Shown: piece by piece, positions 1 to 64,000 of the stretch | How positions within the stretch are numbered: the first letter of the stretch is position 1 | Layout: every line of letters begins with the position of its first letter | From: Myxococcota bacterium | Lineage (GTDB): Bacteria; Myxococcota_A; UBA796 | Length of the DNA stretch: 64,000 bases | Assembly: GCA_047621685.1 (NCBI GenBank) | Contig: JBLHNG010000002.1 | Coordinates: 2,350-66,349, forward strand | Reading direction: 5' to 3' | Made by a program: the position numbers and the translations under genes | The notes under the pieces: generated by a model | Told to the model about the DNA's origin: nothing | The model's input: the letters and a program-made list of their open reading frames with translations, nothing else | Database searches by the model: none

Positions 1-994
1 GACCGAACAGGTCCGCCAGCATCCGGATCTTCGCCGCAGGAACCCCGGATATCTCCTCGACCCGCTCCGGGGTGTACTCGGCGATGGCGGTCTTGTATGC
101 CTCGAAGGTCATCTCCTCGCCCTTCAGCGTGCCGGGATCGGTGTCCTTTCGAAACGAGCAGTGCTTCTCAATAAACTCGGCGTCGTAGCTGCCGTTCTTG
201 ATGAGGAGGTGGGCGATTCCGTTGGCGATGGCGAGGTCGGACTGGGGGGTGAACTCCAGGTACTCCTGGCAGTGGGCGGTGGTGCGGGTGCGGCGGGTGC
301 CGATGTCAATGAGCAGCACCTCCTCGCCCCGGCTGCGGCGGTCGATGACCCGGGAGAACAGCACCGGGTGCATCTCAGCAGGGTTGTTGCCCCACATGAT
401 CAGCACGTCGCAGGCGTCGAGGTCGTCGTAGCAGCCCGCCGGCTCGTCCACCCCATAGGTCGCGACAAACCCGGTGACCGCGCTGGCCATGCACAGCCGG
501 GCGTTGGGGTCGATGTGGTTGTTGGACAGCCCGCCCTTCATGAACTTCTGGGCGGCATAGCCCTCGGGGATGGTCCACTGACCGCTGCCGTAGAATGCGA
601 AGCCAGACGGGTCCAGCTCCACCCGGTCGGCGATGACCGAGATGGCCTCCTCCCAGCTCACCGGGACCAGCTCGCCGTTCTTGCGCAGCAGCGGGGTCCG
701 AAGTCGATCCTCGCCGTACAGCGCGAGGCCGACGTGGTAGCCCTTCACACACAGCAGGCCCTTGTTGACCTCTGCCTGCTGATCACCGGCGATGGCGACC
801 ACACGGCCGCTCTTCACGCCGACCTGGACATGGCAGCCGGTGCCGCAGAACCGGCAGGGGGCTTTGTCCCAGCGCACGCCGTCGCCAGTCCGGCGGGCCT
901 GCTCTTCGCTCTGTCCGCGGGCGACTCCAGAGGCCGCTGCGGTTGCTGCGGCCATCGCGCTCAACTTGAGGAAGGTTCGTCGATCGGTGCTCAT
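1..994 (-). CDS. napA: periplasmic nitrate reductase catalytic subunit NapA (5' part only; gene runs off the window start)
   Basis: My own minus-strand translation from ATG at 994 gives MSTDRRTFLKLSAMAAATAAASGVARG (twin-arginine signal). It continues WDKAPCRFCGTGCHVQVGVKSGRVVAIAGD.., the N-terminal 4Fe-4S Cys motif typical of NapA. The ORF is open-ended, so it is absent from the supplied track. Confidence 0.85.
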   Translation of the reverse strand, partial: MSTDRRTFLKLSAMAAATAAASGVARGQSEEQARRTGDGVRWDKAPCRFCGTGCHVQVGVKSGRVVAIAGDQQAEVNKGLLCVKGYHVGLALYGEDRLRTPLLRKNGELVPVSWEEAISVIADRVELDPSGFAFYGSGQWTIPEGYAAQKFMKGGLSNNHIDPNARLCMASAVTGFVATYGVDEPAGCYDDLDACDVLIMWGNNPAEMHPVLFSRVIDRRSRGEEVLLIDIGTRRTRTTAHCQEYLEFTPQSDLAIANGIAHLLIKNGSYDAEFIEKHCSFRKDTDPGTLKGEEMTFEAYKTAIAEYTPERVEEISGVPAAKIRMLADLFG

Positions 995-1275
995 GGCGTG
1001 CTCTCTGCATCGCAGGGTTCTTGGAGATCGCGGGGTTCTTGAAGATCGGAGAAGTCGGCGAAGACCAGCTCGGCGGCCAGCACGCCCGACAGCCCGGCGG
1101 TCCAGCACCACAGCGCCTTGTCCTCGTCGCGGTCGCGAGACTCCAAGACGACGGGGAGGCGATGGCCGTGCACATCACCGAGGGTGATCCGGGGCTCTGC
1201 GGACAGGGCGGAGAGGATCGCTTGACGCCGGTCATTGCTGCCGGTGAGGGTGAGGACCGCGCTGAGAACAGGCAT
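991..1275 (-). CDS. napD: NapD-like nitrate reductase maturation chaperone
   Basis: 94-aa product from internal ATG 1275 (MPVLSAVLTLTGSNDRRQAILSALSAEPRITLGDVHGHRLPVVLESRD..GVLAAELVFADF). Size and pattern fit NapD. ATGA start/stop overlaps with both neighbours, and it lies directly upstream of napA. Confidence 0.6.
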   Translation of the reverse strand: MPVLSAVLTLTGSNDRRQAILSALSAEPRITLGDVHGHRLPVVLESRDRDEDKALWCWTAGLSGVLAAELVFADFSDLQEPRDLQEPCDAESTP

Positions 1276-2525
1276 CAGGTCACCTTTGCCGGTGTGTCGG
1301 CGTGCATGCGCTCGGTGAAGACCGCGATGGCGATCTTGATGCCGAGGGTGAAGATCATCATGCCCAGCGCCCAGATCCCGGCGACGACCCGCCACTCCAG
1401 CTCATTGGGCATGTACTCGATGATCTCGTGGAGGGTGCTCGGGATGAAGCCAGGCACAACCAGGCCCATGCCCTTCTCGATCCAGACGCCGATGAAGGTC
1501 AGCACACAGGCAATGTCGATGCGCCACAGGTGCGCTCGGGTCCGGCTGACCATCAACAGCACGGCGGCGGAGACGTTGAAGACGAGCGCCGTCCAGATCC
1601 AGGGGACCAGGGCGTTGTGTCCGTGGAGTCCGAAGAACAGGTACTGCGCCGAGGCGGTGTGCGAGCCGCCGGTGTAGAACTCGGTGAACACCTCGGAGCC
1701 CACCAAAAACAGGTTGATCAGCACAGTGACCCGGAGGATCTTCACCAGGGTCCACATCGGGGCCATGGAGAATTCGACCCCGCCCACCTTTCGGATGACC
1801 TGCAGCGCCAGGATGATGAACGCCGGACCGGAGACAAACGCCGAGACCAGGAACCGGGGGGCGAGCAGCGCGGTGTTCCAGAACGGCCGCCCGCCCAGTC
1901 CGCTGAACAGGAACGCGGTCACCGTGTGGATCGACACTGCCCAGGCGATGGAGAGGAAGACGAATGGCAGATACCAGCGCTTGTCGGGTGCTCGACCCAG
2001 GTAGCGCATGTACATCAGGTAGCCGCAGATGTGCAGGTTCAACAGCAGGTATCCAGCGAGGACCACCACATCCCAGGTCAACATGCTGACCGGCCAGTTG
2101 AACCGCCCGATGAACGGCATCATGTGCCACGCCCGGTCGGGTCGGCCGATGTCGACGTTGACAAAGCCCAGCGCCATCACGATCGCGGCCACCGCGAGGA
2201 TCTCGCCGATGATCACGATGTCGTGCATCTTCTGGTCGTCGTAGACGTAGGCGGGGATCACCATCATCACCGCCCCTGCAGCCAGTCCAACGGTGAACGC
2301 AAAGTTGGCGATGTAGATGCCCCAGGAGACATGGTCAGACATCGCGGTGACGCCCATGCCGTTGATCAGCTGGTGCGTCCAGCCGCTGACGCCGACCAGG
2401 AAGATCGCGGTCAGCGCGGTCATCCAGGTGTAGAACTGCCAGCCGCCGTCAGTGGCGACACCAGCGGCCCGCCAGAGGAAGGCGGGGTAGGATTTTAGAG
2501 GGGCTGCGTGCTGTGAGTTGCTCAC
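1275..2525 (-). CDS. NrfD/PsrC-family integral membrane quinol-interacting subunit
   Basis: 416 aa with many hydrophobic helices, and a sequence character typical of polysulfide-reductase NrfD/ActC-like proteins. GTG start 9 nt after the stop of the FeS subunit gene. Confidence 0.8.
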   Translation of the reverse strand: MSNSQHAAPLKSYPAFLWRAAGVATDGGWQFYTWMTALTAIFLVGVSGWTHQLINGMGVTAMSDHVSWGIYIANFAFTVGLAAGAVMMVIPAYVYDDQKMHDIVIIGEILAVAAIVMALGFVNVDIGRPDRAWHMMPFIGRFNWPVSMLTWDVVVLAGYLLLNLHICGYLMYMRYLGRAPDKRWYLPFVFLSIAWAVSIHTVTAFLFSGLGGRPFWNTALLAPRFLVSAFVSGPAFIILALQVIRKVGGVEFSMAPMWTLVKILRVTVLINLFLVGSEVFTEFYTGGSHTASAQYLFFGLHGHNALVPWIWTALVFNVSAAVLLMVSRTRAHLWRIDIACVLTFIGVWIEKGMGLVVPGFIPSTLHEIIEYMPNELEWRVVAGIWALGMMIFTLGIKIAIAVFTERMHADTPAKVT

Positions 2526-2534
2526 GATGCGTCC

Positions 2535-3437
2535 CTATTCATCGAAGAAGTAGAAGAACCGGGGCTGCGTGCCGAGGTCTTCTTTGAGGATGAACACGCG
2601 CTTGTTTTCCAGCACCCAGCGGATCTCGGACTTCGGATCCAGCAGGTTGCCGAACACCCGCGCCCCGGTCGGGCAGGCCTCCAGGCAGGCTGGCTGGAGC
2701 CCCTTGCGAGTGCGGTGGAGGCAAAAGGTGCACTTCTCCATCACGCCCTGGGGGCGGATGCGGTTGGAGAGGTAGGCCTGGTCGGGGTTGATCTCCTCGG
2801 CCGGGACCTCAGGCTTGCTCCAGTTGAACCGTCGGGCGTGGTACGGACACGCCGCCTCACAGTACCGACAGCCGATGCACCAGTTGTAGTCGACGACCAC
2901 GATGCCGTCGGGCTCCTTCCAGGTGGCCTCGATCGGGCAGACCGTCACACAGGGCGCGTTGTCGCACTGGTGGCACTGCACCGGCATGTAGTAGCGGTCC
3001 TTCTGGGGGACCGCGTGGTCGTAGTCGCTGGTCGAGAACGCCAGATCGACGGTGCCCTTCTTGATCTCCAGCACCTTGATGTAGCTGTTGTTCGTCGCCC
3101 GGTCGTGGTTGTTCTCCTTGTGGCAGGCCTGCGCACAGCGCCGACAGCCGTTGCAGACGGAGAGGTTCAGGGCGTAGCCAAACTGGACATCGGGGATCGG
3201 GCGAGTGTCCTCGATGGTGACCACCACACCGTACTCTTCGAAGGTCTGATCCTCCAGGCGACCGAGCACCAGCTCCATCTCATCCCGAGACAGCTCCTTG
3301 TAGTGCTTCTGCAGGAAGCTATCGATGTCGATGTCGTCGGTCAGCTCGGTCAGCGGTGCGATTGCACGGGCAAAGGCGGTCGCGCCCAGGGTCGCGCCGA
3401 GGGTCTTGATCGCCGCACGGCGGGAGACGGGTTCCAT
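2535..3437 (-). CDS. Tat-exported 4x[4Fe-4S] ferredoxin subunit (NrfC/PsrB/DmsB type)
   Basis: Start taken at ATG 3437 (MEPVSRRAAIKTLGATLGA, twin-arginine signal; ATGA overlap with the upstream cytochrome gene). Four Cys clusters: CNGCRRCAQAC, CHQCDNAPCVTVCP, CIGCRYCEAACP, CTFC..ACLEACP. Confidence 0.8.
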   Translation of the reverse strand: MEPVSRRAAIKTLGATLGATAFARAIAPLTELTDDIDIDSFLQKHYKELSRDEMELVLGRLEDQTFEEYGVVVTIEDTRPIPDVQFGYALNLSVCNGCRRCAQACHKENNHDRATNNSYIKVLEIKKGTVDLAFSTSDYDHAVPQKDRYYMPVQCHQCDNAPCVTVCPIEATWKEPDGIVVVDYNWCIGCRYCEAACPYHARRFNWSKPEVPAEEINPDQAYLSNRIRPQGVMEKCTFCLHRTRKGLQPACLEACPTGARVFGNLLDPKSEIRWVLENKRVFILKEDLGTQPRFFYFFDE

Positions 3438-4030
3438 CAATGATCTCCGGTATGGAAGAAGCGATCGGCTGGGTAGTGGACGGGCATGCCGCCCTGATAG
3501 GCGGGCTGGTGAGCGCCGTGGCAGTCCAGGCAGTGGTTCCGGGTGCGCGGGCCCTGGCGGAGGTCCCAGTACCCGGACATGCCGCCGTGAGAGCCGGCCT
3601 TGTAGTCCCGGGTCTGCGGTCCGTGGCACTGCGCGCAGAGGGTCATCGCCTCGGTCATCGCCAGGGGGGTCCCGTCGGCGAGGTGCAGCTGGCTGCGGTC
3701 GGCGTCGTCGTGACATGCCGCACAGCTGACGTCGCCGTGGGCCATCGGCATCGCACCGTGGAAGTCCTCGGGGTTGTCGAGGTCGACGACGATCGGGTCT
3801 GCATCCGGGCCGTGGCAGGTCTGACAGGCAACCCCGATGGGAGTGCCGTTGATGTCGACCAGCGAGGTGTCCGCCACACCGAGGGTCTTCGGCTGGTGGA
3901 TCGTGACCGGGTGGAGGGTGTCCGAGGTGATCGGCGAGGCGAATTCCCGATCAGGATCGGAGAAGCCGCGATCACAGGCGGTCAGGAGCAGTAGCAGCAG
4001 GGGAACAGACATCACCCGGCCCTTTTGCAA
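3437..4030 (-). CDS. tetrahaem c-type cytochrome lipoprotein
   Basis: 197 aa with lipobox LLLTAC and four CxxCH motifs (CQTCH, CAACH, CAQCH, CLDCH). First gene of the cytochrome-FeS-NrfD-napD-napA string. Confidence 0.8.
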   Translation of the reverse strand: MQKGRVMSVPLLLLLLTACDRGFSDPDREFASPITSDTLHPVTIHQPKTLGVADTSLVDINGTPIGVACQTCHGPDADPIVVDLDNPEDFHGAMPMAHGDVSCAACHDDADRSQLHLADGTPLAMTEAMTLCAQCHGPQTRDYKAGSHGGMSGYWDLRQGPRTRNHCLDCHGAHQPAYQGGMPVHYPADRFFHTGDH

Positions 4031-4094
4031 AGGCCATGCCCGGAACCAGGACTGGTAGAAGGTGGTCTCTCGGAGACTAAATCGAGTCCGTTAC

Positions 4095-4651
4095 CTACTG
4101 AGGTGGCATCTTCCTCAGCATCCTGAGTGAAAAGACACACCATCCCGTCCAGAGCACCGCCAGCAGCACCCCGCACACCGCCGCGATCCCGGCCTGCTGT
4201 GGCAGCAGGATCGCAGCACACATGCCTGACAGCACGGTGAGGACGAGACCCCGAAGCATTGCGGGGAGCGGGATCGGCCACAGGCTGATCAGCAGCGGAC
4301 CGAGCACGATGAAGTGCAGCCCAGCGACCGCGACGCCGTGGCTCAGGGGACCAGCCCGCTGCCAACGACACAAAGCCCGCCCGCAGCCACCGCCCAGGCC
4401 AGCCGGAGGTCGAGGGACTGTCGGGCCTGGAGGGCGACCACCCCTACGCCCACCCCGACCACCAGAAGTCCCACCGACAGCGCCGGACTCTCCACCGCAC
4501 CCATCGACAGCGCCCCGGCGACCACCGCGATCAGCCACGCCAGCCCAGAGAGGCTCCGAGCACCGATGCGCTGCAGCGCGGTGGGCAGCAGCGCGCCGAG
4601 CGCCAGGCCCCCACCCAGACCGTGCCCGTCAGGCTCAGCAGCGCGAGCCAC
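4095..4651 (-). pseudogene. polytopic membrane protein apparently split over two reading frames (possible frameshift near 4340-4350)
   Basis: ORF 4343..4651 (..LLVVGVGVGVVALQ..AAGGLCVVGSGLVP*) and the 3' part of ORF 4095..4538 (..VAVAGLHFIVLGPLLISLWPIPLP..LAVLWTGWCVF..) are both hydrophobic and helix-like. They abut at a C-run. Two small genes is an alternative reading. Confidence 0.3.
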
Positions 4652-4692
4652 ACCAACATCTGTTGCGTGTTCAAACCCCGCATCCCCGATAC

Positions 4693-5139
4693 ATGTCTGT
4701 CATGCTGATCCCTCAGACCGCTGAGTATGCCTTCCGCGCCATGAGCTGCCTGGCCAGTCGCTACACAGACCTCGCCATCCGCTCCAGGGATCTCTCCAAG
4801 CAGGCCAACATCCCGCCGTTCTACCTCTCCAAGATCATGCGTCGGCTGGTCGTCGCCGGGCTGGTGACCTCGCAGCGGGGCCACGGCGGAGGCTTCCAGC
4901 TGGCGAAGCCCCCTGGGCAGATCCGCTTCCTCGACATCCTCGAAGCCGTCGACTACCACGCCGAGCTGGGTCGATGTGCGTTCGGCATCGGTCGGTGCAA
5001 CCCTGAGAACCCCTGCCCGCTGCACGACTCCTGGAGCACGCTGCAGGGCAGCTTCCTGCACTGGGCGAGCACCAACCGCCTCGACACCCTCGCAGACAAT
5101 TCGTACCGAATCCCGCAGGCTCACGACAAGCTGGAGTAG
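4693..5139 (+). CDS. Rrf2-family transcriptional regulator, NsrR-like (Fe-S, NO-sensing type)
   Basis: M(SVM)LIPQTAEYAFRAMSCLA.. is a typical Rrf2 N-terminal wHTH (the alternative start ATG 4702 gives the canonical MLIPQTAEY). Three clustered Cys (C-x6-C-x5-C: GRCAFGIGRCNPENPC) as in Fe-S Rrf2 proteins. Adjacent to the nor genes. Confidence 0.8.
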   Translation: MSVMLIPQTAEYAFRAMSCLASRYTDLAIRSRDLSKQANIPPFYLSKIMRRLVVAGLVTSQRGHGGGFQLAKPPGQIRFLDILEAVDYHAELGRCAFGIGRCNPENPCPLHDSWSTLQGSFLHWASTNRLDTLADNSYRIPQAHDKLE

Positions 5140-6941
5140 ACCGCGCTGAGAGTCTCCACCAGATCGTCAGGCCGGGGGAGGATGCTCCAGCCGCCGGTCC
5201 CGAGCATCTGCGGCAGGTAGTCCCGGGCACGCACGTCGATGGCGAGGGCGTGGGTGTGGATGCGCTGCTGCCGGGCCTCCCGGATCGCCTGCCGGACGTC
5301 TGCCACCCCGTACCGTCCCTCGTAGCGGTCGTAGTCGGTGGGCTTGCCATCAGAGACCAGCAGCAGGAGCCGATCCTTCGCGGAGACCCGGGCCAGACCG
5401 GCGGCCGCGTGACGGATGGCCGGTCCGATCCGGGTGTAGCCCTGCGGCGCGAGTCCCCCCAGCCGACCGCGTCCGACCGACCACGGCTCGTGCCAGTCCC
5501 GGATGCACCACACCCGGACCTGGTTGCGGGTCTGAGAGGCGAAGCCGAGGACCTGGAGCCGATCTCCCAGCCGATCCGCGACCTCCCCCAGCACCAGGAC
5601 GGCCTCTCGGGCAACGTCCAGCACCCGCCGGTTGTTGATCCAGGCGTCTGAAGACAGGGACAGGTCCAGCAGCACGGTGGTCGCAATGTCCCGCTGTGCC
5701 CGACGCTGCCGGATGTACAGCCGCCGCGAGGGCTGCCGGCCCGCCGCCAGCGCAGCTCGGGCGTCCACCACCGCATCGACGTCGACATCCTCTCCCGAGC
5801 GCTGGCGGTGCGCGGGTCGCAGGCGGCTGCGGCGGGCGAGCAGGCGGCGGTGGAGGGTCTCGATGAGCCGACGGTGGGTGCGCAGGGCGGCCCGGGACCA
5901 GCTGGGATCCCCTGGCGGCAGCCCGGCGGGGTAGACGCTGCACCAGCCGGGCCGGTATCTCCGACGCCGGAAGTCCCACTCGTCGTACCGCAGCGCCGTC
6001 TCTCCCGGCTCAATGCGCGAGATGTCCGGCACTGAGGCACCCATGGAGATGTCTGCCCGGTACACCGAGTGCGCCTGAGGACCGCCCCGGATGAGGTGGG
6101 AGAGATCCAGCTCGGAGAGCGCCTCCATGTGCTCGCTGAGATCGTCGCCGCCGTCGAGCTGACGCAGGGTTCCGGCGAACTCTTCGAGGGTCTCGACCTT
6201 CTCGAAGGTGTGCGTCGGCAGCTCGGTGACCCGGTCGGGATCCCGGTGGACGATGGTGAGGTCCTCGACCGGTGGCGCCTCTTCCTCGGTGCCACCAGAG
6301 GACGGCGGAGCGGCGTCGGCATCGGCGTCAGAAGCCTCACTGACCTCCACCGGGATCAGCGCCCCCCACAGCAGCGGCGGCGGACAGGACGCCGCGCCCT
6401 CCACGACCTCATCGAGGGGCTCGCCGCGCAGGGCTGCGTGGACGAGTCGCTGTGCAGGGTGCTCGGCAGCCGGATGCGCGGCGAGCAGGATCGGCAGGAC
6501 CTCATCCAGCGCAGTCGCATAGCCAGGAAGCTCCTCCCGAAGCAGGGCGATCGCCTCCCGACCGACCCGCAGCCCGGCGAGAAAGCGGGCATCGGGATCG
6601 GCGGGGACTTTGGGGGAGAGGCGGCAGATGGTCGCCCCGGTCGCCACCCGGAGCAGGTAGAGACCGGCGTTGGCCTCCGGGTCGTCCAGCAGGTCGATCC
6701 ACGGCGGCAGCAGGAGGTCCCGCCCCCGGATGCCGCCATGGGTTCGAGCGGTGAGGATGCGGACCGGGCGCCCGGCGAGCACCGAGCCCACGATGCGCAG
6801 CCGTCCCTCAACCGTAGCAAGCTGCGCGGCCCGGTCTGCGTCAAACGCGGGTGCTTGAGTCGGGGTGACCGCCCGCCACAGGGAGCGCAGCGCCTTGAAG
6901 ATGCCCAGCTCCCAGTCCAGCTCCAGGCTTGGTCTGCCCAC
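5121..6941 (-). CDS. norD: nitric oxide reductase activation protein NorD (VWA domain)
   Basis: 606 aa with a C-terminal von Willebrand A domain carrying a MIDAS-like motif (VLLDLSLSSD). Immediately downstream of norQ/norB/norC. GTG start overlaps the norQ stop by 1 nt. Confidence 0.85.
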   Translation of the reverse strand: MGRPSLELDWELGIFKALRSLWRAVTPTQAPAFDADRAAQLATVEGRLRIVGSVLAGRPVRILTARTHGGIRGRDLLLPPWIDLLDDPEANAGLYLLRVATGATICRLSPKVPADPDARFLAGLRVGREAIALLREELPGYATALDEVLPILLAAHPAAEHPAQRLVHAALRGEPLDEVVEGAASCPPPLLWGALIPVEVSEASDADADAAPPSSGGTEEEAPPVEDLTIVHRDPDRVTELPTHTFEKVETLEEFAGTLRQLDGGDDLSEHMEALSELDLSHLIRGGPQAHSVYRADISMGASVPDISRIEPGETALRYDEWDFRRRRYRPGWCSVYPAGLPPGDPSWSRAALRTHRRLIETLHRRLLARRSRLRPAHRQRSGEDVDVDAVVDARAALAAGRQPSRRLYIRQRRAQRDIATTVLLDLSLSSDAWINNRRVLDVAREAVLVLGEVADRLGDRLQVLGFASQTRNQVRVWCIRDWHEPWSVGRGRLGGLAPQGYTRIGPAIRHAAAGLARVSAKDRLLLLVSDGKPTDYDRYEGRYGVADVRQAIREARQQRIHTHALAIDVRARDYLPQMLGTGGWSILPRPDDLVETLSAVYSSLS

Positions 6942-7744
6942 TACAGCACCAGCCGAACGACGTCCATCAGCCCGGCGATCAGCTCCGAGTCGTCGGTCAG
7001 CGGCTCGATGATGCCCGCCTGACAGGCCGCCCGAGGTGACATGCCGACACCGATCAGCCGGGCAGCCCCGACCAGCAGTCTCGTCGAGGGCTTCTCCGCC
7101 AGTCCCAGCTCCTCCAGGCCGCGCAGCTTGCCGACCAGCGCGACCAGCAGCCGGGCAGTGCGGGTGTCGATTCCGGTCTCCCCGATGAGGATCTCGGTCT
7201 CGACGTCTGCGGACGGGTAGTCAAACGACAGCCCGAGGAACCGCTGCCGTGTGGAGGGCTTCAGCTCCTTGAGCGACCCCTGGTAGCCAGGGTTGAAGCT
7301 GACCACCAGCATGAAGTCCGGCCCAGCGGTCAGCACCTCGTCGGTGCGGTCGATGTACAGCTGTCGGCGGTGATCGGTCAGCGGGTGGAGCACAACGACC
7401 ACATCGCTGCGGGCCTCAGCGATCTCGTCGATGTACAGGATCGCGCCCCGCCGGACCGCCCGGGTGACCGGACCGTCCTGCCAGACCGTCTCGCCACCCT
7501 GGATGAGGTAGCGCCCCAGCAGATCGACCGCCGAGGTGTCGTCGTTGGCCGCCACCGTGACCAGCTCTCGCCCCAGCCGCGCGGCCATGTGCTCGACATA
7601 CCGGGACTTCCCGCAGCCGGTCGGCCCCTTGAGCAGGAGCGGCAGATGGCAACCCCAGGCACGCTCAAACAGGGCGATCTCATCGCCGACCGGCCGGTAC
7701 CAGGGCAGCTCTGTGCGTGGGGGGGCTGTGCGTGGGGTGTTCAT
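6941..7744 (-). CDS. norQ: MoxR/CbbQ-type AAA+ ATPase NorQ
   Basis: 267 aa with Walker A GPTGCGKS and Walker B ILYIDEI. CbbQ/NorQ-like throughout, and it lies between norB and norD. Confidence 0.9.
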   Translation of the reverse strand: MNTPRTAPPRTELPWYRPVGDEIALFERAWGCHLPLLLKGPTGCGKSRYVEHMAARLGRELVTVAANDDTSAVDLLGRYLIQGGETVWQDGPVTRAVRRGAILYIDEIAEARSDVVVVLHPLTDHRRQLYIDRTDEVLTAGPDFMLVVSFNPGYQGSLKELKPSTRQRFLGLSFDYPSADVETEILIGETGIDTRTARLLVALVGKLRGLEELGLAEKPSTRLLVGAARLIGVGMSPRAACQAGIIEPLTDDSELIAGLMDVVRLVL

Positions 7745-9109
7745 CTACTTCGCGCTCTGCTGAAGGGCGGGGTCTGAGCGGACCTTCTGGCGGAACACCG
7801 CGCCGTATTGGATGAAGTTCCAGGTGAACAGCCCGATGCCTACAGTGAACAGGGTCGCAGCGAGGACGAGCCCGAGGAAGTGGACCGCGACGGCGTCCTG
7901 GACGTCGAGGAAGTCCATGCCGACTCGCCGCTCCAGGTAGACCTGGGTGATCCCAGCAACTGCGAACGCACCGGTCATCGCAACCATGCCGATGTTCGAC
8001 AGCCAGAACGCCCACTCAGAGGCCCAGCCAGCGAACAGCTTCTTGCCGGTCATCTCCGGCAGGACGTAGGAGATCATCGCGAAGATGAGCATCGCATAGG
8101 CCCCCCAGAACGCCAGGTGTGCGTGCATCGCGGTGACCAGGGTGCCGTGAGTCCAGATGTTGACCTGCGGGAGGGTGTGGGCGAAGCCGAGGAAGCCAGC
8201 ACCGACAAACGACATGATGCCGCAGCCCACGCTCCAGTACAGCGCGATGCGGTTCTCGTGCTTTCGACCACCCCGTCGGGCCATGGTCACGCAGTACAGG
8301 GCCATGCCGAGGAACGCCAGCGGCTCCAGAGCGGAGAACAGCCCGCCGACCATCAGCCAGTACTCCGGCGCGCCGATCCAGTAGTAGTGGTGGCCAGTGC
8401 CGAGGATTCCGGAGAGGAAGGTGAGGCCGACGATGACATACAGCCACTTCTCGACCACCTCGCGGTCCACGCCAGACAGCTTGATGAGCAGGTACGCCAG
8501 GATCGCGCCCATCACCAGCTCCCAGACCCCCTCGACCCACAGGTGGACGACCCACCAGCGGAAGTAGGAGTCGATCACCTGGGAGTCGAAGGTGATCATG
8601 CCCGGCAGGTACAGCAGGGCAGCAGCGACGAGGCCCGCGAGCAGGGTCACAGAGGTGGTGGTGAACCGCTTGCCCTTAAACAGCGTCATGCCGATGTTCA
8701 GCAGGAACGACAGGACGTTGATCACCACGAGGTAGTCCAGCGGTCGGGGAATCTCCAGGAACTTCCGACCCTCCCACCAGTTGAAGTGAAAGCCGATGAC
8801 CGCAGTCACAGCGACGATCACCAGGCTCGCCCACTGCACCCACGCCAGCGGCAGGCTCCACAGCTCAGTCTCGGCTTCGTCGGGGATGATGTAGTAGGCG
8901 CTGCCCATGAAGCCGCAGAGCATCCAGACCACCAGGAGGTTGGTGTGGGTCGCGCGGGCAACGTTGAACGGGATGATGTCGTGCAGCACGTCGTAGCCCA
9001 TGTGGGCAAAGCCCATGATGAAGCCGTAGACGATCTGGAGGGACAGCAAGAGCAAACAGGTGGCAAAAAAGGTCCAGGCTACGCGCCAGGACTTGTACTT
9101 GAGCATCAC
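7745..9109 (-). CDS. norB: nitric oxide reductase large subunit NorB (cNOR)
   Basis: 454 aa, haem-copper oxidase-like 12-TM protein with HLWVEGVWE (FeB Glu residues) and HHYYWIG motifs. ATG 9106 is the likelier start, because AGGAG lies 6 nt upstream of it; GTG 9109 is the alternative. Confidence 0.95.
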   Translation of the reverse strand: MMLKYKSWRVAWTFFATCLLLLSLQIVYGFIMGFAHMGYDVLHDIIPFNVARATHTNLLVVWMLCGFMGSAYYIIPDEAETELWSLPLAWVQWASLVIVAVTAVIGFHFNWWEGRKFLEIPRPLDYLVVINVLSFLLNIGMTLFKGKRFTTTSVTLLAGLVAAALLYLPGMITFDSQVIDSYFRWWVVHLWVEGVWELVMGAILAYLLIKLSGVDREVVEKWLYVIVGLTFLSGILGTGHHYYWIGAPEYWLMVGGLFSALEPLAFLGMALYCVTMARRGGRKHENRIALYWSVGCGIMSFVGAGFLGFAHTLPQVNIWTHGTLVTAMHAHLAFWGAYAMLIFAMISYVLPEMTGKKLFAGWASEWAFWLSNIGMVAMTGAFAVAGITQVYLERRVGMDFLDVQDAVAVHFLGLVLAATLFTVGIGLFTWNFIQYGAVFRQKVRSDPALQQSAK

Positions 9110-9115
9110 GGACTC

Positions 9116-9802
9116 CTACAGGGCGAGCAGCCAGGGGACGAGGGCGTCGAGATCGGCATCGGAGATGTTGAGGTCGGGCATCGCGGTGCCCGGCTTGATG
9201 GACTGCGGATCCGCCAGCCACGCTCGAAGCTCGTCGGCGCCGTAGCGGTCTCCCACCCCATCCAGCGCCGGTCCGACGTTGCCGCCGGTGCCGCCGATGC
9301 TGTGGCAGGACACGCAGATGGTGGAGACGAGAGCCGGTGCCGTCGAGAGGTCGACAGCCGTAGCACTCATGACAACCGGGGCCGGGGCCATGTCCGGCTC
9401 TCTTGGGAAGCCGTTGGTGTCGATCTCGCCGACCCACTTGAGGAACGCGATGACGTCGCTGATCTCGTCAGCGGTGAAGTCGTACTGCACCATCTTGCGG
9501 CGACCAGGGTACATCGCCTGCGGATCGGCGAGGAAGGTCGCCAACCACACTTCACCCCGGCGCACATAGGACCGGGTCAGCTCCGGCGCGTAGTAGGCGC
9601 CCTCGCCGAGGAGAGTGTGGCAGCCCATGCAATTATTGGCCTCCCAGATTTCCTTTCCGCGGATGACCGACTCGGTCAGGTTCTCCTCGTGGGAGCGCTC
9701 GGGGACCTGACGCAGCGTGTCTACGGTCAGCCAGAGGAAGACCCCAGAGAAGCCAAGCGTCGCCCCGAGGAAGAAGACTCGGGCTTGAGATTTCGAGAGC
9801 AT
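9116..9802 (-). CDS. norC: nitric oxide reductase small subunit NorC with an extra C-terminal class I cytochrome c domain
   Basis: 228 aa. N-terminal TM anchor plus a NorC haem domain (CMGCH, YYAPEL). After a linker there is a second mono-haem domain (CVSCH .. GTAMP). AAGGAG lies upstream of ATG 9802. Confidence 0.85.
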   Translation of the reverse strand: MLSKSQARVFFLGATLGFSGVFLWLTVDTLRQVPERSHEENLTESVIRGKEIWEANNCMGCHTLLGEGAYYAPELTRSYVRRGEVWLATFLADPQAMYPGRRKMVQYDFTADEISDVIAFLKWVGEIDTNGFPREPDMAPAPVVMSATAVDLSTAPALVSTICVSCHSIGGTGGNVGPALDGVGDRYGADELRAWLADPQSIKPGTAMPDLNISDADLDALVPWLLAL

Positions 9803-9822
9803 CTCTTTCCCTCCTTACTGGA

Positions 9823-9846
9823 TTAATAGATGTTTTTATCTGTTAA
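9823..9846 (-). promoter_or_regulatory. 24-bp AT-rich palindrome TTAATAGAT-N6-ATCTGTTAA upstream of norC
   Basis: 9-nt arms with one mismatch. The near edge is 21 nt from the norC ATG, and the Shine-Dalgarno sits at the same offset as at nirK. It matches the element at 12692..12715. Confidence 0.55.
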
Positions 9847-9865
9847 AACGGAACAAGAACGACCA

Positions 9866-10450
9866 TCACAGACCCCGGAGCGCAGCCAGCAGCGGCTCAG
9901 GCGACTGCCGGAGTCCCTCCAGCCGGATGACCGGCGTGCCCCTTGAGTCGAGCAGGGTGATGATCGAGGAGTGGTGAAGCTCGCCGCCATCGATGGCCTG
10001 GTACGAGATACCCAGCACCGCGGCGATGTCTCGGACGTGCTCCGGTGCCGGGGCGGTCAGTCGCCAGCGGTCGGTGTCCAGGCCATGCTGGTCGATGACC
10101 GACGCGAGCTGTGCGGGGGTGTCCGCCACAGGATCGAGGCTGACGAGCAGCACCCGGAGATTCGCCCGCTCTGCATCCGTCAGCGCCTCTTCCAGCGACT
10201 TGATGTCGCTGATGAGCATCGGGCAGGCGGAGGGGCAGGAGGCGTAGAACATCGAGATGAGCACCGGCTGGCCGGCGAACACCGACAGCGGGACCGCGTC
10301 GCCGTGCTGATCGATGAGCGGGGTGTCGAGGTGGTACAGCGAGTCGCCGGGGAGCGCCTCAAGCGCGGTGACTTCAGCGGGCTCAGCAGGCTCAGGTGCG
10401 CCCGAGCAGCCGACGAGCCAGGTGGTACAGATCAGAGTGAGTAAGCGCAC
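9866..10450 (-). CDS. SCO1/SenC-family copper chaperone lipoprotein
   Basis: 194 aa with lipobox LVGCSG and the thioredoxin-fold CPSACP (CxxxC) motif plus a downstream His, typical of SCO1/SenC. Confidence 0.85.
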   Translation of the reverse strand: MRLLTLICTTWLVGCSGAPEPAEPAEVTALEALPGDSLYHLDTPLIDQHGDAVPLSVFAGQPVLISMFYASCPSACPMLISDIKSLEEALTDAERANLRVLLVSLDPVADTPAQLASVIDQHGLDTDRWRLTAPAPEHVRDIAAVLGISYQAIDGGELHHSSIITLLDSRGTPVIRLEGLRQSPEPLLAALRGL

Positions 10451-11175
10451 CGGAACCCCAGGTTTTCTGTGGTGAACGAAGCATCAAGTGAGCTGCGCAT
10501 CGCGAAGCGCATGAACGAGGCGTAGTCCTGGACATCCCGGGCCGACAGGGCACCAGCCCCGCAGAAGCGAAGGTTCTCGCCGTCTCCAGACTCCCGGACA
10601 TCCGCCGAGATCAGCTGGCTGTTGAAGTCCAGCGTCCACTCCCAGATCAGGCCGTGCAGGTCGTGCAGTCCCCAGAAGTTAGCAGTCCCCTCCCCGACCG
10701 GTCGCAGCCGCTCGCCAGGACCAGCGCCGTACCACGCCAGGATCGCGGCGAGAGTCTCAGGATCCTCACGACCACCGTGGGATGTTGTGGCGGTGGCGTC
10801 GGCGACGTACTCCCACTGATAGACCCCCGGCAGATCACCACCAGCGGCCTGGCAGTAAGCCCGCGCGGCGAACCAGCTCACGCCGGTGACCGGGTGGTCG
10901 GGATGCAGCACCCCGAAGTCCGCCGGACCGCGCCAGGACGACAGGTAGCCAGCATCGGCGAAGACCGCTGGAGGTGCCCCCCTCGCCCATGTCGGATTTG
11001 ACCTGACAAACGCCATGAATTCCGCGTTGGTCACCGGTGTGGTGTCCATGGAGAACGCCGCGACCGAGACAACCTCCTGGCCTTCCCCAGGCGGGTAGAA
11101 CGGCGCATGCTGCCCTTGAGCAATGGCGACTCGCTCCGCTGCACCGGAGAGGGCGATCAGGAGGAAAGAGAGCAT
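10432..11175 (-). CDS. nirV: formylglycine-generating-enzyme (SUMF1) family protein, NirV-like
   Basis: 247 aa with an FGE-sulfatase-like sequence (..PVTGVSWFAARAYC.., GLHDLHGLIWEWT, GFRCA). ATGA overlap with the nirK stop. nirV is the usual gene downstream of nirK. Confidence 0.75.
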   Translation of the reverse strand: MLSFLLIALSGAAERVAIAQGQHAPFYPPGEGQEVVSVAAFSMDTTPVTNAEFMAFVRSNPTWARGAPPAVFADAGYLSSWRGPADFGVLHPDHPVTGVSWFAARAYCQAAGGDLPGVYQWEYVADATATTSHGGREDPETLAAILAWYGAGPGERLRPVGEGTANFWGLHDLHGLIWEWTLDFNSQLISADVRESGDGENLRFCGAGALSARDVQDYASFMRFAMRSSLDASFTTENLGFRCAYSL

Positions 11176-12671
11176 CAGTGAGCCGCGCCCGGAGGCCGCT
11201 CAGTCCCAGCGCGCACGGCAGCAACCTGCTCTGCGGTGACGGTGGTGCCGTTGTTGTCCCAGCTTCCGTAGACGAAGGTGAGGATGTTGGCGACCTCGTC
11301 GTCGTTGAGCTGACTCATCGGCGGCATGACCGAGCTGTACGCCTCACCGTTGACCGTCACCGGACCGGTCAGGCCGTTGACCACCACTTCAATGGCGCGG
11401 TCGACGTCGGCGTTGAGGAAGTCCGAGCCAGCCAGCGGCGGGAAGACTCCCTTGAGTCCAGCGCCGTCGGGCTGGTGGCAGGTCGAGCAGGTGCCAGCGA
11501 ACAGGCTCTCACCAGCAGCGATCTGAGCCTCTCGGCTGAGCACACCACCCGCGAGCTGCTCGGCGGCCTGGGCGACGGCCCCGGTGGGCTCGGCCTTGTC
11601 GGCCAGGTAGACGCTGGAGACTTCCTTGCCCGAGTAGATCGCCAGGTCGTCATCGCCCTCGACCTTCATCATGCCCAGCGCGCCCTTGTTGAACGCCCGG
11701 AAGATGCTGTGGTCGACCAGGATGTAGGTCCCCGGTGCCTCGACGTAGTACTCCACGACGGCCGCGCCGCCGGAGGGGATGAGCGTGGTCTGAACGTTCT
11801 CCTGGTAGTTCGAGCCGCCCTCGGTGTAGACCCTGTCGAAGATCTCGCCGATGACATGGAAGCTGCTGACGAGGTTCGGGCCGCCGTTGCCGACGTAGAG
11901 CCGGACCGTCTCACCGACGTTGGCGACCAGGGCATTGTCGCCAACCAGCGATCCCTCAGAGCCGTTGAACAGCACGTAGGTCGCGTTCTCCTCGATGGCC
12001 TTCTGCATGTCGAAGGGTTGAAGTCCCTTCTCGCGGTATTTTCCGACCGTGTAGAAGTCGCCCTGCATGACGTAGTACTCGCGGTCGACCGGGGGCAGCC
12101 CTTCTGGCGGCTCGACGAGGATGAGCCCGTACATGCCGTTGGCGATGTGCATGCCGACCGGCGCGGTGGCGCAGTGGTAGACGAACAGGCCCGGGTTGAG
12201 CGCCTTGAAGGTGAACTGAGACTCATGCCCCGGCGCGGTGAAGCTGCTGGCCGCGCCGCCGCCCGGTCCGGTGACCGCGTGCAGGTCAATGTTGTGGGGC
12301 ATCTTGGAGTCGGGGTGGTTCTGGAGATGGAACTCCACGGTGTCGCCCTGACGAATCCGGATGAACTTCCCGGGCACGTCGCCGCCGAACGTCCAGAAGG
12401 TGTAGTCGACGCCGTCGGAGATCGGCATCACCTTCTCGACGACCTCCAGCTCCACGATCACCTTCGCTGGCTCGGTGCGGCCGGTGGGCGGCGGGACCAC
12501 GGGGGCGCTGGTGATCACTGCGTTTATCGGCTCACCCTGCGGGGGGCCGAAGTCGCCGGCCCTTGAGCCGCCGATCTCAGGGCTCTCAGGGGGCAGAGTG
12601 GTTGTGGGCTGCTGTGAAGGGGTGTCGCACCCGGTCAGAGTCAGCGCGAGGAGGATGGGGAGGGTCATCAT
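11175..12671 (-). CDS. nirK: copper-containing nitrite reductase NirK, lipoprotein form with a C-terminal cytochrome c domain
   Basis: Start taken at ATG 12671 ([15 protein letters not shown] lipobox; AAGGAG upstream). Cu ligands [10 protein letters not shown] and [16 protein letters not shown]. The C-terminal ~100 aa carry CSTCH, a class I cytochrome c. Confidence 0.95.
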
Positions 12672-12691
12672 CGCTGTGCTCCTTGTCGATC

Positions 12692-12715
12692 TTAATAGAT
12701 ATAAAGGTCTATTAA
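12692..12715 (-). promoter_or_regulatory. 24-bp AT-rich palindrome TTAATAGA-N8-TCTATTAA upstream of nirK
   Basis: Perfect 8-nt arms (9-nt with one mismatch). The near edge is 21 nt from the nirK ATG. Same sequence and spacing as 9823..9846. Confidence 0.55.
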
Positions 12716-12763
12716 ACCTATAAGTGATCACCCCCGCCGCGGTCAACCGGTATCCTCACCGCC

Positions 12764-13360
12764 ATGCTCCTCCTCCTCCTGACCTGCGCCGCCACCCCAC
12801 CCGTTCCCGAGCGCATCGCAGCCGCTGCAGTCACCGAGTCCTGTCAGCTGTGCATCTTCCAGCGAGACGGAGCGCTCTCCGACATCCTCAAGCGGCTGAT
12901 CTGGGAGGTCCCGGTCGAGGACATCGAGTTCGGCCACTGCTTCGCCTGTGTGCGCTGCCCGGGAGAAGACGGCCTCTCCGACTGCCGCGGCTTCTCCCCC
13001 GTCGACCTCGACGCCGCCGAGTACCCACCCCAGCCCGGGCACCTCTACCTCGACGACACCGATCCCTGGACCCGGGTGGACTGCCGACCGCTGCTGCCGG
13101 GACAGGCTGAGCGACTGTGGTCCTACGCCCTGAGCTACGACGACGAGCATCCCTACCAGGTCATCAACAAGAAGGGCGGTCGGAGCTGCCTGGGCTTCTG
13201 CGCGGATGTTGCTGCTGCTGCCGGAATGTCGCCGAGGCAGCGGGCGGGTGACCTCACCGTGCCTGGTGCGATGCGGTTTCCGGATGCGACCTTCAGCCTT
13301 GATGCGCCCAATGAGATGACTGCTGCGGAGCTGACTGATGCGCTGGTCAAAGGGCGTTGA
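12764..13360 (+). CDS. hypothetical Cys-rich lipoprotein
   Basis: 198 aa, MLLLLLTCAA lipobox-like N-terminus. No family recognised. Confidence 0.45.
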   Translation: MLLLLLTCAATPPVPERIAAAAVTESCQLCIFQRDGALSDILKRLIWEVPVEDIEFGHCFACVRCPGEDGLSDCRGFSPVDLDAAEYPPQPGHLYLDDTDPWTRVDCRPLLPGQAERLWSYALSYDDEHPYQVINKKGGRSCLGFCADVAAAAGMSPRQRAGDLTVPGAMRFPDATFSLDAPNEMTAAELTDALVKGR

Positions 13361-13571
13361 GGTTTGGCGGACCTTGCGTTGGTGGTGATTCCGACATCGT
13401 CTCCCTCCATCGACCGCTGCACTCACTATCGGCGGACGGTCTCATCGGTGCTGTGTGCCTTACCAGCCGGCTTGAAGCCCACTTCCACGGGAGGACGGTG
13501 AGCATGGCAGCCTGAAAACAAGGGTGGGATCCCGGCCGGCTGCTGCCCACTCCTCTGTGGCGAGGGTGTCG

Positions 13572-14345
13572 TCACAGCGCCTCAGATTGCGCCCCCGGGG
13601 AGGAGATCCGGAGCGCCTTTCCGGAGCCGTTGCTGGGCCAGGCGTCCGTGAACACCGCAGCCTTATGACACCGCAGGCAGCGCCGGGTGAGCGGGCTCGG
13701 GATTCGCTTGAGCAGCGCCCAGTCGCCAGGACAGCGTGCGCGTTTACAGGGCAGCGGAGCGTGGGCGAAGCGGGCGCGGAGGTGGAGGCTGATCTTCTTG
13801 GCGAGGTCATGAAGCTCCGGCGCCGGCAGCCCCTGGTGGACCCGCTCCTCCTGCTCGAACCAGCGCACCAGGGTGGTGCGGCCCTGCTGTCGGAGCCAGT
13901 TCACCAGCGCAGCCCGACGCGCTGGGTTGTAGGGGTCCGCCAGCAGCGCCTCCCAGCCCGGCGACTCTGCCAGCCCCGCCTCCGCCGCCAGCTCCAGAGA
14001 GCCCGCCGCGAGCGGGGTGCCCCAGGGCAGCTCGGAGCCGGTGTCCTCCTGCCAGGACCCATCGCGATAGCGCAGCCGAATCACCCGCCCGCGGCAGAAG
14101 GTGAACCGATCGCCCTCCTGGGGGGTGTACTCGAAGTCGAAGCAGCCGCCCTGGTTGAGCCCGTCCAGGAGGTAGAGAGCGCGCAGCTCGTCCTCCTCGG
14201 TGGGCGTCGCGATGAAGCCCTCCATCACAAACATCCCATCCATCTTGAAGTCTCCAGGCCCCGGTCGGGTCAGACTCCAGTCCGCCGGCACGCCGGTGGT
14301 CGTGGGGCAGGTGCAGAGGCGGAAGCCGTCGGTCACGTCACACAT
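13572..14345 (-). CDS. hypothetical protein
   Basis: 257 aa. A central stretch (EALLADPYNPARRAALVNWLRQQG) faintly resembles the TIGR02996 repeat-companion motif seen in Myxococcota and Planctomycetes. Cys-rich C-terminus. Confidence 0.45.
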   Translation of the reverse strand: MCDVTDGFRLCTCPTTTGVPADWSLTRPGPGDFKMDGMFVMEGFIATPTEEDELRALYLLDGLNQGGCFDFEYTPQEGDRFTFCRGRVIRLRYRDGSWQEDTGSELPWGTPLAAGSLELAAEAGLAESPGWEALLADPYNPARRAALVNWLRQQGRTTLVRWFEQEERVHQGLPAPELHDLAKKISLHLRARFAHAPLPCKRARCPGDWALLKRIPSPLTRRCLRCHKAAVFTDAWPSNGSGKALRISSPGAQSEAL

Positions 14346-14375
14346 GCGCGCTCCATGGTGGTACCTGCAGACACG

Positions 14376-14951
14376 TCACGCCGCAGCCTCCTCAATGCCG
14401 TTGAGCACCAGCAACCGGGCCTCCTTCCGGACCATCTCGATCGGGGCCGCAGCGGGGTCTCGGCAGTGGTAGAGCAGCAGCCCTTCGACCCCCATCAGCA
14501 GCCCCCGCAGCCTCAGTGGGGGAACCGACCGCCCCACCGACAGCAGCGCGACCAGCCGATCCAGCGTCTGCTCTCGGACCGGTGAGAGCATCGAGCCCGG
14601 CCGAACCGCCTCGGTCTGGAGGTGGATCAGCAGCACTCCGGCATCGAGCTGGAAGTCGACGAGGGCCTCCACCGCCGCCAGGATCCGCTCCTGCGGCCCC
14701 GAGGTACGCTCCATGGCCGCGACCACCGCGTCGATGAGCGCGCCCATCCGGTGAATGTAGAGGTCGCACATCACCCCCTCGATGCTGGGGTAGTGAAGGT
14801 AGAACGTCCGCCGGGAGAGCGAAGCGGCGGCGAGGATGTGGCGCACGGTGCTGTCGCGAAGCCCGTGATCAGCCACCACCACCGCAGCCCCGGCGAGGAT
14901 TCGCTCAGCAGTGGAGGGCGGTCGGTCAGCATCAGGCAAGGTCGATGTCAT
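14376..14951 (-). CDS. TetR/AcrR-family transcriptional regulator
   Basis: 191 aa from ATG 14951 (MTSTLPDA..). N-terminal HTH ..AERILAGAAVVVADHGLRDSTVRHILAAASLSRRTFYLHYPS.. is typical of TetR. Confidence 0.8.
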   Translation of the reverse strand: MTSTLPDADRPPSTAERILAGAAVVVADHGLRDSTVRHILAAASLSRRTFYLHYPSIEGVMCDLYIHRMGALIDAVVAAMERTSGPQERILAAVEALVDFQLDAGVLLIHLQTEAVRPGSMLSPVREQTLDRLVALLSVGRSVPPLRLRGLLMGVEGLLLYHCRDPAAAPIEMVRKEARLLVLNGIEEAAA

Positions 14952-14967
14952 GGCTAATTCTCTCCAG

Positions 14968-14982
14968 TAAACACGTTGTTTA
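14968..14982. promoter_or_regulatory. palindrome TAAACA-CGT-TGTTTA in the tetR/DUF4097 divergent intergenic region (candidate TetR operator)
   Basis: Perfect 6-bp arms with a 3-nt spacer, 17 nt upstream of the tetR start codon in an AT-rich island. Confidence 0.4.
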
Positions 14983-15071
14983 TACGCTGAAAAGCATCCA
15001 CGCTTGAGATCGGCGGTGACGGTTCGGGACCTGTGCGGTGTCTCAACCGCCAACCACCCCCCGGAGGCCCC

Positions 15072-15764
15072 ATGCTTCTCTCCCTTTTCTTCGCCTGTAG
15101 CTCTCAGGTCCTCGACACCCACACCCGCACCCTGCCCGCTGAGGCGCTGACTGGACTGCGCTTTGACATCTCCGCTGGCGATGCGATCTTCATCGCCGAG
15201 GAAGGCGCAGACGCGATCACTGCAGAGGCGACCGTGGGCGCAATCGTCGGACCGGGCCACGAACCCTGCGACGTGATGGCCGCCTTCACCTTCGTGCTCG
15301 ACGAGCGTGGCGACGAGGCGGTCCTGGAGGTCGGCTTTGAGGGTGCCGAGCACATGGGCGCCTGGGCAGACCTCGTGGTCACCGGCCCCCCGCACCTCAT
15401 CCTGACCGGCGAAGACAGCAGCGGCGACCTGGAGATCGTGGACTTCGCCGGGCTGACGCTGACGGAGGGCTCCGGAGACACCAGCGTGTTCAACATCTCT
15501 GGCGATGTGGACATCGAGGACGACAGCGGCGACCTGTGGATCGACGGGGTCGGCGGTGACCTGATGGTGATCGATGGCTCCGGCGACCTCAACATCTACG
15601 CGGTGGCTGGAGACGTCTTTATTGAGGACGACAGCGGCGATATCCGGGTTGATGGTGTGGGTGGGGCGGTGTCGGTCATTGATGGTAGCGGCGATATCCG
15701 TGTTTCCAACGCGGGCTCTACGGACATCATCGAGGACGGCTCTGGCGACATCCGCCTGGACTGA
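15072..15764 (+). CDS. DUF4097-like putative adhesin/beta-helix lipoprotein
   Basis: MLLSLFFACSS lipobox (GTG 15033 is an alternative start). C-terminal half built of reiterated (I/V)DGSGD(I/L) units. Confidence 0.55.
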   Translation: MLLSLFFACSSQVLDTHTRTLPAEALTGLRFDISAGDAIFIAEEGADAITAEATVGAIVGPGHEPCDVMAAFTFVLDERGDEAVLEVGFEGAEHMGAWADLVVTGPPHLILTGEDSSGDLEIVDFAGLTLTEGSGDTSVFNISGDVDIEDDSGDLWIDGVGGDLMVIDGSGDLNIYAVAGDVFIEDDSGDIRVDGVGGAVSVIDGSGDIRVSNAGSTDIIEDGSGDIRLD

Positions 15765-15791
15765 GCCTCCCGGTCGCGTGACAATGGGGCC

Positions 15792-16271
15792 ATGCTCCTC
15801 CTCTCACTCCTCGCTGCCTGCACCGCCTCCTCGGACGACACCACCGCGGCGGACACCACAGACACCCTCACCCCGCGAGACGACGGGGCGCCGCCGATCA
15901 GCCACTGGTCGGATGAGGGCCTCGCGGTGGATGGCTACGACACCGTCGCCTACTTCACCGACAGCGACGCCACCCTGGGCGATCCGGCCATCATCACCGA
16001 GTGGGGCGGAGCGGAGTGGCGGTTTGCCAGCGACTCGAACCGCGAGCTGTTCCTCGCCGACCCGACTGCCTATGCCCCGGCGTATGGCTCGTACTGCGCC
16101 TACGCCATGGCCGACGATCGCTTTGCGACCACCGATGCGACCGCCTGGGATGTCGTCGATGGTCGGCTGTTCCTCAACTACAGCGCCGAGGTCCGCGAGA
16201 AGTGGCTCAAGGCGCAGGCGGCTTACATCGTGGCGGCGGATGAGAACTGGGCGGCAAAGATCAGCGAGTAG
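15792..16271 (+). CDS. YHS-domain lipoprotein (YHS domain-containing (seleno)protein family, Cys form)
   Basis: 159 aa with MLLLSLLAAC lipobox. GYDTVAYF.., ..WRFASDSNRELFLADP.. and GSYCAYAMA motifs are typical of this family. Confidence 0.7.
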   Translation: MLLLSLLAACTASSDDTTAADTTDTLTPRDDGAPPISHWSDEGLAVDGYDTVAYFTDSDATLGDPAIITEWGGAEWRFASDSNRELFLADPTAYAPAYGSYCAYAMADDRFATTDATAWDVVDGRLFLNYSAEVREKWLKAQAAYIVAADENWAAKISE

Positions 16272-16758
16272 GTTCTGCGCACCAGCGGACCGTGCTCCCC
16301 GAGAACTTCCCCCGAACCTGATCAACACAGCGCCCTTCCACCAGCAGCCACGGCCCGGCGGTGTGAGGCGCGCCCTTGCTCATGGCACACCGCCAACCTG
16401 TCGCGACCGGCTCCAGCGGCAGGACCTCCTGCTGACAGGACACCACCAGGACGCCAGGGGCGGGGCAGGGCTCGCTGTTGTGGTGGCAGGTCTCAGCGGT
16501 GGGAGACAGCGTCAGGGTCCGCGCGGTGTCGGTGCCGCTCCAGGTCCCCGCCCAGGCCGATGACCACTCGGTGACCTCTTCAGAGGTCCGCCCGTCCTGG
16601 TGGAGATCGTGGAAGCGATCGCTGCCGCTGTCGGTGACCGTCGCGGTGCCGTCTTCGGCGAGGCGGACCACAACGGTGGTGGCTCGCCGCTCGCTGGAGG
16701 CACCAAAGTCGTGGTGCATGTTCCACGCTGCGGTGGTCTGAAATGTCAAAAGAAGCAC
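16261..16758 (-). CDS. hypothetical protein
   Basis: 165-aa ORF (GTG start) overlapping the stop of the upstream gene by 13 nt. No recognisable domain; start uncertain. Confidence 0.35.
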   Translation of the reverse strand: MLLLTFQTTAAWNMHHDFGASSERRATTVVVRLAEDGTATVTDSGSDRFHDLHQDGRTSEEVTEWSSAWAGTWSGTDTARTLTLSPTAETCHHNSEPCPAPGVLVVSCQQEVLPLEPVATGWRCAMSKGAPHTAGPWLLVEGRCVDQVRGKFSGSTVRWCAEPTR

Positions 16759-17939
16759 CAGCTCATCCCCCGGTAAGTCGGCTCACGGGCGACGATCTGT
16801 CCATCGCTCAGGAGAAGGTACTCCACAAACCGCTCCGCTGGCTCGCCGGCTTTGCTGTGGCGAAACAGGACCGGAGCGCCAAGCGGGATCTCCACCCCGG
16901 GCGGAACCCGCAGCGGCGTCTGCACCTCACCGGCTCCCTCGACGGAGATGTACCGCAGACCAGGGGGAAGCACCGGCAGCGGCAGGCGGTCCCAGCCCGG
17001 CTCTCCCGAGGCAATGTAGCCCCCACCCGCACAGGTCACGATGCCCGGATCCGAGCGCCGGACGACCTCCAGGGCGAAGAACGCCGCAGGCTTCAGGTTG
17101 AGGTCGGCGTAGTAGTCAAACAGGTGCGAGCAGAGGAAGCCTGAGCCTGCGGTGACCTCGGTGATCGCGGACTCGGTCGCGTTGAGGTGCACGCTGCCAG
17201 TGCCCCCGGCGTTGACCACGCTCAGCGACACCCCCACCGCCTCCAGCGCCGCCACCGTCGCCGCCCGGCTCGCCGCAGCCGCCGGGTATGCCCGCCGCTT
17301 GAGCAGTCGCTTGACCGGGTTGAGTGCGGGCTGAAACGGACTGGCATCGGGCAGCCCGGCGATGTGTCCCTCATAGGCCATCAGCCCGACGAGCCGAACC
17401 CCGTCGAGATCCGCAGCCGCTCGCGCCAGCGCCACCACATCCGCCGGGGAGCGCAGCGGACTGCGGCGGGCGCCGAGGTGGATCCGCCCGCCGAGGGGTC
17501 GGTAGGAGACATCCAGCTCCAGGATCGCCTCCAGGGTCACCCCGGCGGACCGACCGGCGGCGTCCATGGCGACGAGGTGTGCCCGGTCGTCAGCCATCAG
17601 GCGGATCGTCTTCCCGGCGGCGACCTGCTGCGCGGCGGACCGAAGCGCTGCGGACTGGAGGGTCGGGTAGGCCACCAGCAGGTCATCGAACCCCACCCCG
17701 GCCAGCGCCACCGCCTCCTCCACAGAGAAGCACATCAGCCCGGAACATGCTTCACCGAGCCCATCGAGGATCCGCCGCAGCAGCCCGACATGGCGAATCG
17801 ACTTCGAGGCCACCCGGATCGGGATGCCGCCGGCACTCGCCACCAGGGCGTCGATGTTGGCTGTGACCGCGTCGAGGTCCACCAGGGCCACAGGCAGCCG
17901 CTCCCCCGTCAGCATCCGGCGCGCATCTTCCCAGTCCAT
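16746..17939 (-). CDS. PLP-dependent alanine-racemase-fold enzyme (D-Ser/D-Thr aldolase or amino-acid deaminase-like)
   Basis: Start taken at ATG 17939 (MDWEDARRML..). ..PIRVASKSIR.. provides the PLP-Lys context, and the protein has a TIM-barrel plus C-terminal beta-domain pattern. Confidence 0.7.
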   Translation of the reverse strand: MDWEDARRMLTGERLPVALVDLDAVTANIDALVASAGGIPIRVASKSIRHVGLLRRILDGLGEACSGLMCFSVEEAVALAGVGFDDLLVAYPTLQSAALRSAAQQVAAGKTIRLMADDRAHLVAMDAAGRSAGVTLEAILELDVSYRPLGGRIHLGARRSPLRSPADVVALARAAADLDGVRLVGLMAYEGHIAGLPDASPFQPALNPVKRLLKRRAYPAAAASRAATVAALEAVGVSLSVVNAGGTGSVHLNATESAITEVTAGSGFLCSHLFDYYADLNLKPAAFFALEVVRRSDPGIVTCAGGGYIASGEPGWDRLPLPVLPPGLRYISVEGAGEVQTPLRVPPGVEIPLGAPVLFRHSKAGEPAERFVEYLLLSDGQIVAREPTYRGMSWCFF

Positions 17940-17979
17940 GACGGAGAGTATGGCAGATGGCTGGTGGTAGTCTGAGGCG

Positions 17980-18585
17980 ATGATTCTCTCTCTGCTCTCC
18001 GCCCTGGTGCTCGGCTGCACCGGCTCCACACCCAGCCCAGCCCCCGAAGTCGCCGCACCGCCCGTGACACCGACTCCCCCTGAGACACCGCCTCCCGCGC
18101 TCGAGGCCCGCTGCGGAGAGACACCCCCCGCAAACGACGCCCCCTGGACCGCCGCCACCCCCGCCGACTTCCTGCCCGGCTTCACCGACTACCCTTCCTG
18201 CCCGGTCGTCCTCGGGGACTTCAACGCGGACGGAGCCCAGGATGTCGCGGTGCTGGAGGCCAACACCATCGAGCGGCGGGCGCGGCTGCGGTTCGTCATG
18301 GCGGATGGCACCAGCATCGTGGCGGTCACCTGGCCGACGGTGCCGGCGGAGATGGGCAGCGGCGTGGTGCCCACCCTGGTCAACCCCAAGCCTGTCAGCA
18401 AGGATGTCGCGCGCGACAACATGAGCGACGATGCGCGCAAGGCCCTCGCCGGTCGAGATGCGGTGGAGACCTGCCATGCGGAGGGCGAGGCGCTTGAGAC
18501 CGCGGACATCAGCGACCTCTGCTACTGCTCGAGCTTCTGGGTCATCGACGACGGTGTTGCAAAGGGCCACCTGGTCTGCGACTGA
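17980..18585 (+). CDS. hypothetical lipoprotein
   Basis: 201 aa with MILSLLSALVLGC lipobox and a Pro-rich linker. One FG-GAP-like DFNADGAQD motif. Confidence 0.5.
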   Translation: MILSLLSALVLGCTGSTPSPAPEVAAPPVTPTPPETPPPALEARCGETPPANDAPWTAATPADFLPGFTDYPSCPVVLGDFNADGAQDVAVLEANTIERRARLRFVMADGTSIVAVTWPTVPAEMGSGVVPTLVNPKPVSKDVARDNMSDDARKALAGRDAVETCHAEGEALETADISDLCYCSSFWVIDDGVAKGHLVCD

Positions 18586-18707
18586 GCCTCTGAGGGTGCT
18601 GCAGGTGGCTTGTGGAACCTCCCGACGCTCTGAATTGTGCAGGATGGGGCACGAACCGCTTCGAATCCAGGGGGTTCAGCAATGCTGCCCTCTCCAAAGT
18701 CCGGCGC

Positions 18708-19094
18708 TCAGCGATTCCGCATGTGACTGGCGATGCGAAAGAAGGCGTCAAACAGCCCCTTAGCAACAGCCGCATCCATCACACCGTCCCGGGATCGCTC
18801 CTCCAGGGCCAGCCCCATGCAGCGCATCCAGGCTGCCGCGGCGTCATCGTCGACCGCAAACGGCATGTGGCGTCCCCGCAGTCGGGGGTGACCGTACTTC
18901 TCGACATAGGCCGGCGGACCACCGCTCCAGCCGAACAGGAACAGAGAGAACTTCTCCCGAGACTCTGTGAGGTCGGCCGGGTGCATCGCCCGGATCGTGG
19001 CGGCCTCTGGGAGGGTGTCCATCAGCACATAGAACCGATCCACCAGCTGTCGGATCCCGTCCTCGCCGCCCATTTGTTCGAATACCGTCTTCAT
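18708..19094 (-). CDS. group II truncated haemoglobin
   Basis: 128 aa from ATG 19094 (MKTVFEQMGGEDGIRQLVDRFY..). ..FLFGWSGGPPAYVEKYGHPRLRGRHMPF.. is the trHbO signature region. Confidence 0.8.
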   Translation of the reverse strand: MKTVFEQMGGEDGIRQLVDRFYVLMDTLPEAATIRAMHPADLTESREKFSLFLFGWSGGPPAYVEKYGHPRLRGRHMPFAVDDDAAAAWMRCMGLALEERSRDGVMDAAVAKGLFDAFFRIASHMRNR

Positions 19095-19166
19095 CGCCAC
19101 CCTATATCCATCAGTCGAACACCTCCGCCAGCGAGCGGTACCAGCCAGCCGTGCCCAACCCATAGA

Positions 19167-20600
19167 TCAGGGCGCAAAGACGTACAGATCCGACAGGAGC
19201 GTCCCCCGCCCCTGCAGCCGCCCAGACCCCTCAGAGTCCCCACTGGACCACTTGACATCCCACACCAGCGTGCCATCCGCAGCAATCTCCCGAGTGCGCG
19301 CACCCGACCCATAGTTGTGCAGAGTGTTCCCGTTCTCCAGCCGGTGAGCCTCTCCAGCAGTGTTCCCAGCGATGCCCTGATCCTCGCCAAAGCTGAACAC
19401 CTCCGTCAGTGTCTTCGCCTCATAGTCCAGGGCGTACTCCCGAACTGCGAGGGTATCCAGCGAGGGCGTGTAGTAGGGGTTGGACTCATGCATCTTCGTA
19501 GACAGCAGGAGGTTGCCCTCCGGGGTGAACGTGACCCCATGCTGGTAGTCGAAGGTCGTGCGCTCGTCAGCGAAGGTCCAGTCTGAGACCTGCCCCCAGC
19601 TGCTCAGGGTGTTCCCCTGGTTGTCCATGTGCAGCACCGTGTCCTTGACCTGTCCCGCTGAGGAGGGGAACGAGACGATGAACGTGTCGCTCTCCTCATG
19701 CCACCACCAGGAGTTGGAGTGGCAGGAGTTGCCGGTCTGGCCGAGCTGCTCGACCTCGAACTCGCTGCACTTCCAGAGGGTCTCGGTGGTGCCGTCGAGG
19801 TTCAGCTTGTCGAGCCACTCCTCGTTGTTGTTGATGATGTTGCCCCAGACCAGGCTGCCATCGGACAGCTCATCCCAGGCGTGGTGGAGGCCGGGGGTGG
19901 TGTAGGACTCCAGGATCTGCCCGTCGATCTTCATGCGATGGACCTGAGACTCTTCGCTGGAGCCCCAGGACCAGACCGTGCTCTCATCCCACATCAGGTC
20001 GTCGCCGTCGTAGGAGATGCGGGTCCAGATGGTCCAGTGCTCGCCCGGGGTCTTCATGGCCCACACCACCCGGGCCTGCCTGTCGAGGATGAGCTTCCAG
20101 TAGTCCCCACCCGTCCAGCCGCCCGAGGAGCCGTTGATGCTGGTGTAGAGGTACTTCCCGTCGGCCAGCCAGCGGTCCGGATCGCCAGAGACATACTCCG
20201 GGACGGGCATCCCAGAGGGGTGGTCCTCCGTCTCGGCTTCGGTGACATCCGAGGTGCCAGCACCGGTGGTGAGGCGGATCTCAACGTCGGTGTCGTAGGG
20301 GATGCCGAGGAGCAGCTCCTCCTGGGAGCCGGCGCTGAAAGTCCGGGCAGGGGTGGCCATCCAGACGCCGTCGTCGAAGCTGTACTCCACCGATCCCGTC
20401 GCCTCCGCTTCCTGCTCCCAGGTGACATAGATCAGCGAGCCGATGGTGTCGTGGGTCCGCCAGGTGAGGAACTCCTCCTCGACGGGCTGGTCGGAGTCGG
20501 AGGGATTGGTGTCGGTGGTGTCGGTGGTGTCCGGAGTGGAGTCTGAGGTATCGGACTCGACGACGAAGACCGGCTGGCAGGCAATGAAGAAGGCGATCAT
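19167..20600 (-). CDS. arylsulfotransferase (ASST)-like beta-propeller lipoprotein
   Basis: Start at ATG 20600 (MIAFFIAC lipobox), followed by an acidic DT-rich linker. The body resembles the Arylsulfotrans_2 propeller family (..LHHAWDELSDGSLVW.., ..DYQHGVTFTPEGNLLLS..). Confidence 0.55.
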   Translation of the reverse strand: MIAFFIACQPVFVVESDTSDSTPDTTDTTDTNPSDSDQPVEEEFLTWRTHDTIGSLIYVTWEQEAEATGSVEYSFDDGVWMATPARTFSAGSQEELLLGIPYDTDVEIRLTTGAGTSDVTEAETEDHPSGMPVPEYVSGDPDRWLADGKYLYTSINGSSGGWTGGDYWKLILDRQARVVWAMKTPGEHWTIWTRISYDGDDLMWDESTVWSWGSSEESQVHRMKIDGQILESYTTPGLHHAWDELSDGSLVWGNIINNNEEWLDKLNLDGTTETLWKCSEFEVEQLGQTGNSCHSNSWWWHEESDTFIVSFPSSAGQVKDTVLHMDNQGNTLSSWGQVSDWTFADERTTFDYQHGVTFTPEGNLLLSTKMHESNPYYTPSLDTLAVREYALDYEAKTLTEVFSFGEDQGIAGNTAGEAHRLENGNTLHNYGSGARTREIAADGTLVWDVKWSSGDSEGSGRLQGRGTLLSDLYVFAP

Positions 20601-20630
20601 GGGGGGATGGTAGCAGTGGATGGCTGACAA

Positions 20631-21242
20631 TCACCGCCCGATCAGCACAAAGCCCCGGGTCTTCCCGCCGTCGCCATCCGCCGTGTTCATCGCCGCCCAC
20701 AGCGCCGCAGCCTCCACCCAGACCGGCGGGTACTTGTCGCTGGCGGTGTCGAGGAGCAGGAAGCGGTCGCTGTCAGGAGTGCGAGAGCGCGGCAGGGCGT
20801 GGGTCGGTCGGGAAGACCGGCGGGCTTGTCGCGCCGAGGGCGAAGAAGTCGACACGTTGGCTGAAGAAGACCAGCGCCATCCCGCCCTCAACTGGAAGGA
20901 CGACCACTGCTCCATACGCAAGCCAGGTGTCATCGTCGCTGCGGGTGAGGGTGAGGGGGATGACCGCGGCGTCCCTGATGAAGCACGCACTGCCCTCCGC
21001 AGAGGCCCCCCAGACATCGGGGAGGCGCTGACTGATGTCGCCGAGGATCTCGCCGAGGTTCTCCACAAGCTCGACCACCCGGTAGCCGAATGCTGCATCG
21101 GAGAGGAACACCGAAAGCTCCGGGAGCACGATGGAGTAGCGACCGCTGTCTTCGTCGTCGGAGTCTTCGTCGGAGTCTTCGTCTGCATCAGCCAGGGGGA
21201 GTCCCGCGCAGCGAGCTGCTCGAAGGTGAGAAGACGGTTCAC
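20631..21242 (-). pseudogene. possible frame-disrupted gene of unknown function
   Basis: The middle (20773..21129 frame: LPELSVFLSDAAFGYRVVELVENLGEILGD..) and the 3' end (other frame: DRFLLLDTASDKYPPVWVEAAALWAAMNTADGDGGKTRGFVLIGR) both look protein-like, but they lie in different frames. There is a G5 run at 21194-21198. Faint SMI1/KNR4-like flavour, unverified. Confidence 0.3.
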
Positions 21243-21590
21243 CGGGTCATGGTATCGCGACCACTTGAAGCCGCTCCTGCTGAGACACCAGCCCTCATGG
21301 GGACAAGGATGCCTGTTTTCCTTCCGCTAGAGGTTGGAGCACATGATGCCGCTGACGTCCGAGAGCATCCTCGAACAGGCGCGTGGGCATCGCACGTTCG
21401 AGGACCAGGCATGGGCCCGGCGCTGCAGGGTGCAGCGCGGCGCAGAGGCCCCGGTCCTGCGCCGACGATGATGACGAGGGCACGAATGGGGCACCCGTCA
21501 TGTCGCCCCCTTCTGGCGGACTGTTTGTGTGAGAGGATGTCAGCGCGTAGCGGGGGGTTTGGGGGTGAAAACCCCGTCTCAGACAAAAGC

Positions 21591-21632
21591 GCACCAGTCG
21601 GGCCGGATACGGTCCGGCCCGGTGACTGGTGC
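21591..21632 (-). terminator. strong hairpin followed (minus strand) by GCTTTTGT; candidate intrinsic terminator of an unannotated minus-strand transcript
   Basis: gcaccagtc-gggccgga / tccggccc-(ggt bulge)-gactggtgc gives 17 bp in total. On the minus strand a short T-run follows. Confidence 0.35.
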
Positions 21633-21945
21633 CACGAATGGCGCTCTCGGCGTCGTCCAACGTGCACCCGGGCATGGCCATCAGAGACCTCAAGATCCGA
21701 CGACGCGGCGAGGCGACCGTGGTCGCGTCAGGACTCGAGGAGACCCGTCAGTGACCGGTGTGGTGTGACCTGTCGCAACAAGCAGCAGCCCGATCATCCC
21801 ACCCTCCAGCCGCATCAAACCCCAACCCGAGGCCGGCGTTCCCACCAGGCTCCGTCAAATGCGATGCACAGGGGATTGTGGGCGGCATCGGCATGCGTCA
21901 TGGTGAGAACGTGACTCACCACCACCACCATCCCCGGGATCACCA

Positions 21946-24060
21946 ATGTCCACACGCGCGCTCGCCCCGCTGCTGTCTGTCGTCCTCATCGCCTGCGAAG
22001 AGGAGGGCGACTCCACCTCCACCGACATCGCCACCCTCAGTGATCGGATCGCGGTCCTCGAGACCGGTCAGGAGGATGCGACCGCCGTGAATGCGGCGCT
22101 GCTGGAGGCCATCGCGGCGCTGGAAGACGACAACACAGCGCTGCACGCCGAGCTTGCGGCACTCAGCGGCGGGATCGACCTGACCGAGCTGGCAAACGAC
22201 GTGACCCGCAACGCCGAGGACATCGCCACCCACGATGCACAATTCGCTGTGGTCGACGACGCCATCGCCGCCAACGTCACCGCCAGCGCCGCAGCGATCA
22301 CCGACCTCACCGGTCGGCTCGATGCCGTCGAAGGAGACTACCTCACCAGCGCGGACCTCTCCAGCTATGCCACGACGTCTGCAGTCGATGCCGCCATCGC
22401 GGGGATCGACCACTCCAGCTACCTCACCAGCAGCGACATCAGCAGCTACGCCACCGAGTCCTGGGTCTCCTCACAGGGCTTCGCAGACGGCACCGATGTC
22501 TCCACAAACACCACCGACATCGCCGCCATCGCCGCAGACTACCTCACCAGCGGTGACCTCTCCGATGCAGCCTCCGCCAGCGACCTCTCCGCGCTGGAGA
22601 GCGACGTCGTCGCCATTGAGGCTGACTACCTCACCAGCAGCGATCTCTCCGGCTATGCCGCCGAGACCTGGGTGACCGCGCAGGGATTCGCCGCAGACAC
22701 CGACGTCTCCGCGAACACCACTGACATCGCCACAAACACCACCGACATCGCCGACATCGCCACCGACTACCTCACCGGCGGTGACCTGAGCGGCATCGCC
22801 GACGAGTCCTGGGTGATCGCACAGGGCTTCGCGGCCGACGCCGATGTCTCTGCAAACACCACCGACATCGCTTCCATCGCGGCGAACTACCTCACCAGCG
22901 GCGACCTCTCCAGCTACGCCACCGTCGCCGAAGTCAGCACAGCCATCGCGGGGATCGACCACTCCAGCTACCTCACCAGCAGCGACATCAGCAGCTACGC
23001 CACCGAGTCCTGGGTCGCCTCACAGGGCTTCGCAGACGACGCCGATGTCTCCGCAAACACCACTGACATCGCTGGCGTCGCCTCAGACATCGCCGACATC
23101 GCCACCGACTACCTCACCGGAAGCGACCTCGCGAGCTACGCCACTGCCACCGACGTCAGCGCTGCCATCGCAGGGATCGACCACTCCAGCTACCTCACCA
23201 GCAGCGACATCAGCAGCCACGCCACCGAGTCCTGGGTGATCGCACAGGGCTTCGCGGACGACGCCGATGTCTCCGCAAACACCACCGACATCGCCACAAA
23301 CACCGTCGACATCGCCGCCATCGCCACCGACTACCTCACCGGGAGCGACCTGAGCGGCTACGCCACCGAGTCCTGGGTGCTGGGCAAGGGCTACAGCACC
23401 GACACCGTCGATGCCCAGCTTGAGGCGCTGGCGACCTACCTCGCCGTCGACACCGGCACCGACGAGATCGTGCTCTCCGGGGCCAACCTGATCCTCCAGT
23501 CCGGCTCCGGGGCCACCAACGACAGCGGCTCGCTGCTGGGGCTGGGCAACCTCATCATCGGCTACGACACCGACGACGGCGGCGACACCAAGACCGGCAG
23601 CCACAACCTCATCATCGGCGACGACCACACCTACACAAAGTACGGCGGCCTCGTCGCTGGCGAGAACAACACGCTCACCGGCATCTACGGGGTGGTCGGC
23701 GGCTACAGCAACACCGTCAGTGGCTCCTATTCCACAGTCACGGGCGGGCGCTCCAACACCGCCAGCGGCATCTACTCCTCGGTCGGAGGCGGTCGGGACA
23801 ACATCGCAAGTGGGTACTACACCGTGGTCAGCGGGGGGTACATCAACTCAGCGGTCGGGGTCTACAGCGTGGTCGGGGGTGGCTACATCAACACCGCACT
23901 CGGCGACTACTCCGCAGTCAGCGGGGGGCGGCTCAACACCGCAAGCGGCAGCTACTCCTCGGCAAGCGGCGGCTACGCCAACACCGCAACCGGCAACTAC
24001 TCCTCCGTCTACGGGGACTCCTACCAGATCGCCACGACCACCTACAGCTACGCCCCCTGA
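21946..24060 (+). CDS. repetitive surface lipoprotein with tail-fibre-like coiled-coil repeats and a C-terminal YadA-head (Hep_Hag)-like repeat region
   Basis: 704 aa with lipobox VVLIAC. Reiterated DYLTS(G/S)DLSSYAT..ESWV..QGFA.D.DVSANTTDIA units. C-terminus made of ..SGG..NTASG.YS..GG.. heptad-like repeats. No membrane-anchor domain. Confidence 0.75.
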   Translation: MSTRALAPLLSVVLIACEEEGDSTSTDIATLSDRIAVLETGQEDATAVNAALLEAIAALEDDNTALHAELAALSGGIDLTELANDVTRNAEDIATHDAQFAVVDDAIAANVTASAAAITDLTGRLDAVEGDYLTSADLSSYATTSAVDAAIAGIDHSSYLTSSDISSYATESWVSSQGFADGTDVSTNTTDIAAIAADYLTSGDLSDAASASDLSALESDVVAIEADYLTSSDLSGYAAETWVTAQGFAADTDVSANTTDIATNTTDIADIATDYLTGGDLSGIADESWVIAQGFAADADVSANTTDIASIAANYLTSGDLSSYATVAEVSTAIAGIDHSSYLTSSDISSYATESWVASQGFADDADVSANTTDIAGVASDIADIATDYLTGSDLASYATATDVSAAIAGIDHSSYLTSSDISSHATESWVIAQGFADDADVSANTTDIATNTVDIAAIATDYLTGSDLSGYATESWVLGKGYSTDTVDAQLEALATYLAVDTGTDEIVLSGANLILQSGSGATNDSGSLLGLGNLIIGYDTDDGGDTKTGSHNLIIGDDHTYTKYGGLVAGENNTLTGIYGVVGGYSNTVSGSYSTVTGGRSNTASGIYSSVGGGRDNIASGYYTVVSGGYINSAVGVYSVVGGGYINTALGDYSAVSGGRLNTASGSYSSASGGYANTATGNYSSVYGDSYQIATTTYSYAP
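22393..23295 (+). repeat. three near-identical ~132-bp intragenic DNA repeats (22393-22524, 22942-23073, 23164-23295) plus shorter partial copies
   Basis: Direct comparison: copies 1 and 2 are identical over their first 75 nt, and all three differ at only scattered positions. Confidence 0.85.
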
Positions 24061-24401
24061 CGCCGACGCATCCCCGCGATCACCAGGAAGCCAGCCAGCA
24101 GCCCCATCGTGCCGGGGGTGCCGGTCGCACAGCCGCCGCAGCCCTCAGCGGGCGGGCCGTCGCACCACACCTCCGTCCAGGCGCTCGCTCCGTTTGTTGA
24201 GCAGGCGTAGGTGTAGTCGGTGTCGCTGAACTGCTCCTCGCACGGCGACAGACCGGAGTCGCTGCCGTCCTGGTAGGAGCCGCTGCAGGTGTCGCAGGTG
24301 GTGCCGTCCTGCTCCTTGCGGTCGACGGTGCAGTCCTCTCGGTAGAAGGGACCGGGGGAAACATCCGCGGAGGCGGTCAGGGTGAGCAGCAGGGTGATCA
24401 T
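24048..24401 (-). CDS. small secreted Cys-rich protein with a MYXO-CTERM-like sorting tail
   Basis: 117 aa with an N-terminal signal (MITLLLTLTASA). The C-terminus GCGGCATGTPGTMGLLAGFLVIAGMRRRQ is a Gly/Cys box, a TM helix and an Arg cluster. The 3' end overlaps the convergent gene by 13 nt. Confidence 0.6.
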   Translation of the reverse strand: MITLLLTLTASADVSPGPFYREDCTVDRKEQDGTTCDTCSGSYQDGSDSGLSPCEEQFSDTDYTYACSTNGASAWTEVWCDGPPAEGCGGCATGTPGTMGLLAGFLVIAGMRRRQGA

Positions 24402-24415
24402 GGCCGCAGCATATC

Positions 24416-24733
24416 CTACCGAACCAGGGCGATCATGCCAGACGCCGCCGGGCAGCAGTCCGCGCAGGTTCCCGGGGCAAACTCCGCACCGAGGATGACC
24501 GGGTCCTCCGCAGGCGGGCTGGTTGGGGCGGTGTAGCGCCCGCAGTCAGTGATCGTGCCGACCGCCGCATCCCCACCCTCGATCTCATCGACGAACCACA
24601 GCACCGCGCAGGGATCGACCGACTCGCCCGACCACGTCATCGCGAATTCGACCGACTCCCCAGCAGAGAGCGCGCCGTCTGGAGCCGACAGCTCTCCACG
24701 GCACGTCGCACAGCCCAGCAGGATCAGCAGCAT
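24416..24733 (-). CDS. hypothetical small lipoprotein
   Basis: 105 aa with MLLILLGC lipobox. ATGA overlap with the upstream plsC-like gene. Confidence 0.45.
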   Translation of the reverse strand: MLLILLGCATCRGELSAPDGALSAGESVEFAMTWSGESVDPCAVLWFVDEIEGGDAAVGTITDCGRYTAPTSPPAEDPVILGAEFAPGTCADCCPAASGMIALVR

Positions 24734-25947
24734 CAGTTGCCTCCGGTGGTCCGCTTCGCATGCTCGAAGTGTGCGGAGAGGAAGTGCTTCCAGAGGTTGA
24801 TGCTGTAGCGGCTGGGGCGGATCTGGTAGTTGCGCGCCTCGGTTCGGACCTGAAGCTTGCTGCCGATCTGCATCAGCACCGCCTGGATCTCGCTGTAGTC
24901 GAGGGAGAAGGAGTCCTCGGGACGCATTGCATCGAAGGTCAGCCGGTTGTTGTAGACCGTCATGGTGCCCTCCCCGAGCACCTCCGGCTCGACAATCCCC
25001 CGATGCACCAGCTCCACCCGGGTCTGAGCGCCGACCAGCACCTCTCCATCATCCGCGAACCGCTCCGTGTCGGCGACCGGAAGCGCCCCGAAGTGGTCCA
25101 GGATCTGGTAGTAGACCAGATCGACTGTGGTCTGGGTGCCGTCGTGCTCGGCGTGCAGCCTGCAGGTCAGATCCACCCGCCACACCCCCTGACAGGCCGA
25201 GCAGCCAATGCGACTGTTGTCGACCAGGGTGACGGTCCCCAGGGCAAAGCAGGATGGGCAGGCCCACAGGAACTTCGGCAGCCCCCACGCCACCCGAAAT
25301 CCCCAGGAGAACCGGGGCAGCGGCGTGGTGTTGGGATCCACTGCGACCTTTGCGACGAGATCGGCGGTGACCTCGGCGTCCGTGAAGCTGTCGTCGTAGA
25401 TCTTCGTTGGCAGGAATTCGATGTGGATCGGGACCAGCCGGGGATAGCGCGCCCACCGGGGCCAGTGGAAGTGCGCGGTGGTCATCCGGCAGAACGACAC
25501 CGTACAGCCCAGCCGCTTCGCCAGCCGACCGGTGGAGTCCTTGATCGGCTGCATGCGCCCGGTCCAAGACCGGTTGCCCTCAGGAAAGAGCAGGACGACC
25601 CCGCCATCAGAGATGCGATCCCCGATCTCCGTCATCGCCGCCCGATCCTTCATGCCCTTGGCGAACGAGATGACCGACAGCCACGGAATCAGCCTTCCGA
25701 GGAAGGGAACCCGGAGCATCTGGTCGGTGCCCACCCCATGCGTCCGACGCCGGGCCGCCCAGGAGACGAGCACGGGATCGAAGAAGGTGGTGTGGTTGGC
25801 GATGATCAGCACCCCACCCTTTCGGGGAACCCGTCGCCAGTGGTGCGCCCGAAGGCGGACCAGCGGGATAAACGAGACACCGAGCAGGGTAGTGGCGAAC
25901 AGCCAGAAGAGCTGACGCAGCCGTCGGTTTGGTTCGGGCTGAGGCAT
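24733..25947 (-). CDS. 1-acyl-sn-glycerol-3-phosphate acyltransferase family (PlsC-like) with a C-terminal extension
   Basis: Start at ATG 25947 (MPQPEPNRRL..). NHTTFFD (HxxxxD) and FPEGNRS acyltransferase motifs. N-terminal TM segment. Confidence 0.8.
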   Translation of the reverse strand: MPQPEPNRRLRQLFWLFATTLLGVSFIPLVRLRAHHWRRVPRKGGVLIIANHTTFFDPVLVSWAARRRTHGVGTDQMLRVPFLGRLIPWLSVISFAKGMKDRAAMTEIGDRISDGGVVLLFPEGNRSWTGRMQPIKDSTGRLAKRLGCTVSFCRMTTAHFHWPRWARYPRLVPIHIEFLPTKIYDDSFTDAEVTADLVAKVAVDPNTTPLPRFSWGFRVAWGLPKFLWACPSCFALGTVTLVDNSRIGCSACQGVWRVDLTCRLHAEHDGTQTTVDLVYYQILDHFGALPVADTERFADDGEVLVGAQTRVELVHRGIVEPEVLGEGTMTVYNNRLTFDAMRPEDSFSLDYSEIQAVLMQIGSKLQVRTEARNYQIRPSRYSINLWKHFLSAHFEHAKRTTGGN

Positions 25948-26218
25948 CACGCGACCCTGCCACACTCCGGGTGTTCTCTCCAGAGAGTCTGCGGAGGGTG
26001 GATCGATGCGTGCAGGTTCGATGCTGATGATGACAGCGGTGGGCTGTGGGGACAAAGACGACGACGCGGCAAGCCCCGGCAGCGCGCCAGACACCAGCAC
26101 GGTCGCATTCGTCGAGGTCAGCTCTCTGGGTAGCAGTTTTTTTGAACCATCTACTGCACACTGTTTGTATATGGTGTATACATAGTACACCCGAACCGTA
26201 TGCAAAAAGAGGTGTGCA

Positions 26219-27148
26219 GTGGACATCCTTGAAGAGAAAACCCTCGCCCGCAAGATCCTCTCCATCGACCGACAGGCGCATGAGGATCTATCCGAGATCC
26301 CACTCGCAGTACGGATTTTGGAGAATCGTGGCCTGAGGACAGAGCAGACTCGTGCGGCGGCCCTTGGGCGTCTTCGGGAAGCTGCCAAGACCTGCTCGCA
26401 GTCCGACCAGGCTGAGATCGCTCTGGCCGGTCGAAACGCACAGGGTCTCCTGGATCAGGCCGATCAGCTGCGCTGGCAGTTCGCCATGTCTGCCCGTCGG
26501 GTCGCACACAGCGAGGCCCGCAAGCTCTCCTGTGCGCTGATGGAGGCCGAGGATCTCCGACAGCACGGCTACATCGGGCTGCTTGCCGCTGCCGAGCGCT
26601 TCGATCCCGAGCGGGACATCCGGTTCTCGACCTACGCCCGCTGGTGGGTTCGGGCCAACATCACCCGCGCCCTGGAGACCACCGGCCGCACCGTCCGCCT
26701 CCCCGGCGGCGCCGTCGAGCACCTCCGCAACCTGCGCCGTGCCCGAGCACGCATGGAGAAGGAGGGCTTCAGCCCGGACACCGCCACCCTCGCCAAAGAG
26801 GTCGGCATCGATCTGCGCCGCGCCCGCTACCTGCTGGCAGTCGGCGGCCCGGTCTCCATGGACCAGGAGTTCAACGGCAGCACCATCGCTGAGGTCCTCA
26901 AGGCAGACGACGAGCTTCCCCCGATCAGCATGGAGCGCAGCGAGAACCTCAACCTCATGCAGCACCTGCTCAACACCGACCTCACGGATCGTGAGCGCTT
27001 CATCCTGAACTGCCACTACGGCCTCAACGACCTCGACCCCCGAAGCATGGCCGCCATCGGCAGCGACATCGGGCTGTCCCGGGAGCGGGTGCGACAGATC
27101 GAGCTTGGCGCGCTGAAGCGGCTTCGCGGTCTGATCCACGCTGCGTAA
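26219..27148 (+). CDS. sigma-70 family RNA polymerase sigma factor (group 3-like)
   Basis: 309 aa (GTG start). Region 2 is YIGLLAAAERFDPERDIRFSTYARWWVRANI; region 4 is LTDRERFILNCHYGL..IGLSRERVRQIELGALKRLR. Confidence 0.9.
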   Translation: MDILEEKTLARKILSIDRQAHEDLSEIPLAVRILENRGLRTEQTRAAALGRLREAAKTCSQSDQAEIALAGRNAQGLLDQADQLRWQFAMSARRVAHSEARKLSCALMEAEDLRQHGYIGLLAAAERFDPERDIRFSTYARWWVRANITRALETTGRTVRLPGGAVEHLRNLRRARARMEKEGFSPDTATLAKEVGIDLRRARYLLAVGGPVSMDQEFNGSTIAEVLKADDELPPISMERSENLNLMQHLLNTDLTDRERFILNCHYGLNDLDPRSMAAIGSDIGLSRERVRQIELGALKRLRGLIHAA

Positions 27149-27681
27149 TGGCACGTCTCATCCTGCTGATAATCAACCTCATCGGCGGCATCGCCGTGCT
27201 GGGCTCCTATGTCATCGGCATCGTCGACCATCCCGAGCAGGTCGATCTGCTGTGGGGCACCCTCCCAGCGGGTGTTCGAGGCGTGTACACCGCAAACATG
27301 TTCCCGGCAGCCATCGGCTATCTCGTCTCCTTTGGGTGGCTGATTGCCGCTGCTCCGGACCGACTCCGCCTCGCAGGGCGACCCGCGCTGCCCATCCTCA
27401 GCGCGGTCTACGCGGTCTTTTTGGCCTCCTCAACCGCCTGGATGCCGCTGTGCTGGCAGGCGATCGATCAGAGTGACTCGAGCCTGCTTCCGGTGATTCA
27501 GGTCGTCCTGGCTCTCGCCGGGGTCGCCAGCGTCGGGCTGCTGGTGGTGCTCGCCCGGCTGACGGATCCGCCCCGTCCCCGCTGGCACCGTGCAGCGATC
27601 ATCGGGCTGGGCTTCCTGGTGCTCCAGTGCGCCATCCTCGACGCCCTCATCTGGCCGCAGTTCTTCGGGGTTCCAGGTTAG
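27148..27681 (+). CDS. hypothetical integral membrane protein
   Basis: 177 aa with several hydrophobic helices. The ATG overlaps the sigma-factor stop (TAATG). Confidence 0.55.
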   Translation: MARLILLIINLIGGIAVLGSYVIGIVDHPEQVDLLWGTLPAGVRGVYTANMFPAAIGYLVSFGWLIAAAPDRLRLAGRPALPILSAVYAVFLASSTAWMPLCWQAIDQSDSSLLPVIQVVLALAGVASVGLLVVLARLTDPPRPRWHRAAIIGLGFLVLQCAILDALIWPQFFGVPG

Positions 27682-27705
27682 ACACTCCTGAGCCTGGAGT
27701 GCCCG

Positions 27706-28560
27706 TTGTCCCTGTCTGAACTTCCTGAGCCTGATGTGCTCATCCACGTCCACACCGCAGCCGGTCGCACGGAGCTGTCCCGTCGCCAGATCCGCGATCA
27801 GCTCGCAGACGGTCAGGTCGCCAGAACCGACCTGTTCTGGTTCTCCGGCATGGACGGCTGGGCGCCCATCAGCGACCACCCCGAGCTGACCAACCTCCCC
27901 GAGGTCGCGGAGCCGGAGCCGGAGCCCGCCGCGCCGGTCGTACCGGAGCCCGTGGCACTGGTTGCTGTGCCTGATCGGGACTCCCACAGGGAGAGCGACC
28001 TGTCCGACGACGAGCTGGACGCGGTGTTTGGCTCGCTGATCCAGGAGAGCTGGGCGTACCACAGCGACCACAGCTTCGCCTCGCACATCGACGAGGTCAT
28101 GGTCGGCGCGCTGATCACCGACGGAGTCCGCCGGGGGCTGTCGCTCATCGACCTGAGCAGCGACGGCACCAACCACTACATGCGGTTCGAAAAAATCGGC
28201 GAGGGAAGCCGGGTGATCATCCGACTCACCCACCTCACCGGCAACATGACCACCGCCGCCACACAGGGTCACCGGGTCGCTGCGGTCATCGGGTATGGCG
28301 AGAAGCTCAAGGACTTCTCCCGGGTCTGGTCGGCGATCAAGGCGGAGTACAAGTCCGGCCTCGTCTCCCGGGACACCCCCGGCGCGATCAGCGTCGATGG
28401 CGACCTGTCCAGCCAGTACGTCTATGTGCAGATCCGGCTGTTCCTCAAGGTCGATGACTACGTCGCCCGGGACTACACCATCGACTACCACCGCCTCGAC
28501 GAGCACCTCGACGCCACCCTCAACGCGCTGCGGAAGTATCTCCGCGGCCGGTTCTCGTAG
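27706..28560 (+). CDS. GYF_2 (DUF4339)-domain protein with an uncharacterised C-terminal domain
   Basis: 284 aa (TTG start). The N-terminus ..LSRRQIRDQLADGQVARTDLFWFSGMDGWAPISDHPEL is GYF_2-like, followed by a Pro/Glu linker. Confidence 0.5.
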   Translation: MSLSELPEPDVLIHVHTAAGRTELSRRQIRDQLADGQVARTDLFWFSGMDGWAPISDHPELTNLPEVAEPEPEPAAPVVPEPVALVAVPDRDSHRESDLSDDELDAVFGSLIQESWAYHSDHSFASHIDEVMVGALITDGVRRGLSLIDLSSDGTNHYMRFEKIGEGSRVIIRLTHLTGNMTTAATQGHRVAAVIGYGEKLKDFSRVWSAIKAEYKSGLVSRDTPGAISVDGDLSSQYVYVQIRLFLKVDDYVARDYTIDYHRLDEHLDATLNALRKYLRGRFS

Positions 28561-28569
28561 GAGGATCCG

Positions 28570-29097
28570 ATGTTCAACATCCTCGCCCAGTTCAACCACA
28601 AGGCGGAGATCCGGGAGTCCAAGGACGAGATCCTGGTCGGCGAGATCGTCGCTGCCATGGCCGCCGCCGGATACCCCTCCATCGCGTTTCGAGCCCACAA
28701 CGACCGCCAGCTCGTGCAGTTCAAGGCGATCAACGACCCCATCCTGCACAGCGTGAACATCATCCTCGACCGCAAGACCGGCACCGGGGCGCTCGGCAGC
28801 GCGATGTTCGGCTCCAAGGCGACCCTGCGCATCACCGCCGAGGTCCGCAACCGGATGACCGACCCCGACGACCTCATCGCGATGTACAAGACCGACCTCG
28901 CCAACCTGTTCAAGATGCCAGCGATGGGCGGCATCAAGCTGAACCACGAGCTGAACAGCGTGTTCGCCACCGCCCAGCGGCTCATCGAGATCGACACCTA
29001 CGTGCTCAAGGGCGAGCCCGGGGTGGTCAAGATGCGCACGATGCTGGAGGAGATCATCGGAACGCTCCGAGAGAAGCTGACAGAGTTTCACCGGTAG
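28570..29097 (+). CDS. hypothetical protein
   Basis: 175-aa ORF 9 nt after the previous gene. No family recognised. Possibly distantly similar to the C-terminal half of the preceding protein. Confidence 0.5.
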   Translation: MFNILAQFNHKAEIRESKDEILVGEIVAAMAAAGYPSIAFRAHNDRQLVQFKAINDPILHSVNIILDRKTGTGALGSAMFGSKATLRITAEVRNRMTDPDDLIAMYKTDLANLFKMPAMGGIKLNHELNSVFATAQRLIEIDTYVLKGEPGVVKMRTMLEEIIGTLREKLTEFHR

Positions 29098-29290
29098 TGT
29101 CCGGGAGAGCGGCACCACGCGGTCGGGGCCTGGCCTTCGGGACGGGCCTGTCCGACGTGCGGTCGGGGGACTGGATCGCGCTTGGGACCGGCGGCACTGC
29201 ACGGGCGAAGCACCTGGTGGCCGACGGGGTGAAAACGAGGCGCTCATAGCCTTCCTCGACGCCGTCGCCGCCGACTTCCTGCGCTGAGTC

Positions 29291-29770
29291 CTACTCGAAC
29301 GGACTGCCCGTCCAGGTCTCGGTATCCGGCGGATCCGTGTCCTCCACCTCATCCTCCGGGACCTGTGGTCCGATCACGTCCTCCTCACCTGGTGCGTCCG
29401 TGATCCCCACATCCGGCGGACACTCCGGGCAGTCGAGGATGACGGTGCGCTCTGGTTGGCACTTCCACGCCTGGAGCCGCAGCGCCTCGTGACGGCTGGC
29501 GGCGACCATCACCTTGCGGTCCTCCAGGTCCGCCTTGCCCTCGCTTGAGGCATTCGTGGAGGCCGCCTGTGCCCGGGTCGCCAATTCCAGCAGTGCCCGC
29601 ATCGACACCAGCTGCTTCTCGACACACCGGGCAACCTCAGGCTCCCCCTCGGCGTCCCGGCGCAGCTCCTCCACCTCACCCACCGACGCGGTCATCTCCG
29701 CGATCAATTCGACCACATCGATGCCGGAGTCCGCCCGTGCCACAAGTCCGATCAGCAGCATCAACGACAT
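29291..29770 (-). CDS. hypothetical secreted protein
   Basis: 159 aa with an N-terminal signal-like MSLMLLIGLVARA and an acidic C-terminus. Confidence 0.45.
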   Translation of the reverse strand: MSLMLLIGLVARADSGIDVVELIAEMTASVGEVEELRRDAEGEPEVARCVEKQLVSMRALLELATRAQAASTNASSEGKADLEDRKVMVAASRHEALRLQAWKCQPERTVILDCPECPPDVGITDAPGEEDVIGPQVPEDEVEDTDPPDTETWTGSPFE

Positions 29771-29884
29771 CGCTCACCCCCTGACCTCCAATCCCCCCAT
29801 GACGCCGGATGGATCACACCGATGCTGGCGACATTCGCCATAATGCCATCGATCGATACTGAACATACGAACACCACTGTCGGA

Positions 29885-29908
29885 GATATCAATAGGGGAT
29901 ATCAATAG
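29885..29908. promoter_or_regulatory. tandem direct repeat GATATCAATAG (x2, 13-bp register) in an AT-rich intergenic island
   Basis: gatatcaatag at 29885-29895 and again at 29898-29908, upstream of the 29291..29770 gene. Confidence 0.3.
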
Positions 29909-29976
29909 TGTGAATAACTATATCCTGGTTTTTATTGCAGCCCGTCTCCACCTGAACCTGTCCGAAAACTGACCGC

Positions 29977-31404
29977 TCAGGGTGCCGAGAAGGCCCCGAG
30001 GTCTACTGCATCCCGCGCAGCTCCGCTCTGGTGGAGGGCGTACTCCATGGTCACCGCCTCCGCATCGGGGTGTGACGCCCCAGCAGCCCCGACCGCTGCC
30101 GAGCCCGAAGATGGGCGGTGCTCCGCGTCGAGATCGGCACCTCCCTCCAGGTTGCCACCGTCGGTCACCGTGCCGTCCAGGCTGCCCTCGAAGCTGTCCC
30201 GCCAGTCGGTGGGCAGGAGGTTGTCGGTCAGCTCAGCGTTTCCAGACTCCGCCAGGATCGCCAGCGAGCCGCCGGTGACCACCACGTTGTTGCGGATGTC
30301 CGCAGACTCTCCGACCGAGGACAGCCGGACCAGGGTGGTGTTCCCGGTGCGCTGGCTGACGATGGTGTTGTGGTGCAGCAGCAGGATGCCGCCCCGATAC
30401 TGAGACTCATCTCCGCTGTCGCCGCCGTAGTGGATCACCTGGCTGTTGCCGGCATCATCGGGCTCGATGAGCACGTTTCCATAGACCTCAGTGATGGCGT
30501 AGCTGGGGTCGCTGAGCAGCGTCGTGCTGCCGGAGTCCACCAGATCGAGCTGACGGTTGCCGCCCTCGATCCAGTTGTAGCGAATCACCGTGCCGGCGGA
30601 CCGGTCCTTGAGGTTGTTGCCGGTGGCGCCGTCTCTCAGCGGCCCGAAGCGGTTGTACTCATAGATGATGCCCAGCGCCTCGGTGTAGGTATTGTGCTCG
30701 TAGTAGTCGTCGACAATGCCGTTTCCGTAGATGTAATTCTGCGCGATGAGCACATCGGTGGCCGCGGAGCTGACGAACAGGCCGTTGCCGCAGTCCGTCA
30801 GCACGCTGTCCCGGATCGTGACGTGGCTTCCGGTCTCGACGAAGACACAGGCGGCGTTGTCGGTGTAGGTGCCTGGGCTGCCGGCGTCGTCGGTGAAGGT
30901 GTAGTCGGGGTGTCCGCTCTGGATCGTGAGGCCCTGGAGGTGGACCCAGGCGGGGGTCTCAGAGCTGGAAGAGGAGTCGCCGATCTTGATGACGCTGCGG
31001 TCCTCGTTCCAGTAGTCCAGCTCGGGGCGGGTGCTGGCGTCCTCCCCGGTGATCACCGGCCCGTCGATGCCGAGCACCACCAGCGGCGCCTCCTGTGTTG
31101 CAGCGGTGGAGATGACCCACTTCGCGGCGTAGGGTGCGTCGCGGTGGTGGATGCGCACCAGCGTGGAGGGCTCGAGGCTCTCCCAGGGCAGGTCGTCGGG
31201 GGTCTCATAGGCATGCCCTGGCCCGATGTCGTAGACGTGCAGGAAGTCCGCTTCGTCCCACACCACCTCGACCCCGCTGTCCGGGGTGCCGGTGTCATCC
31301 GGGGTGCCGGTCTCGCCAGGGGTGTCGGTGTCTGCCGCCGGTGCGGTGTCCCCGCTTGGAGTCGTTTTTTTGCCCGTGCAGGCCAGCATCAGGATCAGCA
31401 TCAT
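29977..31404 (-). CDS. right-handed parallel beta-helix (pectate-lyase-fold) lipoprotein
   Basis: 475 aa with MMLILMLAC lipobox and an acidic DT/GT linker. Reiterated ..N.I..N.. beta-helix-type turns (IRDSVLTDCGNGLFV, IAQNYIYGNG, IRYNWIEGGN, IRNNVVV). Confidence 0.65.
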   Translation of the reverse strand: MMLILMLACTGKKTTPSGDTAPAADTDTPGETGTPDDTGTPDSGVEVVWDEADFLHVYDIGPGHAYETPDDLPWESLEPSTLVRIHHRDAPYAAKWVISTAATQEAPLVVLGIDGPVITGEDASTRPELDYWNEDRSVIKIGDSSSSSETPAWVHLQGLTIQSGHPDYTFTDDAGSPGTYTDNAACVFVETGSHVTIRDSVLTDCGNGLFVSSAATDVLIAQNYIYGNGIVDDYYEHNTYTEALGIIYEYNRFGPLRDGATGNNLKDRSAGTVIRYNWIEGGNRQLDLVDSGSTTLLSDPSYAITEVYGNVLIEPDDAGNSQVIHYGGDSGDESQYRGGILLLHHNTIVSQRTGNTTLVRLSSVGESADIRNNVVVTGGSLAILAESGNAELTDNLLPTDWRDSFEGSLDGTVTDGGNLEGGADLDAEHRPSSGSAAVGAAGASHPDAEAVTMEYALHQSGAARDAVDLGAFSAP

Positions 31405-31416
31405 CCCCTCCCATCT

Positions 31417-32205
31417 TCAGGACAGCTTATCCTCCCTCTGGCGGATCCAGGCCCCCGGGGAGACCCCGATCGTCGCCTTGAAGTCTCGGCTGAAGTGCGC
31501 CTGATCGGCATACCCCAGCGACAGGGCCAGCTCTGCGAGCCTGCCAGGAGCGGCAGTGTCGAGGATGTCGAGGGCACCCAGCAGCCGATACCGCCGGATG
31601 ACCCGCTTGGGTGAGACCCCGACCATGTCTCGAAACCACCGCTGCATCGCCCGCTTGCTGAGTCCAGTCCGCTGACAGAGCTGGGCGACTGTGGTGATGC
31701 TGCGGTCGGTCTCGATCGCCACCATCAGGTCGTGCAGTGCCGAGAGGTCGGGATTCAGCGATGGGCGGTGGGCCAGAAGGAAGGGCTCCGCAGCCTCCAC
31801 GCTCGGCTCCAGCTTCGCCCAGTCCGCCGCCAGCTCTGGCAGCAGCACCGACAGCTCCGTCTCGGTGTCGGTCAGGGGATGAGCCGGCCCGCCGAGCCAG
31901 TCCCGAAAGCCTCCGGGGCGGAACTTCACCGCGAAGACCCGCCCGCTCCCCCGCAGGACTCGGACAAACCGACGACGCTGCGGTCCGGCGATCACGCTGC
32001 GGCCCCCCTCACAGATCCAGTGGATGCAGGGGTGGGGCAGGGTGGCGGCCTCAAAGGTCTCCCCCTCGGGAAGCTGCCAGGAAACCGACCAGAAGTGCTC
32101 AACCCAGGTAGACAGACCCGGATCCGGGGACCACCGCTGGTGGGTGATCGGGCCGGCGATCTTGCGGAGCAGTCCGCGGGGTGGCTGGGGCTTTGGGACG
32201 GCCAT
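31417..32205 (-). CDS. AraC-family transcriptional regulator
   Basis: Start at ATG 32205 (MAVPKPQPP..). C-terminal double HTH: TVAQLCQRTGLSKRAMQRWFRD..LALSLGYADQAHFSRDFK. Confidence 0.85.
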   Translation of the reverse strand: MAVPKPQPPRGLLRKIAGPITHQRWSPDPGLSTWVEHFWSVSWQLPEGETFEAATLPHPCIHWICEGGRSVIAGPQRRRFVRVLRGSGRVFAVKFRPGGFRDWLGGPAHPLTDTETELSVLLPELAADWAKLEPSVEAAEPFLLAHRPSLNPDLSALHDLMVAIETDRSITTVAQLCQRTGLSKRAMQRWFRDMVGVSPKRVIRRYRLLGALDILDTAAPGRLAELALSLGYADQAHFSRDFKATIGVSPGAWIRQREDKLS

Positions 32206-32284
32206 GTCGCGTTCCTTCAAGCGCACTTCAGGCGAGACACATAGCCTGCAGCCACCCAGCCACCCAGCCACCCCGGACTCCACA

Positions 32285-32680
32285 GTGACCCTCTCCGCAA
32301 ACGGTACCTTCTCCGTCGACAGCACCTTTGCGCCCCCCTTCCATTCCGAGGACGGCGTCACCCTCGGCGGCGCCCGGTTCGACAAGCAGTTCACCGGCGG
32401 CCTGGAGGCGACCTCCTTTGTGGAGATGCTCTACGCCCGCACCCCCGACCCCACCTGCGCCACCTACGTCGCCATCGAGCGCATCGCGGGCACCCTCTGT
32501 GGGCGCGCCGGAAGCTTCGTGGTCCACCATGTCGGACTCCGGGAAGGCGGGACCGACAGCCTCACCGTGTCGATCGTTCCTGGCAGCGGCACCGGCGCGC
32601 TGTCGGGGATCACCGGGGTCATGACCATCACCATCACCGACGGCGTCCACTACTACACCGTCGCGGCATCGCTGCGGTAG
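32285..32680 (+). CDS. DUF3224-domain protein
   Basis: GTG 32285 chosen (MTLSANGTFSVDS..GGARFDKQFTGGLEATS..HHVG..GALSGITG..). An in-frame ATG at 32204 would overlap the araC start, so it was not chosen. Confidence 0.6.
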   Translation: MTLSANGTFSVDSTFAPPFHSEDGVTLGGARFDKQFTGGLEATSFVEMLYARTPDPTCATYVAIERIAGTLCGRAGSFVVHHVGLREGGTDSLTVSIVPGSGTGALSGITGVMTITITDGVHYYTVAASLR

Positions 32681-32846
32681 CCCATCAGGCAAGACACCAC
32701 CACTATGGTCAGCTTAGAGGCGCCAGAAGACTGGCTCGCAAGACTGGGTTCGACCGTCCACTGATCTGGCAAGAAAAAAACAGGACATTGTCCAAAACTC
32801 AAACTGGTGCCAGAATACGATCTGAAGATCGAGCGGGAGCGTCAGA

Positions 32847-34283
32847 ATGGGCTTTCTACAGCAGCTGTTTCAGGGTGGACGAGAGCCGGAGGCCCGCGAG
32901 ATTCCCAAGGCACAGCCGGTCACCGACTTCGGCAGCAACCAGGAGCGCCTCGCTCAGATCTCGGCCCAGCAGAGCAGCGGCGGTGCCCTCGCCGGGTCCG
33001 AGACGCTCCGGGTCGGCAGCGAGGGAGAGTCGGTCGAGGCCCTCCAGCGCTTCCTCGGCATGACCGGCAACAGCGTCGATGGGAAGTTCGGCCGCAACAC
33101 GAAGTCACAGGTCATCACCTGGCAGCAGGCCCACGGACTCGATCCCGACGGCGTCGTGGGATCGGCCACCATCTCCGCGATGGGCGGAGGTGCCCAGGCC
33201 ACTGCCCCAGCGACCACCCCACCCGCCGTCGCCGCACCCACCCCACCCGCAGAGGCTGCACCCACCCCGGCCCCCGCACCCACTGCCGAGGCTGCAGAGA
33301 AGCCCACCGCAGAGAAGCCCACCGCAGCGAAGAAGCCCGCCGCAGCGAAGAAGCCCGCCGCCCGAAAGGTCGACATCACCCGCACGCTGCGGCTCGGCAG
33401 CGAGGGCGAAGACGTCAAGCTCCTCCAGAAGTTCCTCGGCCTCACCGGAGAAGCCATCACCGGGAAGTTCGACGCTGGCACCCGCGCAAAGGTGGTCGCC
33501 TGGCAGAAGACCAACAAGCTCTCCGACGACGGCATCGTCGGCACCGGGACCGTCGCAGCGATGAACGGCGAGAAGAAGCTCTACGGACACAGCCGCCACC
33601 ACAACGCCGACAAGTTCGTGCCCGCCTTCCCGATGATGGCCTACCACGAGTCTGGCTCCTACCGGAACAAGGCCGACCCCTACGCCGTCGGCACGATCAC
33701 CAACCCCACCAAGGACGGCGATCTCGGCGGCAAGACCTACGGCACCTACCAGTTCGAGACCTTCGTGCATTCCGGCGGAAAGACCGACACCAAGGCTGCG
33801 AAGGGGTCGACTGCCGCCCGGTTCTCCCGGTGGGAGAAGAACCCCTACAAGGCCCAGCTCTCTGCGGTTGTCGACAAGAACGGGGTCGCTTCCAAGGAGT
33901 TCGACGCCCTCTGGACGAAGCTGACCTCCGAGAACAACAAGGCGTTTGGAAAGGCCCAGCAGGACTTCCTCCGCCACGACAAGTCCGACAAGGCCGTTGC
34001 CTGGATGAAGCGCGCCGCGCTCTCCAAGACCGTGCAGTCCGACGACGCCTTCTTCGACCTCGTGCTCGGCACCCTCAACCACGTCGGCACCCTCGCCAAC
34101 TCCACCGCCGACCACCTCGCCGCCACCCAGAAGGCCAACGGCAAGGACTACACGGTCGATGAAGCCGCCAAGGCACTCACCGATCACAAGCTGAGCAAGG
34201 TCAACGGCTGGTTCAAGAGCTCACCGGATGCCCACAAGGGAATTGAGAACCGGTTCAAGGCCGAGCAGAAAGCCTTCAAGTAG
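32847..34283 (+). CDS. protein with two peptidoglycan-binding (PG_binding_1) domains and a putative glycoside-hydrolase/lysozyme-like C-terminal domain
   Basis: 478 aa. The LR(V/L)GSEGE.V..LQ.FLG.TG...GKF...T...V..WQ....L..DG(V/I)VG motif occurs twice, separated by an Ala/Pro/Lys linker. C-terminal ..DGDLGGKTYGTYQFE... No N-terminal signal peptide visible. Confidence 0.7.
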   Translation: MGFLQQLFQGGREPEAREIPKAQPVTDFGSNQERLAQISAQQSSGGALAGSETLRVGSEGESVEALQRFLGMTGNSVDGKFGRNTKSQVITWQQAHGLDPDGVVGSATISAMGGGAQATAPATTPPAVAAPTPPAEAAPTPAPAPTAEAAEKPTAEKPTAAKKPAAAKKPAARKVDITRTLRLGSEGEDVKLLQKFLGLTGEAITGKFDAGTRAKVVAWQKTNKLSDDGIVGTGTVAAMNGEKKLYGHSRHHNADKFVPAFPMMAYHESGSYRNKADPYAVGTITNPTKDGDLGGKTYGTYQFETFVHSGGKTDTKAAKGSTAARFSRWEKNPYKAQLSAVVDKNGVASKEFDALWTKLTSENNKAFGKAQQDFLRHDKSDKAVAWMKRAALSKTVQSDDAFFDLVLGTLNHVGTLANSTADHLAATQKANGKDYTVDEAAKALTDHKLSKVNGWFKSSPDAHKGIENRFKAEQKAFK

Positions 34284-34307
34284 GCCCGAGGCTCAAGCAC
34301 CGCAGAC

Positions 34308-34766
34308 TCAGTACCGCAGTCCCAGGCTCAGGCCGTAGGCTGCGGCACCGTCATCATCGAGGGCCACCCGGGGTGCGACCGTCAGCGAGGCGGTTCCACC
34401 ACCGTTGATGGCCTTGGCCTCCCGCCAGGCATCAATCGCCGCGCCAGTGTTCAGCGCCAGGACCGCGCCGAACATCACCCCGAAGGCAGTGGAGTCCTGG
34501 TCCTTGAGCGTGCCGTTTTCGAACTGGTGGATCTGCTCGACGTAGGTGAGACCGGCGGCTCCAGCGATCATCGGCAGCGAGATCGCCAGGGACTTCTCGC
34601 CGTTGTAGAGGTAGCCCGCCCCGGGGATGACGAAGTTCAGACCGGCAGCCAGCAGGGGACTCTTGTGTCGGGTGGAGCTGTTCGAGACCGGGGTGGCACC
34701 GACGAGGGACTCGTCTGCGGAGGCGGGAGCGGAGAGGAGAAGACTGAGAGCGAGAACACCAGGCAT
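34308..34766 (-). CDS. hypothetical exported/membrane protein
   Basis: 152 aa with signal peptide MPGVLALSLLLSAPASA, a hydrophobic core and a C-terminal aromatic residue. Confidence 0.45.
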   Translation of the reverse strand: MPGVLALSLLLSAPASADESLVGATPVSNSSTRHKSPLLAAGLNFVIPGAGYLYNGEKSLAISLPMIAGAAGLTYVEQIHQFENGTLKDQDSTAFGVMFGAVLALNTGAAIDAWREAKAINGGGTASLTVAPRVALDDDGAAAYGLSLGLRY

Positions 34767-34803
34767 TGGGAACCTCCGTTGGTTGGGTGTTTGAACTATG
34801 GCC

Positions 34804-34858
34804 CGTCCAGTTGGACGAATGAATAGCGTATCGTCCAGTATTCATGACTGATCGTCCA
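34804..34858. promoter_or_regulatory. cluster of CGTCCA motifs including the 14-bp palindrome CGTCCAGTTGGACG
   Basis: Palindrome at 34804-34817, with further CGTCCA copies at 34832 and 34853. An additional inverted repeat TGAATA..TATTCA is also present. The cluster lies between divergent genes. Confidence 0.3.
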
Positions 34859-34925
34859 AAGCAGTGAGATGTCTGAGAAGCGCCGGTCGAGGACGCACGC
34901 TACACCTCCCCCATGGAGGGTTCCC

Positions 34926-35552
34926 ATGTCCGCGGTACCGGTCGTCCTCGTCCATGGCTTCATGGCCAGTCCCCTGCTGCTGCGTCCGATGAAACGTCAG
35001 CTGGAGAAGCTCGGCTTCATGGTCTACCTCGTGCAACTCTCGCCGCTGGCCATCCAGGACATCCGAGACCTCGCCGCGCAGCTCCATGACAACATCGAGC
35101 GGGTCTGCTGGGTGGAGGATGCCGATGAGGTCGACGTGGTCGGGGTGAGTCTCGGCGGGCTGACCACGCTGTACTACCAGCACTTCGTCGCACAGCGGCG
35201 TCGGATCCGTCGGTTCATCGGGCTGGGCTCCCCGTTTCGAGGCACCGCGTTCGCCCGGACCTGGCTCTCGAGCGTCGGCAAGATCTCCCCTGGCATCTGG
35301 CAGGTCCTCCCGGACTCCGAGCTGGTCACACAGCTCGCAGAAGCTGGCATCCCCGACGGGGTCACCGCGACCTCCATCTCGATGCGCGGCGATCAGGTCT
35401 CCCCGCCAGACTCCTGCCACCTGGAGGGCGCAGACAACCTCACCCTCAAGGGCCTGCCCTCCCCGCTCACCCACCAGTTCCTCGTCGCCAGCCCGGTGGC
35501 GCTGCGAGGAATCGTCGCGGCACTGCGGGGAGAGCGGGCCTCGGAGAGCTGA
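34926..35552 (+). CDS. alpha/beta hydrolase (lipase/esterase-like)
   Basis: ATG 34926 is preceded by GGAGGG (ATG 34869 is an alternative). PVVLVHGF oxyanion region and GVSLGG nucleophile elbow. Confidence 0.75.
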   Translation: MSAVPVVLVHGFMASPLLLRPMKRQLEKLGFMVYLVQLSPLAIQDIRDLAAQLHDNIERVCWVEDADEVDVVGVSLGGLTTLYYQHFVAQRRRIRRFIGLGSPFRGTAFARTWLSSVGKISPGIWQVLPDSELVTQLAEAGIPDGVTATSISMRGDQVSPPDSCHLEGADNLTLKGLPSPLTHQFLVASPVALRGIVAALRGERASES

Positions 35553-35564
35553 TACAGTTGCTCC

Positions 35565-35957
35565 ATGCTCACGTTCCTGCTCGCCTGTCTCAGCAGATCC
35601 CCCGCACCGGAGCCCGCGACTGTGTCCTCCGACAGCTCCACTCCCAGCCTCGTCGGCCAGTTCTCCCTGACCGCGTACCCGGGCATGGACGCCGTCGGTC
35701 CCAACGGCGAGCGCCCGATGCCGATGTCGAAGGACTACACCTTCACTGCGAACACCTACACGATGGATGGCTACCCGCCGCTGACCATCACCGGTCGATA
35801 TGCGGTGCTCACGACTGAAGCCGAGCGCCTTCAGATCCGGCTCACCGACACCGTGTTCGATGGCGATCCCAGCCCTGACCGGGAGGTCTGGGTGGACTTC
35901 AGCGACGGCGGCAAGACGCTGACCATGGAGGGCATGACGTACACCCGCCAGGAGTGA
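35565..35957 (+). CDS. hypothetical lipoprotein
   Basis: 130 aa with MLTFLLAC lipobox. Confidence 0.45.
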   Translation: MLTFLLACLSRSPAPEPATVSSDSSTPSLVGQFSLTAYPGMDAVGPNGERPMPMSKDYTFTANTYTMDGYPPLTITGRYAVLTTEAERLQIRLTDTVFDGDPSPDREVWVDFSDGGKTLTMEGMTYTRQE

Positions 35958-36118
35958 TTGTTGGACTGTGTGGGTGGTGAGCGAGCGGGTGTCCGGGTGG
36001 GGTCCGCTGGGCGGGTAGTCCAGGGGGAGCGACGACTGGACCTCAGCGCATGGGTGAGGGAGGACCCGCGATGCTGCCCTGCCTCCATGATCCCACTGGG
36101 ACCGGGGGCCGAGGCGAT

Positions 36119-36526
36119 CTACTCGATGGGCGCGCCCTGAGGCAGCGGCCAGTTCTCCACCGGCGGCAGCGGGGGCAGGCCGTCCATCGACTCCCGGGCC
36201 ACCGCACGTCGAGAGCGCTCGTCGATGTCGATGCCCACGTAGAAGTCCGCCAGCGCATTCCGCCAGGACGCCACCGCCACCCCGCACATCACCGGGGGCA
36301 CTGCGTCCATCTTCGCCCGGGCCTTGTTCCACTGACCCCAGGCCCCCCGGGGGTTTCCCCGTCGGAGGTGTTCGAGAGAGACCGCCGCCTGGATCAGCGC
36401 CTGGAGGGCCAGCTTCGTCTCCCCGGCTGCCGCACGCCAGGGCACCTCCAGCACCTCATGGGCCTCGTACCACTCCCGCGCCTGGATCAGCGCCACCCCG
36501 GCCGCGACTGCATCGTCTTCCATCAC
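36119..36526 (-). CDS. DUF309-domain protein
   Basis: 135 aa. ..LIQAREWYEAHEVLEVPWR....ALQALIQAAVSLEHLRRGN.RGA.. matches the DUF309 pattern. Confidence 0.6.
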   Translation of the reverse strand: MMEDDAVAAGVALIQAREWYEAHEVLEVPWRAAAGETKLALQALIQAAVSLEHLRRGNPRGAWGQWNKARAKMDAVPPVMCGVAVASWRNALADFYVGIDIDERSRRAVARESMDGLPPLPPVENWPLPQGAPIE

Positions 36527-36555
36527 CCATCTCCTCCACCGGATAGCTGCCCCCG

Positions 36556-37293
36556 ATGAGCCTACTCCTCCTCGGCGCCATTCTCATCCTGGCCTACGCC
36601 GTGCAGACCGCTGCCGGCTTCGGCGCGACGGTCCTGGCGGTGACGATCGGCTCGTTCTTCATGCCGATCGAAGAGCTGGTGCCGCTGCTGGTGCCGCTGT
36701 CCCTCGCTCAGACCCTGTGGATCGGCTGGCGACACCGCAAGCAGGTCGACACCGGCTACCTCCTTGGCCGCATCCTCCCGCTGATGGGCGCGGGCATGCT
36801 GGTCGGCTTCTACGCCCTGTCCGACCTCGGCGGGAGCAACCTCAAGCTTGCCTTTGCGCTGATGATCCTGGTGCTCTCCGTCCAGGAGCTGGTCGCGATG
36901 CGCCGCGGGACCGCTGCGGGAGCCGGCTCCGCAGTCACTGAGATCGTCGCCCTGCTGGGGGCCGGGGTCGTCCACGGCATCTTCGCCACCGGCGGGCCGC
37001 TGCTGGTCTACGCCGCCAGCCGTCGGGCGATGGACAAGGGCACCTTCCGCTCCACCCTCATCGTCGTCTGGCTGCCGCTCAACGCCGTGCTCTGCACCCA
37101 GCTCATCGTCGCGGAGCGCCTCACCACGGCTCAGGCCCCCACCGTCGGCCTCCTCCTGCTCACCCTCCCCCTCGGGGTCTGGCTGGGCGAGCGCATCCAC
37201 GACCGGGTCGATGAGACCCGCTTCCGCAAGATGGTGTTCACCCTGCTCTTCGTCGCGGCGCTGATCTCACTGGGCGGCGTGCTCGCGGGCTGA
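36556..37293 (+). CDS. TauE/SafE-family sulfite/anion exporter membrane protein
   Basis: 245 aa, multi-TM. N-terminus LLGAILILAYAVQTAAGFGATVLAV is typical of TauE. Confidence 0.75.
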   Translation: MSLLLLGAILILAYAVQTAAGFGATVLAVTIGSFFMPIEELVPLLVPLSLAQTLWIGWRHRKQVDTGYLLGRILPLMGAGMLVGFYALSDLGGSNLKLAFALMILVLSVQELVAMRRGTAAGAGSAVTEIVALLGAGVVHGIFATGGPLLVYAASRRAMDKGTFRSTLIVVWLPLNAVLCTQLIVAERLTTAQAPTVGLLLLTLPLGVWLGERIHDRVDETRFRKMVFTLLFVAALISLGGVLAG

Positions 37294-37301
37294 GGCCGAG
37301 C

Positions 37302-37931
37302 CTACTCCGCCATCGCCATCGGCACGAACCGCTCCGAGCCAATCACCCGATCGAGCCAGTCCCGAATTGCCGGGTAGGCGACGAGGGAGAAGCCGGCCTC
37401 GGGAGCGACGTGGGTGTAGGCGAACAGGGCCACATCGGCGATGGTCAGCCGCCCCGCAATGAAGAAGGGGTTGGTGGTCAGGTGCTGCTCCATGACCGAC
37501 AGCGCCGCTGAGCCGCGGGTCCGGAGTCGATCCTCAGTGCCCTTGGGCTGCCCCTCCAGGTTGCCCCACCGGTAGAGGTATCGGAGCACAGCGATGTTCG
37601 GCTCATGGCTGTACTGCTCGAAGAACATCCACTGGAGCGTCTGGGCCGCCTGGAGCGGGCTGCGCGGCAGGTAGGGGGTGCCAGCAGCGAGGTAGAACAG
37701 GATGGCGTTGGACTCGGCGAGGTTGGTGCCGTCCGCCAGCTGCAGCAGCGGCACGCGGCCATTGAGATTGAGCGCGAGGAACTCTGGCGTGCGGTTCTCT
37801 GGCGGGTTCGCGAGGATGTCCAGCGCCGTGGTCGGACAACGCAGCCCCTGCAGGGCTAGCTGAAGCTGCACCTTGTAGCAGTTGCCCGACGGGATTTTAG
37901 AGATGAAGAGTCGTGTTGGTGGTGGCTTCAC
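37302..37931 (-). CDS. glutathione S-transferase
   Basis: GTG 37931 start inferred (VKPPPTRLFISKIP..). ..GRVPLLQLADGTNLAESNAILFYL.. is a GST N-domain, followed by a C-terminal helical domain. Confidence 0.75.
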   Translation of the reverse strand: MKPPPTRLFISKIPSGNCYKVQLQLALQGLRCPTTALDILANPPENRTPEFLALNLNGRVPLLQLADGTNLAESNAILFYLAAGTPYLPRSPLQAAQTLQWMFFEQYSHEPNIAVLRYLYRWGNLEGQPKGTEDRLRTRGSAALSVMEQHLTTNPFFIAGRLTIADVALFAYTHVAPEAGFSLVAYPAIRDWLDRVIGSERFVPMAMAE

Positions 37932-37987
37932 GCGGGGTCTCCCTGGCCCCCCTGTATCCGGCAACGGCATCCGCGGGCGCCTGACGA

Positions 37988-39934
37988 TTGCGCATGCAGA
38001 CAAATTCCATCAACATGGGGCCGATGCTTATTCTGATTACACTGCTGGGCTGCTCCAAAGACCTCGACGAGGACGGATACGACGACAATTCCGACTGCGA
38101 TGACAGCAACGCGACCGTCTACCCGGGCGCGCTGGAGTCATGCAACGGCATCGACGACAACTGCGATGGTGCCGGTGACGACGGCGCACACGATGCCCTC
38201 GACTGGTTCGGCGATGCCGACGGGGACGGCTTCGGCGTCTCCTCGGAGTACACCGAGGCCTGCGAAGCACCCGACGGCTACGTCGACAACATCGACGACT
38301 GCGACGACACTGCGGCGACCACCTACCCCGGCGCCGACGAGCTGTGCGATGGGGCGGACAACGACTGCGACGATGAGGTCGATGAGGACGGGGCGGTGGA
38401 CTCCCCGACCTGGTACTTCGACGGCGACTTCGACGGCTTCGCGGCTGGCGACAAGACCCAGGTCACCTGCAACCAGCCCTCCGGCTACCTCGCGGAGAGC
38501 ACCGACTGCGACGACACCAACGACGGGGTCTACCCGGGTGCCACAGAGGTCTGTGGGGACGGCGTGATCAACGACTGCGATGCCAGCGTCACCGACGCAG
38601 TGGATGCCTGCGGGCTCGGCTCGGAGATCGACCTGACCGACGCCCGCGCCGTCTTCGTGGGCGAGGACCGCTACGGCGAGGCTGGCTTCGCGGTCAGCCA
38701 GGCCGGCGACTTCAACGGCGACGGCCTGGGCGATGTCATCATCGGCGCGCCCTACCACGACGAGGCCAGCGAGGACGACGGGCGGGCCTACATCATCTTC
38801 GGCGATGCCAGCGGTGAGGTCGATCTCTCAACCGCCGACGCCACCTTCACCGGCTTCAGCGGCAACGACTTCGCCGGGTACTCGGTCGCGGGTCTGGGGG
38901 ACTGGGACGGCGACGGGCTCGATGATGTCGCCATCGGGGCCAACCAGGCGGGGGTGTATGTGGTGGCCGGCGGCAGCCTCGGCGACCTCGTCCCCTCGGA
39001 GTCCTACGCCCGACTCGCTGGCGGTAACTACGCGGTCGGCGCGGCGGGCGACCTCAACGGCGACGGACTGGCCGACCTCATCGCCGGCAATCCCTACGAC
39101 GACACCAACCTCGAAAACGGCGGCATCGTCTACCTCGTGCTCGGCGGCGTCTCCGGCAACCCCTCCCTCGGCGGAAGCGCCGATGCGAAGCTGTACGGCA
39201 GCGAGGAGAGCGGACTGACTGGCTGGGTGGTCTCGGGAACCGGCGACTTCGACGGCGACGGCTTCGACGACATCATCATCGGCGCCCCCTACGAGGACAG
39301 CCCCGAGGATGGAACCTCAAACGCCGGCTGCGTCTGGATCGTCTCCGGCGATGACCGCGCAAACGCCGACATCGCAGACGTCATGACCGCCCGATACTGC
39401 GGCACGGGGGAGAACGAGTTCCTCGGCTGGTCGGTCTCTGGGGCCGGGGACATCGACGACGATGGTCTCGACGACGCGGTCTTCGGCGCACCGGGCAACA
39501 CCGAAGGCGGCGGGGATGCCGGGGCGGCGTTCATCGCACAGGGCGGCGAGGACGGCGACTTCGGGTCCGAGGATGCCTACGCCATCCTCCTGGGCACCGG
39601 CGGCGAGGCTGGAAGCTCGGTCTCCGAGGGTGGCGACGTCAACGGCGACGGCCGGGCCGACCTGCTCGTCGGTGCGCCCGAAGAAGACGACGGCGGCGCG
39701 AACTCCGGAACCGCCTACCTCATCCTCGGCGGCATCTCCGGAACCTTCGACCTCGCCAATGCCGACACGAAGCTGTACGGCACCCAGAGCAACGAGTACG
39801 CGGGGTGGTCGATCTCGACGGCTGGAGACGTCAACAACGACGGCCTCTCCGACATGCTCGTCGGCGCCTACCTCAACGATGAGGGCGGCGAGGAGGCCGG
39901 TGCGGCCTACGTGGTGCTGGCGGGCGGGTACTGA
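37988..39934 (+). CDS. lipoprotein with MopE-type 'putative metal-binding' Cys/Asp motifs and FG-GAP (integrin-alpha-like) repeats
   Basis: 648 aa with lipobox ITLLGC. Three CDD..x..YPGA.E.C.G.D.DCD units, then about 7 repeats of ..G..V..AGD.NGDG..D..(I/V)GA... Confidence 0.8.
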   Translation: MRMQTNSINMGPMLILITLLGCSKDLDEDGYDDNSDCDDSNATVYPGALESCNGIDDNCDGAGDDGAHDALDWFGDADGDGFGVSSEYTEACEAPDGYVDNIDDCDDTAATTYPGADELCDGADNDCDDEVDEDGAVDSPTWYFDGDFDGFAAGDKTQVTCNQPSGYLAESTDCDDTNDGVYPGATEVCGDGVINDCDASVTDAVDACGLGSEIDLTDARAVFVGEDRYGEAGFAVSQAGDFNGDGLGDVIIGAPYHDEASEDDGRAYIIFGDASGEVDLSTADATFTGFSGNDFAGYSVAGLGDWDGDGLDDVAIGANQAGVYVVAGGSLGDLVPSESYARLAGGNYAVGAAGDLNGDGLADLIAGNPYDDTNLENGGIVYLVLGGVSGNPSLGGSADAKLYGSEESGLTGWVVSGTGDFDGDGFDDIIIGAPYEDSPEDGTSNAGCVWIVSGDDRANADIADVMTARYCGTGENEFLGWSVSGAGDIDDDGLDDAVFGAPGNTEGGGDAGAAFIAQGGEDGDFGSEDAYAILLGTGGEAGSSVSEGGDVNGDGRADLLVGAPEEDDGGANSGTAYLILGGISGTFDLANADTKLYGTQSNEYAGWSISTAGDVNNDGLSDMLVGAYLNDEGGEEAGAAYVVLAGGY

Positions 39935-40045
39935 GGTCTCAGGCCCCGACGTGAGCGGATCTGGCTACGGGTGCTCACCACACCGTCAAGTCGCCTCCCC
40001 CTCCCCTGTGGGTGTGATACCCGCCTGGGGCAGGAGGACACACCA

Positions 40046-40378
40046 ATGAGCTGGGAACGAACCTGGCGACTCAAGAAGTCGCGTCTGAAGATGGACACGA
40101 TCAAGGACGCAGCGACAAAGGTCGCCCGGGACTACGCCGGAGTTCGCCCGGAGGTCGAGAAGGACGGCGAGGACATCCTCTGCACCTTCTTCGTGCCCAC
40201 CGAGGCTGACAGCAAGGAAGAGAAGGAGATCGAGGTCTCAATCTACAACCTCGGCGGAGACGGCCACGTCATCAGCCTGGAAGCCGACGCCGCGGACAAC
40301 CATGAGGTCTGGGACGACGCCAGTCAGCTCGCCGAGGACCTCGCTGAGCGCCTCAACGCCAGCGAGCTGGAGCTGTAG
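40046..40378 (+). CDS. hypothetical small acidic protein
   Basis: ATG 40046 preceded by CAGGAGGA. 110 aa, no family recognised. Confidence 0.45.
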   Translation: MSWERTWRLKKSRLKMDTIKDAATKVARDYAGVRPEVEKDGEDILCTFFVPTEADSKEEKEIEVSIYNLGGDGHVISLEADAADNHEVWDDASQLAEDLAERLNASELEL

Positions 40379-40381
40379 CGA

Positions 40382-40669
40382 CTACCGAAAGCGACGCGCC
40401 CGACGCTGCCCCGACAGCGACCGGACCATCAGCGGGTAGACATCGGCGTGATCATTGTCCGGGTCATACCGACGGAACCTCGACCACCTCCGAGACGGGA
40501 TCATGCGAATCGTGTCGCAGATCGGCCAGACCCGCTCCGGCCTGACCTCCTCCCATGCCCCCACCAGCGCCGCCGCATCCACCGCCGCCAGCGCATCCCA
40601 CCAGGCCACCACCGCAGCCTGATCATGCGCACACATCTGAGCCACGACCCGCTCGGGAATCGGAACCAT
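40382..40669 (-). CDS. hypothetical protein
   Basis: 95-aa ORF convergent with the previous gene. Weak support. Confidence 0.35.
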   Translation of the reverse strand: MVPIPERVVAQMCAHDQAAVVAWWDALAAVDAAALVGAWEEVRPERVWPICDTIRMIPSRRWSRFRRYDPDNDHADVYPLMVRSLSGQRRARRFR

Positions 40670-40781
40670 ACGCCCTCCACTCCCGACTCCATGTCGGGAT
40701 AAGCATCATATTTAGCGGTTTTTCGAGCACTTGCGCAACCACGTACAGCTCTGATATGCTAGACTGCAGAGGTCAACTTCA

Positions 40782-41216
40782 ATGTCGAGACGCTTCCTGG
40801 TCCTGGTCCTGCTGTGTGCCTGCGGTGACAAATCCGACGATGAAACCGACGATGAGAGCAGCGACAGCGGCATCACGACCGGCGGCTCCTCCGATGTTGC
40901 CGGGGACTGGGAGGGGGTCTGCGCCTTCCCAGACGGCGACATCAACATCGACATGGTGCTCAACCAGACCGACCGCGACCTGACCGGCGGTGCGGACATC
41001 TGGATCGTCGAGGGCAGCGACAAGGTGCTGGAGTACGATGGCAACGTCACCGGCATCGTCACCCTCGACAACGTCGACATGGAGCTGGACGCCGACAAGT
41101 ACGGCACCCTCAAGATGGACGCTTACCTCTCTAAAGGCTCCCAGGACGGCGAGAAGCTGATCGGGACCTGCAAGACCCCCGCTGGGGACTCCGGCAACCT
41201 CGCCCTGTCGCGCTGA
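40782..41216 (+). CDS. hypothetical lipoprotein
   Basis: 144 aa with lipobox LLCAC and an acidic linker. Confidence 0.5.
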   Translation: MSRRFLVLVLLCACGDKSDDETDDESSDSGITTGGSSDVAGDWEGVCAFPDGDINIDMVLNQTDRDLTGGADIWIVEGSDKVLEYDGNVTGIVTLDNVDMELDADKYGTLKMDAYLSKGSQDGEKLIGTCKTPAGDSGNLALSR

Positions 41217-41224
41217 GGGGCGGC

Positions 41225-41803
41225 GTGTCTCGTCTGGCATGGGCGATCTCGGGGATCCTCGGACTCGGCCTGATCGCGACGACGCTGGACAACCGGCGCC
41301 TCCGTGGTGTCCTCGCCGACCTCCGTCAGCAGCAGCGCAGCACACCGACCGCCCCCGAGGTCGCCAGCCTCGGTCCCCACGGCGAGGTCCATCCCCCTCC
41401 AAGCGCCCCGACGCCTCAGGCTGCGCAGCCCCAGCGTCCCCCGCCCGCCAAAGCCCCGGTCGCCCAGCAGGTCGAGGATGCCGTCCAGGCCCGTCTGGCC
41501 GCGCAGCACGCCGAGCGCGTCCGCCGAATGCAGGCCCAGGCCGCCGATGCAGTGGATGACTTCGCCGACGACGCCGAGCTGTCGAACGATGAGCGCGAGG
41601 CGATGCACGACATCCTCCGCGACACCCTCACAGAGCTGGTCGACGCCTGGGAGCACCATGCGGACGATGTCGGCGGCGAGGCGATGCAGGTGGAGGTCGC
41701 CGAGATCCGCGACGAGCTGGATGACGCCCTGGTCGAGCTGCTGGGCGAGGACAGCGCCGATGCGTTCCAGGCCACCTTCGGCCCCGTCTCCTGGCAGCGT
41801 TAG
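41225..41803 (+). CDS. hypothetical membrane-anchored protein
   Basis: 192 aa (GTG start) with an N-terminal TM segment, a Pro-rich linker and an acidic helical C-terminus. Confidence 0.45.
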   Translation: MSRLAWAISGILGLGLIATTLDNRRLRGVLADLRQQQRSTPTAPEVASLGPHGEVHPPPSAPTPQAAQPQRPPPAKAPVAQQVEDAVQARLAAQHAERVRRMQAQAADAVDDFADDAELSNDEREAMHDILRDTLTELVDAWEHHADDVGGEAMQVEVAEIRDELDDALVELLGEDSADAFQATFGPVSWQR

Positions 41804-41812
41804 GGAAGGTCC

Positions 41813-42214
41813 ATGCAGCGACTTCCCAGCGACTGGATCCAGGACGGCTACGACATCCACGTCGTCTACACCCCGCCCCACCAGGCCGGGGCCCACGCCC
41901 TTCACCATGCGTTTCTCGCCTTCCTCACCGCTCAGGGCATTCCCTATGACCGTCCGATCATCTTCGAGGATCCGGTCGGTCCCTGGCCCACCTCGATGTG
42001 GCAGGTCCTGCTCAAGAACCCAGACCCCGCCGCCATCGAGCGCGACCTGGGCAGGTGTGTGGCGTGGATGATGATCAACCGCGGCGGGCTGTCGGTGATG
42101 ATCCACCCGAACACAACGGCGGAGAGCGGCTTCGGCGGACACCTCGCGGACCACCGCGACTACCGGCTGTGGATGGGCGAACCCCAGGTGCTGAAGCTCG
42201 ACATCTTCCGCTGA
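41813..42214 (+). CDS. DOPA 4,5-dioxygenase-family protein
   Basis: 133 aa. YDIHVVY..A..L...F, and ..NRGGLSVMIHPNT....DHRDYRLWMGEPQVLKLDIF fits the DOPA_dioxygen family pattern. Confidence 0.65.
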   Translation: MQRLPSDWIQDGYDIHVVYTPPHQAGAHALHHAFLAFLTAQGIPYDRPIIFEDPVGPWPTSMWQVLLKNPDPAAIERDLGRCVAWMMINRGGLSVMIHPNTTAESGFGGHLADHRDYRLWMGEPQVLKLDIFR

Positions 42215-42217
42215 AGT

Positions 42218-43372
42218 CTATGGGCCGGTGTAGGTGTAGAGCCGGTAGTCATTGGGCTCGCCGACGATGAGCATGTCCTGATCGTCGTTGATCGTGATGC
42301 CCTCCGGCTTGCTCATTGTGACGCTGAAGTCCGTCACGATGCTCCCGGACAGGTCCACATCGAGCACCACCGAGTCCTCATGGCTGAGCACCATCAGCCG
42401 ATCGGTCCGGGCGTCGTATCGGCAGCTTGAGATGTCGCCGATGGTGTCACCGAGGGCCGCGTCGGCGTCGAAGGGCTCGACCACCACGAGTCCGTCGTCG
42501 TAGGAGGCGTCCGCGGAGTCGGTGGGTCGGGAGAAGGTGTAGATGGTCATCGGGTTCTTCTCCACACACACCCAGAACGTCTCGCTCACCGGATCGTATG
42601 CGACCCCCTCCCCGCCGCTGTTGGAGGAGGTGGGCGAGTCGGCGAAGGTGATCACCTGGAAGGTGTCGAGGTCGATGGTGGTCTCGTCCTCGGGCACGAC
42701 GCCGATGTACATCGCGCCATCCTCCGCGACAAAGGCGAACTCATGGTCGCTGCCGTCCGAGCCGAGGTAGACGATGTCCTCCAGGTCGCTGTGGTCGACG
42801 TTCTCCAGGGTGATCTCCCGGAGGTGGGTGAAGTCGGCGTCCAGCTCATCCAGCCGCCGGTTGCCGTCCCGGATGCCCATGTAGGTGCCGGTCATCGGGT
42901 TCCAGGTGACCCCGGAGAGGTTGGCGCCGATCTCTTTGATCTCCCCGAAGATCTTGTCGTCGGTGTAGTGGGCCAGCGGCGAGTCAGGGACATCGCAGTC
43001 GAGGATCAGGGCGGCGTCGGTGTCGTCGCAGTCCGCTCCACCGTGCGCCTCGGCGTCTTCCCCGTCGCCATCAGCATCGTAGTCGCTGCCGCCGTCGCAG
43101 TCGCCGTCCACGCCGTCGTAGTAGACCTCCTCGGCATCGGGGTGGACGGCAGCGTCGGTGTCGTCGCAGTCGTCGCCGCCGTGGACCTCGTCGATGTAGC
43201 CGTCGTCGTCTTCGTCGAGGTCTGGCTCGGCGGTCTCGGTCGGCTCGGCGGTCTCGGTCGGCTCGGCAGTCTCGGTGGAATCGCCGGTGTCGATGGGCGC
43301 CTGGGTGTCGTCTTCGATGGTGCCCGGGGTGCAGGACAGCAGCAGGGCGAACGGGAGGCAGAGCATCTTCAT
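42218..43372 (-). CDS. SdiA-regulated-domain-like beta-propeller lipoprotein with MopE-type motif(s)
   Basis: 384 aa with lipobox LLLSC and a (TAEPTE)3 linker. CDDTDAAVHPDAEE..DGDCDG unit. C-terminal ..LSGVTWNPMTGTY.. propeller-like region. Confidence 0.55.
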   Translation of the reverse strand: MKMLCLPFALLLSCTPGTIEDDTQAPIDTGDSTETAEPTETAEPTETAEPDLDEDDDGYIDEVHGGDDCDDTDAAVHPDAEEVYYDGVDGDCDGGSDYDADGDGEDAEAHGGADCDDTDAALILDCDVPDSPLAHYTDDKIFGEIKEIGANLSGVTWNPMTGTYMGIRDGNRRLDELDADFTHLREITLENVDHSDLEDIVYLGSDGSDHEFAFVAEDGAMYIGVVPEDETTIDLDTFQVITFADSPTSSNSGGEGVAYDPVSETFWVCVEKNPMTIYTFSRPTDSADASYDDGLVVVEPFDADAALGDTIGDISSCRYDARTDRLMVLSHEDSVVLDVDLSGSIVTDFSVTMSKPEGITINDDQDMLIVGEPNDYRLYTYTGP

Positions 43373-43399
43373 GGCGTCACCATGCCAGATGAGTCGCCG

Positions 43400-43891
43400 T
43401 CAGGGACAGCCTGTTTCCCCACTCACCTCCACGAAGATGAAGCAGTCGTCCCCCTCACACCCCGCCAATCCGGCGTCCGCCACCCACGCCCCGCCGCACT
43501 CTGCCAGCCCGTCCGCGAGCCCGACCACCACCCGCACCGGGCTGTAGTACCCCATGTCGTCCCCGACCCGCAGCGTGCGCCGGGTCAGCGAGAGGTAGTC
43601 GACCTCCCCGTCATAGACACTCCGAGACACCGCATCAGAAGCCTCATTGTAGAGACACGCCGCGCCGGACTCCCCGGTGCTGGCCCAGCTCGGACAGTCT
43701 GCACCGAGGTCGAGGCTGGACATGCGCCACAGCCCCTCCAGCAGCCCCGTCCGTGGCAGGCCGGTCAGCAACGTCTCGGACAGTCCGAAGTGCTCCGAGA
43801 GCACCGCCTGACAGCCCGCAGAGAACGCATCGCAGGCAGCGACGGCCTCGGGCCAGACCTCGGGAGCAGCACAGGAAAGGAGCAGGATCAC
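43400..43891 (-). CDS. hypothetical Cys-rich lipoprotein
   Basis: 163 aa (GTG start), MILLLSC lipobox. Confidence 0.45.
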   Translation of the reverse strand: MILLLSCAAPEVWPEAVAACDAFSAGCQAVLSEHFGLSETLLTGLPRTGLLEGLWRMSSLDLGADCPSWASTGESGAACLYNEASDAVSRSVYDGEVDYLSLTRRTLRVGDDMGYYSPVRVVVGLADGLAECGGAWVADAGLAGCEGDDCFIFVEVSGETGCP

Positions 43892-43913
43892 TCAGGGAGG
43901 ATATCGTGAGACT

Positions 43914-45503
43914 GTGCTGAATGACGACGTGCTCTTCTCCCGCCTCGCGACCCTGCTCGCCCCGCTCTACACCGACGAGCTGACGGGGCGGCCGGTGCGG
44001 GATCCCCAGCGGGTCGCCCAGGCCGTCGAGCTGATGCGCAGCCTGCCCCGGACCGTCTGGCTCAACCGGCTGCGGACCCTGCCCCTCACCTTCATCAACC
44101 TCTCCGGGCTCGACCTCGCCGGAGTGTGGCTGTCGCGAACCACCCTGAACAGCAGCCGCCTCCTGGGATGCGACCTCACCGGTGCGGACTTCCGTGAGGC
44201 GAACCTCATCTCCGCCGGCCTCTCTGGAGCGGACCTCTCGGGCGCCTGGATGTACAGGGCCAACCTTCTCGATTCGGATCTTCGCGGCGCGAATCTCTCC
44301 GATGCAGACCTCTCGGGTGCCGATCTCCGCGGCGCGAACCTCACCGACGCCACCCTCACCGGGGCACGCTTCACCGGCGCCATCTGCAATGCAAAGACGA
44401 CCTGGCCTGACGAACCCCCACCCGACGCCCACCACCTCGCGCCCAGCCTGTCCGCCCCGGGAGCCGACCTCTCGGAGCAGCATATCAACGGCACTGACCT
44501 GACCGGCGCGGACTTCTCCGGGGCCAACCTTCGCCGCGCGGAGATCCGCAGCTCAACCTTCACCGACGCCGACCTCTCCGGTGCCGACCTCTCCGGGTCT
44601 GACCTCCGGGGCACCCGGCTCGACGGTGCCAACCTCCATGGGGCCCGGTTCGACGGCGCCCTGGTCAACGAAGAGACCATCTGGACGGGCACTCCGCCAG
44701 CCGGGATCCTCCGACTCGCGCCCGGAATGGTCGCGGAGGGCGCGGACTTCAGCAACTACATCCTGTACGGAGTCGACCTCACCGACGCGAGGCTGTCCGG
44801 CACCCGGATGCGGGGCACCAACCTGGACCGCTCCATCCTGGAGGGCGCTGATCTGCGGCAGGCCGACCTGAGACAGGCCAACATCGGCGATGCCCGGCTG
44901 CGGGGGGCGGACCTGTCTGGCGCGGACCTCACCGGGGCGCAGCTGAAGCGATTCGGATCGGGCTGGATGAACACCCGCGACATCTCCCTTCGGCTCGCTC
45001 GGCTCCCTGGCGCAGTGCTCCAGCGCCGCGATCTGTCTGGTTCCGACCTCACCGGGGCCGATCTCCGCGGCGTCTCCTTTGAGCGCTCCATTCTCCAGGG
45101 CGTCTCGCTGCGAGAGGCCGACCTCACCGACGCCAACCTCTCCCTTGCCGACCTGAGGGGCTGCGACCTCACCGGCGCGAAGCTCGCCCCCGGCCAGCTC
45201 GCCTGGGCCATTCGGGATGACACCACCCTCTCGGATCACCCCCTCCCGCCGCCCGAGATCCGCTCTGGTGCCAGCCTCTCCGGGATCCACCTCTCGCGAT
45301 GTTGGATGAAGAACCTCGACCTCTCCAACACCAACCTCACCGACGCCGACCTGCGGGGGTCCAACCTCTCCGGTGCGGATCTCACCGGTGCCATCCTCTC
45401 TGATACCCGCTTCAACCGCGCCCGCTACAGCACCACCACCCGCTGGCCCGACGGCTTCGACCCAACCGATCCCACCCACGGTCTCCGACTCCGCGATGGC
45501 TGA
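43914..45503 (+). CDS. large pentapeptide-repeat protein
   Basis: 529 aa (GTG start). Long runs of A(D/N)L.. pentapeptides ([53 protein letters not shown] ..) arranged in several blocks. Confidence 0.9.
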   Translation: [529 protein letters not shown]

Positions 45504-45566
45504 GCCGCCGCTCACCATCGAGGGCTTGTAGCGACTTCGGTATGATGGCGCCCGGAGGTTTCCCCC

Positions 45567-46511
45567 ATGCGCTTTCTGCTTGTTGCTGTCTTCTTGATGT
45601 CCTGCGGTGACAAGGACACATCCACCGAACAGTCGACCCCCGACGACACCACGGCAAACTGGGAGGCCGACGCGGACACCGACACGGATGCCGACACCGA
45701 CGCCGACACCGATGCCGACACCGATGCAGATCCCGCCTACCACCCCGACGGCTACAAGTCCCCCCTCCTTCACAGCGTAGACGCCAAGCAGCACACCGAG
45801 ACCTGCACGGACTGCCACGGCGGGGACCTGACCGGCGGCGACGACGGTGCGCTGAGCTGCGACACCTGCCACTCCGAGGGCTGGCGGACGGACTGCACCT
45901 TCTGCCACGGCGGCACCGACAACACCACCGGCGCGCCCCCCGAAGACATCGACAACACCGACAAGGACGCCGCGTTTGGCGCCCACTCCCGCCATGTCGA
46001 GGAGAACACCCACGCTCCGTTTGACTGCGAGAGCTGCCACGTCACTCCCGAGGACGTGCTGACCAAGGGCCACCTCTTCGACGCCACCGCCGGAGTCGCC
46101 GAGGTGGACTTCACCGCCAGCCTCTCCGCAGCCGGAACCTGGGACCCCAAGAAGAACTCCTGCACCAACCTGTACTGCCACTCCACCGGTCAGGCAGAGG
46201 ATGGCGAGGTCACGCTCGCCGATGCCCCCCTCGACTGCGCCTCCTGCCACGCCGCCATGGACAGCAGCCGCGATGAGCGCAGCACGATGAGCGGCGAGCA
46301 CAGCCACCACATCAGCCACGACGTCGGCTGCCACGAGTGCCACGCCGACACCACCTCCGACAACGCCACGATCAGCGGCCCCGCGTCACACGTCAACGGC
46401 ATCGCTGACATCGTGCTCGCCAAGGACTCGCCGGCCGTCTGGGACAGCAAGACGGAGACCTGCACCGGCTCCTGCCACAACGAGAACCACAACGGCCTAA
46501 GCTGGGACTGA
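45567..46511 (+). CDS. CxxxxCH/CxxCH-motif multihaem-type lipoprotein
   Basis: 314 aa with lipobox FLMSC. Motifs CTDCH, CDTCH, CTFCH, CESCH, CTNLYCH, CASCH, CHECH and CTGSCH. Resembles the Geobacter/Myxococcota CxxxxCH..CxxCH family. Confidence 0.75.
   Translation: MRFLLVAVFLMSCGDKDTSTEQSTPDDTTANWEADADTDTDADTDADTDADTDADPAYHPDGYKSPLLHSVDAKQHTETCTDCHGGDLTGGDDGALSCDTCHSEGWRTDCTFCHGGTDNTTGAPPEDIDNTDKDAAFGAHSRHVEENTHAPFDCESCHVTPEDVLTKGHLFDATAGVAEVDFTASLSAAGTWDPKKNSCTNLYCHSTGQAEDGEVTLADAPLDCASCHAAMDSSRDERSTMSGEHSHHISHDVGCHECHADTTSDNATISGPASHVNGIADIVLAKDSPAVWDSKTETCTGSCHNENHNGLSWD
45669..45731 (+). repeat. 12-nt tandem repeat (gccgacaccgat-like) encoding (DADT)n linker
   Basis: gac gcg gac acc gac acg gat gcc gac acc gac gcc gac acc gat gcc gac acc gat gca gat, read directly from the sequence. 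Confidence 0.8.
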
Positions 46512-46517
46512 GCCGGG

Positions 46518-47516
46518 CTACCGGTTGTTCAGGCTCCAGTCGTACTCCAGGAACGCCACGGTGAACCCGGAGACGTCGGCCTCGACATAGCGGTCGATGT
46601 ACCCCGGGATCGCCTCCGGTCCACCGAAGTCATCAGCATACCAGTCGAAGATGGCGGACAGGTGCAGGGTCTGACTGTCGGTGTCGATGGTGTTGCGGCT
46701 GTCGTTCCGGATCCAGCGGCGGGTGCTGGCGGTGAGGTTGCGGCTGAGGTTGTCGGCGGTGTAGGCCGAGGTGGTGAGCGGCGGACAGGACCGGGCGCCG
46801 CAGACCAGGGCGGCGTGGATGCGTGGATCCCCCATCGGACGGACCCGCTTGTGCTCCAGGTCGTTGAGCGAGAGGGTGCCGCTGTGGGTGCGGACGAGGG
46901 GCTCATCGAAGATCCCCCAGTCCCCCTCAGCGACGGAGTAGCCGGGCCGGTATCGATCGGCGATCGCGGCGATCATCGTGGCGTTGTAGAGGTTGATGTA
47001 GAGCGCCAGCCGCTCGGAGCGTGACAGCGCGGCGGTGTCTATCGCGGCGAGGGCGTCGAGGTAGTCGCCGAGTGCCGTGCGGTGGGTGCTGGCGACGGCG
47101 GCGTAGTCGATGCGCTCGCTGCGCACGGTGGCCTTGAGGATGGTGTCGAAGGGATCGTGGAGGCCCGGGGGCTCTGGCTCGGGTTCGGGCTCAGCAGCAG
47201 GCTCGGGCGGCGTCTCAGGCTTCGCGACGGGCTCAACCACCGCAGCAGGCTTGGCGACCGACTTCGGCTCTGAGACCGGCTCTGAGACCGGCTCTGGCGG
47301 TTTCGGCACAGCGACCGGCTCCACCCCGACAACCTCTGCAACCGGCTCCGCCTCTGCGACCGGCTCAACCTCCGCGACCGGCTCAACCTCCGCGACCGGC
47401 TCAACCTCCACGACCGGCTCAACCGTCGGCTCGGGCGCGGCCTCCTTCGTCTCAGGCGGAGGCGTATCACAGGCCATCAGCACAAGAAGCAGCAGGATCG
47501 GGTGACTTTTCATCAT
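46518..47516 (-). CDS. DUF547-domain lipoprotein with a Pro/Glu/Val repeat linker
   Basis: 332 aa with lipobox LVLMAC and (EVEPVA)n repeats. C-terminal ..LALYINLYNA..IHAALVCGARSCPPL..FDWY..DF.. fits DUF547. Confidence 0.7.
   Translation of the reverse strand: MMKSHPILLLLVLMACDTPPPETKEAAPEPTVEPVVEVEPVAEVEPVAEVEPVAEAEPVAEVVGVEPVAVPKPPEPVSEPVSEPKSVAKPAAVVEPVAKPETPPEPAAEPEPEPEPPGLHDPFDTILKATVRSERIDYAAVASTHRTALGDYLDALAAIDTAALSRSERLALYINLYNATMIAAIADRYRPGYSVAEGDWGIFDEPLVRTHSGTLSLNDLEHKRVRPMGDPRIHAALVCGARSCPPLTTSAYTADNLSRNLTASTRRWIRNDSRNTIDTDSQTLHLSAIFDWYADDFGGPEAIPGYIDRYVEADVSGFTVAFLEYDWSLNNR
47338..47427 (-). repeat. 18-bp tandem repeat (gcgaccggctcaacctcc; 3 perfect plus flanking degenerate units) inside the DUF547 gene
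   Basis: Perfect units at 47356-47373, 47374-47391 and 47392-47409. They encode EVEPVA on the minus strand. Confidence 0.85.
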
Positions 47517-48121
47517 TTGTCTCCGACGTTGGATGAGGATTATCTCGTAATTTACCAGACGCGCCGAGCAACACTTGCTTCACCACCATGCTGCCATCTT
47601 CGTACCCGTCAGCGAGTACATCTGGATCCGGTGTCGTGGGGAGAGAGGTGTAGCGGAGAGATAGTTGTTGCAGAAACCTGTTGTTGTCTTAAAGTCAGTC
47701 AAACCCCTGCCCGAGCACCTGCGCGAACCATGACCTGTAGAATGCCCATCGCGGATCGAACCTGGCGCTGTAAAGCGTTCGATTTCTTCGTGGTCACCGC
47801 ATCCTGCAGCCGAGCGTGCCAGGGCGGAGAGGACTGAGACAGGGCCGGGTTTACCCCGTTCCTTGTATTCAAACCCATTGAGCCCTGGTCACCCCTGACT
47901 GGGGCTCGCCTGCTTCTGGATCCTGCCTGAACCGCACCCGCGGCCGGGCTGATCGTCGTGGTTCATCCCATGTGATCTCGTGAACCAGCCCCCAGGCCAC
48001 CCGCCGACACTTCCGTTGGTTGGGCGGCGCCATAGCGTCGATTCGTAACGTAACGGATTGGCGAACGACACCTGTCTGCCGAATTGCAGACAACACCTGA
48101 AGACACCACCAGGAGGACACC

Positions 48122-48841
48122 ATGTCCGGACACAGCCGCTACGCCAACATCAAGCACCGCAAGGGCGCCGCAGACGCCCGACGGAGCCGGATCTTCTCCC
48201 GCCTCTCCCGGGAGCTGACCACCGCCGTCCTCCTGGGAGGGAGCCCCGATCCCACCGACAATCCCCGCCTGCGGGGCGCCATCGCCAGCGCACGGAAGGA
48301 GAACATGCCCGGCGACAACATCAGCCGGGCGATCCGTCGGGCGGGCGGGGTCGGCGGCAGCCAGCTGTCTGAGGGCACCTTCGAGGGCTTCATGCCCGGC
48401 GGGGTCGGTGTCTTCGTCGAGACGGCATCGGACAACCACAACCGCACCGTCATGCGGGTCCGCACCCACTTCCGGCGTCACGGCGGCAGCCTCGGCCAGC
48501 ACGGCTGCCTCTCCGCGATCTTCGCCCGGCTCGGAGTGCTCACCGCGTCCTGTCCCGACCCCGACACCCTGAGCCTCGCGCTCATTGATGCAGGTGCTGA
48601 GGATCTACACGTCGACGGCGAGCACCTCACCGTGCGGTGCCAGCCCGCAGACCTCTCCGCGCTTGCCGGGCTTGTCAACGCCGAGGGCCTCACCGTTTCT
48701 CGCGCCGCCGTTGAGCGCATCCCCACCCTCCGCCAGCCCCTGTCCACTGCCCATTGCGATGGATTGAGGCGAATCCTCGATGCTTTGGACGTGGACGAGG
48801 ACGTGGTGGCGGTCTACCACAGCGCCGCACTTGAGGGATAA
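48122..48841 (+). CDS. YebC/PmpR-family DNA-binding transcriptional regulator
   Basis: MSGHSRYANIKHRKGAADARRSRIFSRLSRELTTAV.. is the canonical YebC N-terminus. AGGAGG lies upstream. Confidence 0.9.
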   Translation: MSGHSRYANIKHRKGAADARRSRIFSRLSRELTTAVLLGGSPDPTDNPRLRGAIASARKENMPGDNISRAIRRAGGVGGSQLSEGTFEGFMPGGVGVFVETASDNHNRTVMRVRTHFRRHGGSLGQHGCLSAIFARLGVLTASCPDPDTLSLALIDAGAEDLHVDGEHLTVRCQPADLSALAGLVNAEGLTVSRAAVERIPTLRQPLSTAHCDGLRRILDALDVDEDVVAVYHSAALEG

Positions 48842-48846
48842 ACGCC

Positions 48847-48900
48847 GGCTCCGGCTTTCACCCCGACCCAGGCTATGGGTCTAAAGAGAAAGCCGGAGCC
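48847..48900 (+). promoter_or_regulatory. 13-bp perfect long-range inverted repeat (ggctccggctttc .. gaaagccggagcc) around the start region of the CotH-like gene
   Basis: Arms at 48847-48859 and 48888-48900 with a 28-nt loop. The 3' arm contains the GGAG that lies 6 nt upstream of ATG 48905. The alternative ATG 48875 lies in the loop. Confidence 0.4.
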
Positions 48901-48904
48901 TGCC

Positions 48905-50584
48905 ATGTCCCCCATCGCCCTCGTCCTGACACTGACAGCCTGCCGCCCGACGGAGACCCCAGGCATCGACGAAGGCGACGACACGCTCGACGAGGACACG
49001 CTCGGCGGGGATCCGCTCTACGACCTCTCCCACCTCCTCACCGTCGACCTCACTCTGCCCGAAGCAGACTGGGACACCCTGCGCAGACAGACCCGATCCA
49101 TCGAGGACGTCATCTTCGCAGAGGACTGCCAGGCCGAGCCGTTCGACAGCCCGTTCACCTGGTTTGAGGCCAGCGTCAGCCTCGACGGGCAGACCTTTGA
49201 GCGCATCGAGGTGCGCAAGAAGGGCTTCATCGGCTCGCTCAATGAGGACAAGCCGAGCCTCAAGCTCGATCTGGGCGAGTTTGACGACGAAGCCACCTTC
49301 ATGGACGCGCGGCGGCTGACCCTCAACAACGCCGTCTCCGACCCGGCCCTCATCCGACAGTGCCTCGCCTACGCCGCCTTCGCAGACGCTGGCATCCCCG
49401 CCAGCCAGTGCAGCCTCGCCCGGGTCTCGGTCAACGGCGATGACCTCGGCATCTTCGTCAACATCGAGCCGATCAAGAAGCCGATGCTGGAGGGCCACTT
49501 CGCCAGCGTGGAGGGCAACCTCTACGAGGGCACCCTGTCGGACTTCCGGGCGGGCTGGACGGGCACGCTGGAGAAGAAGACCAACGAGACTGAGGACGAC
49601 TGGAGCGACATCGACGCGCTGGTGGAGGCTGCTGAAGCCGACGATGACGACCTGATCGCAGCGCTGTCTGAGGTGATCGACCTCGATGACTTCTTTCGGT
49701 TCTGGGCCATGGAGGTCCTCACCCAGCACGGCGACGGCTACGCGGGCAACACCAACAACTTCTACCTCTACGCCGACCCCGCTGATGGCCTGCTGCGCTT
49801 CATCCCCTGGGGCGTGGACATGACCCTCGGCGTCTGGGAGGAGACGCCCCCGAGCGTCTACGCCTCGGGAATCCTCGCCTGGAGGCTCTATGGGCTACCC
49901 GAAGGCCGAGAGCGGTACGCCGACGCCATGGAGCAGGTGCTCGCGGACGCCTGGGACCCCGACCTCATGGCCGCTCGAATCGACACCATGACCGCGCTCA
50001 TCGAGCCGGAGGTGAGCGCGTCGGAGTGGAGCCGGATCAGTGGGGAGATCAGCGACGTGCGCGACCGGGTGGAAGACCGGGCCGGCGAGCTGGAGGCGGT
50101 GCTGTCTGAGGGGCTCACAGACTGGAACGGGGAGCCTCGGGACAGCTTCTGCATTGCCCCGTTCGGGTCGGTCGAGGTGGCGTTCGAGACCACCTGGGGA
50201 ACCCTGACCACCGCGGATCCGTTCACGACGGGCACCTCCGAGATCGACCTGGACTTCGACGACGGCACGGTGCTCGACCTCGACAACGGCAGCGCGATCA
50301 TCGGCACCGCAGAGGGCGAGACGGTGATGTACCTGCCCGCCTGGATCTCCCCCACCCAGGCGATCCTCCTCTACGCCAGCGTGCCCGAATCCGACATCAC
50401 CCCCGGCACCCTGACCCTCGACCTCAGCGAGCGCATCGGTGCGCTGATGTACCTCGACACCGACACGATGGAAGACTTCGAATTCGTCAGCTACATCACC
50501 GGAGATCTCACCTTCACCGAGGCCGACACCACCAGCTCGGCCCCGGTCTCAGGAACCCTGAGCGGTCAGTTCCTCGCGCTCTGA
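48905..50584 (+). CDS. CotH-family (spore-coat-protein-H-like kinase) lipoprotein
   Basis: MSPIALVLTLTAC lipobox (ATG 48875 is an alternative start). ..KKGFIGSLNEDKPSLKLDL.., LTLNNAVSDP, ..NLYEGTLSDF.., NNFYLYADP...L.FIPWG.D fit CotH. Confidence 0.75.
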   Translation: MSPIALVLTLTACRPTETPGIDEGDDTLDEDTLGGDPLYDLSHLLTVDLTLPEADWDTLRRQTRSIEDVIFAEDCQAEPFDSPFTWFEASVSLDGQTFERIEVRKKGFIGSLNEDKPSLKLDLGEFDDEATFMDARRLTLNNAVSDPALIRQCLAYAAFADAGIPASQCSLARVSVNGDDLGIFVNIEPIKKPMLEGHFASVEGNLYEGTLSDFRAGWTGTLEKKTNETEDDWSDIDALVEAAEADDDDLIAALSEVIDLDDFFRFWAMEVLTQHGDGYAGNTNNFYLYADPADGLLRFIPWGVDMTLGVWEETPPSVYASGILAWRLYGLPEGRERYADAMEQVLADAWDPDLMAARIDTMTALIEPEVSASEWSRISGEISDVRDRVEDRAGELEAVLSEGLTDWNGEPRDSFCIAPFGSVEVAFETTWGTLTTADPFTTGTSEIDLDFDDGTVLDLDNGSAIIGTAEGETVMYLPAWISPTQAILLYASVPESDITPGTLTLDLSERIGALMYLDTDTMEDFEFVSYITGDLTFTEADTTSSAPVSGTLSGQFLAL

Positions 50585-50620
50585 GAGCGAAGGTAGACAC
50601 CGTGACTACCTTCGCTCTCA
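50582..50620. terminator. 15-bp perfect hairpin between convergent genes (candidate bidirectional terminator)
   Basis: tgagagcgaaggtag-acaccgtga-ctaccttcgctctca. Both stop codons (TGA 50582-84 and tca 50618-20) form the base of the stem. There is no U-tract. Confidence 0.45.
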
Positions 50621-51604
50621 GCCCCAGCGGATCTGGTAGTCCAGGGAGTGGCCGATGCGACCGGAGAACCGCTCGATGGACTTCGCGGCCATCTTCTCGC
50701 TGAGCCCCACCGGGATCAGCGTGGTCAGCCAGCTCGACAGCCCAGCCTCACCGACCCGCCCTCGTGCCCCTGACGCCGGGGTGTAGGCGATCTGCGCGCT
50801 GCGCTGGCCCACCTTCTCCAGCAGCGCGTAGAGGTCGCGGAACACGATGAACGAGGTCTCGTTCTGGTTGGCGACCCAGTTGGCGACCGGCAGGAAGTCG
50901 ATGAGGTGGATGAGCTGGTAGTTGAGCTGGATCCAGAAGTCCGCGCCGCTCATCTCGATGGGCTCGTTGTCGATGACCCGGTGGAAGCGGATCGACTCCA
51001 GGGCCTCCACCCGATGCGCGTTCGCCCACAGCTCCGCCCGAAGTGCGGGGGGGTAGAGCAGCCGGAGCACGGAGGGGAACGCCTCGGTGTGGGTCCACTC
51101 TTCTGGGGTCATCAGCGCCTGGAGGGCCGGGATCTTGTCGGCGGTCATCGCGAAGGTGTTGGTGCCGGTGCCAAGGATGGAGTGCAGCAGCATCACGATG
51201 GGGGCGTGCCTGGGGAAGTGCTGAACGCAGTACTCGAAGCCGAAGTAGAGGTGATCGAGGAACGAGCCGTCGGCGTGCTCGACGTTGAAGTCGCACTCCT
51301 CGACCATGAACTGCAGCAGCTCCGGGCGGATCGTGGGCAGGATGTGCTCAGCACGGGCGGCATCGTAGCCGGACTGCACCGTTGTGGCGGCCCTGGTGTC
51401 CCAGTGGACCTCCTTGCCCACCCGGGTCTTCATCACAAACCGTGCGGCCCGACCTTCGAGGGTCTGGAAGATGGTCCGGTCCAGATCGAAGTCGGGGATC
51501 GGCTCGATGCGAACGGAGCCGGTGTGCTCGAAGGCCCCACCACGAACAATGGCGGCCTTGCGGTGAAGGGAGGGATCGGGGCGGATCTCGGCAGACTGGG
51601 TCAT
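50618..51604 (-). CDS. hypothetical protein (last gene of the radical SAM cassette)
   Basis: 328 aa, cytoplasmic-looking, several His/Glu-rich helices (NVEHADGSFLDHLYFGFEY, LLHSILG, EEWTHTE). No family recognised. Confidence 0.55.
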   Translation of the reverse strand: MTQSAEIRPDPSLHRKAAIVRGGAFEHTGSVRIEPIPDFDLDRTIFQTLEGRAARFVMKTRVGKEVHWDTRAATTVQSGYDAARAEHILPTIRPELLQFMVEECDFNVEHADGSFLDHLYFGFEYCVQHFPRHAPIVMLLHSILGTGTNTFAMTADKIPALQALMTPEEWTHTEAFPSVLRLLYPPALRAELWANAHRVEALESIRFHRVIDNEPIEMSGADFWIQLNYQLIHLIDFLPVANWVANQNETSFIVFRDLYALLEKVGQRSAQIAYTPASGARGRVGEAGLSSWLTTLIPVGLSEKMAAKSIERFSGRIGHSLDYQIRWG

Positions 51605-51641
51605 GGTGGCCCTCAGAGGCGGTTGCAGGGGTCTCTATCGC

Positions 51642-52121
51642 TCACTGCGCTGGTCTGGACACAAATCCAATGCGCGCATGAATTCTCGCAGCCGACGGCT
51701 TCACGATCAGTGTGGTCCCTTCCGGGGGAGCCTGTCGCCCGACACACTGCGCTCCGCCGCAGAGAAACGGGGCCAGATGCGATGCGATGGGTCCCCGCTT
51801 GCTCATCCTCACCCCGCAGACCGTGCAGCGCCACCAGCCGATCCCGAGCTGCTTCCACTGCACAGACGGGCTCGGATGCCAGTCTGCTGGCGTGTCAACG
51901 ATCTCATTGAAGTCGCGCTCTCGGCCATCGGGGGCCACGACGCAGTCGATGTAGTCGAAGTCCCAGGCATCGAGGAAGATCACGACCTCCCAGCCGTCAC
52001 CCAGCCGGTAGTGGACATTACCGGCCGCCGCCTGAGGCTCGACGTTGGCGAGCAGCCGGACCTCTCCAGTCTCAATGCGGCCCCAGAGCCTCAGAAGCTC
52101 GGCGTCCGTGATGGCGCTCAC
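51642..52121 (-). CDS. hypothetical protein with a C-terminal Cys-rich segment
   Basis: 159 aa. The GTG start overlaps the radical SAM stop (GTGA). ..WWRCTVCGVRM..FLCGGAQC.. is possibly a zinc ribbon. Confidence 0.45.
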   Translation of the reverse strand: MSAITDAELLRLWGRIETGEVRLLANVEPQAAAGNVHYRLGDGWEVVIFLDAWDFDYIDCVVAPDGRERDFNEIVDTPADWHPSPSVQWKQLGIGWWRCTVCGVRMSKRGPIASHLAPFLCGGAQCVGRQAPPEGTTLIVKPSAARIHARIGFVSRPAQ

Positions 52122-54001
52122 TGCGCGGCTTCTCGGGTGACCACCCGGTCGAGCAGCCGGTCTGTTAGCGCGAGGATGGTCGGGCTGTGAGACTGCCCGG
52201 GAAGCACCACGTTGAAGTTCGCGGTCCTCCGATAGCAGGGACGAGCGTCGTCTCTGGGGGTGAGGAGGAGCAGCAGCAGCTCTCGCCCTGCCCCGTCGAG
52301 GATCTGCACCTCGCCGCGCTGCGGGGTGACTGAGACCAGCAGCCGGTCCGAACGCTGGCGGCCCAGTGAGAACAGGCGGACCAGCAACGCCTCGGGGAAG
52401 ATCGGCGGATCTGGGGGCAGCGGCTCGGGCGGCGGAGGCGGGAGCGGGGGCTCGGGCGACGACTCGCTCGGCTCAGGAGGCGGCGGGAGGATGTTGTGGG
52501 CGGTCCATCGGGCCAGGAAGTCGTGGCGGTCCGGGGGGAGCATCCAGCCCGCCAGGATCTCGACGGGGACGGGGCAGTCCACCCGCAGGACCCCGCCAAA
52601 GTGCTCGACGATGCCCATCATCCGCCGACACCGCAGCTCCGGATCGCCCGCCGCATCGCTGCCGCGCCACAGCACACCGTAGGACGGCCCCTCCAGGTCC
52701 CCCATCGCCGCACGGCCCTGGGCGTTGTCGGTGGTGAACAGCGGCGAGACGTTGGCGTTGGGGGACAGCCCGTCGAGCCCGGCAATGCGCTCCAGCATCG
52801 AGACCGTCTGGTGGTACTCCGCCTCGGTCTCGTCCGGCCAGCCGACGATCACCCCGAAGCCGACGTGGACCCGCCCCCCGCTGGCCCGATCGGCGCGCTG
52901 AAGGGCCGACCAGACCTGTGCGGACGTGCCGGGCTTCTTCATCACCTTGCGGATTCGGTCGCAGCCGGACTCCAGGCCGAAGAACAGCTGGGTGATGCCC
53001 GCCTCTGCAGCCCGCTCGACCACCGCCTCGGTGACCCGGGGGTCGACCACCCAGTTGGCGGAGCACTGCGCCTGTGTGCCTGCGGTGATCAGGGTCGTGC
53101 AGAGGTCCGTGAATTGGCTGGGCCAGCCGTTGATGGTCGCATCGCACAGCTCGACGGTGATGTCGGGGCGGTCGGGGTAGGCCTGCCGCCAGCCGTGGGC
53201 GATGCGGCGGATCTCCTCGGCACAGGTCTCCACGCTGCCCCAGCCGGTCTCGGGATAGACGAGCTGGTTGGTGCAGAACGCGCACCGAAAGACACAGCCG
53301 ACGTTGAGGACCGTCGGCAATCGGGGCTGGGTGTCGGGTGCGACGAGGGGCAGCAGGGCGGCGTAGTCGATGGGGCTGGTGGGCGGGGTGCTCTTCGCCA
53401 GCGGGCCGCCATCGTCGAGATGCTCCGGTGCGATCCAGGTGTGTGCCAGCCGACGCCCCCGGCCCGGGTGACCATCCAGCATCGCCGTCGCCAGCGGCAC
53501 GATCACATCATCGCCCGATCCACTGACCACCGCGTCTGCCCAGGGTCCGTGCAGGATCGCCTTTCGCTCGATCGCCTCTGGACCACCGAGGATGATCCGG
53601 ACCTCAGGGCGGCGCTGCCGGATCATCTGGCAGACCTGAAGGGTGAGGTCGACGTTGGTCCGCCAGATCGAGAGCGCCACCACACCCTCTCCCCCCGACA
53701 GCAGGCGATCGAGGATCTCCGCAAACAGCGCCGGGTGCTGCGCTGCTGCCTCTGCGAGCCGGGCCATGCGGGTGGCGAGGGGGACATCCAGCGCCAGGGT
53801 CGCCAGGGATGAGAGCCGGATGTCCTCGGGGACCGCGTTCAGGTCGGCTAGCGGACGAATCAGGCGGGTGGGGACGCCGTTGTCGTTGAGGATGTGCGCC
53901 AGTCGGACCACACCGGCACCGAGCCAGGTGTAGTGGAAGAAGGGCGGGAGGGTGGCGAGGACGACGGAGGACACAGGATCAGGGTAGCGCGGTGCGGTCA
54001 C
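52118..54001 (-). CDS. B12-binding-domain radical SAM protein with a Pro-rich linker and an extra C-terminal domain
   Basis: 627 aa. N-terminal Rossmann-like B12-type region (..VVALSIWRTNVDL..VRIILGGPEA..). CVFRCAFC is a CxxxCxxC radical SAM cluster motif. PPPPEPSESSPEPPLPPPPPEPLPPDPP linker, then about 110 further aa. Confidence 0.8.
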   Translation of the reverse strand: MTAPRYPDPVSSVVLATLPPFFHYTWLGAGVVRLAHILNDNGVPTRLIRPLADLNAVPEDIRLSSLATLALDVPLATRMARLAEAAAQHPALFAEILDRLLSGGEGVVALSIWRTNVDLTLQVCQMIRQRRPEVRIILGGPEAIERKAILHGPWADAVVSGSGDDVIVPLATAMLDGHPGRGRRLAHTWIAPEHLDDGGPLAKSTPPTSPIDYAALLPLVAPDTQPRLPTVLNVGCVFRCAFCTNQLVYPETGWGSVETCAEEIRRIAHGWRQAYPDRPDITVELCDATINGWPSQFTDLCTTLITAGTQAQCSANWVVDPRVTEAVVERAAEAGITQLFFGLESGCDRIRKVMKKPGTSAQVWSALQRADRASGGRVHVGFGVIVGWPDETEAEYHQTVSMLERIAGLDGLSPNANVSPLFTTDNAQGRAAMGDLEGPSYGVLWRGSDAAGDPELRCRRMMGIVEHFGGVLRVDCPVPVEILAGWMLPPDRHDFLARWTAHNILPPPPEPSESSPEPPLPPPPPEPLPPDPPIFPEALLVRLFSLGRQRSDRLLVSVTPQRGEVQILDGAGRELLLLLLTPRDDARPCYRRTANFNVVLPGQSHSPTILALTDRLLDRVVTREAAQ

Positions 54002-54048
54002 ATGATGGTTGTCAACCTGTGCGGAGAGTCCTGTCGTAGGCTCTCTCC

Positions 54049-54456
54049 ATGAAGATCCGTCTCCTCTTCCTCGCTGCCCTGCTGACCACTGCCCTGGCCT
54101 GCAGTGGCCTGATCGACACCGAAGCCCTCATCGCCCAGGGCGACGCCGCTGCCGCCGAGGGCACCGCGTTTGGTGCCTCGACCGACCTGCATGGCTGCAT
54201 CCGGGAGGGGCTCTCCCGACAGTCCACCTGTGGGGAGATGGAGGTGATGTGCCTGACCATGAACAACCTCTGGACCCAGGGATGCCTCGATGAAGCCAGC
54301 CCGGTCAGCGGCTTCTGCGAGGGCGTTCCGACCAAGGAGAGCATCATGGAGACTGCCCGCTGGCGCGTCGCCCGCTGTGAGGCGGAGGGCTACGGTGGGG
54401 ACAAGCGGTGCCCGAACCTGCTGGACGCGGTGCAGCTCTACTGCCACGACTCCTGA
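54049..54456 (+). CDS. hypothetical Cys-rich lipoprotein
   Basis: 135 aa with lipobox TTALAC. Confidence 0.5.
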   Translation: MKIRLLFLAALLTTALACSGLIDTEALIAQGDAAAAEGTAFGASTDLHGCIREGLSRQSTCGEMEVMCLTMNNLWTQGCLDEASPVSGFCEGVPTKESIMETARWRVARCEAEGYGGDKRCPNLLDAVQLYCHDS

Positions 54457-54477
54457 GCGGCATTGAAAGAGGAGACC

Positions 54478-54993
54478 ATGCCCACCCTCCCGCTTGAGCG
54501 AGACGAGACGCTGGCCCTCCGCTGGCCGCCCGACGCCTCACCCCCGCCGCCTCCCGACCTCCCCCGCGGGTACACCCTGCGCGTCGGCGTGGACCGGGCC
54601 GCTTTCGCATCCACCCAGGCTGCGATCGGGTTTGAGGTCACCGATGCGGCCTGGAGCCGGCTGGTCGAGCAGCTCGCGGCAGGCGCGATGGTCTTTGCCG
54701 AGACGACCGACACCCACGAGCCGGTCGCGGTCGCTGCCGCGGAGCACTGCGCGGACGGCTGGGTCGAGCCAGGCTGGGTCGCGGTGGCTCCAGTCCATCG
54801 GGGAGCAGGCCTCGGCCTCGCGGTCTGCACGGCGCTCACCCGGCACCTGCTGAGCCACGGGCACCACCGCCTCATCGGCTCAACCCAGGATCACCGGCTC
54901 GCCGCGCTGCGCATCTACCTCACCCTGGGCTTTCAGCCGGTGCTCCGTCCGGAGAAGGCGGCGCGATGGCAGGCGGTGATGCTCCAGGTGTGA
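54478..54993 (+). CDS. GNAT-family N-acetyltransferase
   Basis: ATG 54478 preceded by GAGGAG. ..WVAVAPVHRGAGLGLAVCTAL.. is the acetyl-CoA binding motif. Confidence 0.7.
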   Translation: MPTLPLERDETLALRWPPDASPPPPPDLPRGYTLRVGVDRAAFASTQAAIGFEVTDAAWSRLVEQLAAGAMVFAETTDTHEPVAVAAAEHCADGWVEPGWVAVAPVHRGAGLGLAVCTALTRHLLSHGHHRLIGSTQDHRLAALRIYLTLGFQPVLRPEKAARWQAVMLQV

Positions 54994-55145
54994 GAGGAGA
55001 CCGCCACAGCACCCCGGTAGAGTGTCGGTGACTTTCGGGAGCCTCCGTCCGCGCGATCCTGCCGCTGTTCTTCCTCTCTGGCGCCAGCGCCCTGATCTAC
55101 CAGGTCAGCTGGACGCGGCAGCTCGGCCTTCTGTTTGGCACCACG

Positions 55146-57344
55146 GTGCAGTCCGCAGCAGTGGTCACCGGGGTCTTCATGGCGGGCCTCGGGCTGGGCG
55201 CGTGGGCGGGAGGGGCCTGGGCGGACCGACGGCAGACCGGCGCGCTGAGGGCGTATGGACTCGTCGAGCTTGCGGTGGCGGGCTGGGGGATGGCCCTGGC
55301 GGTGCTGCTGCCGGGGGTGTCGCTGGAGGCGAGCTGGCAGGTCGGTGAGGCGGGCTGGCTGTGGCCGGCGGACCTCGGACGTCGCATCGGGTTGGCGATC
55401 GCCCTGCTCGGCCCGCCAGCCGCGCTGATGGGTGCGACGGTGAGCCTGCTGTCCCGGCGGGTGCTGGCGGGACATGTCGGCTCGACCGGCTGGCGCATGG
55501 GCGTGCTGATGGGGGCCAACACCGCCGGGGCCGCGACGGGCGCGCTGGCCTGTGACCTGTGGCTGGTGCCAGCAGTCGGGGTCTTCGGCACCCAGGGGGT
55601 CGCGGCGGGCATCGGCCTGCTCGCAGGTATCGGGGCGCTGCTGCTGCCGGATGCGCCCGCCGAGCCATCACCTGCGGTCGGACAGGCGCCGAGCCGCTAC
55701 GCCCTGTCGCTGGCCCTGGGCGGGGTGGCGGCGATGGGGCTGGAGGTGGTGTGGTTTCGGTTCATCGCCAGCGCGCTGGGCAGCTTCCGAGCAGCGCTGT
55801 CGATGACCCTGGCGGTGGTGCTGGTCGGTCTGTGGCTCGGCGCGCTGCTGGCCGGCCTCCTGGAGCGCACCACCCGGCGTCCGGCGCTGCTGCTGGCTGG
55901 CGGACAGGTCGCCACCGCAGTGCTGGCGCTGGCGGCGTTTGTGCTGTTCTCCCCCGATGACGTGCTCTCCGCGCAGCTCAGCCTGCCGCCCCTGCCCGCC
56001 AACCTCTCCACCGCCGCCCGGCTCGTCCTGCCTGCCGCCATCGCGATGGGCATGGCCTTCCCCCTCGCCGCTGCCGCAGTGCAGGGACCGGAGAGCCACC
56101 TGGGTCGGCGGACCGGCGCGCTGTTCGCCGCAGGATCGGCGGGCAACCTGCTGGGTGCGCTGGGGACCGGGTTCGTGCTGCTGCCGATCCTCGGCATGCA
56201 GGGGGCGCTGCTGGTGCTGGCCTGCTCAGCGATTGCTGCGGCAGCGGTCGCCGTCCCTCCGCATCGGTGGTGGATCCTGGTGCCCGGCGGGGTCGCGGTG
56301 ATGCTGTTCTCGGGGCTGCCAGACGGGCGGATCCTGGCGGCGTCGTTTCCAGCGGGTCGGCTGGCGATGGAGGGGGTGCTGGCGGTGTCTGAGGGTGCTG
56401 AGCAGACCATCGTGGTGACTGGCGCGCCTCAAGGCCCCGCCCGGCTGTGGACCGGGGGCCACCCGATGTCCAGCACCACCCCACACGCCCAGCGGTACAT
56501 GCGGTTCATGGCCCACATGCCCCTGCTTCTCCATCCGGATCCGACCCGAGCACTGGTGATCTGCTTCGGGGTCGGCAACACCACCCACGCCGTCTCCCTG
56601 CACCCCTCCATGGCAGCCATCGACGTCGCCGACCTCTCCCCGGAGGTCCTCCGACACGCCAGCTGGTTCTCCCACGCCAACCGCGACGTGCTGGATGACC
56701 CGCGGGTCCAGGTCTTCGTCGACGACGGTCGTCGGGTGCTCGCATCGGCTGGGCCAGACTACGACCTCATCACCCTGGAGCCCCCGCCCATCGCCTACGC
56801 CGGGGTCTCGGCCCTCTACAGCCGCGAGCTGTATGAGCAGGCGGAGGCGCGGCTGTCTGACGGCGGATTCCTCAGCCAGTGGGTGCCCGGCTATCAAGTC
56901 CCAGCCCCGGCGGTGCTGGCCCTGGTGCGGGCGTTTGTGGAGGTCTTCCCCGACGCGGTGCTGTTCGTCGCCGACCGACGGGAGCTGGTGCTGGTCGGGC
57001 GGAAGGGCGGGATGGGGTCGGTGGATCTCGCGGAACTCCAGCAGCGCATCGACGGGCGCCCGGAAGTGGCCGCGGACCTGGAGGCGATCGCGCTGCCCGA
57101 CGCCGTCGCCCTCACCGGACGGTTCGCTCTCACCGGGCTGCTCGATGTCACCGCGGGAGTCGCCCCGATCACCGACGACAATCCAGTCCTGGAGTATGCC
57201 CAGGACTCTCAGGTCACCCAGACCCGCCTGCCGCCGAGCCTGTTCGATGTCACCGGGATCGGGGCGTGGTGCCCGGAGTGTGCAGTGCCCGAGGCGGACT
57301 ATGGCGCGGAGTCGTTCCTGCGGTTCTCGAACATGCCGGAGTGA
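55146..57344 (+). CDS. fused polytopic-membrane/spermidine-synthase-like protein
   Basis: The N-terminal half is multi-TM and the C-terminal half is methyltransferase-fold (..LVICFGVGNT.., DLITLEPPP). The conserved N-terminal LFFLSGASALIYQVSWTRQLGLLFG lies in frame upstream of the listed GTG 55146, and the frame is open from 55032, so the true start is earlier and non-canonical or frame-shifted. Confidence 0.7.
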   Translation: MQSAAVVTGVFMAGLGLGAWAGGAWADRRQTGALRAYGLVELAVAGWGMALAVLLPGVSLEASWQVGEAGWLWPADLGRRIGLAIALLGPPAALMGATVSLLSRRVLAGHVGSTGWRMGVLMGANTAGAATGALACDLWLVPAVGVFGTQGVAAGIGLLAGIGALLLPDAPAEPSPAVGQAPSRYALSLALGGVAAMGLEVVWFRFIASALGSFRAALSMTLAVVLVGLWLGALLAGLLERTTRRPALLLAGGQVATAVLALAAFVLFSPDDVLSAQLSLPPLPANLSTAARLVLPAAIAMGMAFPLAAAAVQGPESHLGRRTGALFAAGSAGNLLGALGTGFVLLPILGMQGALLVLACSAIAAAAVAVPPHRWWILVPGGVAVMLFSGLPDGRILAASFPAGRLAMEGVLAVSEGAEQTIVVTGAPQGPARLWTGGHPMSSTTPHAQRYMRFMAHMPLLLHPDPTRALVICFGVGNTTHAVSLHPSMAAIDVADLSPEVLRHASWFSHANRDVLDDPRVQVFVDDGRRVLASAGPDYDLITLEPPPIAYAGVSALYSRELYEQAEARLSDGGFLSQWVPGYQVPAPAVLALVRAFVEVFPDAVLFVADRRELVLVGRKGGMGSVDLAELQQRIDGRPEVAADLEAIALPDAVALTGRFALTGLLDVTAGVAPITDDNPVLEYAQDSQVTQTRLPPSLFDVTGIGAWCPECAVPEADYGAESFLRFSNMPE

Positions 57345-57390
57345 GCCATTCCACTGCCTTAGAGCCAGCGCGAGGTGGTATCATCAGAGG

Positions 57391-58908
57391 GTGATACTGC
57401 TCCTGATAGCCTGTAAACCAACTCCCGAAGTCCCTCCAGACTCCGGCTCCCAAGACACCACAGACACCGCAGACACCGCAGACACCAGCAACGTGCCCGA
57501 CGAGCCACCGCTGGCCCACGCGGATGTGGTGATCATCGGCGGCGGAGCCAGCGGACTGAGCGCCGGGCTGGTGGCCACCGCGGCCGGTGCCAGCGTGCTG
57601 ATCCTGGAGCGGGAGAGCGTGCTCGGCGGCTCGGGGACCTACGCCGGCAACTTCTTCGCCGCTGGCACGACCTGGCAGGACGAGGAGGGCATCGAGGACA
57701 GCCCTGAGCAGGCCCTCGAAGAGTGGGCGGACTTCACCAACGGCGGCGATCCCACCCACCCCTGGGTGCAGAACTTCGTCTACAGCTCCGCGGAGAACCT
57801 CGACTGGCTGGGGGACTACGGGGGCAGCTTCGCCGGCCTGACCGACGACCTCGGCGGCGGCTCCACTCCACGCATCCACACCCTCCAGCCGACCAACAAA
57901 GGCCACCCGGTTCAGGTCATGGCCAACCTCATGAACGAGGACGCCTGGCCGAACACCACCGGAGTCGGGCTGATCATCTCCGGCGGTGCGGTGATCGGGG
58001 TGAGCATTGAGGACGCCGACGGCACTACCGGCTGGGTGGAGGGCGGCGCGGTCATCGTGGCCACTGGAGGCTTCGCCCGCAACGACAGCCGGGTCTATGC
58101 GGTGCTCCCCGAGCTGAAGGCGCTGCCCCGGCACACCGGCGCCTGGCACAGCGCCGACGGCAACGGCCTGGACCTCATCGAGTCGGTCGGCGGCGCGCTG
58201 GAGAACATGGAGAACATCGCCCTCTACGGCCACAGCACCACCGACGCCAACCTCGGCAGCCCTGAGATCCAGCTCGTGATCAATGTCGAGGGCGGCATGG
58301 TGGTCGGGTCGAGTGGCATGCGGGTGATGAACGAGGACAACCTCCGCGGCGTGTGGGGTGGTCGGGCGGCGCTGACCCACGGGCAGCTCCTGGGCATCTA
58401 CGACAGCGACCGGTGGGACCTCCTGCAGATGACCGGCTTCGGCTACAACTACATGCCGATCACCGACGGGCAGACCACCGCGTCGGAGTACGCCACCCTC
58501 ATGGACATCGCCCACGCCGACACCCTCCAGGAGCTGGGCCAGCAGCTCTCCATCGACGGCGATGTCCTGCTGCAGAGCGTCATGGACTACAACGCCGCTG
58601 TCGAGGGCGGCGAAGACACTGCGTTCGGTCGAGACGTCTCCCAGGTCTCCACCCTCCGCATCGCGCCGTTCTACGCCCTGCCCCTCGCCGCAGCCACCGG
58701 CAAGAGCTTCGGTGGCGCGGCGCTGGCGGAGGACGGCGGGGTGCTGGGCGTGGACGGCGAGGTCATCCCCGGGCTGTTCGCCGCCGGGGAGGTCGCCGGG
58801 GCTCTCGGCGGAGACCACATCGGACAGGGCATCTCCGGCTCCATCGCCGCGATCATCTACACCGGCCGCATCGCCGGAGCGAGTGCGGCGGCCTACGCGA
58901 TGGAGTGA
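57391..58908 (+). CDS. FAD-dependent oxidoreductase lipoprotein (fumarate reductase/flavocytochrome flavoprotein-like)
   Basis: GTG 57391 (VILLLIAC lipobox). DVVIIGGGASGLSAG dinucleotide fold. ..GLFAAGEVAG.. C-terminal FAD motif. Confidence 0.75.
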   Translation: MILLLIACKPTPEVPPDSGSQDTTDTADTADTSNVPDEPPLAHADVVIIGGGASGLSAGLVATAAGASVLILERESVLGGSGTYAGNFFAAGTTWQDEEGIEDSPEQALEEWADFTNGGDPTHPWVQNFVYSSAENLDWLGDYGGSFAGLTDDLGGGSTPRIHTLQPTNKGHPVQVMANLMNEDAWPNTTGVGLIISGGAVIGVSIEDADGTTGWVEGGAVIVATGGFARNDSRVYAVLPELKALPRHTGAWHSADGNGLDLIESVGGALENMENIALYGHSTTDANLGSPEIQLVINVEGGMVVGSSGMRVMNEDNLRGVWGGRAALTHGQLLGIYDSDRWDLLQMTGFGYNYMPITDGQTTASEYATLMDIAHADTLQELGQQLSIDGDVLLQSVMDYNAAVEGGEDTAFGRDVSQVSTLRIAPFYALPLAAATGKSFGGAALAEDGGVLGVDGEVIPGLFAAGEVAGALGGDHIGQGISGSIAAIIYTGRIAGASAAAYAME

Positions 58909-58959
58909 GCTTGTCATCATGGCTCGATTCTCGAATACTCAGGCTCAACCGGGATCAAC

Positions 58960-61860
58960 ATGTCCAGATCAGGACCTTCCATCCTCCTCGCTCTCCTCAT
59001 CGGCTGTCGAGCCTCCGATAAGATCGATGAGGAGGAGATCGACACCGGGAGCGTCTCCGAGACGCCCGATGCCGATGCCGACGGATATGACGCCGACGAA
59101 GACTGCGACGACGCGAATTCTGTGGTCAACCCCGGTGCCTCTGAGATCTGCGACGGGATCGACAACAATTGCGACGGCATCGTCGATGATGGCGTCACAA
59201 CGACCTTCTACTCAGACACCGACGGCGACGGCTTCGGGGACTCCGAGGCCACCACCGAGGCCTGCGAGCAGCCGTCAGGGTACGTGCCCATCGGCAACGA
59301 CTGCGACGACAGCAACGGCGAGGTCTACCCCTCCGCCCCCGAGCGATGCGACGGCCTCGACAACGACTGCAATGGCGACATCGACGAGGGCCTCACCGAG
59401 CACTGGTACGCAGACGGCGACGGAGATGGCTTCGGGGACTCCACGAGTGGCATCGAGTCCTGTGACCCAAAGCAGGGCTATGTCGCGGATGACACCGACT
59501 GCGACGACACCGATCCCACTGCGTACCCCGGCGGCGAGGAGGTCTGCGATGAGGCGGACAACGACTGCGACGGCGACACTGATGAGGGTGTCACCACGAC
59601 GTACTACGAGGACATCGACGCCGACGGCTACGGGGTCTCTGACACCACCACCGAGTCCTGCGACCTCCCCACAGGCTACGCAGAGGTCGCAGGCGACTGC
59701 GATGACGCCGTGGCGGCGGTAAACCCCGGCGCTGCGGAGGTCTGCGATGAAATCGACAACGACTGCGACGGCGAGATCGACACCGACGCGGAGGACTTCG
59801 CCACCTTCTACGCCGACACTGACGGCGACGGCTTCGGCGATGCAGGCGACACCACCGACGCCTGCGAGGCACCCAGCGGCACCGTCACCGATGACACCGA
59901 CTGCGACGACGGTGACTCGGCGATCAACCCGGACGCCGCGGAGGTCTGCGACGGCGCGGACAACGACTGCGACGGCGACATCGACGACGACGATGCCAGC
60001 CTCGACACCAGCACCACCGACACCTTCTACACCGACGATGACGGAGACGGCTTCGGAGACGCAGGCGCCCCGGTGCTCACCTGCGAGGCGCCCTCTGGCA
60101 CCGTCACCGACGACACAGACTGCGACGACACCGACGCCTCCATCAACCCCGACGCCGACGAGATCTGCAGCGGGGTCGACGACGACTGCGATGGGGTCAC
60201 CGATGACCTCGGTCCTGCCGACATCTCCGCAGGCTCCCTGAGCGGCGAGGCGCGCTATCAGTACAGCCCGGTGGCTGCCGGGGCGGGCTACCTGGAGGCG
60301 AGCTGGTCTGCGGAGCCGGTGGCGGACAGCTACGAGCTGGCGGTGGGCAGCAGCGCCGGGGACGACGATGTGGAGGGCTGGACCGACGTCGGTCTGGTCA
60401 CCAGCGCCACCCTGAGCGGGCTGACCCTGGAGGGGGCCTGGGACGACGCGGAGTACTACGTCTCCGTCCGCGCGGTCAACGGCACGACCGCTTGCGACCT
60501 CAGCGCGACCTCTGAGGCGGTGCAGATTGCAGAGGCGGAGACCTGGACGGGCGACGTGGCCGATCTGCGAGACTCCGACGACCGGGGCGGCTACACCGAG
60601 GACTGGCCGGAGAGCGGGGTGGACGCGGTCTACGGCGAGCACTGGTTCGAGAGCGTCTCAATCGACGCAGACACCGTGGTGATGGTGCAGGGCTGGGGGC
60701 TGGTCGATGGGGTGACCTCGGGCATCTCCAGCACAGATGCCGCAGTGACGGATCCAGGGGACGGCTGGCTCTCGCTGTTCACCAATGACCTCCTCCTCGC
60801 AGGCACGATCACCGCCTCAGGGCGGGGCTACGGCGGCGGCGCGGGCGGCGGGGCCGGAGTGCTCGGCGGCTACCAGGGCTACGGCGGCGACGGCGGGCTG
60901 GGCGGCGACGGCGGAGCGACCTCCAGCTACTCCGGTGGCGGCGGCGGCGGCTCGCCGGGTGGGGCGGGCGGCGTCGGCGTGACCACTGGCGGCGACGGCA
61001 ACCTCTTCGGCGGCGGCAGCGGCGGCACCGGGTGCAGCGGCTCAAGCGGACGCGACGGCGGAGACGGCAGCAGCGGAAACGCCGGCGGCACCGGCAGCAC
61101 GGCGTCCTCGGGCACTCCGGGCAGCGGCGGCGTCGGTGAGTTCGCTGCGGGCGGCGGCGACGGGGTGAGCGGCTGCGACAACTGGACGGGCGGCGGCGGC
61201 GGCGGCTACGGCGGCGGCGGCAGCGGCGGCGCACAGTGGGGGAGCGCCACGCTGGAGGCCTCTGGCGGCGGCGCAGGCGGATCGGGCGGCAGCGGCGGCT
61301 CGCTGAGCGTGCACGGTGCGGACGCCGCCGGAGCCTACGCTGGCAGCGGGGGCACCAGCTCCGGCGGCTACACCGGCACCGTGGGCAGCAACGGCGGCTA
61401 CCTCTCCACCGCAGGCAACGGCGACACCAGCACCGATCGCGGCCTGGCGCTTGGCGGGGGCGGCGGCGGCGGCAGCGGCGGCTACCAGGAGACCGGCGGA
61501 GCTGGCGGCGGCGCGGGCGGCGGGGCGATCACCCTGTATGCCTGGGAGAGCCTGACCATCGAGAGCACCGCGGCGCTGCTTGCCAACGGCGCAGGCGGCG
61601 GCGGCGGCGCCCAAGACAACGGCGGCAACTCCACCAGCGCGGCAGGCGGGGTGGGGGCCGGCGGCGGCATCCTGCTGGAGGCCCGGGATCTCACCATCGA
61701 CACCGACCACCCCTACATCAGCGCCACGGGCGGAGACGGGCAGACCAGCAACGGCGGCACCATCAAGCTGTTCTACGACAGCCTCTCCGGTGCCGCCCCC
61801 TCCAGCAGCGCCGCCGGTCGGATCTACGACGCTGGCAGCGGGAGCTGGCAGGAGCCCTGA
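58960..61860 (+). CDS. giant lipoprotein with six MopE-type Cys/Asp metal-binding motifs, a central domain and a glycine-dominated C-terminal region
   Basis: 966 aa with lipobox LLIGC. Six CDD.....NPGA.E.CDG.DNDCDG units alternating with DGDG(F/Y)G. The C-terminal part is made of GGxGG runs ending in a short non-Gly cap. Confidence 0.8.
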   Translation: MSRSGPSILLALLIGCRASDKIDEEEIDTGSVSETPDADADGYDADEDCDDANSVVNPGASEICDGIDNNCDGIVDDGVTTTFYSDTDGDGFGDSEATTEACEQPSGYVPIGNDCDDSNGEVYPSAPERCDGLDNDCNGDIDEGLTEHWYADGDGDGFGDSTSGIESCDPKQGYVADDTDCDDTDPTAYPGGEEVCDEADNDCDGDTDEGVTTTYYEDIDADGYGVSDTTTESCDLPTGYAEVAGDCDDAVAAVNPGAAEVCDEIDNDCDGEIDTDAEDFATFYADTDGDGFGDAGDTTDACEAPSGTVTDDTDCDDGDSAINPDAAEVCDGADNDCDGDIDDDDASLDTSTTDTFYTDDDGDGFGDAGAPVLTCEAPSGTVTDDTDCDDTDASINPDADEICSGVDDDCDGVTDDLGPADISAGSLSGEARYQYSPVAAGAGYLEASWSAEPVADSYELAVGSSAGDDDVEGWTDVGLVTSATLSGLTLEGAWDDAEYYVSVRAVNGTTACDLSATSEAVQIAEAETWTGDVADLRDSDDRGGYTEDWPESGVDAVYGEHWFESVSIDADTVVMVQGWGLVDGVTSGISSTDAAVTDPGDGWLSLFTNDLLLAGTITASGRGYGGGAGGGAGVLGGYQGYGGDGGLGGDGGATSSYSGGGGGGSPGGAGGVGVTTGGDGNLFGGGSGGTGCSGSSGRDGGDGSSGNAGGTGSTASSGTPGSGGVGEFAAGGGDGVSGCDNWTGGGGGGYGGGGSGGAQWGSATLEASGGGAGGSGGSGGSLSVHGADAAGAYAGSGGTSSGGYTGTVGSNGGYLSTAGNGDTSTDRGLALGGGGGGGSGGYQETGGAGGGAGGGAITLYAWESLTIESTAALLANGAGGGGGAQDNGGNSTSAAGGVGAGGGILLEARDLTIDTDHPYISATGGDGQTSNGGTIKLFYDSLSGAAPSSSAAGRIYDAGSGSWQEP

Positions 61861-61864
61861 GCCC

Positions 61865-62560
61865 TCACCGCCCGTTCACCGAGAAGTGCTGGTAGTCCTT
61901 CAGACTCGACCAATTCCCACCCCACTTCCACCCCACCGCCACAAACGCCACCACCACCGGCCCGTCTACCGCGATCATCCCCGGTCGCACGTCACCCCGG
62001 TCGAGGAACGCCGCTCCGGCAGGCGGCAGCACCTTCTTCCCGCGCACATACGGGTTCTCGATCGTGTTGATGTCGATGGCGTGGCCGTAGCTGTGCTGGG
62101 AGAAGCCCCCGCCGCCGGTGACTGCGCGGCAGTTGAACGCCGAGGTGTTGTCGTCGGCCATCGAGGCGTCGTCGGAGCCGCCGTAGTGGTAGGTCGGCTT
62201 CATCCGCCGGATCGCAAACTGAGCCTCGAACAGCGCGGCGAACACCCCGACCAGCGCCTCGGCGTGCTCTCCTGCCACGATCAGCTCCCCGGTGGTCGCA
62301 TTGCCGTCGAAGTCCCAGTGCGACAGGCGCAGCAGCCGCAGCTCGTCGAGGCCCACCGGGCAGCCCTCCCGCCAGGTCACTCCGGTCATCGCAGCGCGCA
62401 TGTCCTCAGGGATCGGCTCGATGGTTCCAGAGAACACCGGCTCAGGCGGCTCCGGAGGCTTCGGTGCTGCGACCGGCTCGGGGATGGGTGTGGGCTCAAC
62501 AACCGGCGGTGGCTCCGGCAGCTCGGGTGCCGACTTCACACAGGCAAGCAACGACATCAT
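61865..62560 (-). CDS. M15-family D-Ala-D-Ala carboxypeptidase/VanY-like metallopeptidase lipoprotein
   Basis: ATG 62560 (MMSLLAC lipobox) with a Pro-rich linker. SQHSYGHAIDIN and DYQHFS are Zn-ligand motifs. Confidence 0.8.
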   Translation of the reverse strand: MMSLLACVKSAPELPEPPPVVEPTPIPEPVAAPKPPEPPEPVFSGTIEPIPEDMRAAMTGVTWREGCPVGLDELRLLRLSHWDFDGNATTGELIVAGEHAEALVGVFAALFEAQFAIRRMKPTYHYGGSDDASMADDNTSAFNCRAVTGGGGFSQHSYGHAIDINTIENPYVRGKKVLPPAGAAFLDRGDVRPGMIAVDGPVVVAFVAVGWKWGGNWSSLKDYQHFSVNGR

Positions 62561-62686
62561 CCACACAGCCCCTCCAGATCGCACCCGGAGGCTACCATCT
62601 GGGTGGTTCGGTGAACTTCAGGTAAAGCCTCTGGAGGATCCAGATGGCGCCCTGTAGGCTGATCATGAACAATTGGGGAGGGAAGG

Positions 62687-63505
62687 ATGAGAAACCTGAG
62701 CCTGACCGGGCTGGTGATCTGCCTGACTATGGGCTGTGATCCGAAGATCGAAGACGGCGAGAATGACACCCGTCCGGATCTCGACACCACAGACACCACC
62801 GGCGAAGACACCACCGACACGGTCGATGACCCCGACGATGACCCCGACGACGACAGCGACGGCGACGGCCTGACCAACGCCGAGGAGGAGGCCTTCGGCA
62901 CCGACCCGAGCAACGCAGACTCCGACGGCGATGGCTACGACGACGGCGAGGAGGTCAACACCCACAACACCAACCCGGCCTACGCCTACAGCCACCCCTA
63001 CACCGGCGACTACAACGTCGGCTGGTGTGAGACCCCGCCCGCCCCCACCGGTCCCAGCGGCTCCGGGCAGTACGGCGCGTCCTACCAGGCCGGCGACGTC
63101 GCCGAGAACTTCACCCTCACCGACCAGCACGGTGAGCAGGTCGACCTCTACTCGTTCTGTGGTCAGTACATCATGATCGCGTTCGGTGCGTTCTGGTGAA
63201 GCTCGTGCCAGTCTCTCGCCCGTGAGGCGCAGAGCAACATGGACCGGTACGGTCCGCGCGGCTTCCAGGCCATCGACATCCTCATCGAGAACAACAACAG
63301 CAACGCCCCGACTCAGGGCGATCTCGCACAGTGGGCAAACAACGCCGGAATGCTGACCGTTCCCGTCCTCAATGACGGCAACTACACCAACTGGGCGCAG
63401 TACGAGCAGGACTTCTACATCCCCACCACCATCCACATCGGCCCGGACATGACCGTGCTTTCAGTGGATCAGGGGATCACGGATCCTGGTCAGTTCGTCC
63501 CCTGA
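62687..63505 (+). CDS. thioredoxin-fold (TlpA/redoxin-like) lipoprotein with in-frame TGA at the redox motif; candidate selenoprotein (UxxC)
   Basis: ORFs 62687..63199 and 63239..63505 are in the same frame. The junction reads ..IMIAFGAFW-TGA-SSCQSL.., so the TGA replaces the first Cys of WCxxC. The downstream part completes a redoxin fold. A hairpin follows 13 nt after the TGA. Confidence 0.6.
63213..63234 (+). promoter_or_regulatory. SECIS-like stem-loop downstream of the in-frame TGA
   Basis: ctctcgcc / ggcg(c)agag is an 8-bp stem with one bulged C and a 5-nt loop cgtga. The loop lies 24-28 nt from the U of the UGA. Confidence 0.4.
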
Positions 63506-63524
63506 TCCGAGTCACTTCGCTGCA

Positions 63525-64000
63525 TTACTTCGCAGCAACATCTCCAGGCAGCTCCAGGGTGACCTGTCCGGAGGAGTCAAACGACAGCACGTCCATTGGG
63601 CAGACCGCGATGCAGATGCCGCAGTGGATGCACGAGGTGTTGGTGTTGTCGAACGGGATCTGGTTCTTGGCGAAGTACATGACGTCCACGCCGACCTGAC
63701 AGTACCGACTGCACTCCGTACAGGTGATGCACTTGTCGTTGCTGACGATCTTGAGCTTTCCGAACCACGCGGAGAGCAGCTTCATGTAGTTGGCCAGCGG
63801 GCACCAGTACCGACACCAGATCTTGCCGCCGAAGAACGGGTAGAAGCCGATGGGCAGCACCGCGACCAGCCAGAAGTCGACGACATAGGCGTAGGACTCC
63901 CACACCGCGTTGTCGCCGTGGGTCTTGAAGAACAGCACGATCGCCAACGCACTTCCCACTGCCCAGACCAGCACGATGGTCGCCTGGAATTCCCACAGCC
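63525..64000 (-). CDS. membrane-bound 4Fe-4S-binding protein (NapH/MauN/YccM-like), 3' part only; gene runs off the window end
   Basis: TM helices, then ..GKIWCRYWCPLA.., CITCTECSRYC and CIHCGICIAVCP ferredoxin motifs. The frame stays open to position 64000. Confidence 0.7.
   Translation of the reverse strand, partial: LWEFQATIVLVWAVGSALAIVLFFKTHGDNAVWESYAYVVDFWLVAVLPIGFYPFFGGKIWCRYWCPLANYMKLLSAWFGKLKIVSNDKCITCTECSRYCQVGVDVMYFAKNQIPFDNTNTSCIHCGICIAVCPMDVLSFDSSGQVTLELPGDVAAK

Follow-up and report, generated by a model that had tools for sequence, protein, structure and literature searches.

Control of denitrification genes by an Rrf2-family repressor is a known principle. The NsrR proteins of Neisseria (over aniA/nirK, norB and dnrN) and of Nitrosomonas europaea (over the nirK cluster) are Rrf2 Fe-S repressors encoded near their targets. 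They act at a palindromic operator, gATGyAT-N5-ATrCATc, that overlaps the promoters of copper nitrite reductase and NO reductase, and their regulon takes in nnrS and dnrN/ytfE-type genes (PMC1274295). The locus described here would share these features, with binding to the operator and its overlap with the promoter both predicted. It differs in half-site and spacing (TyAAyrGAy-N6-rTCyrTTrA), in its hosts, which are uncultured Myxococcota and Planctomycetota, and in a predicted regulon that reaches nosZ and a nap-linked cytochrome in relatives. By functional analogy the system would work like the Neisseria and Nitrosomonas NsrR; because repression of nirK and nor by an Rrf2 protein was known there before, our results extend a principle and set no new one. 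Our literature search turned up neither a description of this motif nor an NsrR-type regulon reported from Myxococcota. The regulator subfamily and the motif appear to be undescribed, and the regulon prediction is well supported.

Other described regulators share individual features with this system. The NsrR of the Thermus thermophilus nic cluster is, as here, an Rrf2 Fe-S regulator carried inside a mobile nir/nor cluster; it binds a palindrome (CTTGACC-NN-GGTCATGG) in the promoters of nir and nor genes, 50-73 nt upstream of their start codons (PMC5748679). It is a dual activator and repressor, whereas the site here abuts the Shine-Dalgarno sequence, as expected of a repressor. NsrR of E. coli, Bacillus subtilis and Streptomyces coelicolor (structure 5N07) shares the winged-helix Rrf2 fold, three C-terminal Cys ligands, an acidic residue at the N-terminal ligand position (E11 here) and a presumed NO-labile cluster controlling DNA binding, but its motif is different, and the predicted targets here are respiratory denitrification genes, not hmp. 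E. coli IscR (4HF0-4HF2) has a Cys3-His ligand pattern that aligns with ours, a GGG wing with a conserved Arg and a palindromic operator of about 24-25 bp; the GAC...GTC core of the present motif is reminiscent of its type 1 sites. Unlike IscR, the Rrf2 gene here does not lie beside isc or suf genes, and its predicted regulon comprises NO and denitrification genes.

The operator itself is set apart from those already published. Rrf2-family sites are palindromes of about 23-29 bp that accommodate a dimer, and the motif here is a 24-bp palindrome of 9-6-9 form with GA/TC 10 bp apart. NnrR and DNR, which belong to the Crp-Fnr family, also bring about NO-dependent co-induction of nir and nor (and nnrS), but they are a different protein family and activate from TTGAT-N4-ATCAA, a 14-bp palindrome, near -41.5. 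Judged by its letters, our motif matches none of the published NsrR, Thermus NsrR and FNR/DNR motifs. The initial annotation of this DNA had already distinguished it from the FNR/DNR box, correctly, as half-site and spacing both differ.

The nir/nor island and its two palindromes

The window, by which we mean the whole 64,000-nt stretch analysed, carries a nir/nor island on its minus strand. The product of nirK (11175-12671) is a copper nitrite reductase that carries a lipoprotein signal and a C-terminal cytochrome c domain; it scores 360.7 bits on TIGR02376 (cut-off 296.3) and matches Pfam Cu-oxidase and Cytochrome_C. The gene is followed on the same strand by a nirV-like gene of the FGE-sulfatase family (10432-11175; PF03781, 9.6e-30), a gene for a SCO1/SenC copper chaperone (9866-10450; PF02630, 2.3e-18), a gene for a norC-like di-haem cytochrome c with two cytochrome c stretches (9116-9802) and one for a norB-like haem-copper oxidase subunit I (7745-9109; PF00115, 6.2e-62). 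norQ (6941-7744; AAA_5 and CbbQ_C matches) and norD (5121-6941; VWA match) complete the series. Convergent with norD, on the plus strand, is the gene for an Rrf2-family Fe-S regulator (4693-5139; PF02082, 9.1e-30), which we propose as the cognate repressor. These profile matches bear out the gene identities first assigned to the island. The Rrf2 gene, described earlier as the only regulator inside the island, is not the only one nearby: a TetR-family gene (14376-15395) lies 1.7 kb upstream of nirK.

Two 24-bp palindromes of 9-6-9 form lie upstream of nirK and norC. The nirK copy (TTAATAGATATAAAGGTCTATTAA) occupies 12692-12715 and the norC copy (TTAATAGATGTTTTTATCTGTTAA) 9823-9846; both are real and lie where the initial annotation had placed them, and each carries one mismatch to the consensus TTAATAGAT-N6-ATCTATTAA. 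Read on the minus strand, the nirK leader is TTGACC-(18 nt)-TATAGG-t-TTAATAGACCTTTATATCTATTAA-gatcgac-AAGGAG-cacagcg-ATG and the norC leader is TTAACAGATAAAAACATCTATTAA-tccagt-AAGGAG-ggaaagag-ATG. The two had been said to share an identical geometry. This holds for the distance between palindrome end and ATG, which is exactly 20 nt for both nirK (ATG at 12671) and norC (ATG at 9802), but the Shine-Dalgarno offset differs by 1 nt. At nirK the minus-strand AAGGAG (12679-12684) lies 7 nt past the operator and 7 nt before the ATG, and at norC (9811-9816, minus strand) it lies 6 nt past the operator and 8 nt before the ATG.

The two copies sit in different genetic settings. Between nirK and the open reading frame at 12764-13360 there is a divergent spacer of 92 nt, which contains the nirK operator; the norC operator is intercistronic, beginning 19 nt past the senC/SCO1 stop codon within the 63-nt senC-norC spacer. 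A search of the window allowing up to 3 mismatches matched these two palindromes only, in agreement with the earlier statement that there is no third copy. The same search of 100 dinucleotide-preserving shuffles of the window returned 0 matches, so none is expected by chance.

A candidate promoter precedes the nirK operator. The sigma-70-like sequence TTGACC-N18-TATAGG (12717-12746, minus strand) ends 1 nt upstream of the palindrome, with TTGACC at 12746-12741, TATAGG at 12722-12717 and an 18-nt spacer. Its letters are present as first reported, but the pair is weak: the consensus promoter scan did not accept it because the -10 hexamer lacks the final T, and a promoter and terminator scan of 9700-13000 called nothing. 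At one related locus (L063) a similar TTATAAG abuts the nirK operator, and inspection by eye of orthologous upstream regions found no conserved -35/-10 pair. We regard TTGACC-N18-TATAGG as a weak candidate for the nirK promoter.

The open reading frame on the other side of the divergent spacer (12764-13360, plus strand) is Cys-rich and begins 48 nt from the operator. Its GC content by codon position (0.69/0.50/0.80) makes it look coding. It has no Pfam or NCBIfam match and is absent from the related loci examined. It may be co-regulated with nirK.

Sites across the host genome and its relatives

In the host genome, every site precedes an NO-related gene. The assembly is an 8.4-Mb MAG of 944 contigs, 66% GC and about 90% complete, in which the window corresponds to C2:2350-66349. 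We searched it with one mismatch scan and two position-weight-matrix (PWM) scans, the earlier with an AT-content prefilter and the last with a 34-site matrix and no composition prefilter; all three returned the same four sites. These score 28.8-37.9 bits across the 8.4 Mb, the next best match scores 17.8 and none other exceeds 16. The nirK operator, at 37.9 bits, is the top site of the genome, and the norC operator scores 33.1 bits. A genome-wide pattern search had been proposed as a check when the palindromes were first annotated. It gave the outcome expected of a shared NO-responsive operator, adding just two sites, both on contig C23. An outer-membrane porin gene, with nnrS (PF05940, 3e-38) after it, begins 22 nt past one of them, and a DUF1858-DUF2249 gene 16 nt past the other. 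The porin gene itself matched no Pfam family, but relatives carry orthologues that match Alginate_exp. The nnrS operon and DUF1858-DUF2249 genes are classic NO-response genes.

Several places in the host genome have no site. None lies at its isc or suf genes, all four sites being at NO genes. Nor does one precede the Rrf2 gene or the nap-linked tetrahaem cytochrome gene, where the best score is 7.3 bits; autoregulation is not seen in this genome. A REP-like dispersed palindrome, for which one would expect tens to hundreds of intergenic copies unrelated to gene function, was considered for the host genome and rejected, since there are only 4 copies, all at NO genes.

The motif recurs at denitrification genes of related bacteria. 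Our survey covered genomes of other families of the same order and 30 fetched loci; the relatives are uncultured Myxococcota, with further homologues in Planctomycetota MAGs. Thirty-four non-redundant sites give the consensus TyAAyrGAy-N6-rTCyrTTrA. Within its half-site, T-y-A-A-y-r-G-A-y, G7 and A8 are invariant and T1, A3 and A4 nearly so; the N6 spacer is variable, and the invariant GA/TC pairs stand 10 bp apart. Strong matches lie immediately upstream of nirK, norC and DUF1858-DUF2249 genes. Others lie upstream of nosZ (33 bits), ytfE/RIC (ScdA_N plus hemerythrin), the Alginate_exp porin gene, a tetrahaem lipoprotein cytochrome gene heading a nap-type operon, and a haem-copper oxidase (HCO) gene; some of the PWM scores are partly circular, as certain relatives' sites were in the training set.

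Orthologous sites occupy the same positions as the two palindromes of the window. They are found upstream of nirK in four genomes (G031, G028, G035, G026) and three fetched loci (L056, L063, L065), and directly upstream of norC at L060, L061, L062, L063, L064-66 and G026. The arrangement of site and Shine-Dalgarno sequence is preserved at loci that transcribe norC divergently as a unit of its own (L062, L064-66). At about ten independent MAG loci (L056, L062-L066, L068, L069, L070 and L073) the motif also precedes the Rrf2 gene itself by no more than about 150 bp, often in a divergent spacer common to norC or nirK. Degenerate-pattern matches in low-GC genomes of one family (f1; L009-L016; 10.8-20.9 bits, 46-62% GC) were set aside as probably chance, because those genomes have no Rrf2 orthologue and a control pattern matches there at a similar rate.

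This collection of sites bears on whether the element acts as DNA or as RNA. A hairpin in the 5'-UTR or intercistronic region, next to the Shine-Dalgarno sequence, could tune the translation, processing or stability of nirK and norC transcripts. The site does abut the Shine-Dalgarno sequence, and a single transcript from nirK to norD would include the intercistronic norC copy. The predicted hairpins are weak, however (minimum free energies of -6.7 and -6.8 kcal/mol; z = -0.36 and -0.64 against shuffles), and the minimum-energy fold at norC does not use the palindrome. Over the 34 sites the arms contain 50 uncompensated mismatches among 306 pairs, and only 12 sites have a Watson-Crick closing pair (9-16), a pattern in which sequence is conserved and pairing is not. 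The element is moreover found facing either way with respect to its target gene, it lies in divergent spacers as well, and it tracks the gene of a DNA-binding protein. We consider an RNA role extremely unlikely and a DNA operator the preferred reading.

The Rrf2 protein and its link to the motif

The regulator encoded in the island is an Rrf2 protein with the residues of an Fe-S ligand set. It matches the Rrf2 domain model PF02082 at 103.9 bits against a cut-off of 30, and TIGR00738 (rrf2_super) at 98.1 bits against 73.3. It scores 28 bits on the NsrR equivalog NF008240 (cut-off 182) and 63.8 and 46.9 bits on the IscR equivalogs TIGR02010 and NF008110 (cut-offs 207.55 and 275). Because only the superfamily model passes its cut-off, the protein is an Fe-S Rrf2 that is not demonstrably an NsrR or IscR orthologue. 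Its earlier description as Rrf2/NsrR-like is sound as to an Fe-S Rrf2 protein with an NsrR-like role, but the protein scores too low for membership of the NsrR family and its motif departs from the published one. The NsrR feature that does appear here is an NO-detoxification and denitrification regulon with the regulator gene adjacent to its targets. By membership, the window protein would represent a separate Rrf2 subfamily with its own operator.

Its candidate ligands are strictly conserved. C95-X6-C102-X5-C108-X2-H111 and E11 are invariant in 9 orthologues, and the three C-terminal Cys residues place the protein in the Fe-S subgroup of the Rrf2 family. Profile matches to solved structures reach about 60 bits for IscR, about 59 for RsrR and 41.5 for ScNsrR, the tenth-best. 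In the HMMER alignment C95, C102, C108 and H111 fall on residues 92, 98, 104 and 107 of IscR, with the first Cys spacing one residue longer, and E11 falls on Glu8 of RsrR. That position is a cluster ligand in RsrR and is occupied by Asp8 in S. coelicolor NsrR.

Motif and regulator tend to occur in the same genomes across the order. Orthologues of the window Rrf2, defined by E below 1e-28 and 42-58% identity, are present in 46 of 151 genomes, and a strict 24-nt degenerate pattern of the motif in 23. Both occur together in 17 genomes, the orthologue without the motif in 29, the motif without the orthologue in 6 and neither in 99 (Fisher p = 3.6e-6). Four of the 6 motif-only exceptions are low-GC genomes, in which a control pattern matches as often. 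The 29 orthologue-bearing genomes (of 46) without an exact match are to be read with the insensitivity of the strict pattern, which misses one of the four host sites. Ten genomes carry NirK: 5 of the 7 with an orthologue have a nirK-upstream site of 22.8-34.8 bits, and the three without one (G018, G019, G025) have none upstream of nirK, their best matches scoring from -4.7 to 14.3 bits, the last of these inside the nirK gene.

Gene neighbourhood points to the same protein. The orthologue is embedded in the nir/nor cluster nearly everywhere, adjoining norD, norC, nirK or senC, and its gene is the only regulator that consistently adjoins sites, at about 20 independent loci. The host genome encodes two Rrf2 proteins, the window copy and an IscR-like paralogue on contig C14; the paralogue was rejected as the cognate factor, as its relatives occur in many motif-less genomes. 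We assign the site to the window Rrf2 because the motif lies upstream of the Rrf2 gene in relatives, motif and orthologue co-occur, the site is absent at nirK where the orthologue is absent, and the two co-localise. Evidence of these kinds, taken together, is what comparative genomics ordinarily requires before a site is attributed to a regulator.

Two genomes of one other genus (g57) depart from this pattern. G119 and G111 have no orthologue and hold 57 and 37 copies of TCAACGGAC-N6-GTCCGTTGA, counted at up to 2 mismatches; control patterns gave 1 and 0. Spacers vary among these copies, and their neighbours are unrelated genes (for example skp|lpxD, an ABC ATPase and a kinase). They look like a dispersed (REP-like) palindrome or a global regulon. 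It follows that the palindrome sequence is not exclusive, within the order, to this regulator or to an NO regulon; the account of four sites in the host genome stands.

The g57 copies also speak for a different owner of the site. The palindrome might be the operator of another DNA-binding protein, with the Rrf2 gene a mere co-resident of the island; the lack of a site at the Rrf2 gene of the host genome and the TetR-family gene at 14376-15395 are in keeping with this. Against it stand the Rrf2 gene's unique and consistent adjacency to sites, frequently in a common divergent spacer, the co-occurrence of motif and orthologue, and the missing site in NirK genomes that lack the orthologue. We judge another owner unlikely and retain the Rrf2 protein as the probable cognate factor.

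A proposed NO-released repressor

We propose, with good though incomplete confidence, that the palindromes are DNA operators for a homodimeric Fe-S Rrf2 repressor (4693-5139) that is released by NO. The cluster-intact (holo) dimer, presumably the binding form, would occupy TyAAyrGAy-N6-rTCyrTTrA, with the invariant GA/TC dinucleotides, 10 bp apart, presented on one helix face. The bound site, directly in front of the Shine-Dalgarno sequence, would extend into the core promoter or the first bases of the transcript and would block transcription of nirK-nirV-senC and norCBQD; elsewhere in the genome the same protein would block the porin-nnrS operon and the DUF1858-DUF2249 gene. NO, or NO derived from nitrite, is the likely signal and would nitrosylate the cluster and release Rrf2. 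The NO producer NirK would then be derepressed together with the NO consumers and protectors Nor, NnrS and DUF1858-DUF2249. A holo-Fe-S repressor released by NO is proposed because the regulon content matches published NO regulons (PMC1274295). The initial reading of the palindromes as a shared NO-responsive operator gains support from the genome sites, their conservation and the link to Rrf2, with regulon content suggesting NO as the signal.

The position of the sites favours repression. At many loci 0-7 nt separate the operator from the Shine-Dalgarno sequence and 10-22 nt separate it from the start codon. Any transcript carrying the Shine-Dalgarno sequence starts at or upstream of it, so the centre of the site lies at about -13 to -20 at the farthest upstream. 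It must therefore overlap the core promoter or start, or be transcribed, which is the position expected of a repressor and not of an activator.

Rrf2 might nonetheless bind the site as an activator or dual regulator, or sense O2 or Fe-S status in place of NO. There is precedent in Thermus, where NsrR activates PnorC and PnirJ and represses PnirS (PMC5748679), and the ligand set is an IscR-like Cys3-His. Yet in many loci the site stands too near the Shine-Dalgarno sequence and the ATG, 10-22 nt from the latter, for an activator, and a content of nirK, nor, nnrS, ytfE, DUF1858 and nosZ matches known NO regulons (PMC1274295), with no isc or suf genes among the targets. We rate activation or a different signal as very improbable and keep to NO-released repression.

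The intercistronic norC operator most likely guards an internal promoter. This reading draws on the same site and Shine-Dalgarno arrangement at relatives in which norC is independent (L062, L064-66). Alternatively, the operator could act as a roadblock on a read-through transcript.

A broader reading, whose chances we judge to be even, extends the regulon across lineages. The undescribed Rrf2 subfamily, bearing an IscR-type Cys3-His set and an invariant N-terminal Glu and orthologous to neither NsrR nor IscR, would govern the entire denitrification chain of uncultured Myxococcota and some Planctomycetota as its master NO-responsive repressor. It would act on the nap-linked cytochrome, nirK, cNOR, nosZ, nnrS, ytfE, DUF1858-DUF2249 and Alginate_exp porin genes through the new 9-6-9 operator. 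One genus would have multiplied the palindrome to about 40-60 dispersed copies, which would form either a global regulon or a REP-like element.

We found no published account of the control of NO and N2O turnover in such lineages. The operator and regulator would offer a sequence-level handle on the genes that switch on together with NO, including nosZ in some lineages. The pair would also define, for biochemical study, an Rrf2 Fe-S sensor with an unusual ligand set. Two conserved members of the predicted regulon, the Alginate_exp porin and the DUF1858-DUF2249 protein, are identified here as probably NO-linked. Wastewater or environmental samples are named in the labels of several of the Myxococcota and Planctomycetota MAGs.

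Further operators and the reach of the predicted regulon

The predicted Rrf2 operator, a 24-bp palindrome found before nirK (12692–12715) and norC (9823–9846), recurs twice more in the 8.4-Mb metagenome-assembled genome (MAG) that contains the window. Both copies lie on another contig of that assembly, C23, the third preceding a porin-nnrS operon (563–586) and the fourth a DUF1858-DUF2249 gene (7307–7330). Orthologues of the porin from relatives match Alginate_exp, and the porin is also a conserved regulon member in a Planctomycetota MAG (locus L072), which makes a role as an outer-membrane channel tied to N-oxide metabolism possible. In one genome of the same order, nosZ, with its nos_propeller domains, lies directly downstream of a 33-bit operator (L058:1097–1120, corresponding to G093:C1:755674), thereby extending the predicted regulon to N2O reduction in some relatives.

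The regulator and its island

The window Rrf2 protein (4693–5139) carries the pattern C-X6-C-X5-C-X2-H, which resembles the Cys3-His pattern of IscR. It combines this with an invariant Glu where RsrR and NsrR have their N-terminal ligand. For the nir-nor-Rrf2 island (window about 4700–12750), neither the Rrf2 orthologue nor this NirK occurs in the 15 other genomes of the window's own family, one of them from the same genus. Four further families of the order carry the island, with NirK identities of 73–79%. This pattern suggests that the island is accessory and possibly transferred. Divergent from nirK on the forward strand, 48 nt from the operator, is a Cys-rich ORF of 198 aa (12764–13360) with coding-like GC3; it has no match in Pfam or NCBIfam and is not conserved among related loci.

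Variant, marginal and dispersed sites

A spacing variant precedes nirK in another genome of the order, G036 (L086:1456–1475). Its sequence, TTAACGGAC-CT-GTCCATTGA, keeps the arms unchanged around a spacer of 2 nt rather than the usual 6, and reflects either decay of the operator or another way of binding. At norC, an extra half-site-like sequence on the opposite strand, TTACTGGAT (window 9815–9823, 10.2 bits), overlaps the left end of the operator and the Shine-Dalgarno region, probably by chance. The fifth-best site in the window's own genome, TCGACAGACCGCTGAGTCTGTTGA (contig C292:4653–4676), scores 17.8 bits and may be a chance match. In two genomes of a single genus, both without the Rrf2 orthologue, the same 24-bp palindrome, TCAACGGAC-N6-GTCCGTTGA, occurs in 57 copies (G119) and 37 copies (G111) at up to 2 mismatches (loci L096–L109). 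These copies are intergenic and adjoin unrelated genes; the palindrome may be a dispersed element of the REP-like kind or else the site of a global regulator.

Follow-up and report, generated by a model that had tools for sequence, protein, structure and literature searches.

A candidate selenocysteine codon in the gene of a predicted exported redoxin lipoprotein from an uncultured Myxococcota lineage

Within the 64,000-nucleotide stretch of Myxococcota DNA analysed here (the window), an open reading frame on the forward strand (62687..63199) encodes 170 amino acids ending in GQYIMIAFGAFW and is then interrupted by TGA at 63197-63199, which raises the question of whether this codon ends translation or specifies selenocysteine (Sec). 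Re-translation bore out the reading frames that a previous sequence-only reading had proposed, both in their coordinates and in their spacing. A second ORF (63239..63505) lies in the same frame and starts 552 nt (184 codons) past the first start, and the frame beyond the TGA runs S-S-C-Q-S-L-A-R-E-A-Q... for 101 codons to TGA 63503-63505, giving the same W-[TGA]-S-S-C-QSLAREAQ junction on read-through as had been claimed. In the public annotation the locus appears as two ORFs of 170 aa and 88 aa, the first product being deposited as 'hypothetical protein ACI8RZ_000149 [Myxococcota bacterium]'. We consider it very probable (about 0.88) from sequence comparison that TGA 63197-63199 is instead read as Sec and that 62687..63505 constitutes one gene encoding a 272-residue selenoprotein, with 272 codons including UGA-Sec codon 171 and with TGA 63503-63505 as the true stop; translation, a Pfam AhpC-TSA match across the TGA and the read-through kept in homologues all point to this structure. 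A Shine-Dalgarno-like purine-rich stretch read from the sequence (GGGGAGGGAAGG, 62675..62686, forward strand) abuts ATG 62687, and no sigma-70-like promoter was found in 62300-63800. The Sec reading follows from four observations taken together, namely the pairing of TGA with Cys among homologues, the occurrence of TGA in 35/35 stop-type junctions, the conserved downstream frame and a hairpin specific to the TGA forms. These are the comparative criteria normally applied to bacterial selenoproteins, and they support the central claim of the sequence-only reading, that of Sec at the TGA served by a downstream SECIS-like hairpin.

The gene, all of whose features lie on the forward strand, begins with a predicted lipoprotein signal peptide (62687..62737). 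Its lipobox L-T-M-G-C, which had been recognised before, is present with Cys17 at 62735-62737, and the hydrophobic N-terminus is conserved in homologues: a [GA]-Cys following it recurs in alignments of both Sec-type and Cys-type proteins, C17 being nearly invariant. An acidic linker of two bacterial TSP3 (DxDxDGxxDxxE) repeats comes next at approximately residues 56-99 (62852..62983, the end of the second repeat at 62983 being an estimate from the sequence). The suspected TSP3-like nature of this linker was substantiated by a Pfam match to TSP3_bac (PF18884, E = 1.5e-12) in two stretches. The linker is followed by a conserved N-terminal extension (..YSHPYTGDYNVGWC..PTGPSG.., 62984..63091), in which alignment A3 revealed the invariant columns Y105, G107, Y109, V111 and C114, and the counterpart of this extension in the AlphaFold model of the Cys homologue P0001 has a pLDDT above 95. 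Two further Cys residues are invariant across the family in alignment A3, C114 (in NVGxC) and C158 (in LYSFC), and from their conservation they might form a structural disulfide.

The remainder of the protein contains a ResA/TlpA-like thioredoxin-fold (redoxin) domain at residues 136-257 (63092..63457), identified by Pfam, by PDB matches and by Foldseek on the homologue model. When the read-through protein was searched with the TGA taken as Cys, Pfam AhpC-TSA matched residues 136-257 (E = 7.4e-13, 49 bits against a threshold of 26) and so spanned TGA residue 171, and Pfam Redoxin matched with E = 1.8e-4. Sequence matches in the PDB included the pneumococcal surface lipoprotein thioredoxin Etrx2 (5.6e-8), the DipZ C-terminal domain and ResA. 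The AlphaFold model of P0001, which is 61% identical (mean pLDDT 88.8), stands in for the window protein as the structural model; in it, strand 130-137 leads to W139-C140-P-P-C143 and helix 141-160, placing the CxxC at the N-terminus of helix alpha-1, and Foldseek ranked ResA, DsbE/CcmG and TlpA-like structures first (target-normalised TM 0.75-0.80). With the AhpC-TSA match crossing the TGA and the P0001 model resembling ResA, DsbE and TlpA, the earlier claim that the downstream segment completes a TlpA/redoxin fold was sustained, and the domain layout of TSP3 linker and ResA/TlpA-like domain is established by profile matches and homologue modelling. Codon 171 (63197..63199) aligns with the first Cys of the WCxxC motif and would supply Sec as the first residue of a U-S-S-C active site. 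The resolving Cys174 of U-x-x-C (TGC, 63206..63208) falls in the invariant column C66 of alignment A2, x-x-C following the TGA in 35/35 Sec forms, and the conserved Pro246 of Y-I-P-T (63422..63424; invariant column P138 in A2 and P246 in A3) is placed from the sequence at the position of the cis-Pro loop of the thioredoxin fold. Assignment as a ResA orthologue was rejected, as the NCBIfam model ResA NF002854 scored 35 bits against a cutoff of 170. A peroxiredoxin was rejected by motif, the site being W-U-x-x-C and not PxxxT/SxxC(U), and NCBIfam BCP scored 20.7 bits against a cutoff of 140. The selenoprotein-specific NCBIfam models gave no match to the read-through protein.

Homologues were then compared at the position of the TGA. 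A homology search over ~5.8 billion proteins yielded full-length homologues with 41-61% identity and 212-278 residues, besides a few shorter entries that look partial; among the full-length sequences read, all but P0022, which is without the motif, have W-C-x-x-C at the TGA position. Eleven clusters, the window's own product among them, share the terminus ...GAFW or ...GAMW; for eight of these truncated clusters, again including the window's, contig DNA carried TGA in 8/8 cases, with x-x-C and then 101-110 conserved residues in the same frame. A scan with the family alignment over one genome per GTDB species added 41 loci. All fetched DNA together comprised 55 distinct junctions, 35 with TGA, 13 with TGC, 7 with TGT and none with TAA or TAG, so that an alignment of homologues finds either Cys or a candidate Sec codon at this position (20 TGC/TGT, 35 TGA). 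In 20/20 distinct Cys-type DNA sequences, the first Cys of W-C-x-x-C stands in the TGA column, in agreement with the proposal that the TGA takes the place of that residue in the thioredoxin-fold motif. The TGA forms read [AT]-[FM]-W-U-[PSG]-[SGAY]-C and the Cys forms mostly W-C-G-P-C, the x-x residues thus being S/G/P then S/G/A in Sec forms versus mostly G-P in Cys-type relatives. Downstream of the TGA, in every TGA form legible to its end, the frame continues with x-x-C and ~100-110 conserved residues, and differences between the window and its relatives in this part are commonest at third codon positions. On a rough neighbour-joining tree, the Sec forms occupy several deep clades, and that of the window has a Cys clade as its sister, from which at least one switch between Sec and Cys follows. 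Sec forms often occur as two tandem copies per genome, and a scan of the window and all flanks for other selenoprotein genes found only further paralogues of the same family.

If the TGA is decoded as Sec, a SECIS element should mark it, and the sequence-only reading had pointed to an 8-bp stem-loop with a G-containing 5-nt loop that starts 13 nt after the TGA. The same hairpin (63213-63234, forward strand) was recovered in minimum-free-energy folds of the longer contexts. It consists of a lower stem (63213-63216/63231-63234), a bulged C63230, an apical stem (63217-63220/63226-63229) and the loop CGUGA (63221-63225), which holds G63222 and U63223, with 8 bp in total. Counting from the U of UGA as +1, these two nucleotides lie at +26 and +27. 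G at +26 occurs in 35/35 Sec forms but only 2/20 Cys forms (Fisher p = 1.3e-12, with kinship ignored; such p-values overstate independence because the compared sequences are phylogenetically related). U at +27 occurs in 32/35 Sec forms versus 1/20 Cys forms, and all 4 bp of the apical stem can form in 28/35 against 1/20.

An unconstrained search for the best hairpin gave inconsistent stems and was replaced by a comparison of Sec and Cys forms in fixed registers. Among 210 possible 4-bp stem registers, the best of the Sec set was the one starting at +21 with a loop of 5 nt, fully paired in 57% of the sequences, and the next best share that loop, whereas the best register of the Cys set lies elsewhere, at +11. 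The Sec forms accordingly present a 4-bp G-C stem at +21..24/+30..33 with a 5-nt loop; variants are a 7-bp stem with a 3-nt loop in a freshwater clade and a 5-bp stem with a 6-nt loop in the clade of loci L007 and L010, and the loop nucleotides are nearly fixed across clades despite these differences in register. The codon at +25..27 of the Sec forms is CGU, GGU or AGU (Arg, Gly or Ser), so that the G-U is kept while the encoded amino acid varies, indicating selection on the RNA. The flanking Ala codons are always GCC in Sec forms but free to vary in Cys forms. The outer apical pair is G21-C33 in most clades and C21-G33 in the window clade, which by its pairing is a compensatory change. Judged from these comparisons, the hairpin is a predicted SECIS-type element and not a by-product of the protein sequence. 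The lower stem CUGC/GCAG, which joins a Cys codon with a Gln codon, was dropped as evidence for a SECIS since the Cys forms have the same pairing.

As a reference we used the SECIS of E. coli fdhF, whose sequence was confirmed within fdhF in 5419 E. coli genomes. Its fold places the loop GGUC at +22..25 (G23 and U24) and has a z-score of -0.9. For the window hairpin the score ranges from -0.5 to -2.0 with the choice of folded segment, and these modest values are no objection to function because the fdhF element itself scores only -0.9; one 46-nt segment folds into a competing stem, in the loop of which G26/U27 are still found. Like the fdhF SECIS, the hairpin lies in coding sequence just 3' of the UGA and has a short G-C-rich apical stem above a bulge and, at its tip, a small loop with G-U at a fixed distance from the UGA. 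It differs in that the G-U stands at +26/+27, one codon further downstream than +23/+24, and in the length of the loop, 4 nt in fdhF and 5 nt here, with clades of 3 nt (freshwater) and 6 nt (L007/L010). The bulge is a 3' C in the window clade and a 5' A in other clades, compared with a 5' U in fdhF. The hairpin directly follows the UGA, and by the numerical limits of the bSECISearch consensus model its loop G stands at a suitable distance. The SECIS-like element is short, its roughly 20 informative bits being too few for a covariance-model search of 64 kb to reach significance. No Rfam family matched the whole window at gathering thresholds, and a permissive Rfam scan of 63150-63300 returned only a chance match to mir-569 (E = 9.3) and no SECIS family.

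The alternative that survives best, although we judge it unlikely, is read-through independent of a SECIS, in which a near-cognate tRNA (Trp or Cys) decodes the UGA, or the Sec machinery has been lost, and a standard residue stands at position 171. Without SelB, a hairpin presenting G+26/U+27 at a fixed distance, found in TGA forms only and constrained as RNA, is unexplained; nor would inefficient suppression be expected to hold TGA at the catalytic site in 35 distinct sequences of deep clades, often in tandem pairs. In favour of such read-through, UGA is the leakiest stop codon, and Sec-machinery genes are absent from the 64-kb window. Neither selA, selB, selD nor tRNA-Sec was found in the window or in the fetched flanks of related loci: ARAGORN detected no tRNA in the window nor in 38 related loci, SelB- and SelD-type signature motifs were missing from six frames of the window and of all loci, and Pfam scans of 50 window ORFs gave no SelA, SelB, SelD, CcdA or DsbD.

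Genuine termination, by which the locus would be a pseudogene or a split gene yielding a 170-residue N-terminal and an 88-residue C-terminal fragment, is less likely still. It agrees with the publicly annotated pair of ORFs and with the ATG at 63239 that starts the 88-aa ORF, but the 13 codons that separate TGA 63197-63199 from this ATG are conserved in frame and include the invariant resolving Cys. No Shine-Dalgarno sequence is seen before 63239, as expected from the earlier claim that the downstream ORF is without a ribosome-binding site of its own. Elsewhere in the family the called downstream ORFs have only 51-60 aa owing to a later start, and the conserved frame still begins at the TGA. 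A thioredoxin fold split within its CxxC would not function. Moreover, among the TGA forms legible to their end, none has a stop or a frameshift in the downstream frame.

A sequencing or assembly error concealing TGC or TGT is very improbable. A single-base change would restore Cys, and the window derives from a metagenome-assembled genome; on the other hand, an independently assembled sequence from run SRR28961194 (Logan) matches the window with 100% identity through 2809 nt and likewise has TGA at 63197-63199, the TGA recurs in 34 further distinct sequences of varied sample and assembler origin, and the SECIS-like hairpin co-occurs with it. An alternative genetic code with UGA as a sense codon (Trp in table 4, Gly in table 25), for which nothing speaks beyond the in-frame TGA itself, has a negligible probability and is excluded because no ordinary stop is used more often in the window than TGA, which ends 36/59 high-GC3 ORFs, and TGA 63197-63199 is the only in-frame TGA in the window with coding signal on both sides and no new start.

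With UGA read as Sec, the following mechanism can be proposed. The hairpin 63213-63234 would recruit SelB-GTP-Sec-tRNA(Sec), presenting G63222/U63223 at 26-27 nt from the U of UGA, and this recruitment would allow UGA 63197-63199 to be decoded as Sec with no termination. The signal peptide and lipobox predict a prolipoprotein that is exported, lipidated on Cys17 and anchored in the membrane facing the periplasm. There, the acidic linker of calcium-binding-type TSP3 repeats would tether the ResA/TlpA-like domain, whose active site W-U171-S-S-C174 is modelled at the start of helix alpha-1. By analogy with ResA, TlpA and Etrx, the most likely activity of the protein is that of an extracytoplasmic thiol-disulfide oxidoreductase, working as a reductase or an isomerase. 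The selenolate at residue 171 may attack a substrate disulfide or sulfenate, a selenenylsulfide with Cys174 would resolve the intermediate, and a membrane electron donor of CcdA/DsbD type would re-reduce the enzyme. Genes for CcdA/DsbD, cytochrome c maturation or Msr were not found beside the gene in the window or in the orthologous loci. A convergent gene (63525-63974, cut by the window end) encodes a NapH/MauN-like 4Fe-4S membrane protein, which had been suggested as a redox partner. This idea was rejected because the orthologous loci are without such a neighbour: the gene downstream there encodes a cNMP-binding/EAL protein (L001, L004-L006), a TerB-like protein (L012/L014) or something else.

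Judged by sequence, the Sec reading itself falls within known selenoprotein types, either UxxC TlpA-like or Prx-like. Predicted UxxC families listed previously include a 'Thiol-disulfide isomerase-like' family (cd02966, Sargasso Sea), a 'Prx-like thiol:disulfide oxidoreductase' (PF00578) and a 'Redoxin family' (PF08534) (PMC13188914 Table 1, PMC1088965), marine metagenomes and Deltaproteobacteria-type organisms being the main sources of such families (PMC13188914, PMC1088965). MGB1650493.1, HEU0032618.1 and WP_010940744.1 are the reference members of these three published UxxC redoxin families. As in the known UxxC TlpA-/Prx-like selenoproteins, Sec would replace the first Cys of CxxC, Cys-type homologues exist, and a SECIS with a loop G follows the UGA. 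A distant AhpC/TSA similarity and UxxC, not the TxxU of peroxiredoxins, are shared as well, the likeness being drawn from descriptions of these families. By comparison, the lipobox, the TSP3 linker, the YSHPY..NVGWC extension and the tandem Sec paralogues are absent from the texts of PMC13188914 and PMC1088965, and neither 'periplasm' nor 'signal peptide' occurs in the review text of PMC13188914. Eleven selenoproteins have been reported in Anaeromyxobacter, of the same phylum (PMC1794560), and no paper on selenoproteins in Myxococcota came up in our literature search.

Compared with the thiol-disulfide proteins ResA, TlpA, CcmG (DsbE) and Etrx, the window protein shares the fold, the W-C-x-x-C-type site at the start of helix alpha-1 and the conserved Pro loop. 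Membrane anchoring outside the cytoplasm, here a prediction, is common to ResA, TlpA and Etrx, and Etrx1/2 are lipoproteins too. In contrast to all of these, it would have Sec in place of the nucleophilic Cys, and it carries the extra N-terminal extension, C114 and C158, and the TSP3 linker.

The finding leaves the current view of Sec biology unchanged. It indicates that an uncultured Myxococcota lineage uses selenium, and would do so outside the cytoplasm. The family is sizeable, and databases list its Sec-type members in truncated form: this gene and no fewer than 34 relatives appear as a shortened 'hypothetical protein' and, here, an orphan 88-residue ORF. Once UGA is taken as Sec, the redox enzyme is complete again and such entries are corrected. 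The closely related Sec and Cys forms, with and without the SECIS-like hairpin, provide a clean comparison set for the limits that a SECIS places on codon choice and for the Sec-specific change in the x-x residues. More tentatively, these proteins may represent a large undescribed selenoprotein family, made up of exported lipoproteins that combine a TSP3 linker with a TlpA-like domain and occur in aerobic Myxococcota-like bacteria of marine and fresh waters. Sec would be ancestral or repeatedly retained in this family, and the genes often tandem and database-truncated; its members might possibly serve as an extracytoplasmic disulfide reductase or isomerase dedicated to the Cys-rich MopE/FG-GAP surface proteins whose genes lie nearby.

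Genes for Cys-rich MopE/FG-GAP proteins were observed near family members in the window (58960-61860) and at loci L001, L005 and L007, and this association is a lead only, because these genomes contain many genes of this kind. A respiratory lifestyle is suggested by two further products of the window, a haem-copper oxidase-family protein (Pfam COX1) and a multicopper oxidase.

Sec-type paralogues, in which TGA stands at the first-Cys position ahead of a SECIS-like hairpin, were found in tandem pairs spaced by about 1 kb, each copy with its own TGA and hairpin. Such pairs lie at 9611 and 10616 in the related locus L007, and at 2248/3202 in L023, 2256/3214 in L025, 2262/3214 in L029, 2239/3214 in L030 and 3124/3915 in L056; the window carries one copy of the family. 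The paralogues at L028 4024 and L032 3124 and the homologous protein P0022 have lost the redox motif, reading A-W-D-S-N-C, G-E-T-G-S-S-A-F and G-E-T-G-D-P-D-Y, and retain the fold and the conserved LYSFC segment; all three probably represent non-catalytic derivatives.

Several family-carrying contigs (L023-L025, L028, L030, L038, L040, L047 and L050) belong to MAGs labelled 'uncultured Enterobacterales' or 'Klebsiella pneumoniae'. These labels are probably wrong, because both the gene content and the relatives of the contigs look Myxococcota- or Deltaproteobacteria-like.

Convergent with the selenoprotein gene lies a gene for a NapH/MauN-like membrane ferredoxin (63525-63974, minus strand), the two stop codons being separated by 19 nt. 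Its product scored 54 bits against TIGR02163, below the cutoff; the window stops short of the codons for its N-terminus, and the counterpart in L057 has at least 343 aa. In the lineage of the homologue P0032, a 2-thiouracil desulfurase-family gene (PF04463/DUF523; L004 9260-9883, L005 337-960 and L006 6825-7448) sits immediately upstream of the selenoprotein gene and divergent from it; this neighbour is absent from the window.

In the vicinity of several family genes there are also genes for large, Cys-rich secreted proteins that carry Cu-binding_MopE and FG-GAP repeats, at 58960-61860, 37988-39934 and 42218-43372 in the window, 6827-11548 in L001, 7031-11593 in L005, and 1-6940 and 11117-14143 in L007. 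The C-terminal half of the 966-aa window protein (58960-61860) is long and Gly-rich. These proteins may be substrates of the selenoprotein family, or merely an abundant gene class. Genes for a B12-binding radical SAM protein (52118-54001, minus strand), a CotH-kinase-domain protein (48875-50584, plus strand) and a 529-aa pentapeptide-repeat protein (43914-45503, plus strand) have no evident link to the selenoprotein.

At the other end of the window (1-12746), Pfam assignments revealed a cluster of respiratory, denitrification-like genes, mostly on the minus strand. It encodes an NrfD-type membrane subunit (1275-2525), a 4Fe-4S subunit (Fer4_11, 2535-3716), an Rrf2 regulator (4222-5139), a 606-aa ORF without Pfam assignment (5121-6941), a CbbQ/NorQ AAA protein (6941-7744), a COX1-family protein (7745-9109), a dihaem-type cytochrome c (9116-9802), SCO1/SenC (9866-10450), an FGE-sulfatase-domain protein (10432-11175) and a multicopper oxidase-cytochrome c fusion (11175-12746). 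Judged by gene layout, it looks like a candidate nirK + norCBQD arrangement.
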